Assembly (NCBI GenBank): GCA_964016885.1
Contig: OZ024761.1
Location: forward strand, 11,532,001-11,596,000
Direction: 5' to 3'
Source of the DNA: Eledone cirrhosa
Taxonomy: Eukaryota
DNA length: 64,000 bases
Shown: one piece after another, positions 1 to 64,000 of the stretch
How positions within the stretch are numbered: position 1 is the first letter of the stretch
Layout: the number at the start of each line of letters is the position of its first letter
Position numbers and translations under genes: made by a program
Notes under the pieces: generated by a model
What the model saw: the letters and a program-made list of their open reading frames with translations, nothing else
Databases searched by the model: none
What the model was told of the DNA's origin: nothing

Positions 1-25
1 AGCAGACGTAAAATGATGATGATGT

Positions 26-200
26 AATACTATAGATAGTACACACTATAATACTATAGATAGTACACACTATAATACTATATAGATAGTACACACTAAT
101 ACCATAGATAGTACACACTATAATACTATATAGATAGTACACACTAATACTATAGATAGTACACACTATAATACTATAGATAGTACACACTATACTACAC
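26..200. repeat. ~24-bp minisatellite (AATACTATAGATAGTACACACTAT)
   Basis: About 7 near-identical tandem copies, preceded by an RTE/SINE-type 3' tail (GACGTAAAATGATGATGATG). Confidence 0.85.
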
Positions 201-556
201 CCTTTCCAGGTGATAGGGCTGGTGTCACAACCACAACTGAGACACATGTTCAACTCTTTCCTTATTACATGGCTAATGAAAGATACTGCTTATGATTTTA
301 AAATAAGTTTGAAAGTAATTAAGAAATTGGAATAATTTAGTAATATATCTAACCTCATTATTAAAACATTTTTTAGAATAACTTAGCCATTTTAATACCA
401 AACCTTTTGAAACCACTCCTGGTTTTAAGATACCAAACTTTTAAAAAAAAAGTATTTGTATTTATCTAAAAACCTTTGATATTTATATATGAGGGAGGTT
501 GTTGTGTCTATGATGTTACTATATTATATAATATAATATATATATATTATATGTAT

Positions 557-652
557 TTTGCTGATGACACAGAGCACTAAATTAGTACCATTGGAGTTGA
601 TTTTAAAATCCGAACCATAGAACTTGATGGCAAAACTATTAAACTACAAATA
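557..652 (+). pseudogene. RAB1: Rab1 GTPase pseudogene fragment
   Basis: Translates [31 protein letters not shown]. This matches the conserved Rab1 segment [34 protein letters not shown] apart from a 2-codon deletion, an S>H change and an in-frame stop. Confidence 0.85.
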
Positions 653-1290
653 GCTATAACGGAGGAATTTAGGACTGGAGGCTCAACTTGGAAATAAAAG
701 GCCTCAAAGTCAACCTATCCAAGACCAAACTCCTTGTGAGCAGTAGCGGAAATGGAGCTCTGATACCTTTCGGGAAATGGCCCGGCTCAATATGCAGGAA
801 AGGGGTGGGCAGAAACTCTATCCAGAGCACCAAATGCAGACAGTGGGTACACGAGATGTAATAGGAAAACAGGCAGGCTGGCAAAAAAGATGGACTTCAT
901 ATGTGTATCCTGCACAGAGATGGTAGGCAAAGACCCTCAGATAGTATGCCCCTTCAAATGTACAGAAGACCCCATAGAAATAGTTGATAGCTTTTGCTAT
1001 CTGGGGTAGAAAATCAGCTGTGCAGAAAGCTCAGTTGTGAGAGTAGGAAAAGGTTCAAGGAGCTGCTGCCACTGCTAACTACAAAAGGTCTCTCACTTAA
1101 GATAAAAAGCAAGCTGTACGACACCTGTGTGTACTCAGCAGTGCTACATGGTAGCGAAATGTAGGCTCTGCATGCCAAGGACCTATGGAGGCTGGAAAGA
1201 AAGGAAGCCTATATGATCAGATGATGTGAAACAGAAGTGTATGTGTACGGCAAAGTGTTAGTGTATTAAGAGGGATGAAATGCTGTGGAC
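653..1290 (+). mobile_element. Degraded RTE-clade LINE fragment (RT region with Cys-rich insert)
   Basis: Homologous to the RTE copies at 12429-13702 and 15545-16768 ([31 protein letters not shown] motifs); contains stops and frameshifts. Confidence 0.8.
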
Positions 1291-1559
1291 TCTGAACCTG
1301 ACTGTCCACTGTGTGGGGGGTGGTCAACTGGACTGGCCCTGCACATAGGGGTGCCATCTAGTCCCAGGCTCCCAAAATGTAGTTTCGTACAGAGAAGGGT
1401 TCGACGCGGCGAAATTGGCCTGTTAGTCTTCACAGTCAAGGACCTGTTTTTACTATATCTGCTTCAAGACAATTCTGACCAAGATTAGACAAGTCTTACT
1501 TCCATATTAGCATCTGTCAATTCAGTAGATCACTTAACAACTTTGCTTATTAATAATCA

Positions 1560-1890
1560 CAAAACAAGGCCACTTATTGACACTAGACCAGACAAAACAT
1601 TCTACCACGATGGGGCGAGATCATGGTTTCTAAATCAGAGAACGTTTCTTTAACAATCTCAAGCTTATTAAAAGCAGAAGGAATATTCAGAGTGTATAGA
1701 ACTATGTATGAATTTAAGCTAATAAATGTACCACCAAGAAGGCTACCTCAGGATTTGCACTCCATTTAAGAAGAAATTAAACTTATGCTTACATCGACAA
1801 CATAAGTATGGCTGGAGAGGAAATTCACTGAACATGACGAATCTACAACTAGAGCTGGAAGACAACAGAAACGACCATCCTACCTGAAAT
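1560..1890 (+). mobile_element. Possible Gypsy-like LTR retrotransposon pol C-terminal remnant
   Basis: About 1843-1890 reads STTRAGRQQKRPSYLK, resembling the TRSGR..K.P..L tail typical of Gypsy pol; the rest is highly decayed. Confidence 0.3.
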
Positions 1891-2579
1891 ATATGTTATA
1901 TTAAATATATTTCTTTTACTACCATGTTTTGTCTTTAAAACGTTTGAATCTGAATATGATATGCATGTTGTATAAACAAAGCAAGTCAATCTTTTCCCCC
2001 CTCTAACTTTTTAGGCAAAAGAAAATTTAATGTAAATAAAAACGAAATTTTTCGCAAGAAAGATAACTCTTCCCTGACTTAAATCCAAAATTGGGATAAA
2101 AAAAATTACGTTACGAACGAACGAAACAGAAGCAGAATTATAATATTTGTTCGACACACCCAATGATTCTGCCAATTCGCTGCTCCTTTTATTTTTTTGA
2201 AAAGAGAAATGATTGTTTTTTATATGTCTGTTGTTGTTTCCATCCCCTTTCTATATATTTTCTATCACTCTCACACACATGTGTGTGTGTACGTACGTGC
2301 ATGTATATATAAGCAGAGATATTTAATTTGTTGGTTATTCAACAAATTTATTTATAACAAATTCGAAGCACTCAACAGTATTCTTCTGGAGTATAATATG
2401 AATGATATTAATATCCAAACTGAACTTAAAACGATAAGTTCTTGTTTTTTGGATATGTCAATATTTATAAAACAACTTTAGTATGTTATATATATATATA
2501 TATATATATATATGTTAGGTAATTCCAAAGGAAAAAAAGAGTGCTCTATATATAGAACAGAGCTATTTAATTAGAAAGG

Positions 2580-2735
2580 GAACGATACAAAATATAACTA
2601 CTCCATTACCAAAGGTTTCTGGATCCCAGACGGTAATATCTCTGTCTGACGAACGATCCAGACGTATATTATTATCGTCTGTGATCCAGAAACCTTTGGT
2701 AATGGAGTAGTTATATCTTGTGTTGTTCACTTTCT
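2580..2735. repeat. Fold-back element with a degenerate hammerhead motif (+ strand, 2640-2707)
   Basis: Inverted arms ATAACTACTCCATTACCAAAGGTTTCTGGATC / GATCCAGAAACCTTTGGTAATGGAGTAGTTAT. The hammerhead reads CTCTGT-CTGACGA-stem II-GAAA-CCTTTGG-TA-ATGGAG, with mismatches at the base of stem II. Confidence 0.6.
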
Positions 2736-3036
2736 AATATATATAGTAATAATAATAAATTCGAAGACTAAAATCCAAAGAGGGCTCGATAAGGATAAAT
2801 ATATATCAGATATATAAGAACCGTAGAGCAAATATTTATTAAAATAACAGATTAAAGTTTAAGCAAAGAATCGCTGCTTTCACCCTTATGTATAATGAAA
2901 TAAATATGGTTTTATAAATATAGTTTCCATTTGTTAATATATCGTATTTTTACTCCAATAATTTGTTGAGTGCTTTATATCAGTTATAAAAATATTTGCT
3001 TGTTGTATCCCAACAATTTAAATAAAACTTCTACAT

Positions 3037-3069
<33 letters not shown>

Positions 3070-3442
3070 TATTTATGTATATGTTTAAAACTTATGTGTT
3101 ATGTTCTACTGTAAATTTATTTATATACTCTGTTTATATTTTCATTCTGAAAAAATTGCAAATGATTTGTAATGTTATTTATACAACTATGAATGTCTAT
3201 TTACATTATTGTTTCTTTAAGGATCGTCCAGTTTCTTGAAACCTTTGGTAATGGAATAATTATATTGTGGTGTTTATTATGTAATTATATAGCTCTGTAC
3301 TATATATAGAGCACACTTCTTTCCTTTACCTTTACTACGGAAATACTTAACACACACATATATATAGATAGATGTGAGTGTATATGTACCGTATATGTGT
3401 GTCAGTATTATTGTGTGTATATACGTATGTATGTTTATTTGT

Positions 3443-3612
3443 ATCGGTAGGGGGTCGGACGCCATGCTTTGCAGCATAGAGGTATGGCCTTTTACGGCCT
3501 CAGTTCAAATCCTACCGAGGTTAACTTTGCCTTTCATCCTTACGGGATCGATAAATTAAAGTACCAGTAATGTACTGGAGTTATTGTTGGCCTTGTTCCA
3601 AAAGTAGGAACA
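3443..3612 (+). mobile_element. tRNA-derived SINE family A, partial
   Basis: Matches the copies at 14862-15040 and 25741-25928 (GTTCAAATCC B box, GGTTAACTTTGCCTTTCATCCTTACGGG core). Confidence 0.8.
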
Positions 3613-3769
3613 ATTATATATTTATATATATATAAATGGAAAAGAATGAAATGAAATTTCATTTCTCACTCTTAGTACGGCTGATACATAAATGTAAGTA
3701 TGTATACGTACATACATATATGTATACAGTCGTACAGTAGTGTGTATATATATATATACATACATGCAC

Positions 3770-4130
3770 ACATATATATATATGTACGTATGGGTTTACC
3801 GAACATTTATTATAATGTTCGGTTTGTTTGTAAACAAACAGCTCGAATTAAGCCGTACAGTGTTCGGCAACCATCGTCGCCCTTTTCTTCAATACTGACA
3901 AAGGAACGATGAACTAGTTTCAAGCTTATTAGCTATCGTCAGCAATGTATACGATGCTGACGATAGCTGATAAGCTTGAAACTAGTTCATCGTTCCTTTG
4001 TCAGTATTGAACAAAAGGGCGACGATGGTTGCTGAACACTGTACGGCTTAATTCTAGCTGTTTGTTTACAAACAAACCGAACATTATAATAAATGTTCGG
4101 TAAACCCATACGTACATATATATATGTGTG
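3770..4130. repeat. Near-perfect palindromic (fold-back) element, ~170-bp arms, ~10-nt spacer
   Basis: 3781-3944 is the reverse complement of ~3955-4118 with few mismatches; embedded in (TA/CA)n. Confidence 0.9.
3952..3992 (+). ncRNA. Minimal type I hammerhead ribozyme motif (mirror copy on - strand at 3907-3946)
   Basis: Stem I CGATG/CATCG, core CTGACGA, stem II AGCT-GATA-AGCT, GAAA, palindromic stem III ACTAGT, GUU cleavage triplet. Confidence 0.75.
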
Positions 4131-4151
4131 CATGTATGTATATATGTATAC

Positions 4152-4191
<40 letters not shown>

Positions 4192-4193
4192 AC

Positions 4194-4238
<45 letters not shown>

Positions 4239-4319
4239 TGTGACTATCTTTCATTACACTCTCTTCCCTTTTCACTTTCTCGTATTCTCCCTCTTTCTGT
4301 CTACTATGTCTCTCACACT

Positions 4320-4475
4320 AGAAGAGGAAGACCAAGGTTGACATATGTTGATGCCCTAAGGACAGACACTGGTCTGTTGGAGACGCAGGATATGGCAGCG
4401 ATAATGAGGGACAGAGACCGCTGGAGAGAACTCGTCCATGGATCTCGGGAATTTTACCCGCCTTAGATAGATAGA
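4320..4475 (+). mobile_element. 3' end of an RTE/RTE-X-type LINE
   Basis: Translates RRGRPRLTYVDALRTDTGLLETQDMAAIMRDRDRWRELV, the typical RTE C-terminus, followed by a (TAGA)n tail. Confidence 0.7.
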
Positions 4476-4476
4476 T

Positions 4477-4545
4477 GTCTCTCACAGTGCTGTCTCTTAC
4501 CCTTTCTCTCTCACTCTCTTTCTCTTTCTCTTTCTCTTTCCTTTA

Positions 4546-4582
<37 letters not shown>

Positions 4583-5015
4583 CTTCCCACTTCTGTCTTT
4601 TTCTATCTCATTAAAGTTTCATCTGTTTCTCTATCACCCCTTTCTCTATCTGTGTCTCTTTCTTTCCCTCCCCTCTCTGCTGTCGTTAACCCTCTCTTTC
4701 TCACTCATTTGTTTTCTCTCTTTTACTAATCTGTCCCTCTCTCATTCCCATATCTTATCGCTCTTTTTCTCTCTCTTAGTCTTACTCTCTCTCGCTCTTT
4801 CTTTTACCCTCTGTCTTACTCCTTCGCCCCTTTTTCTTTCTCTGTCTTTCTCCTACCCTCTCTCTCCTTCCCTTCTTTTCTCCCTCTGTGTTACTCCTAC
4901 TCACACTCTCTCCGTGTCTTACTCCTCCTCTCTCTCACTCCTCTTCTTCTCCTCTTTTCTCCCTCTGTGTTACTCCTACTCACTCTCTCTCTGTCGGACC
5001 CCTACTCTCTCTCTC
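4477..5015. repeat. CT-rich polypyrimidine / (CT)n low-complexity tract
   Basis: About 540 bp of strongly pyrimidine-skewed sequence including (CT)n runs. Confidence 0.85.
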
Positions 5016-5139
5016 CGGATATTACCGGAAACCTCCGACCCCTTGCCGCCAATAAGAAGCAGACGACAAACATTTAACACAGAAGTCCAACATTTTATCG
5101 CTCAAACTTTTACATAAAAAGTCGACATTGAAGGTAAAA
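4990..5139 (+). promoter_or_regulatory. Candidate promoter and upstream 5' exon of the PRDM9-like gene
   Basis: Local CpG enrichment, ETS-like ACCGGAAA (~5024), CCAAT (5049-5053) and a splice donor AAG|GTAAAA at 5133/5134. The ATG at 7653 directly follows a splice acceptor (TTTCAG), which implies an upstream exon. Confidence 0.45.
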
Positions 5140-5682
5140 TATTTTAATTTTAATTCATTGAAAAATATTCAACAAAATCACATAAATACATATTTTATAT
5201 TTCTCGACATTTTAAATAAGTTTCAGAGTTGTTTTTGCTTAAATATCTTTTTCGTTTCTTGTTTAATTTAAGATTAACTTTATGAAATAAAGAAAAAAAC
5301 TCACGAAATTAAAATTATTAATAAATGATCGATAAATTTATTTTTGATTAACAAAATGTCAATAAGTTATTTAATGACTTCTGTTTGTATGTAAATACTC
5401 GTGTCTGTGCTGGTGTAGTTAATGTCTGTAGTTCTGAGTATATCGTGTTTATGTCAGCATGGGTTGGACATGTCTTCCCGGGCCGAGTTAGTGGGGGCTA
5501 CCTAGGCTCCCACATCTATATATATGATCCCTTACCAAGTGTATTTTAAGGGACGGTGTCGGGTTTATGACACAATTGAAGGCCCCCCCCCCTCCCTCGC
5601 TGACCCTTTTGGGAGGTTTTCTATAGCTGGATGTTCTTCCTATCAACAACCACTTTACAGAGTGTACTGGGTGTATTTGTCA

Positions 5683-6190
5683 TGGAGGCACAAGGCTTAG
5701 TGGTTAGAGCATTGGCCTTGCAATAGAAAGGTTGTGAGTTCAATTCCCAGACCGGGTGATGTGTTGTTTCCTTGAGCAAGACCCTTTATTTTCACATGGC
5801 TCCAGTTTACTCAGCTGTAGAAATGAGATGATAGGGACTGGGGTCCCTATCATTCCACTGTAAAGTGGTCGTGGAGGGCAGGGCCGTCTTGACAGCATTA
5901 TAGGCCCCCCCGGGCAGAGCAGAGCACTGGGGCCCCCCCTACCTACACAACCACTCACAGGAATAAAAATACAAATGGGCCCCCTCCCTATCCTCGTGGG
6001 GCCCCCGGTCAACTGCCCAGCTTGCCCATGCGTTAAGACGGCCCTGGTGGAGGTGCCACGGCAAAAAAGGAGCCAGCCCTCACTGTAAATGAGATTGGTG
6101 TTAGGAAGGGCCTCCGGCTGTAGACACCAAGCCAGTATCAGTTTCCGCCCCACCCTTGCAAGCAGGGAAAAGCGGACGTAAAATGAAAAA
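5683..6190 (+). mobile_element. tRNA-derived SINE family B with RTE-like 3' end, interrupted by a MITE
   Basis: tRNA-like head GGCTTAGTGGTTAGAGCATTGGCCTTGCAA...GAGTTCAATTCC. Its 3' end ACCCTTGCAAGCAGG..AAGCGGACGTAAAATGA is shared with the RTE at 6970-7016. Confidence 0.85.
5879..6046. mobile_element. hAT-type MITE (168 bp)
   Basis: TIRs CAGGGCCGTCTT...AAGACGGCCCTG and 8-bp TSD GTGGAGGG/GTGGAGGT. It is absent from the other SINE B copies (10040-10388, 13703-13961). Confidence 0.85.
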
Positions 6191-6504
6191 TATAAAATAA
6201 AAATAACTAAGTCTATAGATGTTGGTGTACTATTGACACAACTGAAGGGTTCTCTCAGCCACTTACCAGGGTTTATATAGCAGGGTGTCCTTCCTATTGT
6301 CAAACCCCTTACAGTGTGTACTGAATGAATTATCAAGTCTCCTCATGTGAGGTGTTTTAGGTCTTTGTCTCAACCACAGCAGGGGTGGATGCAAAACAAT
6401 ATAAGTATGATTATATTGGTGTATCGCAAGTGTAGTGGGATTTAATTAGGTGATGAGTAGAGGTGAAGGAGTGACTTCCAATAATGGAGTGGGTAGCAGT
6501 TCTC

Positions 6505-7017
6505 ACCTGTGTGTAAAGATTTTAGAAGGATGTGCGTTCTCCCTGCGTACGAGAGGCCAGTTATATGATGCCTGTGTGAGATGCGCGATGCTGGATGGTA
6601 GTGAGACATGGGCAGCAACTGCAGAGGATATGCGACGGCTGGAGAGAAATGAAGCAAGCATGCTCCGTTGGATGTGCAATGTCAATGTGCGTGAATGACC
6701 AGGCATAGACAAGTTGAGAAAGAAACTTGGTATAAGTTGTGGTGTACAGGAGAGAAGGGTGAGATGGTATGGACATGTGATGTGCATGGAGGATGACCGA
6801 TGGGTGAAGAAGTGCCAGGAAGTCCCAGTGGAGGGAAGACGCAGTAGAGGTAGACCACAAAAAACATGGGCGGAGGTGGTGAGAGCAGACCTCAGATTGC
6901 TGAAACTCACGGTGGAGATGACAAAGGACCGTGACAAGTGGAGAGATGCTGTGCTGAATAGGACCCGTCCAACCCTTGCAAGCAGGTAAAAGCGGACGTA
7001 AAATGATGATGATGATG
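6505..7017 (+). mobile_element. RTE-clade LINE 3' fragment
   Basis: ORFs 6450-6698 and 6714-6989 ([48 protein letters not shown]) and a (GAT)n tail. Confidence 0.9.
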
Positions 7018-7652
7018 TGGGTATAGTGATAGCAAGGATAGCTACTAAAGTATTATAAAGGGTGTATGGATGTGATGTACTGTGAAGGTATGGACCGATT
7101 CTAGGGAGTGAGGTCACATGTAATGCTGCTAGGTAGGTCTTCCCCAGTACAACAGGTCGGTAATTCTTGTTTTTAGTTAGATCTGTTGTTCAGCTTTTCA
7201 TGGTCAGCCTTCATTACTTCAGCCCACATCTTCCTGGGTCTCCTTTGATAAGTTCCCTCTACAGAGATTTCTCTGCTATATACAGCAGCCATGTTCATGT
7301 GTATCTCTAGAAGACAGGCCATGTACCAAGTATACTGAGCAAGGGAAGAGGTAGAACAAATATATAGTTTCTTTTACTGTATCTCTCAAAATCCACCTGT
7401 CAATAGCAATCTCCCATGATGAATTTATCCATGTATTGGCTACCGTAACACAAGATCAACTTTTCATTTAACTTTGGCAAACCATTATAAAGTTCTGTAT
7501 TGGTGGTATGACTCTTCCAAGTGATGTTAAGACCCATCTGTTAAAATGTGGTTGTACATTATATCTAGGTGATTTTAAAGCTTCTATGATGGTATGTCTC
7601 ACAGTCATATGTACATATATATTAATTCTATTGTTTTACTATTATATTTCAG

Positions 7653-7800
7653 ATGGATTCTAAACTAGATATTGATCTCAATACTGTTTCTGGTGATATT
7701 GAAACTTTCTTCACTAAAGCAGAAATGGACAATATGTGTGATTATGAGAAAAAACATCTTCAAAATTTACGTAGAAATTATGAAGCAATGATATTATTAG
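7653..7800 (+). CDS. PRDM9: PRDM9 coding exon 1: ancestral KRAB (aKRAB/SSX-type) domain
   Basis: [36 protein letters not shown] aligns with human PRDM9 [36 protein letters not shown] (recalled). Acceptor AG 7651-7652, donor GT 7801. Confidence 0.88.
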
Positions 7801-10800
7801 GTAAATATATTTTTGCTTATGATTCAGTGTTATGAATTCTTCATAATACAACAATGTTGTACAAAATACATGTATATCTCTTCAATGATATCAGCGATTA
7901 CAAAAAGATTGTTAACTGATCTTTGTTTAGTTAGATTTTCCTTCCTAGAGATATTCAGAATGACTTGTAATGTGTGTCTAAGAACCATCAACCTTCTTTC
8001 TGCAGCTGTTTTGTGACTGTCCAGGGAGTCCACCCATCTATAGGTCCTTAATTCTGGATGGAGTCATAGGGGTGTCATCTTGGACATTTAAACTTACTGG
8101 AGCCCATACATGTCTAGGTTGGAATACAGAAGATTTCTTCCAGAGAAATACAGAGAGAGGTGTTAAACATATATTGAAGAAGAATGAATCCCAGTATTAA
8201 ATTGGTTTTATATTATTTGATCTCAAAAAGATGAGAGGCAAAGCTGATCTTGACAGGGTTTGAACACAGAGGAGAGTGAGCTGGAGCAAATATTACAAAG
8301 CATTATATTGGTTGTCTTGTCAGGTAGGGCACCCATAAAACATTGGTTGTCTTGTACAGGTAGGGGATCCATAAATAGCACTGATTCCACAATAGCTCAG
8401 AAGAAATGTCTTTTACGGTCCTCCAATAATTATGACATCTGAAGAATACTGAGGCTACTGAGAATAACCTACAACTTTGTGAGACAAGTTTAACATCTCT
8501 TTCTATGGATGTGATGCTGTTTCTTAAGTATACAAAGGAGTCCTCAGATTTTAGGTTTTGATTCATTGTGCTTATTGAGGCCTCAAATGGCTGTATTAAC
8601 TCGTGGTTGGAACCGTAGGCTTTCATATGTTTCAGCAGCCATTTAACATATCAATCTTTCATACTACTACAGCAAAAGAAGAAAAGATTGTAGCAGGTAA
8701 TATTTAATCTTTAAGACACTGACATAAAGACTACTATTTCCTGTTTTTTCAAAGTTATGTATGAGAGTGGTACCTTCTGATACCAGTGTCTGTGAAAAGA
8801 GCAATATTATCAGAATAATCCACATTATTTGTCAGTTCACCTTAGTATAATGATAAAGTTGTTGTATAATCTAATTTACCAATAATATCAAATATAGAGT
8901 AAAATACTGACATTAGATTTGAACTCTTGATTAAGTAATCATTTAAACTATCCATATAGCTATTCCACCTCTTCTTCCTCCAGTTATTACTGGGATGGTT
9001 ATGGGGTCAGAGTCCTCAAACATGCCTTCTGGTGGGTCCTATCAGAAACAACCATCTCCAACTGATCCGGCTGGATCCTCAAACAAAACTAACCAAGTCC
9101 ATGGATGCTATCCAACCATGTTACTCGAGGTCTACACCTCAGTCTCCTGCCAATTGATTTTACCCATAAAATCTGTCCATCAATTCTTTCTTTAGACATT
9201 CTAACCACACATCTGTAGTATCGGAGCTGTGACCTCTCAATTCAGAGAAGTAGTCACTCTACTTGAAGCAACTCTCTGATATCTGAGCTATACTCTCTCC
9301 TTTTAAAATGTGTCATATCCTGCATTTTACTGCTTTTTTATTTAAACATTGATTATCTATATTTTTCTGTTAGGTTTACGTCCTATGAAACCATGTTTTA
9401 TGGAGTCCAAGAGATATCAACTGAAAAAAAGGTTTGAAGAAACTAAAAATGACGATGATGAGGATATTGAATGGCTTCCTAGTTATAAAAAGAAAAGACA
9501 ACAACCAGGTATTTAGTTTAAAATCTGTTAAACCTTTCATTACCAGTCTGACCAAAACTGGCTCTATGAAATAAAACTACCCATTCTAAATTGTTATGTA
9601 AATTAAAATCTAGCTTTTATGCAAGAAGTGTATGTTATATTACTATCTTATTGATGAAATAATAATTTTAGTAAATCCTTCAAAATCCTTCAATAATTAA
9701 CTAAAAATACAAAATAGAAATATGAGATTCAGTCATTTCACAACTTTGATATTGTATGATGTGAAAATATAGCTAACTTGGTCTGTAATGATGTATCCAA
9801 CCCATGCTAGCTTGGAAAAAAACATGTAAAATGATGATGATGATGATTATATTAGTTTTCTATTCATAATTATTAATTATGTATTTTGCTATTTATAATA
9901 TATTTTTGTACCTTTACTTCACATTAATGTAAAAATAAATATCTTTATCAGTAATATTATAATATTGCAGCTTTTAGAATTCCTGTTGCTCATACAAAAC
10001 CAACCAAACCAAGAGTAATGATAAAATCTGTAAGTTAAATCATCATCATTTTTTCATCATTTCATTTTACGTCCACTTTTCCCTGCTTGTAAGGGTGGGA
10101 CGGGAACTGATTCTGGCTTGATTTCTACAGCTGGATGCCCTTCCTAACACCAACCTCATTTACAGTGAGTGCTGGGTGCTTTTTTGCCGTGGCACCTCCA
10201 CGACCACTTTGCAGTGGAATAATAGGGACCCCAGTCCCTATCATCTCATTTCTACAGCTGAGTAAACTGGAGCAATGTGAAATAAAGTGTCTTGCTCAAG
10301 GAAATAACATCACCCGGTCTGAGAATTGAACTCACAACCTTTCGATTGCACGGCCAATGCTCTAACCACTAAGCCATGTGCCTCCATATAAATGTACTAT
10401 TTTATTAGATATACAATAAATATATATTTTAGTAAATGTACTATGTTATTAGTTGTTATATATATAGTGGAGGTGTTCAGGATTAAAAGGCAGTGTGTCA
10501 GGAAAAATTGTGCTGTTGTTGGGTAGAAGTGTGTCCTAGATCAGGCATGTCAAACTGAGGGTCCCCTGAGGACCACATGGGTCACATATGTGTTGTCTGA
10601 GGGCCACATGGGTGACATATGTGTTGTCTGAGGGCCACATGGGTCACATGTGTTGTCTGAGGGCCACATGGTTCACATATGTGTTGTCTGAGGGCCACAT
10701 GGTTCGCATATGTGTTGTCTGAGGGCCACATGGTTCACATATGTGTTGTCTGAGGGCCACATGGTTCACATATGTGTTGTCTGAGGGCCACATGGTTCAC

Positions 10801-13800
10801 ATATGTGTTGTCTGAGGGCCAAACACGATAACTAATTGCGAACATTACTACTAATTTTTTTTATTTCGTATTACAAAGATAAAACATGCTTGCGCTGTAG
10901 AAGCTTTTGTGCAGGGCACAGGTGTGCTTGTAAAGGGCCGAATGTTTGGCATGCCTGTAAGGGCACAGGTGTGCTTGTAAAGGGCCCCATGTTTGGCATA
11001 CCTGTCAGGGCACAGGTGTGCTTGTAAAGGGCCGAATGTTTGGCATACCTGTAAGGGCACAGGTGTGCTTGTAAAGGGCCCCATGTTTGGCATACCTGTC
11101 AGGGCACAGGTGTGCTTGTAAAGGGCCGAATGTTTGGCATACCTGTAAGGGCACAGGTGTGCTTGTAAAGGGCCACATGTTTGGCATACCTGTCAGGGTG
11201 CAGGTGTGCTTGTAAAGGGCCGAATGTTTGGCATGCCTGTCCTAGATATCAATGGAGCACAAGACCTCACTGAAACTGAAAAAAAAGACAGCATGGAAGT
11301 GTCATTTTGAGAGACTGATGATTGTGGAGAATGCGTGAGAGGAAGATAGCCAGCCCCAATTGGACCCAACAGAGGGACCAGCAGTACAAATCAGCAACAG
11401 GGTAATATATAAGGCAATTAAGGACATAAAGGCAGGCAAAGCATCGGGTCAATTGTGAATAATTGCTGAGATACTCAAAGTATCTGGGATTGTAGATCAC
11501 ACCACAACCACCCATATTGTAAACCATGTCATATAAAATGGTGCTATACCCAATGACTGGTATAGCAGCATCATTGTCAACTGCTACAAGAGTAAAGGTG
11601 ATGCTCTAGATGGCAGAAACTACTGAGGTATGAAACTGATAGTCCAGGTCATAATACTTTCAGAAAGAGGCATAATACAACTGATTAGGGATCAAATTAA
11701 TCTAGAAAAGATGCAGTTCGGATTTGTGTCAAGTAAACGTTCCATGGATGACCTTTTCCTTGTGATGCAACTGCAGGAGAAATACCAAGCTAAAAGCAAA
11801 CCCCTCTACTTGGCACTTTTGACAGGGTCACCCGTTCTGTAATCTGGTTGGCATAAAGGAACCTAGTAGACGAGTGGCTTGTAAGGGCAGTTCAAGCCAT
11901 GTACAGTGGTGCAGTCAGCAAGGTTAAAATTAATAATGACTATAGTGAGAAGTTTAGCATGCTATTCAGGGTCCACCAAGGCTCTGTCCTTAACCCTCGC
12001 CTGTTTATTATCGTCCACCAGGCTATAATCTCTCTCTCTTTCTCTCTCATGTCCTCCTCCTTAATCATAAAAATATTATTTATTACCTTTACCTATCTAA
12101 ATATAATTAATTAATTAATAACTTTAATTGTTATTGTTTATCCAGATAAAAGCCCGAAAACCAAAAGTAATCAATATCATGTTTCCAATGACATTACGGA
12201 AAAGATCTGAAAATTCTACATCTATGGAAGTCCCTTCTGATGATAGTTTTCTTTGTGAGTATAATGGTATCTTTCTTTTTTAATGTTATAGAACTTATAT
12301 TGTATAGAACATGATAAATGAATAACATATATATATATATATATATATCATCATCGTCTTACGTCCACTTTCCCCTGCTTGCAAGGGTGAGACGGGAATT
12401 GATACTGGCTTGATTTCTACAGCTGGATCATCATCATCATCATCATCACCGTTTTACGTCCGTTCTTCCACGCTAGCATGGGTTAGATGGGTTGTCCTGT
12501 TGTGGGCAGTGTCTGGTCGGCTGACCATGCCTTGCTCATACAGGAACTGATCTGGCTTGATTTCTACAGCTGGATGCCCTTCCTAACACCAACCTCATTT
12601 ACAGTGAGTGCTGGGTGCTTTTTCGTGGCGCCTACACGTCCACTTTACAGTGTGGGCTGGGTGCTTTTTTGCCGTGGCACCTCCACGACCACCTTGCGGT
12701 GGGGAGAGTGGGGGCATATTGTTTATATGCTTCAGCATGTACCCATGGGAGGTCGGGTACCCTGTAATACTGCATGACGCCAGAAGTCACGGTCGTGTGT
12801 CATTGTCTTTGAGAGGTGTAGTTGGGTAAGGTCGGCTTTTATCACCTCATCCCAAGTCATCTTGGGTCTCCCCACTCCGCGGTTTCCATCAACTTCTAGT
12901 GCTCTGCACCTTTTTATGCAGCTGTCATCCTTCATACGCATCACATGTCCATACCAGCGTAACCGCCTCTCCTGCACGCAGCATTTGATTCCTCTTATGC
13001 TCAGTCTCTCTCTCAATTCATTTATGCTTTGTCGTTCACGTATATTACTGTTACACATCCATCGGAGCATGCAGGCTTCGTTTCTCTCTAATCTACGTAA
13101 GTCTTCCACCTTCAGCGCCCAGGTCTCACTACCATGCAACATCGCTGTTCGGATACACGCATCATACAGTCTGCCTTTCATTCTGAGGGAGAAGCCTTTT
13201 GCAGCTAGCAGTGGTAGTAGTTCCCTAAACTTCTTCCATCCCGTTCTTACCCTAGTTATTGTACTTTCTGAGCACCCACCTCCGTTGCTAATTCGGTCAC
13301 CTAGGTAGCAGAAGCTGTCTACTGTTTCTACAGAGCCCTCCCAGAGATTGGTGGTACTTGTTTCCTGTGGCTGTTTGCTTGCTGTTTCAGCACAGCTGCT
13401 GCATGTGAATCCTACATTCTTAATTAAGCTTCCTGAGATCCCGCTACATCTCTTGTGTACCCATTGTTTGCATTTGGGGCAGAGAATGGAGTTCCTACCT
13501 ACACCTTTCCTACATACTGAGCAAGGCCATTTCCCTGAGGGGATCTGGGTTCTGTTTTCTCGTCTACTTACAAGGACCTTAGTCTTTGTCATGTTGACTT
13601 TGAGGCCCTTTCTCTCTAGTCCCTGCTTCCAGGTTTGGAATTTCTTCTCTAGTTCTACCATAGATTCAGCTATGAGTGCGAGGTCATCAGCATACAGGAG
13701 TATGGATGCCCTTCCTAACACCAACCTCATTTACAGTGAGTGTTGGGTGCTTTTTGTTCCGTGGCCCCTCCACGACCACTTTGCAGTGGAATGATATGGA

Positions 13801-16800
13801 CCCCAGTCCCTATCATCTCATTTCTACAGCTGAGTAAACTGGAGCAATGTGAAATAAAGTGTCTTGCTCAAGGAAACAACACATCACCCGGTCTGAGAAT
13901 TGAACTCACAACCTTTCGATTGCAAGGCCAATGCTCTAACCATTAAGCCATGTGCCTCCATTATATATATATAAAAGGTAAACAGAAATAACAACACAAT
14001 CGGTACAGTATATGGAAGGTATATATTAGGTTAACGCTTGATATAGCAGGAAGAGGGTCTTAACGTTTCGGACGCTAGTCCTTCATCAGAAGAAAGAATG
14101 AGAAATAAGATAGATTAAGGGGACGGGCTGGATGGAATTGGAAAAAATGGCTTTAGATAAAAATAACAGGTCCATTCGTGTTGACATCTCTTGCAAAACT
14201 GTTGGTGGTGGCGTTTTGTGTATGATTTGTTTTTTAGAAAAGTGGATGATGGCGTGCGTCTACTTGAGATGGAAAAAAAAACGTTTTGTAAAAAGAGCTA
14301 TTATAATTATATATATATATCATCATATATAGATATGTGTGTGTGTGTTGCAAAGTTATTTCTTTCTTGTTTACTTCCATTAGATTGTGAAGACTGCAAT
14401 GAAGAATATACAGGTGACTGTCCTTATCATGGCCAACTTCTTGTGATTTCAGACAATCAGGTAAAATATCTAAAGTTTTAGTTCATTAGTAAATATTTAC
14501 AATTTCATTAAGGTTTATTTAACCCTTTTATTAACTTAAACCCTTTCACATTTACATTACTCTACTATTATATTTTCATGGTAAAGGTTTTATCTCACAT
14601 AATATGGAAATAATTGTTTCTACTTTTGGCACAAGGCCAGCAAATACCAGTGCATTACTGGTACTTTATTTTATCGACCCCGTAATATGGAAATAATGCG
14701 ATGTTGATGTGATGATATTATTTATTTTGAGAACATGAGTGGTTGGTTTGAACAAAAAGAGATGAGAGAATGATTTTCAAATTTTGTAATTAAACACGGT
14801 TTGATGTGTAATTTTATATGCATGTATATAATAACAATCTATTATTAATAAATATATATAGGGCGGTGGATTGGCAGTATCGGTAGAGGGTCGGACACTA
14901 TGCTTTGACGTATAGAGTTACGACCCTTGCCATTCTGAGTTCAAATCCTGCCGAGGTTAACTTTGCCTTTCATCCTTACGGGGTCGATAAAATAAAGTAC
15001 CAGTAATACACTGGGTAATTGCTGGCCTTGTGCAAAAGTTGTTAATAATTATATAGACCATCTTATATCAGATAAGTTTTCAGAACTGTTAGAAAGATCT
15101 CCAGGTGAGAATTGAAATCCTGGCCTTCAAATTATCAAGGAAGACCAGAATTTTCATCCTCATCTCTGGATCTTCCTAACAAGAATATTTATGGCAAAAC
15201 TTTAAAAAATCAATGAAATTTTATGCCAGATTGTGTTTTGGCTTCCAGGCAATCATTGATATATTTTATTTTTGTCTCTTTACATTTAGGTTTCTAAAGG
15301 ATCTTCCAACAGAGCAAAATTAACTGCTCCACCTTGTATTTCTATCTTAGAATCAAAAATACCAGGAGCTGGTCTTGGGGCTTTTGCTATCACTACAATT
15401 CAAGCTAGAGGTAGATTTGGTCCTTATGAAGGAAAACTTATTAATGATCTGGATGAAGCTCAGATATCTGGTTATAGTTGGCAGGTAAAATATTAAAAAC
15501 AATGGAATATAGTTAAGTTTAAAATATATATCTATATATATTTCCCATGGGAACTCCTGTATGCGCATGATCTCACACTTATAGCTGAATCCATGGTGGA
15601 ACTAGAGAAGAAATTCCAAACATGGAAGCAGGGACTAGAAAGAAAGGGTCTCAAAGTCAACATGACAAAGACTAAGGTTCTTGTAAGTAGACGAGAAAAT
15701 ATAACCCAGATCCCCTCAGGGAAATGGCCTTGTTCAGTATGTAGGAAAGGTGTAGGTAGGAACTCCATCCTCTGCCCCAAATGCAAACAATGGGTACACA
15801 AGTGATGTAGTGGGATCTCAGAAAGTTTAACTAAGAATGTAGGCTTCACATGTAGCAGCTGTGCTGGGTCAGCAAGCAGCAAACAGCCACAGGAAACAAA
15901 CACCATCAAACTCTGGGAGGGCTCTGTAGAAACAGTAGACAGCTTCTGTTACCTAGGTGACTGAATTAGCAGCGGAAGTGAGTCTTCAGAAAGTACAATA
16001 ACTAGGGTAAGAACGGGATGGAAGAAGTTCAAGGAGCTACTGCCACTGCTAGCTGCAAAAGGCTTTTCCCTCAAAATGAAAGGCAGACTGTATGATGCGT
16101 GTATCCGAACAGCAATATTACATGGAAATGAAACCTGGCTGCTGTCTATAGAAGACTTGCGTAGATTAGAAAGAAACAAAGCCTGCATGCTCTGATGGAT
16201 GTGTAATAGTAATATACGCGAACGGCAAAGCATAAATGAATTGAGAGAGAGACTGAGCATAAGAGGAATCAAATAGTGTGTGCAGGAGAGGAGGTTACGT
16301 TGGTATAGACATGTGATGCGTATGAAGGATGACAGCTGCATAAAAAGGTGCAGAACACTAGAAGACCTGGGATGAGGTGATAAAGGCCGACCGTACCCAA
16401 TTGCACCTCACAAGGGCAATGACACACGACCGTGACCTTTGGCGTCACGCAGTAATACAGAAGACCCAAGCCCCCCACAGGAACAAGCCGAAGCTGAAGC
16501 ATATGGACAATATACCTCCCAACCCCTAACCCCACCCCAACCCCACTGCAAAGTGGACGTGTAGGTGCCACGGTAAAAAGCACCCAGCACTCACTGTAAA
16601 TGAGGTTGGTGTTAGGAAGGGCATCAAGCTGTAGAAATCAAGATAGAATCAGTTCCCGTATGAGTAAGACAAGGTCAGCCAACTGGACACTGCCCACAAC
16701 AGGACAACCCGTCTAACCCATGCTAGCGTGGAAGAACGGACATAAAACGGTGATGATGATGATGATGAAATATTGGTAATGTATAAATTATAAACTTGCA

Positions 16801-19800
16801 CTCAGTATACTCTGTAAAATGACAGTGTCTACTTTGTAAAGTGTAGTGCTGGTGCTACCATAAAATGCACTGAGTACATGCTTGTACAGTGGTTGGCAGT
16901 AGGATGGGTGTCCAGCTCTTGAAACCATGAAATATATGAACAAGACAGTTATCTAACTTGTCAGGCCTCAGAACAGGAACACCTCTCCAAACCATGGAAA
17001 AAAATAGATGTAAAGTGTTAATGATGATGATTAGATAACTATTATGTCTATACATTAAACATCACTACTTACATTACAATAATAAATGTATGTATCTGTC
17101 TTAGGTATGGAAGCTATTTCATTCGGTGTCAGCCACATTGTAAACTTTGTTAATATTTAGTATGTAGAATATGATGTGTTAACTAGAAATATATGATTAG
17201 GAAGACAGACAGACAGATATATAGTTAATATTATTCTATCGAGGTTAACTTTGCCTTTCATCCTTACGGGGTCGATAAAATAAAGTACCAGTAATACACT
17301 GGGTAATTGCTGGCCTTGTGCCAAAAGTAGAAACAATTCTATGGCAAATATTATTTTCATTTTTCTGGTAAGTTCATGAGACAATTCCAGACATATTTCA
17401 GTTTATTTTGATCTCATCAGTAAAGTAAAGATTTCAGTGTACTTACTGAAGTAAGGATGAAAGATCCACCAAATGAATGTATAATACTGTACATTGGTTG
17501 GAGTAGAAAAATATAATTAATATTCCCTGAAATTATGTTAATAACTATTATATTGGTCTATGAAGGCCTGGGCACTGTCCCTTCCTCCAAATCAAACAAT
17601 ATTTTTGACAATATTTTTATATATATTTTCACACAGATCAATACTAATGGAAAATCAAACTGTTTTATTGATGCAATTGATGTGTCACTGTCTAACTGGA
17701 TGAGATATGTGAACTGTGCAAGGACTGAAGATGAACAAAATTTAACTGCTTTTCAGTACAATGGTAATATCTATTATAGAACACTAAAGATCATTGTAGC
17801 TGGTGAAGAATTACTAGTATGGTATGGTGAAGAATATGCAAAAGATCTTGGTATATCATACAATGAACATCTGACAACAGAGAATGTTTCATCAGTTGAA
17901 GAACAATTACCTGAAACAATCAACACTACAGGTAAAAATACCTTTGATTTAAATCTTTAATACTTTTACTGCTTTCAATCACTAGACTGCAGCCATATTA
18001 GGGCACCACCTTGATTAATCAATCATATCAAATCCAATACTTTTTTTTTTTTCAAGCTATTCCTTATTATAATAATCTTGTATTTTTGTGAAACTACTAA
18101 GTTATGGAACATAATCACAAACAGACACGTCGACAGAAACACATACACATATATGTAGAGAGATAGATATGTCAATCTATTTATTTCTCTGTCTGTCTGT
18201 CTATATATATGTATATGCATACATACGTATAAACAGACACATTATTAAATATACCCAGACCACTATGTTAAGCGGTAGTACCAGTACACCATAAAATACA
18301 CCCAGTACACTCTGTATAGGAGTTATGCTGGTGTCATGATAAAATACACCCGAGTCCCTGCTCTAAAGTGTTTGGCATTTAGAAGGACATCCAACTGTAG
18401 AAACCAGGTTAAACTGGGATATATGAGAGGGATGTTATATATATAAATGTGATTAACTTTCTTAAATGTTAATCACTTTATGTCGCAATTCATCTGTTCA
18501 TGATCATCATTGTCATCTCACGACTGATACAGTTTACAGTTTCTAATAGATGTTTATATTATATACAGATACAACCCCTCATGCGTATGTTTAATACATA
18601 TGTTTATGAATATATTTTTTTATGTTTACAGATAAGTGCCCTTCATCAATTTCACAAATTGATCAGATCAGATCTTCTGGATACACAGATCAATATAGAA
18701 TCAATACAACTTTGGAAATTGATACTGAAATGAAAATACAATCTGTTAAAATAAAAATAAAATGTAAAAAGGATACCTCATTATCAGATTGCAAAAAAAT
18801 GGATTCCAGTTGGAAACCATTCCAATGTAAGGAATGTGGTAAGACATTCTCTGACTCTGGCATGTTCACTAGACATGAGAGAATACATACTGGAGAGAAA
18901 CCATTCCAACGTAAGGAATGTGGTAAGACATTCTCTGTCTCTAGTGCCTTAACAACATATAAGAGGACACATACTGGAGAGAAACTATTCCAATGTAAGG
19001 AATGTGGTAAGACATTCTCTGACTCTGGCATGTTCACTAGACATGAGAGAACACATACTGGAGAGAAATCATTCAAATGTAAGGAATGTGGTAAGACATT
19101 CTCTGACTCTAGTACCTTAACAACACATGAGAGAACACATACTGGAGAGAAACCATACCAATGTAAGCAATGTGGGAAGACATTCTCTGTCTCTAGTCAC
19201 TTAACAACACATGAGAGAACACATACTGGAGAGAAACCATACCAATGTAAGGAATGTGGGAAGACATTCTCTGACTCTAGTAACTTAACAACACATGAGA
19301 GAACACATACTGGAGAGAAACCTTTCAAATGTAATGTATGTGGTAAGACATTCTCTGACTCTAGTACCTTAACAACACATGAGAGAACACATACTGGAGA
19401 GAAGCCTTACAAACGTAAGGTATGTGGTAAGACATTCTCTATCTCTAGTCACTTAACAAAACATAAGAGGACACATACTGGAGAGAAACCTTACAAACGT
19501 AAGATATGTGGTAAGACATTCTCTATCTCTAGTCACTTAACAAGACATAAGAGGACACATACTGGAGAGAAACCATACAAATGTAAGGTATGTGGTAAGA
19601 CATTCTCTGTCTCTGGTGCCTTAACAACACATGAGAGAACACATACTGGAGAGAAACCATACAAATGTAAGGTATGTGGTAAGACATTCTCTGTCTCTGG
19701 TAACTTAACAACACATGAGAGAACACATACTGGAGAGAAACCATACAAATGTAAGGTATGTGGTAAGACATTCTCTGTCTCTGGTGCCTTAACAACACAT

Positions 19801-22104
19801 GAGAGAACACATACTGGAGAGAAACCATTCCAATGTAAGGAATGTGGTAAGACATTCTCTGTCTCTGGTAACTTAACAAAACATAAGAGGACACATACTG
19901 GAGAGAAACCTTACCAATGTAAGGAATGTGGTAAGACATTCTCTGTCTCTAGTCACTTAACAACACATGAGAGGACACATACTGGAGAGAAACCATTCAA
20001 ATGTAAGGAATGTGGTAAGACATTCTCTGACTCTGGTACCTTAACAACACATGAGAGGCCACATACTGGAGAAAAACCTTACCAATGTAAGGAATGTGGT
20101 AAAACATTCTCTGTCTCTAGTCACTTAACAACACATGAGAGGACACATACTGGAGAGAAACCATTCCAATGTAAGGAATGTGGTAAGACATTCTCTGACT
20201 CTGGTACCTTAACAACACATAAGAGGACACATACTGGAGAGCAACCTTACCAATGTAAGGAATGTGGTAAGACATTCTCTGTCTCTAGTGCCTTAACAAC
20301 ACATAAGAGAACACATACTGGAGAGAAACCTTACCAATGTAAGGAATGTGGTAAGACATTCTCTGACTCTAGTAACTTAACAACACATGAGAGGACACAT
20401 ACTGGAGAGAAACCATTCCAATGTAAGGAATGTGGTAAGACATTCTCTGACTCTAGTAACTTAACAACACATGAGAGGACACATACTGGAGAGAAACCTT
20501 TCAAATGTAAGGTATGTGGTAAGACATTCTCTATCTCTAGTCACTTAACAACACATGAGAGAACACATACTGGAGAGAAACCTTTCAAATGTAAGGAATG
20601 TGGTAAGACATTCTCTGACTCTAGTCACTTAACAACACATGAGAGAACACATACTGGAGAGAAACCTTACCAATGTAAGGAATGTGGTAAGACATTCTCT
20701 GACTCTAGTGCCTTAACAACACATGAGAGGACACATACTGTAGAGAAACCTTACCAATGTAAGGAATGTGGTAAGACATTCTCTGTCTCTAGTCACTTAA
20801 CAACACATGAGAGGACACATACTGGAGAGAAACCTTACCAATGTAAGGAATGTGGTAAGACATTCTCTGTCTCTAGTACCTTAACAAAACATGAGAGGAC
20901 ACATACTGGAGAGAAACCATTCCAATGTAAGGAATGTGGTAAGACATTCTCTGACTCTAGTGACTTAACAAAACATAAGAGGACACATACTGGAGAGAAA
21001 CCTTTCCAATGTAAGGAATGTGGTAAGACATTCTCTGTCTCTGGTACCTTAACAACACATGAGAGGACACATACTGGAGAGAAACCATTCCAATGTAAGG
21101 AATGTGGTAAGACATTCTCTGACTCTAGTGACTTAACAAAACATAAGAGGACACATACTGGAGAGAAACCTTTCCAATGTAAGGAATGTGGTAAGACATT
21201 CTCTGTCTCTGGTACCTTAACAACACATGAGAGGACACATACTGGAGAGAAACCTTTCCAATGTAAGGAATGTGGTAAGACATTCTCTGTCTCTAGTACC
21301 TTAACAAAACATGAGAGGACACATACTGGAGAGAAACCTTTCCAATGTAAGGAATGTGGTAAGACATTCTCTGTCTCTAGTACCTTAACAACACATGAGA
21401 GGACACATACTGGAGAGAAACCATTCCAATGTAAGGAATGTGGTAAGACATTCTCTGTCTCTGGTACCTTAACAACACATGAGAGGACACATACTGGAGA
21501 GAAACCATTCCAATGTAAGGAATGTGGTAAGACATTCTCTGTCTCTAGTCACTTAACAAAACATAAGAGGACACATACTGGAGAGAAACCTTACCAATGT
21601 AAGGAATGTGGTAAAACATTCTCTGTCGCTAGTCACTTAACAAAACATAAGAGGACACATACTGGAGAGAAACCTTACCAATGTAAGGAATGTGGTAAGA
21701 CATTCTCTGACTCTGGTACCTTAACAACACATGAGAGGACACATACTGGAGAGAAACCTTACCAATGTAAGGAATGTGGTAAGACATTCTCTGTCTCTAG
21801 TGCCTTAACAACACATAAGAGAACACATACTGGAGAGAAACCTTACCAATGTAAGGAATGTGGTAAGACATTCTCTGTCTCTAGTACCTTAACAAAACAT
21901 GAGAGGACACATACTGGAGAGAAACCATTCCAATGTAAGGAATGTGGTAAGACATTCTCTGTCTCTGGTACCTTAACAAAACATAAGAGGACACATACTG
22001 GAGAGAAACCATTCCAATGTAAGGAATGTGGTAAGACATTCTCTGACTCTAGTACCTTAACAAGACATGAGAGGACACATACTTATAAATGTAAGGAATA
22101 TTAA
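7653..22104 (+). CDS. PRDM9: PRDM9-like histone methyltransferase, full length: KRAB-SSXRD-Zn knuckle-PR/SET-39x C2H2; join(7653..7800,9374..9508,9971..10029,12146..12254,14384..14460,15290..15484,17637..17931,18632..22104), 1496 aa
   Basis: All seven introns are GT-AG with compatible phases (1,1,0,1,0,0,1). The spliced length of 4491 nt is an open frame ending in TAA, and the domains match vertebrate PRDM9 motifs in the correct order. Confidence 0.9.
9374..9508 (+). CDS. PRDM9: PRDM9 coding exon 2: KRAB C-terminal part and acidic EW.P motif
   Basis: [45 protein letters not shown], compared with human GLRATRPAFM...DSDEEWTPRQQ; AG/GT flanks, phase 1/1. Confidence 0.88.
9971..10029 (+). CDS. 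PRDM9: PRDM9 coding exon 3 (basic linker)
   Basis: TTGCAG acceptor and GTAAGT donor; reads [20 protein letters not shown]. Its 59 nt are needed to go from phase 1 to phase 0. Confidence 0.75.
10040..10388 (-). mobile_element. tRNA-derived SINE family B, full length
   Basis: Reverse complement of 5683-6190 without the MITE; (CAT)n tail at the left. Confidence 0.85.
10542..11239. mobile_element. hAT (Charlie-like) MITE with internal 31-bp and 47-bp tandem arrays
   Basis: TIRs CAGGCATGTCAAAC...GTTTGGCATGCCTG and a perfect 8-bp TSD TCCTAGAT (10534-10541, 11240-11247). Contains ~8x 31 bp (10568-10820) and 7x 47 bp (10913-11239). Confidence 0.88.
11520..12030 (+). mobile_element. Degraded RTE LINE RT fragment (N-terminal RT motifs)
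   Basis: [44 protein letters not shown] and [11 protein letters not shown] motifs, with stops and frameshifts. Confidence 0.8.
12146..12254 (+). CDS. PRDM9: PRDM9 coding exon 4: SSXRD motif
   Basis: [36 protein letters not shown] resembles the SSXRD Y.LRERK...EP.DDDYL; TCCAG acceptor, GTGAGT donor. Confidence 0.85.
12348..13961 (-). mobile_element. SINE family B split by a nested RTE LINE (SINE halves 13703-13961 and 12348-12428)
   Basis: The SINE consensus CTACAGCTGGAT^GCCCTTCC is interrupted at this point; TGGAT is duplicated at 12424-12428 and 13703-13707. Confidence 0.8.
12429..13702 (-). mobile_element. 5'-truncated young RTE LINE; uninterrupted ORF from LLYADDL to the C-terminus, with internal PHD-type finger
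   Basis: ORF 12732..13730 contains YADD, a C4HC3 finger, [14 protein letters not shown] and GRPKMTW; (GAT)n tail at 12429-12448. Confidence 0.92.
14058..14093 (-). ncRNA. Minimal type I hammerhead ribozyme (Penelope-type)
   Basis: Minus strand reads TCTT-CTGATGA-A-GGAC-TAGC-GTCC-GAAA-CG-TT-AAGA: canonical core, 4-bp stems I and II, palindromic stem III AACGTT. Confidence 0.8.
14384..14460 (+). CDS. PRDM9: PRDM9 coding exon 5: pre-SET zinc knuckle
   Basis: [26 protein letters not shown] (C-x2-C-x7-C-x2-H); AG/GT flanks. Confidence 0.9.
14862..15040 (+). mobile_element. tRNA-derived SINE family A
   Basis: A/B-box-like head GGCGGTGGATTGGCAGTATCGG...GAGTTCAAATCC; near-identical to 25741-25928. 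Confidence 0.85.
15290..15484 (+). CDS. PRDM9: PRDM9 coding exon 6: PR/SET domain N-terminal half
   Basis: [65 protein letters not shown], containing the IP.AGLG, FGPYEG and GYSW motifs. Confidence 0.92.
15545..16768 (+). mobile_element. 5'-truncated RTE LINE, same family as 12429-13702, opposite orientation
   Basis: Starts at [10 protein letters not shown]; high nucleotide similarity to the reverse complement of 12429-13702; several stops; (GAT)n tail. Confidence 0.92.
17238..17337 (+). mobile_element. SINE family A 3' fragment
   Basis: GAGGTTAACTTTGCCTTTCATCCTTACGGGGTCGATAAAATAAAGTACCAG core. Confidence 0.8.
17637..17931 (+). CDS. PRDM9: PRDM9 coding exon 7: PR/SET domain C-terminal half
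   Basis: FIDA.D...[55 protein letters not shown], close to vertebrate PRDM9 [22 protein letters not shown]...ELLVWYGDEY. Confidence 0.95.
18632..22104 (+). CDS. PRDM9: PRDM9 terminal exon: spacer plus 39 tandem C2H2 zinc fingers (84-bp minisatellite)
   Basis: The first Cys codons run from 18826 to 22018 at exact 84-bp spacing (39 units) with TGEKP linkers. Fingers 2, 8 and 9 have C>R at the first ligand. Confidence 0.95.
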
Positions 22105-22469
22105 TTATTTATTATTTTATATAAAAAAAAAAAATGACATTTAATTTCTGTATATTATGATTACCTCACACATGTAAACATACACATGCACGTACTGACA
22201 GATACAGACATACTGATAAATATGGACACATATATATATATATACACATATAGACAAAGAAACATGCAGACAGATACAGATACGCACACATACACCAAGA
22301 AACACACCTACACACAAGCAGGCAGACATACACACACACATATACACAAAGAAATGCACCTACACATGCAGACAGATAAGCATACGCACACACATACATA
22401 TAAACAAACGTAAATATATACATAGTCATATATAAAAATATGCATACATGCCAACACATAAACACTCAC

Positions 22470-23770
22470 ATACCTACACATGTATATATATACAAAGACA
22501 TTTACATACACATGTATATATAGAATGACATTTACATACACATGTATATATAGAATGACATATACATACACATGTATATATAGAATGACATATACACAAA
22601 CACATGTATATATACAAAGACACACACATACATATATATATATATACAAAGACATACAAACGTGTATATATATACAAAGACATACATATACACGTATATG
22701 TATATACAAAGACATGTACATACACAAACACAAACATATATACAGACATATACATACACATATATATACAGATACATACATACACATGTATATATACAAA
22801 GAAACATACATACACATGTATATATACAAAGATACATACACATGTATATATACAAAGAAACATACATACACATGTATATATTCAAAGATACATACATACA
22901 CATGTATATACACAAAGATACATACATACACATGTATATATACAAAGATACATACACATGTATATACACAAAGATACATACATACACATGTATATATACA
23001 CAAAGATACATACATACACATGTATATATACAAAGAAACATACATACACATGTATATATACAAAGATACATACATACACATGTATATATACAAAGAAACA
23101 TACATACACATGTATATATACAAAGATACATACATACACATGTATATATACAAAGATACATACATACACATGTATATATACAAAGATACATACATACACA
23201 TGTATATATACAAAGAAACATACATACACATGTATATATACAAAGAAACATACATACACATGTATATATACAAAGAAACATGTATATATACAAAGATACA
23301 TACATACACATGTATATATACAAAGAAACATACATACACATGTATATATACAAAGATACATATATACACATGTATATACACAAAGATACATACATACACA
23401 TGTATATATACAAAGATACATACATACACGTGTATATATACAAAGAAACACATGCATGTATATATATATAAAGGCACATACATACACATGTATATATACA
23501 AAGATACATACATACACATGTATATATACAAAGATACATATATACAAATGTATATATACAAAGAAACATACATACACATGTATATATACAAAGATACATA
23601 CATACACATGTATATATACAAAGAAACATACATACACATGTATATATACAAAGATACATACATACACGTATATATACAAAGATACATACATACACATGTA
23701 TATATACAAAGATACATACATACACATGCATGTATATATATATAAAGGCACATACATACACATATATATA
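22470..23770. repeat. 30-bp AT/CA-rich minisatellite (TACATACACATGTATATATACAAAGATACA)n
   Basis: Tandem copies clearest at 22780-23720; explains the spurious long ORFs in all frames. Confidence 0.9.
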
Positions 23771-24189
23771 TATCTATATCAAACAATACTCCATGTTATA
23801 TATATTAAATTAAATGATTTAATTGACTGATAATCGTTAAGACAGAAATATTTAATTACTGCTGTATTAATCTCTGTGATTGTCTTATGGACATATATTG
23901 GTAAATATTAAAGTTATTTAATAGATTCTAAGGATACAGCAGTAATTAAATATTCTCGTTGTCTTAATTAAAACATTTGTCAATCAATTAATTAATTTAA
24001 TTTAATTTAAATAATTTAATTTAATTTAAATCCTGGTTATTTCTATTCATATATATGAGTATGACCAAATATTAGTATGGTTTGTTGATTACTCAATGAA
24101 TACAATTTTACAATAGATTAGAAGCACTCAACAGCTGGTTTTCCTGGAGTTTTTAATATTATTCAAAATATTAACAAATGAAAAATATT

Positions 24190-24467
24190 CTCATAATCAA
24201 AATATATACTTTATTATATATATTTCAAAGGTACTGTGTTGTTTTTTTTCCAGTACGTCCTCATCAGACAACATATATGATTTGATATATGACATACCGC
24301 TATGGTCTTGATTATTCAATTCCACTGCCAATACTGGAGTTGAATAATCAAGACCATAGCGGTATGTCATATATAAAATCATATATGTTGTCTGATGAGG
24401 ACGTACTGAAAAAAACAACACAGTACCTTTGAAATATATATAATAAAGTATATATTTTGATTATGAG
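24190..24467. repeat. Fold-back element (~130-bp arms) with a hammerhead motif on each arm
   Basis: The arms are reverse complements. The + arm at 24386-24448 reads TTGT-CTGATGA-GGACGTACTG..CAGTACCTTT-GAAA-TATATA-TA-ATAA. Confidence 0.75.
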
Positions 24468-25740
24468 TATATATATATGTTCTGTGATTAGAGATTTACT
24501 GATTAGATTAAACTCTGAAGTGACTCTTACCTTCATATGGTTGTGTTATCCACTATTATATATATATATATATATAAGCAAAGAGATATTTAATTTGTTG
24601 GTTATTCAACAAATTTATTTATAACAGATTCAAAGCACTCAACAGTATTTTTCTGGAGTATAATATCAATGATATTAATACATGGAAACTATATTTATAA
24701 AACCATATTTATTTTATTATATATATTTCAAGGGTACCAAAATTTTGGTACGCTCTCATCAGATAAAATACAAAAATTGTTTTATATATAGTGACATATC
24801 CAAAAACTAGAACTTATCGTTTTAAGTTCAGTTTGGATAGTGGAAGAAATTTCAAATCTTAGGATGAAATATGTTAATGAGGCTAAACGAACAATTTAAA
24901 AAGATTGTTATATTTAGACGCTAGGTAAATTTAAATAATTATTAGGATTATTTTTATTTTTAAGGGAAGAGGTAGATAATGCTATCTAAATACAAATATA
25001 AAAGAATTTTTATCTTTGAAAATATGTAATATAGGATACCTTATAATAATATATAAAAAAATATCTACATATTTTGTATATATCTTAATTAAAATAATAA
25101 TAATGAAATTATTGTGTAAAGTGCTCAGGTGCACTACAACTCGTCAAAGGTGTATGTATAGTACATAGAATAATACACAAATGTCAGAGAAGTACATGTG
25201 TGTATGTGTTAGCTGTAGTGTTGGCGGATCTCGGAAAGCATGGAGGCCTTAAAGGATGCAGTGTCTCGACAGCTAACAACTGATGCAGGTAGTTTGAATA
25301 TTCTTTTAAAGTAAATTCTAGTATAAACGACAAATGTAACCTATTTTAACTAAGAAATATTGGAGTTATCTTTTCCTTTATAATGTAACATGCTTAAATA
25401 TTTCTTCTAAGTAACAACTAAACTTTACATAAATATTAAATTTTCTGTATAATTTCGTTAACTTACTAAATTTTGTAAATGTCTTCCTATCTTGATTGAA
25501 CTATAGAATATACAAAATAATCTTCTATAATAAAAATAGAACTACTTTCTTTTTTCTTAACTATATATTGAAGATGTAAATATGAAATTCTTCGAAACCC
25601 TTAACATACATAAATATTTAAATTATATATCTAAGAAAAAAACATATATACTCACCAAAATTATTTATATAAATAACCTGTTGTAATATAATAAAGTAAA
25701 TTATACTTACAACCTTAATTCCTCATAAAATATACTTAAG

Positions 25741-25928
25741 GCGGTGGATTGGCAGTATCGGTAGAGGGTCGGACGCCATGCTTTGACGCATAGAGTTACG
25801 GCCCTTGCCATTCTCAGTTCAAATCCCGCCAAGGTTAACTTTGCCTTTCATCCTTACGGGGTCGATAAAATAAAGTACCAGTAATACACTGGGTAATTGC
25901 TTGCCTTGTGCCAAAAGTAGAAACAATT
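25741..25928 (+). mobile_element. tRNA-derived SINE family A, full length
   Basis: Near-identical to 14862-15040. Confidence 0.85.
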
Positions 25929-26437
25929 ATATATATTATAACTCACGATTTGAATAGATCCAATATTTAGTATCTCTCAATTTTTTAAATTGGTATTCCA
26001 CCACTTCGACACATTTATAATTCTCATATTATTTTATAGATACTACCAAAATATATAATTATATAATTAAATAAATAATTATAATTATATCACTCTCTTT
26101 ACACCATCACTGATTTGATCCATACAATTATATTTTAATAATAATAGTGTATTTCCAAATATAATATACTTGTTTTCTTATAATCATTCCTTAAATTTTC
26201 TTTCACCCTAATATTAACATCTCTCTCTTCTTCCCTTAAAAATAAAAAAAATAAAAATAATCCTAATAATTATTTAAATTTACCTAGCGTCTAAATATAA
26301 CAATCTTTTTAAATTGTTCGTTTAGCCTCATTAACATATTTCATCCTAAGATTTGAAATTTCTTCCACTATCCAAACTGAACTTAAAACGATAAGTTCTA
26401 GTTTTTGGATATGTCACTATATATAAAACAATTTTTG

Positions 26438-26498
26438 TATTTTATCTGATGAGAGCGTACCAAAGTTTTGGTACCCTTGAAATATATATAATAAAATA
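26438..26498 (+). ncRNA. Type I hammerhead ribozyme motif
   Basis: 8-bp stem I TATTTTAT/ATAAAATA, CTGATGA, stem II GAGCGTACCAAA/TTTGGTACCCTT, GAAA, palindromic stem III ATATATAT, AUA cleavage triplet. Confidence 0.78.
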
Positions 26499-26539
26499 AA
26501 TATGGTTTTATAAATATAGTTTCCATGTATTAATATCAT

Positions 26540-26576
<37 letters not shown>

Positions 26577-26635
26577 GTTTCTGAATTTGTTTAGCAAGAT
26601 TCTTTATCTGAAAACGTGTGTTGAAACAGATATTA

Positions 26636-27275
26636 TTATACTTTGGGAGGGTCATGTTGCCAATAAGAAACACATGCACCAGTTGCTGCTTTCACTTCAA
26701 TTTATTATAATAAATTTATAAATTTCCGGTTGGTTGGTTGGTTCCACAACCAGATGGTTGTTTATATATTGTCAAAGTTCTTTCGTCACACATTCTGTGA
26801 CCTCTTCAGTGACTGGGGCTTCTTTTCTTTGTTTTTTGTGCTTCTCCATTGTTCTGTCCTACGCCATCTTGTTTCAAGTTATACTTTGGGAGGGTCATGT
26901 TGCCAATAAAAACACACACACACCTGTTGGTTTTCACTTCAATTTATTATAAATTTCCGGTTGGTTGGTTCAATAACCAGATAGTTGTTTATATATTGTC
27001 AAGGCTCTCTCGTCACACATACTGTGACCTCCTCAGTGACTAGGTTTTTATTTTGTGTGTCTCTCCTTTGTTCTGTCCTACACCAGGAGTGACACAGAAT
27101 AAAAACCTAGTCACTGAGGAGGTCACAGAATGTGTGATGAAAGAGCTTTGACAATATATAAACAACCTTCCGGTTATCGAACCAGCCAGCCAACCAGAAA
27201 TTTATAATAAATTGAAGTGAAAACTAACAGGTGCAGGTGTTTTTGTTGGCAACATGACCCTCCCAAAGTATAACA
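26636..27275. mobile_element. Two direct plus one inverted ~200-245-bp repeats, each with a hammerhead (Penelope pseudo-LTR / retrozyme-like)
   Basis: Units at ~26636-26878 and ~26879-27082, inverted unit at ~27090-27273. Hammerheads: 26771-26813 (-, CTGAAGA...GAAA), 26998-27040 (-, GAGA variant) and 27110-27152 (+, CTGAGGA...GAAA), all with stem I GTCA/TGAC. Confidence 0.72.
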
Positions 27276-27276
27276 A

Positions 27277-27382
27277 TATATGTATATATGTATATATATG
27301 TATATATGTATATATATGTATATGTATATATGTATATATATGTATGTATATATATATGTATGTATATATGTATATATATATG

Positions 27383-27414
<32 letters not shown>

Positions 27415-27432
27415 TATATATATGTATATATG
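27277..27432. repeat. (TA)n/(TATG)n microsatellite
   Basis: Direct inspection. Confidence 0.9.
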
Positions 27433-27479
27433 TGCTTATTTATATAACAAAATATCTGATATCAAATATAGATATATAT

Positions 27480-28090
27480 CATAGTTATATAACTTGTATA
27501 TATAATACCAAGTATATATTGTGGTTATATAACAAATATATATATATATATGGGGTATATATTGTGGTTATATAACAAATATGTATATATATATGGGGTA
27601 TATATTGTGGTTATATAACAAATATGTATATATGGGGTATATATTGTGGTGATATAACAAATATGTATATATATATGGGGTATATATTGTGGTTATATAA
27701 CAAATATGTATATATAATATCAAGTATATATTGTGGTTATATAACAAATATATATATATGGGGTATATATTGTGGTTATATAACAAATATGTATATATAA
27801 TATCAAGTATATATTGTGGTTATATAACAAATATATATATATATGGGGTATATATTGTGGTTATATAACAAATATGTATATATATATATTGGGTATATAT
27901 TGTGGTTATATAACAAATATGTATATATATATATATTGGGTATATATTGTGGTTATATAACAAATATGTATATATATTGGGTATATATTGTGGTTATATA
28001 ACAAATATGTATATATATGGGGTATATATTTTGGTTATATCACATGTATGTGTAATATCGAATATATATAGCGTAGTTATATAACAAATG
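27480..28090. repeat. ~40-bp AT-rich minisatellite (GGGTATATATTGTGGTTATATAACAAATATGTATATAT..)
   Basis: About 14 tandem copies with variable (TA)n length. Confidence 0.85.
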
Positions 28091-29192
28091 TATATATAAT
28101 ACAGACCTGCCAACCTCTAAAACCCAAACAGGAAGTACCATGAAAAAAGGGCCCCAAAATGGGGAGATTTTACATAATAAATGCTGTAGCCATTTTCACA
28201 AGAGAAGATATCTTTCATCCACCCCAAAGGCTATTGAAAATCTCCCCATTGGACGGGGAAAGTGTATAGGTCTATATAATATCAAGTGTATATTGTGGTG
28301 ATATCACTAACATATGTTTGATATTTGATATCAATCAGACATTTAATATTTTCCCATAATCAAAATTGCCAAAAAATTTGAAATGCCAAATATTTGAAAT
28401 AAAAATGAGAATAACATGCAAAAAAGAAAATAATTTTAATTAATTAATAAAATGGGTTAAAATTAAATAAATTTTCTTTATAAACAAGATGGAGTTGACT
28501 TTCCTGTTGTTTCTTAATCTTTAGCATGCTAGAAATGTTTATGAATTGCTTCCATTAACACTATATAATACATCAAGGGAAGAATGCCTGCACTCAGTGG
28601 TTTTTAAGTGCTGGCATGACTGCCAGTCAGTAGGTTTTACATCAGTGGCCTCTTAGCCTCTGGCTCAAAAGCCTATCCTGGAGGCATTGGGGGTTTGGAG
28701 TCACAGTGTTCCTTCTCCTAGGCTGGTTGCCAACCAAGGCTGATATGAGCCCAGCCTGTCCATCACTCAGTTATACTGCTGAGTACCCAGTCGCGCCTGC
28801 AGCAAGCTCTGTAGAAACAGGAGGTACCATGGTAAGATGCTACTCGAGACACAGTTGAGAACAAGAGGCCACATGCATGTAGACACATCAGCTCTCACTT
28901 CCACTGGGCAGGAGAGGGTCTGCAATCACATCACTATTCTTAACCCCCTCATATATATGTATGTATATACAATATAGATAACAATCAAATTTTGTTTAGG
29001 CATTTAATTGCTAATGATCGTTTCTTCCAGATATTGGTCTGGAATCATTGGAGCATATAAAATGTTAAAACAAATAAATTCCTAATCATTAGAACAGTCA
29101 GCAGGATATCGGTATTATATATCAGGTAATATACAATATTACCTTTATCTTATTTATAATTCTATATATAAGTATAACTATTATATATATAT

Positions 29193-29282
29193 ATTATAAA
29201 ATAAGAGGAGGCTGGACTGGTGTAATTCCTTAAAAGGTTTTACAAGGAATTACACCAGTCCAACCTCCTGTTATTTTATAAT
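29193..29282. repeat. 90-nt near-perfect hairpin
   Basis: ATTATAAAATAAGAGGAGGCTGGACTGGTGTAATTCCTT pairs with AAGGAATTACACCAGTCCAACCTCCTGTTATTTTATAAT. Confidence 0.8.
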
Positions 29283-31823
29283 AATTAACTCCGTACTCGC
29301 ATCACCAACTACACAAATGAAGACGGGTGAGTTGCATTACATTGGGTGCTCTCCATAATATTACATCCAGGTTTACCATACAGAATGACCAGTTCTACCC
29401 AGTGGTGAACCAACAAACCTAAATAATATATATATATGAAAAAGTTAGTCCTTCATCAGTGATCTTCCAACCATCATTGGTATTTCATCGCTTTAAAGAC
29501 CATATACCTCCAGTTGGTGCGAGCAACGGCTAAAAAAAGTCGTTGGGACACGTAAATAAAGGGGACACGAGAGTGTAAACAAACAAAGATGGTGAAGCAA
29601 CGAAAAGTGAGGAAGAAGGCGTCAAGTCCCAAATTTCCATGAATATAAGTTTGGTGAAATCGTGAACGAGAGAGAATAAAAACCATCAAACCTGGTTGGA
29701 ATGTGAGCAAGGAAGGAATTCCGTACGGGTCTTACGGGAGGAAGAAGGCATCTAGTATGAATTCGGTGAACGTAAGTTCTGTGAAATCGTAGACGAGAGA
29801 GAGAAAAAAAGCGACCTGCCTGACCAAGGGTGCGAAAGAAACGAATTACGCACAGGTAAAACGGGAAGAAGGAGGAGGAGAGGTAGTAACAGAGAGTGAG
29901 TGAGTGTGTGTGTGTGTAATCAACAGTGATTATGAATAAACAAAGTTTATTTTAACCTGTTTTGATGTTTATATATATACTCTGGAGTAAACAGACCCAA
30001 TTGTGTATGTCGTCGAGTGCTCTACCCTACATACTGAAGTGTCAGTGATTAACTAACGCATACACTAATTAATTAATACATGCGGTGCCCCAGCATGGCC
30101 TCAGCCTGATGTCTGGAACAGGTAAAAGAGAGATATATATAATTATATATCAGATTATTACTATATATACATTACATATATATATAAGGTCCTTGTAAAT
30201 TTTAATGTTACCTCCGTAATTCTGTGTTTACACTCTTTACAAATTATCTCCTGTAATTGTTTGATGTGTTTATTTTATATATATATAACATTCGACTTTT
30301 AATTTAATGTATATATATATATATATACACACACAGGTAAAGAAGTAACAGAAACACAGGGATGCTTATTAGGATAACACTTCGGAGGAGTAATATATGG
30401 CTGTTGGACTAATTCTATATGTCTGGCTCGTTAGACTTAATATATATATATAAGGAGGTAGCAATTAATTCCTTTGTGTATATACATACACACATATATA
30501 TGTGTATATATATAGAGAGAGAGAGACACACACGGCGGGTTTCTGAATTCTCCGATAACTAAATGTTGGTTTGCTGCGAATCTACAAATAGTTTGGGAAC
30601 TTTAGACATTAATTTCCAAAGATTCTAAGCATTCTAAAAATTAAGAAATAATTAGAGTTTTAAATATTCGTAAGATTTAAATTTGTAACTAATTTTAGTA
30701 AATAAAATTTGTTGCATATCGTGTCTCCTTTGTAAACAACACAGCTCTGCTACCACGCTTGTTATGACTACCTCTCACCACTCCTCCCTCACTTTAACGT
30801 TGTTGACAATTTTATTGGCGCCAGATGACAATTAAGAATTATTAAAATATTATAAATAAATCACATAAAGTCCTTACAATTGCTATTTTTTAAAATCTAT
30901 ATCCGTCTTAACATGTTCTTTATAAACCCATGTAAGCTAATAAGAAGTTTTACTACGTGTAATTTTTTATAAGCTTCTATCGGCGTAAACGTCGGTGATT
31001 CCCCCCTCTCTCTATATATATATGTATAACATTTACTCACTCTCTCTCTCTCTCTCTCACACACACATATATACACATAGCAACATACACATACACTTAT
31101 TTAATGACATATACATGGTAACGTATAGACACATAACATGATAAAATCTCCAGTAAAACAAACCGTTCTGCCGTAAATAACAGCTGGAGCGACCTTGAAT
31201 TACACATTTCACTACCGCAGAAACTGCTAGAAATAGCAGCTAAAACATTCCTCAAATTACACAACGTAGTGTCCGAGAAGATGCAAGAAACAGCAGCCAA
31301 ATCCCTGTCAGATCACACGTCCGACGTCTTGTAAAATGCTAGAAAACCAGTTAAATAACGTATCCTAGTGACTTTAAAAATCCTAGAAATAGTAACGAAA
31401 TTACACACAACCATATATTTAATATATTAGGAAATGCTAGAAATCGCAGCCAAATCTAAATGTAAACATATACACCTCTTATTAAAATTCCCCTTAAATA
31501 TATACTCATTAATAATCGTTATCTACTAAACTTAATACGTATCCCTACAAAATTTCATGAATAAAGATGCATTATTAAAGAAGTTATTAACAAATAAAAT
31601 ATCCAGGGGGGGGGGGGCTAATTGTATAAATATTTATGGTCAAAGGGAAAGAACTGTAAAATATTAGTCTCGACACAGTTACTACTCCTTGTTGCTAAGA
31701 AACCAACCAGCCAACCGACCAGTTGACGGAACGTTCGACCTGCCCAGCCTGTACATGATAGCCAGTAGATAAACCGTTCAACATGACAGCCGATACTACT
31801 ACCATGTTGAACGTGATAGCCAG

Positions 31824-32023
31824 NNNNNNNNNNNNNNNNNNNNNNNNNNNNNNNNNNNNNNNNNNNNNNNNNNNNNNNNNNNNNNNNNNNNNNNNNNNNN
31901 NNNNNNNNNNNNNNNNNNNNNNNNNNNNNNNNNNNNNNNNNNNNNNNNNNNNNNNNNNNNNNNNNNNNNNNNNNNNNNNNNNNNNNNNNNNNNNNNNNNN
32001 NNNNNNNNNNNNNNNNNNNNNNN
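31824..32023. other. Assembly gap (200 N)
   Basis: Run of exactly 200 N, most likely a fixed-size scaffolding spacer. Confidence 0.98.
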
Positions 32024-35000
32024 TAGGGTGCTAAATACCCTGGTATAGATTGTAGAGCTAGTCTAGGGTGCTAAATACTGTGGTATAGATTGTAGAGCTA
32101 GTCTAGGGTGCTAAATACCCTGGTATAGATTGTAGAGCTAGTCTAGGGTGCTAAATACTGTGGTATAGATTGTAGAGCTAGTCTAGGGTGCTAAATACCC
32201 TGGTATAGATTGTAGAGCTAGTCTAGGGTGCTAAATACTGTGGTATAGATTGTAGAGCTAGTCTAGGGTGCTAAATACTGTGGTATAGATTGTAGAGCTA
32301 GTCTAGGGTGCTAAATACTGTGGTATAGATTGTAGAGCTAGTCTAGGGTGCTAAATAGCCTGGTATAGATTGTAGAGCTAGTCTAGGGTGCTAAATACTG
32401 TGGTATAGATTGTAGAGCTAGTCTAGGGTACTAAATACCGTGGTATAGATTGTAGAGCTAGTCTAGGGTACTAAATACCCTGGTATAGATTGTAGAGCTA
32501 GTCTAGGGTGCTAAATACTGTGGTATAGATTGTAGAGCTAGTCTAGGGTACTAAATACCGTGGTATAGATTGTAGAGCTAGTCTAGGGTGCTAAATACTG
32601 TGGTATAGATTGTAGAGCTAGTCTAGGGTACTAAATACCGTGGTATAGATTGTAGAGCTAGTCTAGGGTGCTAAATACTGTGGTATAGATTGTAGAGCTA
32701 GTCTAGGGTGCTAAATACTTTGGTATAGATTGTAGAGCTAGTCTAGGGTGCTAAATACTGTGGTATAGATTGTAGAGCTAGTCTAGGGTACTAAATACCC
32801 TGGTATAGATTGTAGAGCTAGTCTAGGTTGCTAAATACTGTGGTATAGATTGTAGAGCTAGTCTAGGGTGCTAAATACTGTGGTATAGATTGTAGAGCTA
32901 GTCTAGGGTACTAAATACCCTGGTATAGATTGTAGAGCTAGTCTAGGGTGCTAAATACTGTGGTATAGATTGTAGAGCTAGTCTAGGGTGCTAAATACTG
33001 TGGTATAGATTGTAGAGCTAGTCTAGGGTGCTAAATACCGTGGTATAGATTGTAGAGCTAGTCTAGGGTACTAAATACCCTGGTATAGATTGTAGAGCTA
33101 GTCTAGGGTACTAAATACCTGGTATAGATTGCAGAGCTAGTCTAGGGTGCTAAATACTGTGGTATAGATTGTAGAGCTAGTCTAGGGTACTAAATACCCT
33201 GGTATAGATTGTAGAGCTAGTCTAGGGTGCTAAATACTGTGGTATAGATTGTAGAGCTAGTCTAGGGTACTAAATACCGTGGTATAGATTGTAGAGCTAG
33301 TCTAGGGTGCTAAATACCGTGGTATAGATTGTAGAGCTAGTCTAGGGTGCTAAATACCGTGGTATAGATTGTAGAGCTAGTCTAGGGTGCTAAATACCGT
33401 GGTATAGATTGTAGAGCTAGTCTAGGGTGCTAAATACTGTGGTATAGATTGTAGAGCTAGTCTAGGGTGCTAAATACTGTGGTATAGATTGTAGAGCTAG
33501 TCTAGGGTGCTAAATACTGTGGTATAGATTGTAGAGCTAGTCTAGGGTACTAAATACCGTGGTATAGATTGTAGAGCTAGTCTAGGGTACTAAATACCCT
33601 GGTATAGATTGTAGAGCTAGTCTAGGGTGCTAAATACTGTGGTATAGATTGTAGAGCTAGTCTAGGGTACTAAATACCGTGGTATAGATTGTAGAGCTAG
33701 TCTAGGGTACTAAATACCCTGGTATAGATTGTAGAGCTAGTCTAGGGTGCTAAATACTGTGGTATAGATTGTAGAGCTAGTCTAGGGTGCTAAATACTGT
33801 GGTATAGATTGTAGAGCTAGTCTAGGGTGCTAAATACTGTGGTATAGATTGTAGAGCTAGTCTAGGGTACTAAATACCGTGGTATAGATTGTAGAGCTAG
33901 TCTAGGGTACTAAATACCCTGGTATAGATTGTAGAGCTAGTCTAGGGTGCTAAATACTGTGGTATAGATTGTAGAGCTAGTCTAGGGTACTAAATACCGT
34001 GGTATAGATTGTAGAGCTAGTCTAGGGTACTAAATACCCTGGTATAGATTGTAGAGCTAGTCTAGGGTGCTAAATACTGTGGTATAGATTGTAGAGCTAG
34101 TCTAGGGTACTAAATACCGTGGTATAGATTGTAGAGCTAGTCTAGGGTGCTAAATACTGTGGTATAGATTGTAGAGCTAGTCTAGGGTGCTAAATACCCT
34201 GGTATAGATTGTAGAGCTAGTCTAGGGTGCTAAATACTGTGGTATAGATTGTAGAGCTAGTCTATGGTGCTAAATACCCTGGTATAGATTGTAGAGCTAG
34301 TCTACGGTGCTAAATACTGTGGTATAGATTGTAGAGCTCGTCTAGGGTACTAAATACCGTGGTATAGATTGTAGAGCCAGTCTAGGGTACTAAATACCCT
34401 GGTATAGATTGTAGAGCTAGTCTAGGGTGCTAAATACTGTGGTATAGATTGTAGAGCTAGTCTAGGGTACTAAATACCGTGGTATAGATTGTAGAGCTAG
34501 TCTAGGGTGCTAAATACTGTGGTATAGATTGTAGAGCTAGTCTAGGGTACTAAATACCGTGGTATAGATTGTAGAGCTAGTCTAGGGTGCTAAATACTGT
34601 GGTGTAGATTGTAGAGCTAGTCTAGGGTGCTAAATACTGTGGTATAGATTGTAGAGCTAGTCTAGGGTACTAAATACCCTGGTATAGATTGTAGAGCTAG
34701 TCTAGGTTGCTAAATACTGTGGTATAGATTGTAGAGCTAGTCTAGGGTGCTAAATACCTGTGGTATAGATTGTAGAGCTAGTCTAGGGTACTAAATACTG
34801 TGGTATAGATTGTAGAGCTAGTCTAGGGTGCTAAATACCCTGGTATAGATTGTAGAGCTAGTCTAGGGTGCTAAATACTGTGGTATAGATTGTAGAGCTA
34901 GTCTAGGGTGCTAAATACCCTGGTATAGATTGTAGAGCTAGTCTAGGGTGCTAAATACTGTGGTATAGATTGTAGAGCTAGTCTAGGGTGCTAAATACCC

Positions 35001-38000
35001 TGGTATAGATTGTAGAGCTAGTCTAGGGTGCTAAATACTGTGGTATAGATTGTAGAGCTAGTCTAGGGTGCTAAATACCCTGGTATAGATTGTAGAGCTA
35101 GTCTAGGGTGCTAAATACTGTGGTATAGATTGTAGAGCTAGTCTAGTGTGCTAAATACCCTGGTATAGATTGTAGAGCTAGTCTAGGGTGCTAAATACTG
35201 TGGTATAGATTGTAGAGCTAGTCTAGGGTGCTAAATACCCTGGTATAGATTGTAGAGCTAGTCTAGGGTGCTAAATACTGTGGTATAGATTGTAGAGCTA
35301 GTCTAGGGTGCTAAATAGCCTGGTATAGATTGTAGAGCTAGTCTAGGGTGCTAAATACTGTGGTATAGATTGTAGAGCTAGTCTAGGGTACTAAATACCG
35401 TGGTATAGATTGTAGAGCTAGTCTAGGGTACTAAATACCCTGGTATAGATTGTAGAGCTAGTCTAGGGTGCTAAATACTGTGGTATAGATTGTAGAGCTA
35501 GTCTAGGGTACTAAATACCGTGGTATAGATTGTAGAGCTAGTCTAGGATGCTAAATACTGTGGTATAGATTGTAGAGCTAGTCTAGGGTACTAAATACCG
35601 TGGTATAGATTGTAGAGCTAGTCTAGGGTGCTAAATACTGTGGTATAGATTGTAGAGCTAGTCTAGGGTGCTAAATACTTTGGTATAGATTGTAGAGCTA
35701 GTCTAGGGTGCTAAATACTGTGGTATAGATTGTAGAGCTAGTCTAGGGTACTAAATACCCTGGTATAGATTGTAGAGCTAGTCTAGGTTGCTAAATACTG
35801 TGGTATAGATTGTAGAGCTAGTCTAGGGTGCTAAATACTGTGGTATAGATTGTAGAGCTAGTCTAGGGTACTAAATACCCTGGTATAGATTGTAGAGCTA
35901 GTCTAGGGTGCTAAATACTGTGGTATAGATTGTAGAGCTAGTCTAGGGTGCTAAATACTGTGGTATAGATTGTAGAGCTAGTCTAGGGTGCTAAATACCG
36001 TGGTATAGATTGTGGAGCTAGTCTAGGGTACTAAATACCCTGGTATAGATTGTAGAGCTAGTCTAGGGTACTAAATACCCTGGTATAGATTGCAGAGCTA
36101 GTCTAGGGTGCTAAATACTGTGGTATAGATTGTAGAGCTAGTCTAGGGTACTAAATACCCTGGTATAGATTGTAGAGCTAGTCTAGGGTGCTAAATACTG
36201 TGGTATAGATTGTAGAGCTAGTCTAGGGTACTAAATACCGTGGTATAGATTGTAGAGCTAGTCTAGGGTACTAAATACCCTGGTATAGATTGTAGAGCTA
36301 GTCTAGGGTGCTAAATACTGTGGTATAGATTGTAGAGCTAGTCTAGGGTACTAAATACCGTGGTATAGATTGTAGAGCTAGTCTAGGGTGCTAAATACTG
36401 TGGTATAGATTGTAGAGCTAGTCTAGGGTGCTAAATACCCTGGTATAGATTGTAGAGCTAGTCTAGGGTGCTAAATACTGTGGTATAGATTGTAGAGCTA
36501 GTCTATGGTGCTAAATACCCTGGTATAGATTGTAGAGCTAGTCTACGGTGCTAAATACTGTGGTATAGATTGTAGAGCTCGTCTAGGGTACTAAATACCG
36601 TGGTATAGATTGTAGAGCCAGTCTAGGGTACTAAATACCCTGGTATAGATTGTAGAGCTAGTCTAGGGTGCTAAATACTGTGGTATAGATTGTAGAGCTA
36701 GTCTAGGGTACTAAATACCGTGGTATAGATTGTAGAGCTAGTCTAGGGTGCTAAATACTGTGGTATAGATTGTAGAGCTAGTCTAGGGTACTAAATACCC
36801 TGGTATAGATTGTAGAGCTAGTCTAGGTTGCTAAATACTGTGGTATAGATTGTAGAGCTAGTCTAGGGTGCTAAATACTGTGATATAGATTGTAGAGCTA
36901 GTCTAGGGTACTAAATACCCTGGTATAGATTGTAGAGCTAGTCTAGGGTGCTAAATACTGTGGTATAGATTGTAGAGCTAGTCTAGGGTACTAAATACCG
37001 TGGTATAGATTGTAGAGCTAGTCTGGGTACTAAATACCCTGGTATAGATTGCAGAGCTAGTCTAGGGTACTAAATACTGTGGTATAGATTGTAGAGCTAG
37101 TCTAGTGTACTAAATACTGTGGTATAGATTGTAGAGCTAGTCTAGGGTGCTAAATACCCTGGTATAGATTGTAGAGCTAGTCTAGGGTACTAAATACTGT
37201 GGTATAGATTGTAGAGCTAGTCTAGGGTACTAAATACTGTGGTATAGATTGTAGAGCTAGTCTAGGGTACTAAATACTGTGGTATAGATTGTAGAGCTAG
37301 TCTAGGGTGCTAAATACCCTGGTATAGATTGTAGAGCTAGTCTAGGGTGCTAAATACTGTGGTATAGATTGTAGAGCTAGTCTAGGGTGCTAAATACCCT
37401 GGTATAGATTGTAGAGCTAGTCTAGGGTGCTAAATACTGTGGTATAGATTGTAGAGCTAGTCTAGGGTGCTAAATACCCTGGTATAGATTGTAGAGCTAG
37501 TCTAGGGTGCTAAATACTGTGGTATAGATTGTAGAGCTAGTCTAGGGTGCTAAATACCCTGGTATAGATTGTAGAGCTAGTCTAGGGTGCTAAATACTGT
37601 GGTATAGATTGAAGAGCTAGTCTAGTGTGCTAAATACCCTGGTATAGATTGTAGAGCTAGTCTAGGGTGCTAAATACTGTGGTATAGATTGTAGAGCTAG
37701 TCTAGGGTGCTAAATACTGTGGTATAGATTGTAGAGCTAGTCTAGGGTGCTAAATACTGTGGTATAGATTGTAGAGCTAGTCTAGGGTGCTAAATAGCCT
37801 GGTATAGATTGTAGAGCTAGTCTAGGGTGCTAAATACTGTGGTATAGATTGTAGAGCTAGTCTAGGGTACTAAATACCGTGGTATAGATTGTAGAGCTAG
37901 TCTAGGGTACTAAATACCCTGGTATAGATTGTAGAGCTAGTCTAGGGTGCTAAATACTGTGGTATAGATTGTAGAGCTAGTCTAGGGTACTAAATACCGT

Positions 38001-41000
38001 GGTATAGATTGTAGAGCTAGTCTAGGATGCTAAATACTGTGGTATAGATTGTAGAGCTAGTCTAGGGTACTAAATACCGTGGTATAGATTGTAGAGCTAG
38101 TCTAGGGTGCTAAATACTGTGGTATAGATTGTAGAGCTAGTCTAGGGTGCTAAATACTTTGGTATAGATTGTAGAGCTAGTCTAGGGTGCTAAATACTGT
38201 GGTATAGATTGTAGAGCTAGTCTAGGGTACTAAATACCCTGGTATAGATTGTAGAGCTAGTCTAGGTTGCTAAATACTGTGGTATAGATTGTAGAGCTAG
38301 TCTAGGGTGCTAAATACTGTGGTATAGATTGTAGAGCTAGTCTAGGGTACTAAATACCCTGGTATAGATTGTAGAGCTAGTCTAGGGTGCTAAATACTGT
38401 GGTATAGATTGTAGAGCTAGTCTAGGGTGCTAAATACTGTGGTATAGATTGTAGAGCTAGTCTAGGGTGCTAAATACCGTGGTATAGATTGTGGAGCTAG
38501 TCTAGGGTACTAAATACCCTGGTATAGATTGTAGAGCTAGTCTAGGGTACTAAATACCCTGGTATAGATTGCAGAGCTAGTCTAGGGTGCTAAATACTGT
38601 GGTATAGATTGTAGAGCTAGTCTAGGGTACTAAATACCCTGGTATAGATTGTAGAGCTAGTCTAGGGTGCTAAATACTGTGGTATAGATTGTAGAGCTAG
38701 TCTAGGGTACTAAATACCGTGGTATAGATTGTAGAGCTAGTCTAGGGTGCTAAATACCGTGGTATAGATTGTAGAGCTAGTCTAGGGTGCTAAATACCGT
38801 GGTATAGATTGTAGAGCTAGTCTAGGGTGCTAAATACCGTGGTATAGATTGTAGAGCTAGTCTAGGGTGCTAAATACTGTGGTATAGATTGTAGAGCTAG
38901 TCTAGGGTGCTAAATACTGTGGTATAGATTGTAGAGCTAGTCTAGGGTGCTAAATACTGTGGTATAGATTGTAGAGCTAGTCTAGGGTACTAAATACCGT
39001 GGTATAGATTGTAGAGCTAGTCTAGGGTACTAAATACCCTGGTATAGATTGTAGAGCTAGTCTAGGGTGCTAAATACTGTGGTATAGATTGTAGAGCTAG
39101 TCTAGGGTACTAAATACCGTGGTATAGATTGTAGAGCTAGTCTAGGGTACTAAATACCCTGGTATAGATTGTAGAGCTAGTCTAGGGTGCTAAATACTGT
39201 GGTATAGATTGTAGAGCTAGTCTAGGGTGCTAAATACTGTGGTATAGATTGTAGAGCTAGTCTAGGGTGCTAAATACTGTGGTATAGATTGTAGAGATAG
39301 TCTAGGGTACTAAATACCGTGGTATAGATTGTAGAGCTAGTCTAGGGTACTAAATACCCTGGTATAGATTGTAGAGCTAGTCTAGGGTGCTAAATACTGT
39401 GGTATAGATTGTAGAGCTAGTCTAGGGTACTAAATACCGTGGTATAGATTGTAGAGCTAGTCTAGGGTACTAAATACCCTGGTATAGATTGTAGAGCTAG
39501 TCTAGGGTGCTAAATACTGTGGTATAGATTGTAGAGCTAGTCTAGGGTACTAAATACCGTGGTATAGATTGTAGAGCTAGTCTAGGGTGCTAAATACTGT
39601 GGTATAGATTGTAGAGCTAGTCTAGGGTGCTAAATACCCTGGTATAGATTGTAGAGCTAGTCTAGGGTGCTAAATACTGTGGTATAGATTGTAGAGCTAG
39701 TCTATGGTGCTAAATACCCTGGTATAGATTGTAGAGCTAGTCTACGGTGCTAAATACTGTGGTATAGATTGTAGAGCTCGTCTAGGGTACTAAATACCGT
39801 GGTATAGATTGTAGAGCCAGTCTAGGGTACTAAATACCCTGGTATAGATTGTAGAGCTAGTCTAGGGTGCTAAATACTGTGGTATAGATTGTAGAGCTAG
39901 TCTAGGGTACTAAATACCGTGGTATAGATTGTAGAGCTAGTCTAGGGTGCTAAATACTGTGGTATAGATTGTAGAGCTAGTCTAGGGTACTAAATACCGT
40001 GGTATAGATTGTAGAGCTAGTCTAGGGTGCTAAATACTGTGGTGTAGATTGTAGAGCTAGTCTAGGGTGCTAAATACTGTGGTATAGATTGTAGAGCTAG
40101 TCTAGGGTACTAAATACCCTGGTATAGATTGTAGAGCTAGTCTAGGTTGCTAAATACTGTGGTATAGATTGTAGAGCTAGTCTAGGGTGCTAAATACTGT
40201 GGTATAGATTGTAGAGCTAGTCTAGGGTACTAAATACTGTGGTATAGATTGTAGAGCTAGTCTAGGGTGCTAAATACCCTGGTATAGATTGTAGAGCTAG
40301 TCTAGGGTGCTAAATACTGTGGTATAGATTGTAGAGCTAGTCTAGGGTGCTAAATACCCTGGTATAGATTGTAGAGCTAGTCTAGGGTGCTAAATACTGT
40401 GGTATAGATTGTAGAGCTAGTCTAGGGTGCTAAATACCCTGGTATAGATTGTAGAGCTAGTCTAGGGTGCTAAATACTGTGGTATAGATTGTAGAGCTAG
40501 TCTAGGGTGCTAAATACCCTGGTATAGATTGTAGAGCTAGTCTAGGGTGCTAAATACTGTGGTATAGATTGTAGAGCTAGTCTAGTGTGCTAAATACCCT
40601 GGTATAGATTGTAGAGCTAGTCTAGGGTGCTAAATACTGTGGTATAGATTGTAGAGCTAGTCTAGGGTGCTAAATACCCTGGTATAGATTGTAGAGCTAG
40701 TCTAGGGTGCTAAATACTGTGGTATAGATTGTAGAGCTAGTCTAGGGTGCTAAATAGCCTGGTATAGATTGTAGAGCTAGTCTAGGGTGCTAAATACTGT
40801 GGTATAGATTGTAGAGCTAGTCTAGGGTACTAAATACCGTGGTATAGATTGTAGAGCTAGTCTAGGGTACTAAATACCCTGGTATAGATTGTAGAGCTAG
40901 TCTAGGGTGCTAAATACTGTGGTATAGATTGTAGAGCTAGTCTAGGGTACTAAATACCGTGGTATAGATTGTAGAGCTAGTCTAGGATGCTAAATACTGT

Positions 41001-44000
41001 GGTATAGATTGTAGAGCTAGTCTAGGGTACTAAATACCGTGGTATAGATTGTAGAGCTAGTCTAGGGTGCTAAATACTGTGGTATAGATTGTAGAGCTAG
41101 TCTAGGGTGCTAAATACTTTGGTATAGATTGTAGAGCTAGTCTAGGGTGCTAAATACTGTGGTATAGATTGTAGAGCTAGTCTAGGGTACTAAATACCCT
41201 GGTATAGATTGTAGAGCTAGTCTAGGTTGCTAAATACTGTGGTATAGATTGTAGAGCTAGTCTAGGGTGCTAAATACTGTGGTATAGATTGTAGAGCTAG
41301 TCTAGGGTACTAAATACCCTGGTATAGATTGTAGAGCTAGTCTAGGGTGCTAAATACTGTGGTATAGATTGTAGAGCTAGTCTAGGGTGCTAAATACTGT
41401 GGTATAGATTGTAGAGCTAGTCTAGGGTGCTAAATACCGTGGTATAGATTGTGGAGCTAGTCTAGGGTACTAAATACCCTGGTATAGATTGTAGAGCTAG
41501 TCTAGGGTACTAAATACCCTGGTATAGATTGCAGAGCTAGTCTAGGGTGCTAAATACTGTGGTATAGATTGTAGAGCTAGTCTAGGGTACTAAATACCCT
41601 GGTATAGATTGTAGAGCTAGTCTAGGGTGCTAAATACTGTGGTATAGATTGTAGAGCTAGTCTAGGGTACTAAATACCGTGGTATAGATTGTAGAGCTAG
41701 TCTAGGGTGCTAAATACCGTGGTATAGATTGTAGAGCTAGTCTAGGGTGCTAAATACCGTGGTATAGATTGTAGAGCTAGTCTAGGGTGCTAAATACCGT
41801 GGTATAGATTGTAGAGCTAGTCTAGGGTGCTAAATACTGTGGTATAGATTGTAGAGCTAGTCTAGGGTGCTAAATACTGTGGTATAGATTGTAGAGCTAG
41901 TCTAGGGTGCTAAATACTGTGGTATAGATTGTAGAGCTAGTCTAGGGTACTAAATACCGTGGTATAGATTGTAGAGCTAGTCTAGGGTACTAAATACCCT
42001 GGTATAGATTGTAGAGCTAGTCTAGGGTGCTAAATACTGTGGTATAGATTGTAGAGCTAGTCTAGGGTACTAAATACCGTGGTATAGATTGTAGAGCTAG
42101 TCTAGGGTACTAAATACCCTGGTATAGATTGTAGAGCTAGTCTAGGGTGCTAAATACTGTGGTATAGATTGTAGAGCTAGTCTAGGGTGCTAAATACTGT
42201 GGTATAGATTGTAGAGCTAGTCTAGGGTGCTAAATACTGTGGTATAGATTGTAGAGATAGTCTAGGGTACTAAATACCGTGGTATAGATTGTAGAGCTAG
42301 TCTAGGGTACTAAATACCCTGGTATAGATTGTAGAGCTAGTCTAGGGTGCTAAATACTGTGGTATAGATTGTAGAGCTAGTCTAGGGTACTAAATACCGT
42401 GGTATAGATTGTAGAGCTAGTCTAGGGTACTAAATACCCTGGTATAGATTGTAGAGCTAGTCTAGGGTGCTAAATACTGTGGTATAGATTGTAGAGCTAG
42501 TCTAGGGTACTAAATACCGTGGTATAGATTGTAGAGCTAGTCTAGGGTGCTAAATACTGTGGTATAGATTGTAGAGCTAGTCTAGGGTGCTAAATACCCT
42601 GGTATAGATTGTAGAGCTAGTCTAGGGTGCTAAATACTGTGGTATAGATTGTAGAGCTAGTCTATGGTGCTAAATACCCTGGTATAGATTGTAGAGCTAG
42701 TCTACGGTGCTAAATACTGTGGTATAGATTGTAGAGCTCGTCTAGGGTACTAAATACCGTGGTATAGATTGTAGAGCCAGTCTAGGGTACTAAATACCCT
42801 GGTATAGATTGTAGAGCTAGTCTAGGGTGCTAAATACTGTGGTATAGATTGTAGAGCTAGTCTAGGGTACTAAATACCGTGGTATAGATTGTAGAGCTAG
42901 TCTAGGGTGCTAAATACTGTGGTATAGATTGTAGAGCTAGTCTAGGGTACTAAATACCGTGGTATAGATTGTAGAGCTAGTCTAGGGTGCTAAATACTGT
43001 GGTATAGATTGTAGAGCTAGTCTAGGGTGCTAAATACTGTGGTATAGATTGTAGAGCTAGTCTAGGGTACTAAATACCCTGGTATAGATTGTAGAGCTAG
43101 TCTAGGTTGCTAAATACTGTGGTATAGATTGTAGAGCTAGTCTAGGGTGCTAAATACTGTGGTATAGATTGTAGAGCTAGTCTAGGGTACTAAATACCCT
43201 GGTATAGATTGTAGAGCTAGTCTAGGGTGCTAAATACTGTGGTATAGATTGTAGAGCTAGTCTAGGGTACTAAATACCGTGGTATAGATTGTAGAGCTAG
43301 TCTAGGGTACTAAATACCCTGGTATAGATTGCAGAGCTAGTCTAGGGTACTAAATACTGTGGTATAGATTGTAGAGCTAGTCTAGTGTACTAAATACTGT
43401 GGTATAGATTGTAGAGCTAGTCTAGGGTGCTAAATACCCTGGTATAGATTGTAGAGCTAGTCTAGGGTACAAAATACTGTGGTATAGATTGTAGACCTAG
43501 TCTAGGGTACTAAATACTGTGGTATAGATTGTAGAGCTAGTCTAGGGTACTAAATACTGTGGTATAGATTGTAGAGCTAGTCTAGGGTGCTAAATACCCT
43601 GGTATAGATTGTAGAGCTAGTCTAGGGTGCTAAATACTGTGGTATAGATTGTAGAGCTAGTCTAGGGTGCTAAATACCCTGGTATAGATTGTAGAGCTAG
43701 TCTAGGGTGCTAAATACTGTGGTATAGATTGTAGAGCTAGTCTAGGGTGCTAAATACCCTGGTATAGATTGTAGAGCTAGTCTAGGGTGCTAAATACTGT
43801 GGTATAGATTGTAGAGCTAGTCTAGGGTGCTAAATACCCTGGTATAGATTGTAGAGCTAGTCTAGGGTGCTAAATACTGTGGTATAGATTGTAGAGCTAG
43901 TCTAGTGTGCTAAATACCCTGGTATAGATTGTAGAGCTAGTCTAGGGTGCTAAATACTGTGGTATAGATTGTAGAGCTAGTCTAGGGTGCTAAATACCCT

Positions 44001-47000
44001 GGTATAGATTGTAGAGCTAGTCTAGGGTGCTAAATACTGTGGTATAGATTGTAGAGCTAGTCTAGGGTGCTAAATAGCCTGGTATAGATTGTAGAGCTAG
44101 TCTAGGGTGCTAAATACTGTGGTATAGATTGTAGAGCTAGTCTAGGGTACTAAATACCGTGGTATAGATTGTAGAGCTAGTCTAGGGTACTAAATACCCT
44201 GGTATAGATTGTAGAGCTAGTCTAGGGTGCTAAATACTGTGGTATAGATTGTAGAGCTAGTCTAGGGTACTAAATACCGTGGTATAGATTGTAGAGCTAG
44301 TCTAGGATGCTAAATACTGTGGTATAGATTGTAGAGCTAGTCTAGGGTACTAAATACCGTGGTATAGATTGTAGAGCTAGTCTAGGGTGCTAAATACTGT
44401 GGTATAGATTGTAGAGCTAGTCTAGGGTGCTAAATACTTTGGTATAGATTGTAGAGCTAGTCTAGGGTGCTAAATACTGTGGTATAGATTGTAGAGCTAG
44501 TCTAGGGTACTAAATACCCTGGTATAGATTGTAGAGCTAGTCTAGGTTGCTAAATACTGTGGTATAGATTGTAGAGCTAGTCTAGGGTGCTAAATACTGT
44601 GGTATAGATTGTAGAGCTAGTCTAGGGTACTAAATACCCTGGTATAGATTGTAGAGCTAGTCTAGGGTGCTAAATACTGTGGTATAGATTGTAGAGCTAG
44701 TCTAGGGTGCTAAATACTGTGGTATAGATTGTAGAGCTAGTCTAGGGTGCTAAATACCGTGGTATAGATTGTGGAGCTAGTCTAGGGTACTAAATACCCT
44801 GGTATAGATTGTAGAGCTAGTCTAGGGTACTAAATACCCTGGTATAGATTGCAGAGCTAGTCTAGGGTGCTAAATACTGTGGTATAGATTGTAGAGCTAG
44901 TCTAGGGTACTAAATACCCTGGTATAGATTGTAGAGCTAGTCTAGGGTGCTAAATACTGTGGTATAGATTGTAGAGCTAGTCTAGGGTACTAAATACCGT
45001 GGTATAGATTGTAGAGCTAGTCTAGGGTGCTAAATACCGTGGTATAGATTGTAGAGCTAGTCTAGGGTGCTAAATACCGTGGTATAGATTGTAGAGCTAG
45101 TCTAGGGTGCTAAATACCGTGGTATAGATTGTAGAGCTAGTCTAGGGTGCTAAATACTGTGGTATAGATTGTAGAGCTAGTCTAGGGTGCTAAATACTGT
45201 GGTATAGATTGTAGAGCTAGTCTAGGGTGCTAAATACTGTGGTATAGATTGTAGAGCTAGTCTAGGGTACTAAATACCGTGGTATAGATTGTAGAGCTAG
45301 TCTAGGGTACTAAATACCCTGGTATAGATTGTAGAGCTAGTCTAGGGTGCTAAATACTGTGGTATAGATTGTAGAGCTAGTCTAGGGTACTAAATACCGT
45401 GGTATAGATTGTAGAGCTAGTCTAGGGTACTAAATACCCTGGTATAGATTGTAGAGCTAGTCTAGGGTGCTAAATACTGTGGTATAGATTGTAGAGCTAG
45501 TCTAGGGTGCTAAATACTGTGGTATAGATTGTAGAGCTAGTCTAGGGTGCTAAATACTGTGGTATAGATTGTAGAGATAGTCTAGGGTACTAAATACCGT
45601 GGTATAGATTGTAGAGCTAGTCTAGGGTACTAAATACCCTGGTATAGATTGTAGAGCTAGTCTAGGGTGCTAAATACTGTGGTATAGATTGTAGAGCTAG
45701 TCTAGGGTACTAAATACCGTGGTATAGATTGTAGAGCTAGTCTAGGGTACTAAATACTGTGGTATAGATTGTAGAGCTAGTCTAGGGTACTAAATACCCT
45801 GGTATAGATTGTAGAGCTAGTCTAGGGTGCTAAATACTGTGGTATAGATTGTAGAGCTAGTCTAGGGTGCTAAATACTGTGGTATAGATTGTAGAGCTAG
45901 TCTAGGGTGCTAAATACTGTGGTATAGATTGTAGAGCTAGTCTAGGGTACTAAATACTGTGGTATAGATTGTAGAGCTAGTCTAGGGTACTAAATACTGT
46001 GGTATAGATTGTAGAGCTAGTCTAGGGTACTAAATACTGTGGTATAGATTGTAGAGCTAGTCTAGGGTGCTAAATACCCTGGTATAGATTGTAGAGCTAG
46101 TCTAGGGTACTAAATACTGTGGTATAGATTGTAGAGCTAGTCTAGGGTACTAAATACTGTGGTATAGATTGTAGAGCTAGTCTAGGGTACTAAATACTGT
46201 GGTATAGATTGTAGAGCTAGTCTATTGTGCTAAATACCCTGGTATAGATTGTAGAGCTAGTCTAGGGTGCTAAATACTGTGGTATAGATTGTAGAGCTAG
46301 TCTAGGGTGCTAAATACCCTGGTATAGATTGTAGAGCTTGTCTAGGGTGCTAAATACTGTGGTATAGATTGTAGAGCTAGTCTAGGGTGCTAAATACCCT
46401 GGTATAGATTGTAGAGCTAGTCTAGGGTGCTAAATACTGTGGTATAGATTGTAGAGCTAGTCTAGGGTGCTAAATACCCTGGTATAGATTGTAGAGCTAG
46501 TCTAGGGTGCTAAATACTGTGGTATAGATTGTAGAGCTAGTCTAGTGTGCTAAATACCCTGGTATAGATTGTAGAGCTAGTCTAGGGTGCTAAATACTGT
46601 GGTATAGATTGTAGAGCTAGTCTAGGGTGCTAAATACCCTGGTATAGATTGTAGAGCTAGTCTAGGGTGCTAAATACTGTGGTATAGATTGTAGAGCTAG
46701 TCTAGGGTGCTAAATACCCTGGTATAGATTGTAGAGCTAGTCTAGGGTGCTAAATACTGTGGTATAGATTGTAGAGCTAGTCTAGGGTACTAAATACCGT
46801 GGTAAAGATTGTAGAGCTAGTCTAGGGTACTAAATACCCTGGTATAGATTGTAGAGCTAGTCTAGGGTGCTAAATACTGTGGTATAGATTGTAGAGCTAG
46901 TCTAGGGTACTAAATACCGTGGTATAGATTGTAGAGCTAGTCTAGGGTGCTAAATACTGTGGTATAGATTGTAGAGCTAGTCTAGGGTACTAAATACCGT

Positions 47001-50000
47001 GGTATAGATTGTAGAGCTAGTCTAGGGTGCTAAATACTGTGGTATAGATTGTAGAGCTAGTCTAGGGTGCTAAATATTGTGGTATAGATTGTAGAGCTAG
47101 TCTAGGGTGCTAAATACTGTGGTATAGATTGTAGAGCTAGTCTAGGGTACTAAATACCCTGGTATAGATTGTAGAGCTAGTCTAGGTTGCTAAATACTGT
47201 GGTATAGATTGTAGAGCTAGTCTAGGGTGCTAAATACTGTGGTATAGATTGTAGAGCTAGTCTAGGGTACTAAATACCCTGGTATAGATTGTAGAGCTAG
47301 TCTAGGGTGCTAAATACTGTGGTATAGATTGTAGAGCTAGTCTAGGGTGCTAAATACTGTGGTATAGATTGTAGAGCTAGTCTAGGGTGCTAAATACCGT
47401 GGTATAGATTGTAGAGCTAGTCTAGGGTACTAAATACCCTGGTATAGATTGTAGAGCTAGTCTAGGGTACTAAATACCCTGGTATAGATTGCAGAGCTAG
47501 TCTAGGGTGCTAAATACTGTGGTATAGATTGTAGAGCTAGTCTAGGGTACTAAATACCCTGGTATAGATTGTAGAGCTAGTCTAGGGTGCTAAATACTGT
47601 GGTATAGATTGTAGAGCTAGTCTAGGGTACTAAATACCGTGGTATAGATTGTAGAGCTAGTCTAGGGTGCTAAATACCGTGGTATAGATTGTAGAGCTAG
47701 TCTAGGGTGCTAAATACCGTGGTATAGATTGTAGAGCTAGTCTAGGGTACTAAATACCCTGGTATAGATTGTAGAGCTAGTCTAGGGTACTAAATACCCT
47801 GGTATAGATTGTAGAGCTAGTCTAGGGTACTAAATACCCTGGTATAGATTGTAGAGCTAGTCTAGGGTGCTAAATACCGTGGTATAGATTGTAGAGCTAG
47901 TCTAGGGTACTAAATACCCTGGTATAGATTGTAGAGCTAGTCTAGGGTGCTAAATACCGTGGTATAGATTGTAGAGCTAGTCTAGGTGCTAAATACCCTC
48001 GTATAGATTGTAGAGCTAGTCTAGGGTGCTAAATACTGTGATATAGATTGTAGAGCTAGTCTAGGGTGCTAAATACTGTGGTATAGATTGTAGAGCTAGT
48101 CTAGGGTGCTAAATACTGTGGTATAGATTGTAGAGCTAGTCTAGGGTACTAAATACCGTGGTATAGATTGTAGAGCTAGTCTAGGGTGCTAAATACTGTG
48201 GTATAGATTGTAGAGCTAGTCTAGGGTGCTAAATACCCTGGTATAGATTGTAGAGCTAGTCTAGGGTACTAAATACCCTGGTATAGATTGTAGAGCTACT
48301 CTAGGGTGCTAAATACTGTGGTATAGATTGTAGAGCTAGTCTAGGGTGCTAAATACTGTGGTATAGATTGTAGAGCTAGTCTAGGGTGCTAAATACTGTG
48401 GTATAGATTGTAGAGCTAGTCTAGGGTACTAAATACCGTGGTATAGATTGTAGAGCTAGTCTAGGGTACTAAATACCCTGGTATAGATTGTAGAGCTAGT
48501 CTAGGGTGCTAAATACTGTGGTATAGATTGTAGAGCTAGTCTAGGGTACTAAATACCGTGGTATAGATTGTAGAGCTAGTCTAGGGTACTAAATACCCTG
48601 GTATAGATTGTAGAGCTAGTCTAGGGTGCTAAATACTGTGGTATAGATTGTAGAGCTAGTCTAGGGTGCTAAATACTGTGGTATAGATTGTAGAGCTAGT
48701 CTAGTGTGCTAAATACTGTGGTATAGATTGTAGAGATAGTCTAGGGTACTAAATACCGTGGTATAGATTGTAGAGCTAGTCTAGGGTACTAAATACCCTG
48801 GTATAGATTGTAGAGCTACTCTAGGGTGCTAAATACTGTGGTATAGATTGTAGAGCTAGTCTAGGGTACTAAATACCGTGGTATAGATTGTAGAGCTAGT
48901 CTACGGTATTAAATACCCTGGTATAGATTGTAGAGCTAGTCTAGGGTGCTAAATACTGTGGTATAGATTGTAGAGCTAGTCTAGGGTACTAAATACCGTG
49001 GTATAGATTGTAGAGCTAGTCTAGGGTGCTAAATACTGTGGTATAGATTGTAGAGCTAGTCTAGGGTGCTAAATACTGTGGTATAGATTGTAGAGCTAGT
49101 CTAGGGTGCTAAATACTGTGGTATAGATTGTAGAGCTAGTCTAGGGTACTAAATACCCTGGTATAGATTGTAGAGCTAGTCTAGGTTGCTAAATACTGTG
49201 GTATAGATTGTAGAGCTAGTCTAGGGTGCTAAATACTGTGGTATAGATTGTAGAGCTAGTCTAGGGTACTAAATACCCTGGTATAGATTGTAGAGCTAGT
49301 CTAGGGTGCTAAATACTGTGGTATAGATTGTAGAGCTAGTCTAGGGTGCTAAATACCCTGGTATAGATTGTAGAGCTAGTCTAGGGTGCTAAATACTGTG
49401 GTATAGATTGTAGAGCTAGTCTAGGGTACTAAATACCGTGGTAAAGATTGTAGAGCTAGTCTAGGGTACTAAATACCCTGGTATAGATTGTAGAGCTAGT
49501 CTAGGGTGCTAAATACTGTGGTATAGATTGTAGAGCTAGTCTAGGGTACTAAATACCGTGGTATAGATTGTAGAGCTAGTCTAGGGTGCTAAATACTGTG
49601 GTATAGATTGTAGAGCTAGTCTAGGGTACTAAATACCGTGGTATAGATTGTAGAGCTAGTCTAGGGTGCTAAATACTGTGGTATAGATTGTAGAGCTAGT
49701 CTAGGGTGCTAAATACTGTGGTATAGATTGTAGAGCTAGTCTAGGGTGCTAAATACTGTGGTATAGATTGTAGAGCTAGTCTAGGGTACTAAATACCCTG
49801 GTATAGATTGTAGAGCTAGTCTAGGTTGCTAAATACTGTGGTATAGATTGTAGAGCTAGTCTAGGGTGCTAAATACTGTGGTATAGATTGTAGAGCTAGT
49901 CTAGGGTACTAAATACCCTGGTATAGATTGTAGAGCTAGTCTAGGGTGCTAAATACTGTGGTATAGATTGTAGAGCTAGTCTAGGGTGCTAAATACTGTG

Positions 50001-53000
50001 GTATAGATTGTAGAGCTAGTCTAGGGTGCTAAATACCGTGGTATAGATTGTAGAGCTAGTCTAGGGTACTAAATACCCTGGAATAGATTGTAGAGCTAGT
50101 CTAGGGTACTAAATACCCTGGTATAGATTGCAGAGCTAGTCTAGGGTGCTAAATACTGTGGTATAGATTGTAGAGCTAGTCTAGGGTGCTAAATACTGTG
50201 GTATAGATTGTAGAGCTAGTCTACGGTATTAAATACCCTGGTATAGATTGTAGAGCTAGTCTAGGGTGCTAAATACCCTGGTATAGATTGTAGAGCTAGT
50301 CTAGGGTGCTAAATACTGTGGTATAGATTGTAGAGCTAGTCTAGGGTACTAAATACCGTGGTAAAGATTGTAGAGCTAGTCTAGGGTACTAAATACCCTG
50401 GTATAGATTGTAGAGCTACTCTAGGGTGCTAAATACTGTGGTATAGATTGTAGAGCTAGTCTAGGGTGCTAAATACTGTGGTATAGATTGTAGAGCTAGT
50501 CTAGGGTGCTAAATACTGTGGTATAGATTGTAGAGCTAGTCTAGGGTACTAAATACCGTGGTATAGATTGTAGAGCTAGTCTAGGGTACTAAATACCCTG
50601 GTATAGATTGTAGAGCTAGTCTAGGGTGCTAAATACTGTGGTATAGATTGTAGAGCTAGTCTAGGGTACTAAATACCGTGGTATAGATTGTAGAGCTAGT
50701 CTAGGGTACTAAATACCCTGGTATAGATTGTAGAGCTAGTCTAGGGTGCTAAATACTGTGGTATAGATTGTAGAGCTAGTCTAGGGTGCTAAATACTGTG
50801 GTATAGATTGTAGAGCTAGTCTAGTGTGCTAAATACTGTGGTATAGATTGTAGAGATAGTCTAGGGTACTAAATACCGTGGTATAGATTGTAGAGCTAGT
50901 CTAGGGTACTAAATACCCTGGTATAGATTGTAGAGCTACTCTAGGGTGCTAAATACTGTGGTATAGATTGTAGAGCTAGTCTAGGGTACTAAATACCGTG
51001 GTATAGATTGTAGAGCTAGTCTACGGTATTAAATACCCTGGTATAGATTGTAGAGCTAGTCTAGGGTGCTAAATACTGTGGTATAGATTGTAGAGCTAGT
51101 CTAGGGTACTAAATACCGTGGTATAGATTGTAGAGCTAGTCTAGGGTGCTAAATACTGTGGTATAGATTGTAGAGCTAGTCTAGGGTGCTAAATACTGTG
51201 GTATAGATTGTAGAGCTAGTCTAGGGTGCTAAATACTGTGGTATAGATTGTAGAGCTAGTCTAGGGTACTAAATACCCTGGTATAGATTGTAGAGCTAGT
51301 CTAGGTTGCTAAATACTGTGGTATAGATTGTAGAGCTAGTCTAGGGTGCTAAATACTGTGGTATAGATTGTAGAGCTAGTCTAGGGTACTAAATACCCTG
51401 GTATAGATTGTAGAGCTAGTCTAGGGTGCTAAATACTGTGGTATAGATTGTAGAGCTAGTCTAGGGTGCTAAATACCCTGGTATAGATTGTAGAGCTAGT
51501 CTAGGGTGCTAAATACTGTGGTATAGATTGTAGAGCTAGTCTAGGGTACTAAATACCGTGGTAAAGATTGTAGAGCTAGTCTAGGGTACTAAATACCCTG
51601 GTATAGATTGTAGAGCTAGTCTAGGGTGCTAAATACTGTGGTATAGATTGTAGAGCTAGTCTAGGGTACTAAATACCGTGGTATAGATTGTAGAGCTAGT
51701 CTAGGGTGCTAAATACTGTGGTATAGATTGTAGAGCTAGTCTAGGGTACTAAATACCGTGGTATAGATTGTAGAGCTAGTCTAGGGTGCTAAATACTGTG
51801 GTATAGATTGTAGAGCTAGTCTAGGGTGCTAAATACTGTGGTATAGATTGTAGAGCTAGTCTAGGGTGCTAAATACTGTGGTATAGATTGTAGAGCTAGT
51901 CTAGGGTACTAAATACCCTGGTATAGATTGTAGAGCTAGTCTAGGTTGCTAAATACTGTGGTATAGATTGTAGAGCTAGTCTAGGGTGCTAAATACTGTG
52001 GTATAGATTGTAGAGCTAGTCTAGGGTACTAAATACCCTGGTATAGATTGTAGAGCTAGTCTAGGGTGCTAAATACTGTGGTATAGATTGTAGAGCTAGT
52101 CTAGGGTGCTAAATACTGTGGTATAGATTGTAGAGCTAGTCTAGGGTGCTAAATACCGTGGTATAGATTGTAGAGCTAGTCTAGGGTACTAAATACCCTG
52201 GAATAGATTGTAGAGCTAGTCTAGGGTACTAAATACCCTGGTATAGATTGCAGAGCTAGTCTAGGGTGCTAAATACTGTGGTATAGATTGTAGAGCTAGT
52301 CTAGGGTACTAAATACCCTGGTATAGATTGTAGAGCTAGTCTAGGGTGCTAAATACTGTGGTATAGATTGTAGAGCTAGTCTAGGGTACTAAATACCGTG
52401 GTATAGATTGTAGAGCTAGTCTAGGGTGCTAAATACCGTGGTATAGATTGTAGAGCTAGTCTAGGGTGCTAAATACCGTGGTATAGATTGTAGAGCTAGT
52501 CTAGGGTACTAAATACCCTGGTATAGATTGTAGAGCTAGTCTAGGGTACTAAATACCCTGGTATAGATTGTAGAGCTAGTCTAGGGTACTAAATACCCTG
52601 GTATAGATTGTAGAGCTAGTCTAGGGTGCTAAATACCGTGGTATAGATTGTAGAGCTAGTCTAGGGTACTAAATACCCTGGTATAGATTGTAGAGCTAGT
52701 CTAGGGTGCTAAATACCGTGGTATAGATTGTAGAGCTAGTCTAGGTGCTAAATACCCTCGTATAGATTGTAGAGCTAGTCTAGGGTGCTAAATACTGTGG
52801 TATAGATTGTAGAGCTAGTCTAGGGTGCTAAATACTGTGTATAGATTGTAGAGCTAGTCTAGGGTGCTAAATACTGTGGTATAGATTCGTAGAGCTAGTC
52901 TAGGGTACTAAATACCGTGGTATAGATTGTAGAGCTAGTCTAGGGTGCTAAATACTGTGGTATAGATTGTAGAGCTAGTCTAGGGTGCTAAATACCCTGG

Positions 53001-56000
53001 TATAGATTGTAGAGCTAGTCTAGGGTACTAAATACCCTGGTATAGATTGTAGAGCTACTCTAGGGTGCTAAATACTGTGGTATAGATTGTAGAGCTAGTC
53101 TAGGGTGCTAAATACTGTGGTATAGATTGTAGAGCTAGTCTAGGGTGCTAAATACTGTGGTATAGATTGTAGAGCTAGTCTAGGGTACTAAATACCGTGG
53201 TATAGATTGTAGAGCTAGTCTAGGGTACTAAATACCCTGGTATAGATTGTAGAGCTAGTCTAGGGTGCTAAATACTGTGGTATAGATTGTAGAGCTAGTC
53301 TAGGGTACTAAATACCGTGGTATAGATTGTAGAGCTAGTCTAGGGTACTAAATACCCTGGTATAGATTGTAGAGCTAGTCTAGGGTGCTAAATACTGTGG
53401 TATAGATTGTAGAGCTAGTCTAGGGTGCTAAATACTGTGGTATAGATTGTAGAGCTAGTCTAGGGTGCTAAATACTGTGGTATAGATTGTAGAGATAGTC
53501 TAGGGTACTAAATACCGTGGTATAGATTGTAGAGCTAGTCTAGGGTACTAAATACCCTGGTATAGATTGTAGAGCTAGTCTAGGGTGCTAAATACTGTGG
53601 TATAGATTGTAGAGCTAGTCTAGGGTACTAAATACCGTGGTATAGATTGTAGAGCTAGTCTAGGGTACTAAATACCCTGGTATAGATTGTAGAGCTAGTC
53701 TAGGGTGCTAAATACTGTGGTATAGATTGTAGAGCTAGTCTAGGGTACTAAATACCGTGGTATAGATTGTAGAGCTAGTCTAGGGTGCTAAATACTGTGG
53801 TATAGATTGTAGAGCTAGTCTAGGGTGCTAAATACTGTGGTATAGATTGTAGAGCTAGTCTAGGGTACTAAATACCGTGGTATAGATTGTAGAGCTAGTC
53901 CAGGGTGCTAAATACCGTGGTATAGATTGTAGAGCTAGTCTAGGGTGCTAAATACCGTGGTATAGATTGTAGAGCTAGTCTAGGGTACTAAATACCCTGG
54001 TATAGATTGTAGAGCTAGTCTAGGGTACTAAATACCCTGGTATAGATTGTAGAGCTAGTCTAGGGTACTAAATACCCTGGTATAGATTGTAGAGCTAGTC
54101 TAGGGTGCTAAATACCGTGGTATAGATTGTAGAGCTAGTCTAGGGTACTAAATACCCTGGTATAGATTGTAGAGCTAGTCTAGGGTGCTAAATACCGTGG
54201 TATAGATTGTAGAGCTAGTCTAGGTGCTAAATACCCTCGTATAGATTGTAGAGCTAGTCTAGGGTGCTAAATACTGTGGTATAGATTGTAGAGCTAGTCT
54301 AGGGTGCTAAATACTGTGGTATAGATTGTAGAGCTAGTCTAGGGTGCTAAATACTGTGGTATAGATTGTAGAGCTAGTCTAGGGTACTAAATACCGTGGT
54401 ATAGATTGTAGAGCTAGTCTAGGGTGCTAAATACTGTGGTATAGATTGTAGAGCTAGTCTAGGGTGCTAAATACCCTGGTATAGATTGTAGAGCTAGTCT
54501 AGGGTACTAAATACCCTGGTATAGATTGTAGAGCTACTCTAGGGTGCTAAATACTGTGGTATAGATTGTAGAGCTAGTCTAGGGTGCTAAATACTGTGGT
54601 ATAGATTGTAGAGCTAGTCTAGGGTGCTAAATACTGTGGTATAGATGTAGAGCTAGTCTAGGGTACTAAATACCGTGGTATAGATTGTAGAGCTAGTCTA
54701 GGGTACTAAATACCCTGGTATAGATTGTAGAGCTAGTCTAGGGTGCTAAATACTGTGGTATAGATTGTAGAGCTAGTCTAGGGTACTAAATACCGTGGTA
54801 TAGATTGTAGAGCTAGTCTAGGGTACTAAATACCCTGGTATAGATTGTAGAGCTAGTCTAGGGTGCTAAATACTGTGGTATAGATTGTAGAGCTAGTCTA
54901 GGGTGCTAAATACCTGTGGTATAGATTGTAGAGCTAGTCTAGGGTGCTAAATACTGTGGTATAGATTGTAGAGATAGTCTAGGGTACTAAATACCGTGGT
55001 ATAGATTGTAGAGCTAGTCTAGGGTACTAAATACCCTGGTATAGATTGTAGAGCTAGTCTAGGGTGCTAAATACTGTGGTATAGATTGTAGAGCTAGTCT
55101 AGGGTACTAAATACCGTGGTATAGATTGTAGAGCTAGTCTAGGGTACTAAATACCCTGGTATAGATTGTAGAGCTAGTCTAGGGTGCTAAATACTGTGGT
55201 ATAGATTGTAGAGCTAGTCTAGGGTACTAAATACCGTGGTATAGATTGTAGAGCTAGTCTAGGGTGCTAAATACTGTGGTATAGATTGTAGAGCTAGTCT
55301 AGGGTGCTAAATACTGTGGTATAGATTGTAGAGCTAGTCTAGGGTGCTAAATACTCGTGGTATAGATTGTAGAGCTAGTCTAGGGTACTAAATACCCTGG
55401 TATAGATTGTAGAGCTAGTCTAGGTTGCTAAATACTGTGGTATAGATTGTAGAGCTAGTCTAGGGTGCTAAATACTGTGGTATAGATTGTAGAGCTAGTC
55501 TAGGGTACTAAATACCCTGGTATAGATTGTAGAGCTAGTCTAGGGTGCTAAATACTGTGGTATAGATTGTAGAGCTAGTCTAGGGTGCTAAATACCCTGG
55601 TATAGATTGTAGAGCTAGTCTAGGGTGCTAAATACTGTGGTATAGATTGTAGAGCTAGTCTAGGGTACTAAATACCGTGGTAAAGATTGTAGAGCTAGTC
55701 TAGGGTACTAAATACCCTGGTATAGATTGTAGAGCTAGTCTAGGGTGCTAAATACTGTGGTATAGATTGTAGAGCTAGTCTAGGGTACTAAATACCGTGG
55801 TATAGATTGTAGAGCTAGTCTAGGGTGCTAAATACTGTGGTATAGATTGTAGAGCTAGTCTAGGGTACTAAATACCGTGGTATAGATTGTAGAGCTAGTC
55901 TAGGGTGCTAAATACTGTGGTATAGATTGTAGAGCTAGTCTAGGGTGCTAAATACTGTGGTATAGATTGTAGAGCTAGTCTAGGGTGCTAAATACTGTGG

Positions 56001-59000
56001 TATAGATTGTAGAGCTAGTCTAGGGTACTAAATACCCTGGTATAGATTGTAGAGCTAGTCTAGGTTGCTAAATACTGTGGTATAGATTGTAGAGCTAGTC
56101 TAGGGTGCTAAATACTGTGGTATAGATTGTAGAGCTAGTCTAGGGTACTAAATACCCTGGTATAGATTGTAGAGCTAGTCTAGGGTGCTAAATACTGTGG
56201 TATAGATTGTAGAGCTAGTCTAGGGTGCTAAATACTGTGGTATAGATTGTAGAGCTAGTCTAGGGTGCTAAATACCGTGGTATAGATTGTAGAGCTAGTC
56301 TAGGGTACTAAATACCCTGGTATAGATTGTAGAGCTAGTCTAGGGTACTAAATACCCTGGTATAGATTGCAGAGCTAGTCTAGGGTGCTAAATACTGTGG
56401 TATAGATTGTAAAGCTAGTCTAGGGTACTAAATACCCTGGTATAGATTGTAGAGCTAGTCTAGGGTGCTAAATACTGTGGTATAGATTGTAGAGCTAGTT
56501 TAGGGTACTAAATACCGTGGTATAGATTGTAGAGCTAGTCTAGGGTGCTAAATACCGTGGTATAGATTGTAGAGCTAGTCTAGGGTGCTAAATACCGTGG
56601 TATAGATTGTAGAGCTAGTCTAGGGTACTAAATACCCTGGTATAGATTGTAGAGCTAGTCTAGGGTACTAAATACCCTGGTATAGATTGTAGAGCTAGTC
56701 TAGGGTACTAAATACCCTGGTATAGATTGTAGAGCTAGTCTAGGGTGCTAAATACCGTGGTATAGATTGTAGAGCTAGTCTAGGGTACTAAATACCCTGG
56801 TATAGATTGTAGAGCTAGTCTAGGGTGCTAAATACCGTGGTATAGATTGTAGAGCTAGTCTAGGTGCTAAATACCCTCGTATAGATTGTAGAGCTAGTCT
56901 AGGGTGCTAAATACCTGTGGTATAGATTGTAGAGCTAGTCTAGGGTGCTAAATACCTGTGGTATAGATTGTAGAGCTAGTCTAGGGTGCTAAATACTGTG
57001 GTATAGATTGTAGAGCTAGTCTAGGGTACTAAATACCGTGGTATAGATTGTAGAGCTAGTCTAGGGTGCTAAATACTGTGGTATAGATTGTAGAGCTAGT
57101 CTAGGGTGCTAAATACCCTGGTATAGATTGTAGAGCTAGTCTAGGGTACTAAATACCCTGGTATAGATTGTAGAGCTACTCTAGGGTGCTAAATACTGTG
57201 GTATAGATTGTAGAGCTAGTCTAGGGTGCTAAATACTGTGGTATAGATTGTAGAGCTAGTCTAGGGTGCTAAATACTGTGGTATAGATTGTAGAGCTAGT
57301 CTAGGGTACTAAATACCGTGGTATAGATTGTAGAGCTAGTCTAGGGTACTAAATACCCTGGTATAGATTGTAGAGCTAGTCTAGGGTGCTAAATACTGTG
57401 GTATAGATTGTAGAGCTAGTCTAGGGTACTAAATACCGTGGTATAGATTGTAGAGCTAGTCTAGGGTACTAAATACCCTGGTATAGATTGTAGAGCTAGT
57501 CTAGGGTGCTAAATACTGTGGTATAGATTGTAGAGCTAGTCTAGGGTGCTAAATACCTGGTATAGATTGTAGAGCTAGTCTAGGGTGCTAAATACTGTGG
57601 TATAGATTGTAGAGATAGTCTAGGGTACTAAATACCGTGGTATAGATTGTAGAGCTAGTCTAGGGTACTAGATACCCTGGTATAGATTGTAGAGCTAGTC
57701 TAGGGTGCTAAATACTGTGGTATAGATTGTAGAGCTAGTCTAGGGTACTAAATACCGTGGTATAGATTGTAGAGCTAGTCTAGGGTACTAAATACCCTGG
57801 TATAGATTGTAGAGCTAGTCTAGGGTGCTAAATACTGTGGTATAGATTGTAGAGCTAGTCTAGGGTACTAAATACCGTGGTATAGATTGTAGAGCTAGTC
57901 TAGGGTGCTAAATACTGTGGTATAGATTGTAGAGCTAGTCTAGGGTGCTAAATACCCTGGTATAGATTGTAGAGCTAGTCTAGGGTGCTAAATACTGTGG
58001 TATAGATTGTAGAGCTAGTCTAGGGTGCTAAATACCCTGGTATAGATTGTAGAGCTAGTCTAGGGTGCTAAATACTGTGGTATAGATTGTAGAGCTCGTC
58101 TAGGGTACTAAATACCGTGGTATAGATTGTAGAACTAGTCTAGGGTACTAAATACCCTGGTATAGATTGTAGAGCTAGTCTAGGGTGCTAAATACTGTGG
58201 TATAGATTGTAGAGCTAGTCTAGGGTACTAAATACCGTGGTATAGATTGTAGAGCTAGTCTAGGGTGCTAAATACTGTGGTATAGATTGTAGAGCTAGTC
58301 TAGGGTACTAAATACCCTGGTATAGATTGTAGAGCTAGTCTAGGGTGCTAAATACTGTGGTATAGATTGTAGAGCTAGTCTAGGGTGCTAAATACTGTGG
58401 TATAGATTGTAGAGCTAGTCTAGGGTACTAAATACCGTGGTATAGATTGTAGAGCTAGTCTAGGGTGCTAAATACTGTGGTATAGATTGTAGAGCTAGTC
58501 TAGGGTGCTAAATACCCTGGTATAGATTGTAGAGCTAGTCTAGGGTACTAAATACCCTGGTATAGATTGTAGAGCTACTCTAGGGTGCTAAATACTGTGG
58601 TATAGATTGTAGAGCTAGTCTAGGGTGCTAAATACTGTGGTATAGATTGTAGAGCTAGTCTAGGGTGCTAAATACTGTGGTATAGATTGTAGAGCTAGTC
58701 TAGGGTACTAAATACCGTGGTATAGATTGTAGAGCTAGTCTAGGGTACTAAATACCCTGGTATAGATTGTAGAGCTAGTCTAGGGTGCTAAATACTGTGG
58801 TATAGATTGTAGAGCTAGTCTAGGGTACTAAATACCGTGGTATAGATTGTAGAGCTAGTCTAGGGTACTAAATACCCTGGTATAGATTGTAGAGCTAGTC
58901 TAGGGTGCTAAATACTGTGGTATAGATTGTAGAGCTAGTCTAGGGTGCTAAATACTGTGGTATAGATTGTAGAGCTAGTCTAGGGTGCTAAATACTGTGG

Positions 59001-62000
59001 TATAGATTGTAGAGATAGTCTAGGGTACTAAATACCGTGGTATAGATTGTAGAGCTAGTCTAGGGTACTAAATACCCTGGTATAGATTGTAGAGCTAGTC
59101 TAGGGTGCTAAATACTGTGGTATAGATTGTAGAGCTAGTCTAGGGTACTAAATACCGTGGTATAGATTGTAGAGCTAGTCTAGGGTACTAAATACCCTGG
59201 TATAGATTGTAGAGCTAGTCTAGGGTGCTAAATACTGTGGTATAGATTGTAGAGCTAGTCTAGGGTACTAAATACCGTGGTATAGATTGTAGAGCTAGTC
59301 TAGGGTGCTAAATACTGTGGTATAGATTGTAGAGCTAGTCTAGGGTGCTAAATACTGTGGTATAGATTGTAGAGCTAGTCTAGGGTACTAAATACCGTGG
59401 TATAGATTGTAGAGCTAGTCTAGGGTGCTAAATACCATGGTATAGATTGTAGAGCTAGTCTAGGGTGCTAAATACCGTGGTATAGATTGTAGAGCTAGTC
59501 TAGGGTACTAAATACCCTGGTATAGATTGTAGAGCTAGTCTAGGGTACTAAATACCCTGGTATAGATTGTAGAGCTAGTCTAGGGTACTAAATACCCTGG
59601 TATAGATTGTAGAGCTAGTCTAGGGTGCTAAATACCGTGGTATAGATTGTAGAGCTAGTCTAGGGTACTAAATACCCTGGTATAGATTGTAGAGCTAGTC
59701 TAGGGTGCTAAATACCGTGGTATAGATTGTAGAGCTAGTCTAGGTGCTAAATACCCTCGTATAGATTGTAGAGCTAGTCTAGGGTGCTAAATACTGTGGT
59801 ATAGATTGTAGAGCTAGTCTAGGGTGCTAAATACTGTGGTATAGATTGTAGAGCTAGTCTAGGGTGCTAAATACTGTGGTATAGATTGTAGAGCTAGTCT
59901 AGGGTACTAAATACCGTGGTATAGATTGTAGAGCTAGTCTAGGGTGCTAAATACTGTGGTATAGATTGTAGAGCTAGTCTAGGGTGCTAAATACCCTGGT
60001 ATAGATTGTAGAGCTAGTCTAGGGTACTAAATACCCTGGTATAGATTGTAGAGCTACTCTAGGGTGCTAAATACTGTGGTATAGATTGTAGAGCTAGTCT
60101 AGGGTGCTAAATACTGTGGTATAGATTGTAGAGCTAGTCTAGGGTGCTAAATACTGTGGTATAGATTGTAGAGCTAGTCTAGGGTACTAAATACCGTGGT
60201 ATAGATTGTAGAGCTAGTCTAGGGTACTAAATACCCTGGTATAGATTGTAGAGCTAGTCTAGGGTGCTAAATACTGTGGTATAGATTGTAGAGCTAGTCT
60301 AGGGGTACTAAATACCGTGGTATAGATTGTAGAGCTAGTCTAGGGTACTAAATACCCTGGTATAGATTGTAGAGCTAGTCTAGGGTGCTAAATACTGTGG
60401 TATAGATTGTAGAGCTAGTCTAGGGTGCTAAATACTGTGGTATAGATTGTAGAGCTAGTCTAGGGTGCAAAATACTGTGGTATAGATTGTAGAGATAGTC
60501 TAGGGTACTAAATACCGTGGTATAGATTGTAGAGCTAGTCTAGGGTACTAAATACCCTGGTATAGATTGTAGAGCTAGTCTAGGGTGCTAAATACTGTGG
60601 TATAGATTGTAGAGCTAGTCTAGGGTACTAAATACCGTGGTATAGATTGTAGAGCTAGTCTAGGGTATTAAATACCCTGGTATAGATTGTAGAGCTAGTC
60701 TAGGGTGCTAAATACTGTGGTATAGATTGTAGAGCTAGTCTAGGGTACTAAATACCGTGGTATAGATTGTAGAGCTAGTCTAGGGTGCTAAATACTGTGG
60801 TATAGATTGTAGAGCTAGTCTAGGGTGCTAAATACTGTGGTATAGATTGTAGAGCTAGTCTAGGGTGCTAAATACTGTGGTATAGATTGTAGAGCTAGTC
60901 TAGGGTACTAAATACCCTGGTATAGATTGTAGAGCTAGTCTAGGTTGCTAAATACTGTGGTATAGATTGTAGAGCTAGTCTAGGGTGCTAAATACTGTGG
61001 TATAGATTGTAGAGCTAGTCTAGGGTACTAAATACCCTGGTATAGATTGTAGAGCTAGTCTAGGGTGCTAAATACTGTGGTATTGATTGTAGAGCTAGTC
61101 TAGGGTGCTAAATACCCTGGTATAGATTGTAGAGCTAGTCTAGGGTGCTAAATACTGTGGTATAGATTGTAGAGCTAGTCTAGGGTACTAAATACCGTGG
61201 TAAAGATTGTAGAGCTAGTCTAGGGTACTAAATACCCTGGTATAGATTGTAGAGCTAGTCTAGGGTGCTAAATACTGTGGTATAGATTGTAGAGCTAGTC
61301 TAGGGTACTAAATACCGTGGTATAGATTGTAGAGCTAGTCTAGGGTGCTAAATACTGTGGTATAGATTGTAGAGCTAGTCTAGGGTACTAAATACCGTGG
61401 TATAGATTGTAGAGCTAGTCTAGGGTGCTAAATACTGTGGTATAGATTGTAGAGCTAGTCTAGGGTGCTAAATACTGTGGTATAGATTGTAGAGCTAGTC
61501 TAGGGTGCTAAATACTGTGGTATAGATTGTAGAGCTAGTCTAGGGTACTAAATACCCTGGTATAGATTGTAGAGCTAGTCTAGGTTGCTAAATACTGTGG
61601 TATAGATTGTAGAGCTAGTCTAGGGTGCTAAATACTGTGGTATAGATTGTAGAGCTAGTCTAGGGTACTAAATACCCTGGTATAGATTGTAGAGCTAGTC
61701 TAGGGTGCTAAATACTGTGGTATAGATTGTAGAGCTAGTCTAGGGTGCTAAATACTGTGGTATAGATTGTAGAGCTAGTCTAGGGTGCTAAATACCGTGG
61801 TATAGATTGTAGAGCTAGTCTAGGGTACTAAATACCCTGGTATAGATTGTAGAGCTAGTCTAGGGTACTAAATACCCTGGTATAGATTGCAGAGCTAGTC
61901 TAGGGTGCTAAATACTGTGGTATAGATTGTAGAGCTAGTCTAGGGTACTAAATACCCTGGTATAGATTGTAGAGCTAGTCTAGGGTGCTAAATACTGTGG

Positions 62001-64000
62001 TATAGATTGTAGAGCTAGTCTAGGGTACTAAATACCGTGGTATAGATTGTAGAGCTAGTCTAGGGTGCTAAATACCGTGGTATAGATTGTAGAGCTAGTC
62101 TAGGGTGCTAAATACCGTGGTATAGATTGTAGAGCTAGTCTAGGGTACTAAATACCCTGGTATAGATTGTAGAGCTAGTCTAGGGTACTAAATACCCTGG
62201 TATAGATTGTAGAGCTAGTCTAGGGTACTAAATACCCTGGTAGAGATTGTAGAGCTAGTCTAGGGTGCTAAATACCGTGGTATAGATTGTAGAGCTAGTC
62301 TAGGGTACTAAATACCCTGGTATAGATTGTAGAGCTAGTCTAGGGTGCTAAATACCGTGGTATAGATTGTAGAGCTAGTCTAGGTGCTAAATACCCTCGT
62401 ATAGATTGTAGAGCTAGTCTAGGGTGCTAAATACTGTGGTATAGATTGTAGAGCTAGTCTAGGGTGCTAAATACTGTGGTATAGATTGTAGAGCTAGTCT
62501 AGGGTGCTAAATACTGTGGTATAGATTGTAGAGCTAGTCTAGGGTACTAAATACCGTGGTATAGATTGTAGAGCTAGTCTAGGGTGCTAAATACTGTGGT
62601 ATAGATTGTAGAGCTAGTCTAGGGTGCTAAATACCCTGGTATAGATTGTAGAGCTAGTCTAGGGTACTAAATACCCTGGTATAGATTGTAGAGCTACTCT
62701 AGGGTGCTAAATACTGTGGTATAGATTGTAGAGCTAGTCTAGGGTGCTAAATACTGTGGTATAGATTGTAGAGCTAGTCTAGGGTGCTAAATACTGTGGT
62801 ATAGATTGTAGAGCTAGTCTAGGGTACTAAATACCGTGGTATAGATTGTAGAGCTAGTCTAGGGTACTAAATACCCTGGTATAGATTGTAGAGCTAGTCT
62901 AGGGTGCTAAATACTGTGGTATAGATTGTAGAGCTAGTCTAGGGTACTAAATACCGTGGTATAGATTGTAGAGCTAGTCTAGGGTACTAAATACCCTGGT
63001 ATAGATTGTAGAGCTAGTCTAGGGTGCTAAATACTGTGGTATAGATTGTAGAGCTAGTCTAGGGTGCTAAATACTGTGGTATAGATTGTAGAGCTAGTCT
63101 AGGGTGCTAAATACTGTGGTATAGATTGTAGAGATAGTCTAGGGTACTAAATACCGTGGTATAGATTGTAGAGCTAGTCTAGGGTACTAAATACCCTGGT
63201 ATAGATTGTAGAGCTAGTCTAGGGTGCTAAATACTGTGGTATAGATTGTAGAGCTAGTCTAGGGTACTAAATACCGTGGTATAGATTGTAGAGCTAGTCT
63301 AGGGTACTAAATACCCTGGTATAGATTGTAGAGCTAGTCTAGGGTGCTAAATACTGTGGTATAGATTGTAGAGCTAGTCTAGGGTACTAAATACCGTGGT
63401 ATAGATTGTAGAGCTAGTCTAGTGTGCTAAATACTGTGGTATAGATTGTAGAGCTAGTCTAGGGTGCTAAATACCCTGGTATAGATTGTAGAGCTAGTCT
63501 AGGGTGCTAAATACTGTGGTATAGATTGTAGAGCTAGTCTAGGGTGCTAAATACCCTGGTATAGATTGTAGAGCTAGTCTAGGGTGCTAAATACTGTGGT
63601 ATAGATTGTAGAGCTCGTCTAGGGTACTAAATACCGTGGTATAGATTGTAGAGCTAGTCTAGGGTACTAAATACCCTGGTATAGATTGTAGAGCTAGTCT
63701 AGGGTGCTAAATACTGTGGTATAGATTGTAGAGCTAGTCTAGGGTACTAAATACCGTGGTATAGATTGTAGAGCTAGTCTAGGGTGCTAAATACTGTGGT
63801 ATAGATTGTAGAGCTAGTCTAGGGTACTAAATACCCTGGTATAGATTGTAGAGCTAGTCTAGGGTGCTAAATACTGTGGTATAGATTGTAGAGCTAGTCT
63901 AGGGTGCTAAATACTGTGGTATAGATTGTAGAGCTAGTCTAGGGTACTAAATACCCTGGTATAGATTGTAGAGCTAGTCTAGGGTACTAAATACCCTGGT
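32024..64000. repeat. 40-bp satellite DNA array, ~800 copies, consensus TAGGGT(G/A)CTAAATAC(TG/CG/CC)TGGTATAGATTGTAGAGCTAGTC
   Basis: Uninterrupted tandem array to the window end, highly homogeneous, with no inserted elements seen. Confidence 0.98.

What the first reader, a model, noticed from the sequence alone, without database searches (positions are those of the whole stretch)
7653..22104. Complete, apparently intact PRDM9 (KRAB+SSXRD+PR/SET+ZF array) in an invertebrate, probably octopus-like, genome
Seen: eight phase-compatible GT-AG exons give a 1496-aa ORF with an aKRAB, an SSXRD-like motif, a zinc knuckle, PR/SET and a ZF array. The tyrosines equivalent to human Y276 (FGPYEG), Y341 (IYYRT) and Y357 (LLVWYG) are retained. 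Established: in mammals, this full four-domain form of PRDM9 positions meiotic recombination hotspots through H3K4me3/H3K36me3; copies lacking KRAB/SSXRD or the catalytic tyrosines are not associated with that role. Inference: the repeats suggest a coleoid cephalopod host, so this could be a PRDM9-directed hotspot system in a mollusc. Full-length invertebrate homologues exist, but as far as I know their function is essentially untested. The small N-terminal exons are easily missed by annotation, leaving a generic 'zinc finger protein'.
Basis: partly seen in the sequence, partly recalled or inferred. Interest (0 to 1): 0.9.

Follow-up and report, generated by a model that had tools for sequence, protein, structure and literature searches.

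The report
Intact octopus PRDM9, 39-finger array
A likely octopus genome carries an unbroken, predicted eight-exon copy of PRDM9, the gene that places recombination hotspots in mammals, with an unusually long 39-unit DNA-reading array; it likely does the same job here, but that is untested and such genes are already known from other molluscs.

Summary
Confirmed. Eight GT-AG exons give a stop-free 1496-aa frame. It has an ancestral KRAB (63 bits, custom HMM), a weak SSXRD (12 bits), a zinc knuckle and a PR/SET with tyrosines matching human Y276/Y341/Y357. The SET sits among bilaterian PRDM9s, sister to an O. bimaculoides protein annotated 'zinc finger protein 391'. The array has 39 units (36 canonical), 92% alike, with half its diversity at DNA-contact sites: rank 1 of 47 Pfam-picked and 7 of 49 similarity-picked arrays of this genome. 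It is the only full SET copy found; three broken relics lie on another contig. A ZCWPW1-like gene is present; ZCWPW2 was not found. New here: the post-SET finger is missing. Splicing, germline expression and hotspot function are untested. Full-length PRDM9 is already reported from limpet, scallop, termites and cnidarians; I found no cephalopod paper. The scan earlier noted a PRDM9-like gene in another octopus genome. Verdict: new member of a known kind; hotspot role about 60% likely.

The parts
4990..5133 (+). Possible non-coding first exon / promoter (inferred; left edge approximate)
   Evidence: CpG observed/expected 1.04-1.27 at 4751-5500 against 0.42 for 1-31800; GT donor at 5134; stretch 5000-5380 is co-duplicated in the C4 relic; exon 1 begins AG|ATG, which implies an upstream exon
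7653..7800 (+). Exon 1: start codon and ancestral KRAB-A
   Evidence: custom KRAB HMM aa 15-65, 63.2 bits; local score 142 to scallop P0003, best of 1000 shuffles 42
9374..9508 (+). Exon 2: end of KRAB and the acidic stretch with conserved Trp
9971..10029 (+). Exon 3: short linker exon, needed to keep the frame
   Evidence: phase 1 to 0; aligns loosely to scallop, fish and other homologues
12146..12254 (+). Exon 4: divergent SSXRD (about 12194-12254)
   Evidence: 12.3 bits, 0 of 1000 shuffles; aligns to tegu P0015 residues that pass Pfam SSXRD
14384..14460 (+). Exon 5: pre-SET zinc knuckle
   Evidence: PF18445 E 5.4e-4, below the curated cut-off; alignment
15290..15484 (+). Exon 6: PR/SET first half, Y222 (human Y276) at 15425-15427
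17637..17931 (+). Exon 7: PR/SET second half, Y288 (Y341) at 17775-17777 and Y304 (Y357) at 17823-17825
18632..18813 (+). Exon 8 linker; the post-SET zinc finger of most PRDM9s is missing
18814..22089 (+). C2H2 zinc-finger minisatellite, 39 units of 84 bp, 36 canonical
22090..22104 (+). C-terminal tail and TAA stop

Best explanation
This is an unbroken PRDM9 gene of a likely octopod, with a predicted eight-exon product that carries KRAB, a divergent SSXRD, PR/SET with all three catalytic tyrosines and a 39-unit finger array, and it likely positions meiotic recombination as PRDM9 does in mammals and salmonids. Shown: the frame, domains, orthology, array homogenisation, contact-site diversity, and a ZCWPW1-like CW-PWWP gene in the genome. 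Inferred from the vertebrate system: in meiocytes subsets of fingers bind DNA motifs; PR/SET trimethylates H3K4 and H3K36 nearby; KRAB/SSXRD and a CW-PWWP reader link the marks to break formation and repair; erosion of bound motifs then favours new finger combinations, which unequal exchange in the 84-bp minisatellite supplies. With 39 units the protein would read several motifs rather than one 100-base site.
For: Four domains and three tyrosines. SET 75% identical to O. bimaculoides over 138 aa against 37% for the linker, as expected of purifying selection. Nested among bilaterian PRDM9s at 89/89 and 92/90; keeping it out is rejected at p-AU 0.039. Contact-site share of diversity 0.49-0.52, the range of salmonid PRDM9 (0.49, 0.55; PMC11703093), where hotspot control is shown for trout; only 3 of 20475 four-position sets reach it. 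pN 0.288 at contact codons, 0.037 elsewhere, pS 0.077 overall (pairs not independent). Rank 1 of 47 against Pfam-picked arrays. Only one full SET copy found, with dead relics elsewhere, the birth-and-death pattern described in cnidarians. ZCWPW1-like gene whose eight aligned segments are stop-free. Limpet PRDM9 has a male-gonad EST (PMC2779102).
Against: No transcript, ChIP or recombination data were seen. 6 of 48 similarity-picked arrays of this genome have a higher contact-site share, up to 0.66, so the signature is not unique to PRDM9 here. SSXRD is weak and lacks a conserved tyrosine. The post-SET finger is missing. No second CW-PWWP gene (ZCWPW2) was found, whereas 26 of 28 cnidarians have both. 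In termites, full-length PRDM9 and hotspots coexist but predicted motifs showed no raised recombination (PMC12047536). Tree support for the whole PRDM7/9 clade is moderate (90/87 and 80/80) and no named PRDM11 row was included.
Confidence: 0.6

Rival explanations
1. A PRDM9 orthologue that no longer positions recombination and acts as a sequence-specific chromatin regulator, its array evolving like other octopod zinc-finger genes (for example against repeats).
For: Other arrays of this genome show equal or higher contact-site diversity (6 of 94); SSXRD eroded; post-SET finger lost in this gene and in O. bimaculoides; ZCWPW2 not found; surfclam prdm9 peaks in the blastula (PMC10451705).
Against: KRAB, tyrosines and frame are kept; the array has its own backbone, unlike the common octopod finger, and is more homogeneous than all 46 Pfam-picked arrays; a ZCWPW1-like dual-mark reader is retained.
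Confidence: 0.22
2. PRDM9 marks meiotic chromatin but shares control with promoter-like open chromatin, or its many low-selectivity fingers spread breaks so widely that sharp hotspots do not form.
For: Thr at +6 in 24 of 36 canonical fingers, Val or Asp at -1 in 35 of 36, no Arg or Gln at -1; termite motifs not enriched in hotspots; a mixed regime is reported for snakes (title and abstract start only).
Against: The specificity code is recalled, not tested; functional vertebrate arrays also use Thr at +6 often (P0065, P0079).
Confidence: 0.13
3. The gene is not expressed as one four-domain product (silent, recently dead, or spliced without the small 5' exons), or the array length is an assembly error.
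For: No RNA was seen; three of 39 units are degenerate; minisatellites misassemble; the O. bimaculoides model starts at the SET exon.
Against: Open frame over 4491 nt with 7 of 7 canonical phase-matched introns; DNA contigs of one sample match exons 1-3, 6, 7 and most of 5 with 0-1 differences; 33 of 38 full units differ in DNA and only one two-unit block repeats, unlike a collapsed or inflated repeat; the relics show how fast dead copies decay.
Confidence: 0.05

Closest known systems
Vertebrate hotspot-directing PRDM9 (human, mouse; salmonid PRDM9 alpha1, PMC11703093)
   Same: KRAB-SSXRD-knuckle-PR/SET-array order, three tyrosines, single-exon 84-bp minisatellite, contact-site diversity 0.49-0.52
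   Different: 39 units against 5-15 in salmonids; no post-SET finger; weak SSXRD; ZCWPW2 not found; function untested
Molluscan PRDM9: Lottia gigantea XP_009045324 (PMC2779102, PMC8835667 Table S1), scallop PRDM9-like P0003/P0006, Gigantopelta XP_041356285
   Same: Closest N-terminal matches; same domain order; homogenised arrays (contact share 0.54-0.63 in P0003, P0004, P0092); also missed by Pfam KRAB
   Different: Longer array (39 against 23 in Lottia, 5-14 in those models); P0004, P0006, P0008 and P0092 keep the post-SET finger and the SSXRD tyrosine is kept in scallop and Gigantopelta
Octopus bimaculoides XP_014789468.1 'zinc finger protein 391, partial'
   Same: Sister in the SET tree (100/98), 75% SET identity, also lacks the post-SET finger
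   Different: The record is partial (starts at the SET exon, no KRAB or SSXRD); its first fingers are more degenerate and its contact residues differ
Cnidarian and termite full-length PRDM9 (bioRxiv 10.64898/2026.09.07.749791; PMC12047536)
   Same: Invertebrate four-domain PRDM9 with the same sequence hallmarks and no direct functional proof; truncated paralogues
   Different: Cnidarian full-length copies have 3-17 fingers, often several copies, and mostly both ZCWPW genes; here one copy, 39 units, one ZCWPW

Membership tests
PRDM7/9 orthologue | PR/SET groups with PRDM7/9, not other PRDMs | tested here: met
   PDB: PRDM9 88 bits, next PRDM1 63, PRDM11 56; trees of 58 and 35 rows; AU p 0.039. 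Named outgroups were PRDM1, 4, 10, 12, 14 only
Full-length PRDM9 | Ancestral KRAB | tested here: met
   Custom HMM 63.2 and 43.8 bits, shuffles at most 6.0; Pfam alone missed it
Full-length PRDM9 | SSXRD | tested here: met
   Weakly: 12.3 bits, 0 of 1000 shuffles; 9.5 bits, 1 of 1000 with vertebrate seeds; right position; conserved Tyr missing
Full-length PRDM9 | Catalytic Y276, Y341, Y357 | tested here: met
Full-length PRDM9 | Single post-SET zinc finger (PMC6116924 figure legend) | tested here: not met
   Absent in the protein and in all 7 introns; found by pattern in 19 of 26 other homologues with enough tail. Not one of the four domains used to define full length
Hotspot-directing PRDM9 | Homogenised single-exon array with diversity at -1, 2, 3, 6 | tested here: met
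   92% mean DNA identity, share 0.49-0.52
Hotspot-directing PRDM9 | Array in the top 5% of the species' C2H2 genes (PMC5519329) | tested here: inconclusive
   Rank 1 of 47 and 7 of 49 in two differently biased samples; the genome has thousands of finger matches and was not sampled at random
Hotspot-directing PRDM9 | Allelic diversity of the array in populations | not testable with these tools
   One assembly; the three runs found are one sample
Hotspot-directing PRDM9 | Partner readers ZCWPW1 and ZCWPW2 | tested here: inconclusive
   ZCWPW1-like gene found at G000:C22:20.709-20.730 Mb; no second CW-PWWP gene, but exon-wise searches can miss it
Hotspot-directing PRDM9 | Spliced transcript in meiocytes | not testable with these tools
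   No RNA holder listed
Hotspot-directing PRDM9 | H3K4me3+H3K36me3 activity; hotspots follow the array allele | not testable with these tools
   Needs assay, ChIP or LD maps
Octopod generic C2H2-ZNF expansion | No PR/SET or KRAB; common finger backbone | tested here: not met
   Gene has PR/SET and KRAB; its finger backbone differs from the one shared by 47 of 48 similarity-picked arrays

The most novel reading that the evidence does not exclude
Octopods run PRDM9-directed recombination with a rebuilt protein: no post-SET finger, one CW-PWWP reader, and a 39-unit array that works as several alleles in one molecule, spreading breaks over many motifs and blunting hotspot erosion. Showing it would be the first direct proof of PRDM9 hotspots in a protostome that my searches could find.
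Probability: 0.2. Interest if true: 0.75.

Novelty: new member of a known kind. Interest (0 to 1): 0.42.

Why it matters
Whether PRDM9 positions recombination outside vertebrates is still open: the termite and cnidarian papers read here give sequence hallmarks, not proof. A single-copy, intact cephalopod gene with an exact exon map is a clean test case and shows that octopod PRDM9 hides under generic zinc-finger names. The very long array and the lost post-SET finger bear on how array length affects hotspot number. But the gene class is already known in molluscs, and this genome shows that the contact-site statistic used as a proxy for hotspot function is matched by some other octopod finger arrays.

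Tried and rejected
Pfam on single exons: no KRAB or SSXRD; of 6 homologues scanned only tegu P0015 passed both. Exon 1 against the protein database (13 candidates, none scored), PDB and ESM Atlas: blank. AlphaFold of half the SET domain without an alignment: pLDDT 45, not used. A skipped exon for the post-SET finger: no C2H2-like motif in 7 of 7 introns. The two C1132 and the C1 SET hits as PRDM9 paralogues: L002 and L003 group with PRDM14; L004 was not in the tree. The C4 KRAB-plus-finger copy as a live SET-less gene: rejected, stops and frameshifts. The octopod ZNF expansion as a PRDM9 offshoot: not supported, different backbone and only 2 other KRAB-exon matches. No binding motif was predicted and no link to the neighbouring satellite was tested. 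Paper searches without a cephalopod PRDM9 report; array-length searches gave nothing useful, so 'longest known' is not claimed. Supplements of the cnidarian preprint (97 metazoan PRDM9 sequences) were not seen and may list a cephalopod.
Full report
OBSERVATION. I rebuilt the gene from the window. Eight exons (7653-7800, 9374-9508, 9971-10029, 12146-12254, 14384-14460, 15290-15484, 17637-17931, 18632-22104) give 1496 aa with no internal stop, and 7 of 7 introns are GT-AG. Contigs of three runs from one sample match exons 1-3, 6, 7 and most of exon 5 with 0-1 differences and run through the introns. No RNA holder was listed, so splicing is predicted.

DOMAINS. Pfam finds the zinc knuckle weakly, PR/SET and the fingers, but no KRAB or SSXRD on single exons. 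Pfam is also blank for limpet and scallop PRDM9 in Table S1 of PMC8835667 (supplement search). The N-terminus aligns with scallop, fish and tegu PRDM9, and the tegu segments pass Pfam KRAB and SSXRD. HMMs built without the window score its KRAB at 63.2 bits (18 seeds; shuffles at most 5.8) and its SSXRD at 12.3 bits (24 seeds; 0 of 1000 shuffles as high); vertebrate-only seeds give 43.8 and 9.5 bits (1 of 1000). The SSXRD is real but eroded: one residue short, without a tyrosine seen by eye in 22 of 24 seeds. Both SET exons hit PRDM9 structures first (88 bits against 63 for PRDM1 and 56 for PRDM11). Y222, Y288 and Y304 align to human Y276, Y341 and Y357. The single post-SET finger described for mouse PRDM9 (PMC6116924, passages) is absent here and in O. 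bimaculoides. A pattern search finds it in 19 of 26 other homologues with 60 or more residues of tail (36 proteins given, 3 without the anchor motif, 5 too short; some misses are spacing variants). No intron hides it.

ORTHOLOGY AND HOST. The best database hit is O. bimaculoides XP_014789468.1, 'zinc finger protein 391, partial': 75% identical over the SET, 37% over the linker. In a 58-row SET tree the window is its sister (100/98), inside a group of 26 bilaterian rows (89/89) and a PRDM7/9 clade of 31 rows with sponge and coral members (90/87). A 35-row tree without 23 long, gappy or redundant rows agrees (92/90 and 80/80), and holding the other 21 PRDM9 rows together without the two octopod rows is rejected at p-AU 0.039. 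Named outgroups covered only PRDM1, 4, 10, 12 and 14. An octopod host is inferred from these hits and from Argonauta as best match of the ZCWPW1-like gene.

ARRAY. There are 39 units of 84 bp, 36 canonical. The first 38 share 92% mean DNA identity; 33 are unique in DNA and only one two-unit block repeats, which argues against an inflated assembly. Positions -1, 2, 3 and 6 carry 0.49-0.52 of amino-acid diversity; 3 of 20475 four-position sets reach this. Pairwise pN is 0.288 at contact codons and 0.037 elsewhere, with pS 0.077; gene conversion makes these pairs non-independent (PMC5519329, section 25). Salmonid PRDM9 has 0.49 and 0.55 with 5-15 fingers (PMC11703093, passages). As a control I measured other arrays of this genome. 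Of 50 loci picked by Pfam score (from 150 listed matches), 46 gave an array: none was higher in share, identity or length (medians 0.32 and 0.73). Of 51 loci picked by likeness to the window, 48 gave an array: 6 had a higher share (up to 0.66), 2 higher identity, none was as long. Loci were 3-10 kb, so some arrays may be cut short. The signature is strong but not unique here. This control was prompted by an earlier scan note (e1-9557371).

GENOME CONTEXT. Exon 6 matches only itself; exon 7 has 10 other matches at 38-52% identity, and the 9 placed in the tree fall outside the PRDM9 clade. Three decayed relics lie on C4: exon 1 alone at 207.9 Mb; exons 1, 2 and a broken finger exon without exons 3-7 at 308.5 Mb; and a rearranged copy at 307.5 Mb with inverted exon 5, a cut exon 7 and 11 near-identical fingers. 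Four zf-CW matches exist: two MORC-like and one KDM1B-like (names by recall of the sequences), and one followed by a PWWP exon. The last hits ZCWPW1 best (E 4.6e-7; ZCWPW2 0.002), and its eight segments aligned to the Argonauta protein, in order on the minus strand, have no stops. No second CW-PWWP gene was found; TEX15, FBXO47 and HELLS were not searched.

MECHANISM. Best reading (0.6): a meiotic hotspot specifier as in vertebrates. Fingers bind, PR/SET writes H3K4me3 and H3K36me3, and KRAB/SSXRD and the CW-PWWP reader connect to break formation and repair; motif erosion drives finger turnover. Every step after the anatomy is inferred. Rivals: a regulator without a hotspot role (0.22), a diffuse or shared regime (0.13), a silent or misassembled gene (0.05).

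WHAT IS KNOWN. PMC2779102 (passages) reports concerted evolution of 23 Lottia PRDM9 fingers with a male-gonad EST. PMC4760075 (passages and supplement search) treats Prdm7/9 as an old metazoan subfamily; its searched supplements name no Octopus. PMC12047536 (passages) finds full-length PRDM9 and hotspots in termites but no motif link. bioRxiv 10.64898/2026.09.07.749791 (parts 1-5 of 7; supplements not seen) finds full-length copies in 28 cnidarians with 3-17 fingers and calls the invertebrate role largely unknown. PMC10451705 (passages) lists a surfclam PRDM9. PMC13186367 (find) added nothing. Searches pairing PRDM9 with octopus or cephalopod listed 1 and 2 papers, none on a cephalopod gene by title; most subscription papers are not held. 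The scan earlier noted a PRDM9-like gene in another octopus genome (e1-9530455, unchecked) and SET-less KRAB-finger genes in sea urchins.

VERDICT. It is a new member of a known kind, with two oddities (array length, lost post-SET finger) and an untested function.

Noticed in passing
window 32024-64000; continues in L060 (G000:C22:11596001-11606000): 40-bp satellite, about 800 copies at 94% match, starting after a 200-N gap (31824-32023); absent 50 kb further on. About 10 kb from the PRDM9 stop; no link tested.
   Followed up: partly
L019-L020 (G000:C4:308.500-308.508 Mb): Broken PRDM9 relic with exons 1, 2 and finger exon but no match to exons 3-7: a KRAB-plus-finger layout without SET, now with stops and frameshifts.
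   Followed up: yes
L095-L096 (G000:C4:307.522-307.531 Mb): Second rearranged relic with 11 fingers identical at all contact sites (98% DNA identity), inverted exon 5 and a cut exon 7.
   Followed up: yes
L024 (G000:C4:207.925 Mb): Isolated, frameshifted copy of exon 1.
   Followed up: yes
L049-L055 (G000:C22:20.709-20.730 Mb, minus strand): ZCWPW1-like gene on the same contig, 9 Mb from PRDM9; molluscan orthologues carry misleading names in databases.
   Followed up: yes
L094 (G000:C26:20.467-20.476 Mb): 1218-aa open frame of fingers with alternating contact residues, share 0.66 and 93% identity, above PRDM9; upstream domains not examined.
   Followed up: partly
window 556-651: Short frameshifted fragment resembling a Rab1-type small GTPase (name recalled, not searched).
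   Followed up: no
window about 3790-4110: Near-perfect inverted repeat with arms of roughly 155 bp, MITE-like, seen by eye.
   Followed up: no
window 12732-13730 (-) and about 15530-16460 (+): Two related retrotransposon-like fragments in introns 4 and 6, in opposite orientation; very high copy number in the laid runs for the second. Family not determined.
   Followed up: no
window 10566-10821, 10912-11241, 22467-23772, 27512-28098: Minisatellites of 31, 47, 30 and 43 bp.
   Followed up: no
G000:C1132:436410-447092: Two PR/SET exons in opposite orientation about 10 kb apart; L002 groups with PRDM14.
   Followed up: partly

What the first reader, a model, noticed from the sequence alone, without database searches (positions are those of the whole stretch)
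18817..22083. 39-finger minisatellite-like array with diversity focused at DNA-contact positions
Seen: 39 exact 84-bp units that are almost identical at the DNA level, including most synonymous sites. Helix residues vary at -1 (D/V/I), +2 (S/G), +3 (T/H/N/A/D/M) and +6 (T/K/R), while +1 (S) and +5 (T) are nearly fixed. There are also some two-state changes outside the helix (Y/F, Q/K, E/V, E/K). Block duplication is visible: fingers 26-27 repeat as 28-29 ([16 protein letters not shown]). Established: concerted evolution with excess variation at -1, 2, 3 and 6 is the signature of hotspot-specifying PRDM9. The array is roughly three times as long as typical human or mouse alleles. Inference: no Arg or Gln at -1 and few Arg at +6 suggest a G-poor, possibly repetitive target.
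Basis: partly seen in the sequence, partly recalled or inferred. Interest (0 to 1): 0.78.

Follow-up and report, generated by a model that had tools for sequence, protein, structure and literature searches.

The report
Octopod PRDM9 with 39-finger array
The repeat is the DNA-binding end of an intact PRDM9 gene, the gene that places recombination hotspots in mammals; here it sits most likely in an octopod and has a zinc-finger array longer than any in the papers I read, though whether this copy still directs recombination is untested.

Summary
The array is real: 39 gap-free 84-bp units at 18814-22089, but only 36 are intact C2H2 fingers. It is the last exon of an 8-exon gene (7653-22104) with canonical splice sites and one 1496-aa open frame. 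The gene encodes an ancestral KRAB, an SSXRD-like segment, a zinc knuckle and a PR/SET domain that best matches human PRDM9 and keeps all three catalytic tyrosines. Its nearest relative is an Octopus bimaculoides protein. Contact positions carry about half of the amino-acid diversity (0.48-0.52). That exceeds all 119 scored non-PRDM9 controls and matches salmonid hotspot-directing copies, but also lies near a defunct salmon paralog (0.47). Unusual features: 39 fingers (longest in papers read: 23), no post-SET finger (also absent in O. bimaculoides), and a degenerate SSXRD. Contigs from the same sample show a second, diverged PRDM9-like copy, so this one could be a relaxed duplicate. The 'G-poor, repetitive target' inference is not supported. 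Population polymorphism, expression and rank within the genome could not be tested. Verdict: PRDM9 family member (about 0.95), hotspot-directing function about 0.55.

The parts
7653..7800 (+). Coding exon 1 (begins with ATG right after an AG acceptor): ancestral KRAB-A
   Evidence: 49% identity over 41 aa to the N-terminus of Argopecten PRDM9-like P0003; spliced model scores 62.5 bits, E 1e-21, on an aKRAB profile built from 48 other PR proteins; AG/GT
9374..9508 (+). Coding exon 2: end of the KRAB region (P-x-F-M motif) and acidic stretch ending in EW-x-P
   Evidence: tblastn from P0003, E 4e-4; in frame with AG/GT
9971..10029 (+). Coding exon 3: short basic linker
   Evidence: AG/GT, keeps the frame, aligns colinearly with P0003; not seen by tblastn alone, so the least certain exon
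12146..12254 (+). Coding exon 4: SSXRD-like segment, degenerate (lacks the usual Tyr)
   Evidence: 12.9 bits on a profile of 37 homologues, against a best shuffle of 6.7; 34 of 37 homologues score higher leave-one-out; Tyr present in 33 of 37 and absent here
14384..14460 (+). Coding exon 5: pre-SET zinc knuckle; Gln at the position after His-Gly
   Evidence: Pfam PF18445, E 5e-4, below the curated cut-off; 0 of 96 homologues have Gln there, 74 have Pro
15290..15484 (+). Coding exon 6: PR/SET first half with the Y276-equivalent tyrosine
   Evidence: Best solved-structure match human PRDM9, E 1e-8; Pfam PRDM2_PR
15530..16765 (.). LINE-derived insertion in the intron between the two SET exons; absent from the related organism B
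   Evidence: One organism-B contig joins 15529 directly to 16765; 91-92% inverted match to the LINE piece at 12893-13701
17637..17931 (+). Coding exon 7: PR/SET second half with the Y341- and Y357-equivalent tyrosines
   Evidence: Human PRDM9 88.7 bits, next PRDM (PRDM14) 63.9; Pfam PRDM2_PR E 1e-29
18632..18813 (+). Start of the last exon: linker with a lone Cys where other PRDM9s carry the post-SET zinc finger
   Evidence: No C2H2-like pattern in six frames of 17637-18813; O. bimaculoides P0002 lacks it too; that the Cys is a relic of the finger is inference
18814..22089 (+). Array of 39 x 84-bp zinc-finger units, 36 intact; stop codon at 22102-22104
18898..18981 (+). Finger 2, degenerate (first Cys and first His lost)
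19402..19569 (+). Fingers 8 and 9, degenerate (first Cys lost)
19570..22089 (+). Fingers 10-39: unbroken intact run, contact-site share of diversity 0.52
   Evidence: 26 of 26 five-finger windows distinct
20914..21249 (+). Recent two-finger block duplication (fingers 26-27 = 28-29)
   Evidence: identical DNA units; the longest exact repeat in the array, 198 bp

Best explanation
This is a full-length PRDM9 orthologue of a cephalopod, most likely an octopod, that probably works as in vertebrates. SHOWN: one open frame with aKRAB, SSXRD-like segment, zinc knuckle, PR/SET with three catalytic tyrosines and a single-exon minisatellite finger array. The array is homogenised and locally duplicated, with excess amino-acid change at -1, +2, +3 and +6. 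INFERRED from vertebrate PRDM9: in meiotic cells subsets of about five adjacent fingers bind DNA motifs, the SET domain trimethylates H3K4 and H3K36 on nearby nucleosomes, and the N-terminus recruits the break machinery. Bound motifs erode, which favours new finger combinations made by unequal exchange and conversion. The length of 39 units results from that unequal exchange. The functional core is probably fingers 10-39, with a decaying N-terminal part.
For: Eight exons with canonical AG/GT give 1496 aa and one terminal stop; residues 9-318 align at 44% identity with Argopecten PRDM9-like P0003. Both SET exons match human and mouse PRDM9 ahead of every other solved PRDM, and the aligned tyrosines are chain positions 82, 147 and 163 of the 195-415 construct, i.e. 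Y276, Y341 and Y357. The exon layout (KRAB 2 exons, SSXRD 1, SET 2, array 1) is the one described for PRDM9. The SET tree joins the gene with O. bimaculoides P0002 (100/99) inside the molluscs, next to the Lottia protein that Lorenz et al. list as a PRDM9 orthologue. Contact-site share is 0.50 for intact fingers and 0.52 for fingers 10-39, above all 119 scored of 120 non-PRDM9 controls (median 0.27, max 0.47) and equal to the functional salmonid copies (0.49, 0.55). piN at contact codons is 3.4 times piS, against 0.51 elsewhere; divergence rises with distance along the array (rho 0.24, P 0.001). The finger repertoire differs from P0002, whose four canonical fingers have Arg or Gln at -1. Contigs of the same organism match exons 5-7 and the entry into finger 1 with 0 differing letters in run X1.
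Against: The SSXRD scores below 34 of 37 homologues and lacks the Tyr found in 33 of 37. The post-SET finger is missing (present in 61 of 85 PR proteins long enough to tell). The knuckle has Gln where 0 of 96 homologues do. 3 of 39 fingers are broken. The strict Baker rule (first run of four or more fingers, here fingers 3-7) gives only 0.40. Four non-contact codons also vary above the synonymous rate (1.6-2.1 times). The value of 0.50 is below the median of 19 KRAB-bearing homologues (0.57) and near a defunct salmon paralog (0.471). A second, roughly 90%-identical PRDM9-like sequence is present in the same sample and reads Pro at the knuckle site. piN/piS among fingers is not a formal test under gene conversion, and piS rests mainly on two common synonymous sites. 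The controls are nearly all vertebrate, not from this genome.
Confidence: 0.55

Rival explanations
1. A PRDM9 duplicate under relaxed selection: the second copy in the genome directs recombination, while this copy keeps an inherited signature and its array drifts in length by minisatellite turnover.
For: A second copy in runs X1/X2 has 13 differing letters and 5 gaps in 150 intron bases and shares 6 listed letters with organism B. This copy has a derived Gln in the knuckle, a degenerate SSXRD, three broken fingers and a LINE insertion that organism B lacks. The signature persists after loss of function in salmon (0.471). PRDM9 birth-and-death is common in cnidarians.
Against: The frame is intact over 1496 codons with all splice sites and all three tyrosines. 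Fingers 10-39 are all intact, with piN/piS 4.6 at contact codons. Several apparently functional full-length paralogs coexist in 10 of 28 cnidarians. Organism B also carries changes at conserved SET positions (6 of 10 listed codon changes non-synonymous, partial list), so fast change is not peculiar to this copy. The second sequence may be a diverged allele and was seen only in fragments.
Confidence: 0.27
2. A PRDM9-derived chromatin regulator co-opted to bind transposons or satellites, as KRAB zinc-finger proteins do, with contact-site diversity driven by repeat evolution.
For: Octopus zinc-finger ORFs were among those analysed for predicted binding to transposon sequences, and positive selection at contact residues is an arms-race signature (passages). 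A 32-kb satellite lies 10 kb downstream.
Against: Strong homogenisation among fingers is typical of PRDM9, not of the control arrays (non-contact aa identity 0.91 against a median of 0.66). The SET domain has the residues of an H3K4/H3K36 writer, an activating mark. A crude motif scan found no preference for any of 7 repeats, though the code is weak.
Confidence: 0.1
3. The gene is real but the 39-unit length is inflated by assembly, for example by two alleles joined end to end.
For: Minisatellite arrays are error-prone in assemblies. The array was not checked against reads; contigs break at 18842, inside finger 1.
Against: 34 of 39 units are distinct. The longest exact repeat is 198 bp and no offset shows a long duplicated block. 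No frameshift or indel occurs in 3.3 kb, and the same window resolves 32 kb of a 40-bp satellite, which suggests long reads (inference).
Confidence: 0.07

Closest known systems
Vertebrate full-length PRDM9 (human, mouse, salmonid alpha1)
   Same: Domain order KRAB-SSXRD-knuckle-PR/SET-array, three catalytic tyrosines, single-exon 84-bp minisatellite, diversity at -1, 2, 3 and 6 (share 0.49-0.55 in salmonids).
   Different: 39 units against 3-19; no post-SET finger (human has one); degenerate SSXRD; no Arg or Gln at -1; broken fingers inside the array; function shown in vertebrates but not here.
Mollusc PRDM9 (Lottia gigantea; Argopecten, Pecten, Mytilus, Saccostrea, Mactra and Liolophura gene models)
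   Same: aKRAB, knuckle and SET align colinearly (44% to P0003); concerted evolution was reported for the 23 Lottia fingers.
   Different: 8 of 9 non-octopod mollusc proteins long enough to tell keep the post-SET finger. The array here is longer, and Oliver et al. name positive selection for Nematostella and Capitella, not Lottia.
Octopus bimaculoides XP_014789468.1 ('zinc finger protein 391, partial')
   Same: Sister in the SET tree (100/99, 73% identity over 140 columns); also lacks the post-SET finger; its first finger resembles fingers 1 and 3 here.
   Different: Partial model that starts at the SET domain, not named PRDM9; its canonical fingers use Arg or Gln at -1. At 73% identity it may be a paralogue or a distant orthologue.
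Cnidarian full-length PRDM9 (bioRxiv 10.64898/2026.09.07.749791)
   Same: Invertebrate full-length genes with the same exon layout, intact tyrosines, diversity share 0.29-1.0 and frequent recent paralogs.
   Different: 3-17 fingers in full-length copies, up to 20 in truncated ones; a different phylum.
Salmonid PRDM9 alpha2.2 (inferred to have lost the hotspot role)
   Same: A second PRDM9 copy with a residual diversity share of 0.37-0.47.
   Different: Usually KRAB-less and with low allelic diversity; the KRAB here is intact and allelic diversity is unknown.

Membership tests
PRDM9 (full-length, hotspot-directing) | PR/SET domain closest to PRDM9 among PRDMs | tested here: met
   88.7 bits to human PRDM9 against 63.9 or less for 10 other PRDM paralogs among the 15 matches; the first SET exon also ranks PRDM9 first. 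The tree held no non-PRDM9 paralog.
PRDM9 (full-length, hotspot-directing) | Catalytic Y276, Y341 and Y357 | tested here: met
   All three aligned residues are Tyr
PRDM9 (full-length, hotspot-directing) | N-terminal ancestral KRAB | tested here: met
   62.5 bits, E 1e-21 on a profile of 48 homologues (members 29-99.6 bits, lower quartile 67). Pfam KRAB gave no hit on the single exon, and its precomputed list also lacks KRAB for scallop P0003.
PRDM9 (full-length, hotspot-directing) | SSXRD | tested here: inconclusive
   Right position and above all shuffles (12.9 against 6.7 bits), but below 34 of 37 homologues and without the Tyr of 33 of 37; no Pfam hit
PRDM9 (full-length, hotspot-directing) | Pre-SET zinc knuckle | tested here: met
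   Cys/His ligands present; PF18445 E 5e-4, under the cut-off; unusual Gln next to it
PRDM9 (full-length, hotspot-directing) | Post-SET zinc finger (usual, but not one of the four domains that define full length) | tested here: not met
   None in six frames of 17637-18813; the first C2H2 comes 99 aa after the SET end
PRDM9 (full-length, hotspot-directing) | Single-exon tandem C2H2 array under concerted evolution | tested here: met
   94.3% DNA identity outside contact codons; distance decay and block duplication
PRDM9 (full-length, hotspot-directing) | Diversity concentrated at -1, 2, 3 and 6 | tested here: met
   0.48-0.52 (0.40 under the strict first-run rule); published full-length range 0.33-1.0
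PRDM9 (full-length, hotspot-directing) | Top 5% of this statistic among C2H2 genes of the same genome | not testable with these tools
   No genome held; the array search returned 120 proteins, none labelled as a cephalopod
PRDM9 (full-length, hotspot-directing) | High allelic diversity within the species | not testable with these tools
   The read-laying tool does not take long repeats; only the stretch up to finger 2 was examined
PRDM9 (full-length, hotspot-directing) | Meiotic expression, H3K4me3/H3K36me3 at bound sites, hotspot location | not testable with these tools
   Needs gonad RNA, ChIP and DSB maps
PRDM9 (full-length, hotspot-directing) | ZCWPW1 and ZCWPW2 present in the genome | not testable with these tools
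   No genome held
Ordinary expanded cephalopod C2H2 gene or KRAB-ZNF-type repressor | Finger array without a PRDM9-type SET domain and with diverged fingers | tested here: not met
   SET present in frame; non-contact aa identity 0.91 against a control median of 0.66, max 0.86

The most novel reading that the evidence does not exclude
Octopods place recombination with a PRDM9 variant that has shed the post-SET finger and uses a very long, low-specificity array (no Arg or Gln at -1, Thr at +6 in 25 of 39). Since about five fingers suffice for binding (abstract), the 30-finger intact run offers 26 distinct five-finger windows. One allele would then act like a pool of alleles, spreading breaks over many motifs and slowing hotspot erosion in a large, repeat-rich genome, possibly alongside a second paralog.
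Probability: 0.2. Interest if true: 0.8.

Novelty: new variant of a known kind. Interest (0 to 1): 0.52.

Why it matters
Whether PRDM9 directs recombination outside vertebrates is open; a 2026 preprint calls its invertebrate role largely unknown. This gene gives a concrete cephalopod test case: unique flanks allow one long amplicon to genotype the whole array, and the exon model allows expression and enzyme assays. Searches for PRDM9 with 'octopus' and with 'cephalopod' listed no paper on a cephalopod PRDM9. A 2025 paper on cephalopod C2H2 expansions has no occurrence of 'PRDM', and the aKRAB table of Lorenz et al. has no cephalopod row under four names tried. The library lacks most subscription journals, so this is not proof of absence. 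An array nearly twice the longest seen in these papers bears on what limits PRDM9 array length, and the loss of the post-SET finger in two octopod sequences suggests that finger is dispensable. Mollusc PRDM9 itself has been known since 2009, so the existence of the gene is no surprise.

Tried and rejected
No whole genome was held, so the genome-wide ranking and the ZCWPW1/2 check were impossible. A word-based search with the KRAB exon found nothing (0 of 13 candidates), which is weak evidence. A search with the first 15 fingers returned 120 listed proteins, nearly all vertebrate and none labelled as a cephalopod, so they served only as a generic control. No RNA holder was listed; this says nothing about expression. 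The RAD-seq run X5 barely covered the exons, and contig depth over the first fingers is not a copy number, so neither was used. A predicted motif from a recalled recognition code was scanned against the 40-, 30-, 43- and 47-bp repeats and (TC)n, (AC)n, (AT)n: 8 to 39 of 40 finger-order shuffles did as well, so a repetitive target was rejected as unsupported. A hidden exon for the post-SET finger was sought in six frames and not found. Rfam found nothing in 1-34000. An autoinhibitory role of the PRDM9 post-SET finger is recalled, but I found no passage stating it, so I do not rely on it. One paper search was swamped by unrelated mollusc papers. Earlier scan findings held nothing relevant (one unrelated primate minisatellite). 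Branchiostoma P0208 was dropped from the tree because my pattern did not find its SET end.

Full report
1. Observation. The array is there: 39 consecutive 84-bp units at 18814-22089 without indels. Two corrections apply. Fingers 2, 8 and 9 lack the first zinc-binding Cys, and finger 2 also lacks the first His, so 36 of 39 are intact, in runs of 1, 5 and 30. Mean pairwise DNA identity is 91.6% (77-100%): 94.3% outside and 75.1% inside the four contact codons.

2. Is the focus on contact residues real? The share of amino-acid heterozygosity at -1, 2, 3 and 6 (statistic as defined in PMC5519329, section read) is 0.48 for all 39 units, 0.50 for the 36 intact ones, 0.52 for fingers 10-39 and 0.40 for fingers 3-7, which is what the strict first-run rule would use. 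It is 0.487 over the 28 unique intact units. Of 120 non-PRDM9 zinc-finger proteins, 119 had a scorable array: median 0.27, maximum 0.47. Of 198 PR-domain homologues, 55 were scorable; the 19 with a KRAB had a median of 0.57 and the 36 without a median of 0.36. Published values are 0.33-1.0 for full-length vertebrate genes, 0.49 and 0.55 for the active salmonid copies, and 0.471 and 0.367 for copies inferred to be defunct. Among fingers, piN/piS is 3.4 at contact codons and 0.51 elsewhere, and 11 of 27 minimal amino-acid changes fall in 4 of 26 codons (P=0.0013). Four non-contact codons also exceed the synonymous rate (1.6-2.1 times), and divergence grows with distance along the array (rho 0.24, P=0.001). 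The signature is therefore real but moderate, and gene conversion makes these ratios descriptive only.

3. What the array belongs to. Upstream on the same strand lie seven more exons: 7653-7800, 9374-9508, 9971-10029, 12146-12254, 14384-14460, 15290-15484 and 17637-17931; the array exon is 18632-22104. All junctions are AG/GT and the joined frame is 1496 aa with a single terminal stop. Residues 9-318 align at 44% identity with a scallop PRDM9-like protein. Both SET exons match human and mouse PRDM9 before any other solved PRDM, with Tyr at the positions of Y276, Y341 and Y357. The N-terminus scores 62.5 bits on an aKRAB profile built without it. A SET tree of 19 proteins pairs the gene with Octopus bimaculoides XP_014789468.1 (100/99) inside a mollusc group, so the organism is most likely an octopod; this is inference. 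The splice model is predicted and not confirmed by RNA; exon 3 is the least certain.

4. Departures from the standard gene. (a) Length. Vertebrate alleles have 3-19 fingers, cnidarian full-length genes 3-17 and Lottia 23. The most fingers in any of the 198 PR homologues was 22, and the longest tandem run among the 55 scorable ones was 13. Database models often truncate such arrays, so 39 is the longest I saw, not a proven record. (b) No post-SET finger. None is found in six frames; it is also missing in the O. bimaculoides protein but present in 8 of 9 other mollusc proteins long enough to tell. The active mouse SET structure has a truncated post-SET region (figure legend), so catalysis need not be lost. 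(c) The SSXRD-like segment beats all shuffles but scores below 34 of 37 homologues and lacks their usual Tyr. (d) Gln follows the knuckle His-Gly, where 0 of 96 homologues have it. (e) No Arg or Gln at -1, whereas these make up 54% of -1 residues in the KRAB-bearing homologues.

5. Public sequence data. Three runs of one sample hold 91-92% of the sampled words, and one run of a second organism holds 6%. Laid on 14300-18990 (4 of 7 listed runs), X1 contigs match exons 5-7 and the start of finger 1 with no differing letter. This sample may be the source of the window, so it is not independent support. X1 and X2 also hold a second sequence, about 91% identical in intron 6, whose letters at 14435, 17105, 17111, 17475, 17497 and 17659 agree with organism B; the one at 14435 gives the usual Pro. 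This points to a second PRDM9-like copy, either a paralog or a strongly diverged allele. One organism-B contig runs from exon 5 to exon 7 and lacks the LINE piece at 15530-16765. Of its listed coding differences 6 of 10 codons are non-synonymous, but the list is partial (512 rows not shown). The array itself was not examined in reads, so its length and alleles remain open.

6. Mechanism. The best reading is canonical PRDM9 action: finger subsets bind motifs, the SET domain writes H3K4me3 and H3K36me3, breaks form there, motifs erode, and new finger combinations are favoured (established for vertebrates; inferred here, 0.55). The main rival is a relaxed duplicate (0.27), since the signature is known to outlast function. 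Co-option as a repeat-binding regulator (0.10) and inflated length (0.07) are less likely. Against an artefact: 34 of 39 units are distinct and the longest exact repeat is 198 bp.

7. Target. With a recognition code recalled from the literature and of low accuracy, the contacted strand is predicted as C31, T30, G24, A5 and 27 unspecified of 117 positions. That is pyrimidine-rich and A-poor, not G-poor, in DNA of 35% G+C. None of seven repeats matched better than shuffled finger order. The review notes that such predictions are unreliable in vivo.

8. Novelty. PRDM9 with concerted finger evolution was reported in a snail, a polychaete and a sea anemone in 2009 (PMC2779102, passages and one section), and across 28 cnidarians in 2026 (parts 1-4 of 7 read; its supplements are closed and may list longer arrays). 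Searches for PRDM9 with octopus, cephalopod and mollus- listed no cephalopod PRDM9 study. Other papers seen: PMC5519329 (passages and two sections; Supplementary file 3B not read); PMC8835667 (passages and a supplement search); PMC11703093 (passages and one section); PMC6116924 (passages and part of one section); PMC8600002, PMC12513265, PMC10547256, PMC10451705, PMC8985178 and PMC6917776 (passages only); PMC5440498 (abstract); PMC12047536 (search listing only).

9. Verdict. An intact cephalopod PRDM9 of variant build, with an exceptionally long array. Family membership is about 0.95 and hotspot function about 0.55. It is a new variant of a known kind, and its value is that it makes PRDM9 function in a cephalopod directly testable. 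Interest 0.52.

Noticed in passing
window 32024-64000: A 40-bp satellite of about 800 copies (94% matches) fills half the window, directly after a 200-N gap and 10 kb downstream of the gene; strong GC skew (+0.4), with variants spaced at multiples of 40 bp. The gene may sit beside a pericentromeric or subtelomeric block.
   Followed up: partly
window 14393-14568 and 17060-17700 (runs X1, X2): A second PRDM9-like sequence in the same sample shares six listed letters with organism B: a paralog or a deeply diverged allele.
   Followed up: partly
window 22467-23772: A 1.3-kb AT-rich 30-bp minisatellite starts about 360 bp after the stop codon; the first AATAAA/ATTAAA hexamer comes only after it (23804), so it may lie in the 3' UTR.
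   Followed up: no
window 12732-13730 and 15530-16765: Two LINE reverse-transcriptase-tail fragments, 91-92% identical and inverted, flank coding exons 5 and 6; recombination between them would invert these exons. The downstream one is absent in organism B.
   Followed up: partly
window 5050-5133: Candidate non-coding first exon ending at a strong donor (AAG|GTAAAA); coding exon 1 begins with ATG right after an acceptor, so an upstream exon is needed. Read from the sequence only.
   Followed up: no
window 18814-19065: Fingers 1 and 3 (Met at +3, Phe at +4) resemble the first, degenerate finger of the O. bimaculoides protein, while the rest of the array does not; an older, slowly changing first finger.
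   Followed up: partly
window 18814-22089: Basic residues at +6 co-occur with Lys at +8 (8 of 14 against 4 of 25, Fisher P=0.012): linkage on conversion tracts or a functional pairing.
   Followed up: partly
window 581-655: A short frame resembling the switch region of a Rab-family GTPase (recalled motif), next to a LINE fragment; probably a retro-copied piece.
   Followed up: no
window 3749-4150, 24240-24450, 24663-24961 with 26247-26545: A 400-bp near-perfect palindrome, a second of about 200 bp seen in the sequence, and a 299-bp perfect inverted repeat with 1.3 kb between the arms, probably MITE or DNA-transposon ends.
   Followed up: no
window 10566-10821, 10912-11241, 27512-28098: Further minisatellites of 31, 47 and 43 bp, two of them in intron 3 of the gene.
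   Followed up: no
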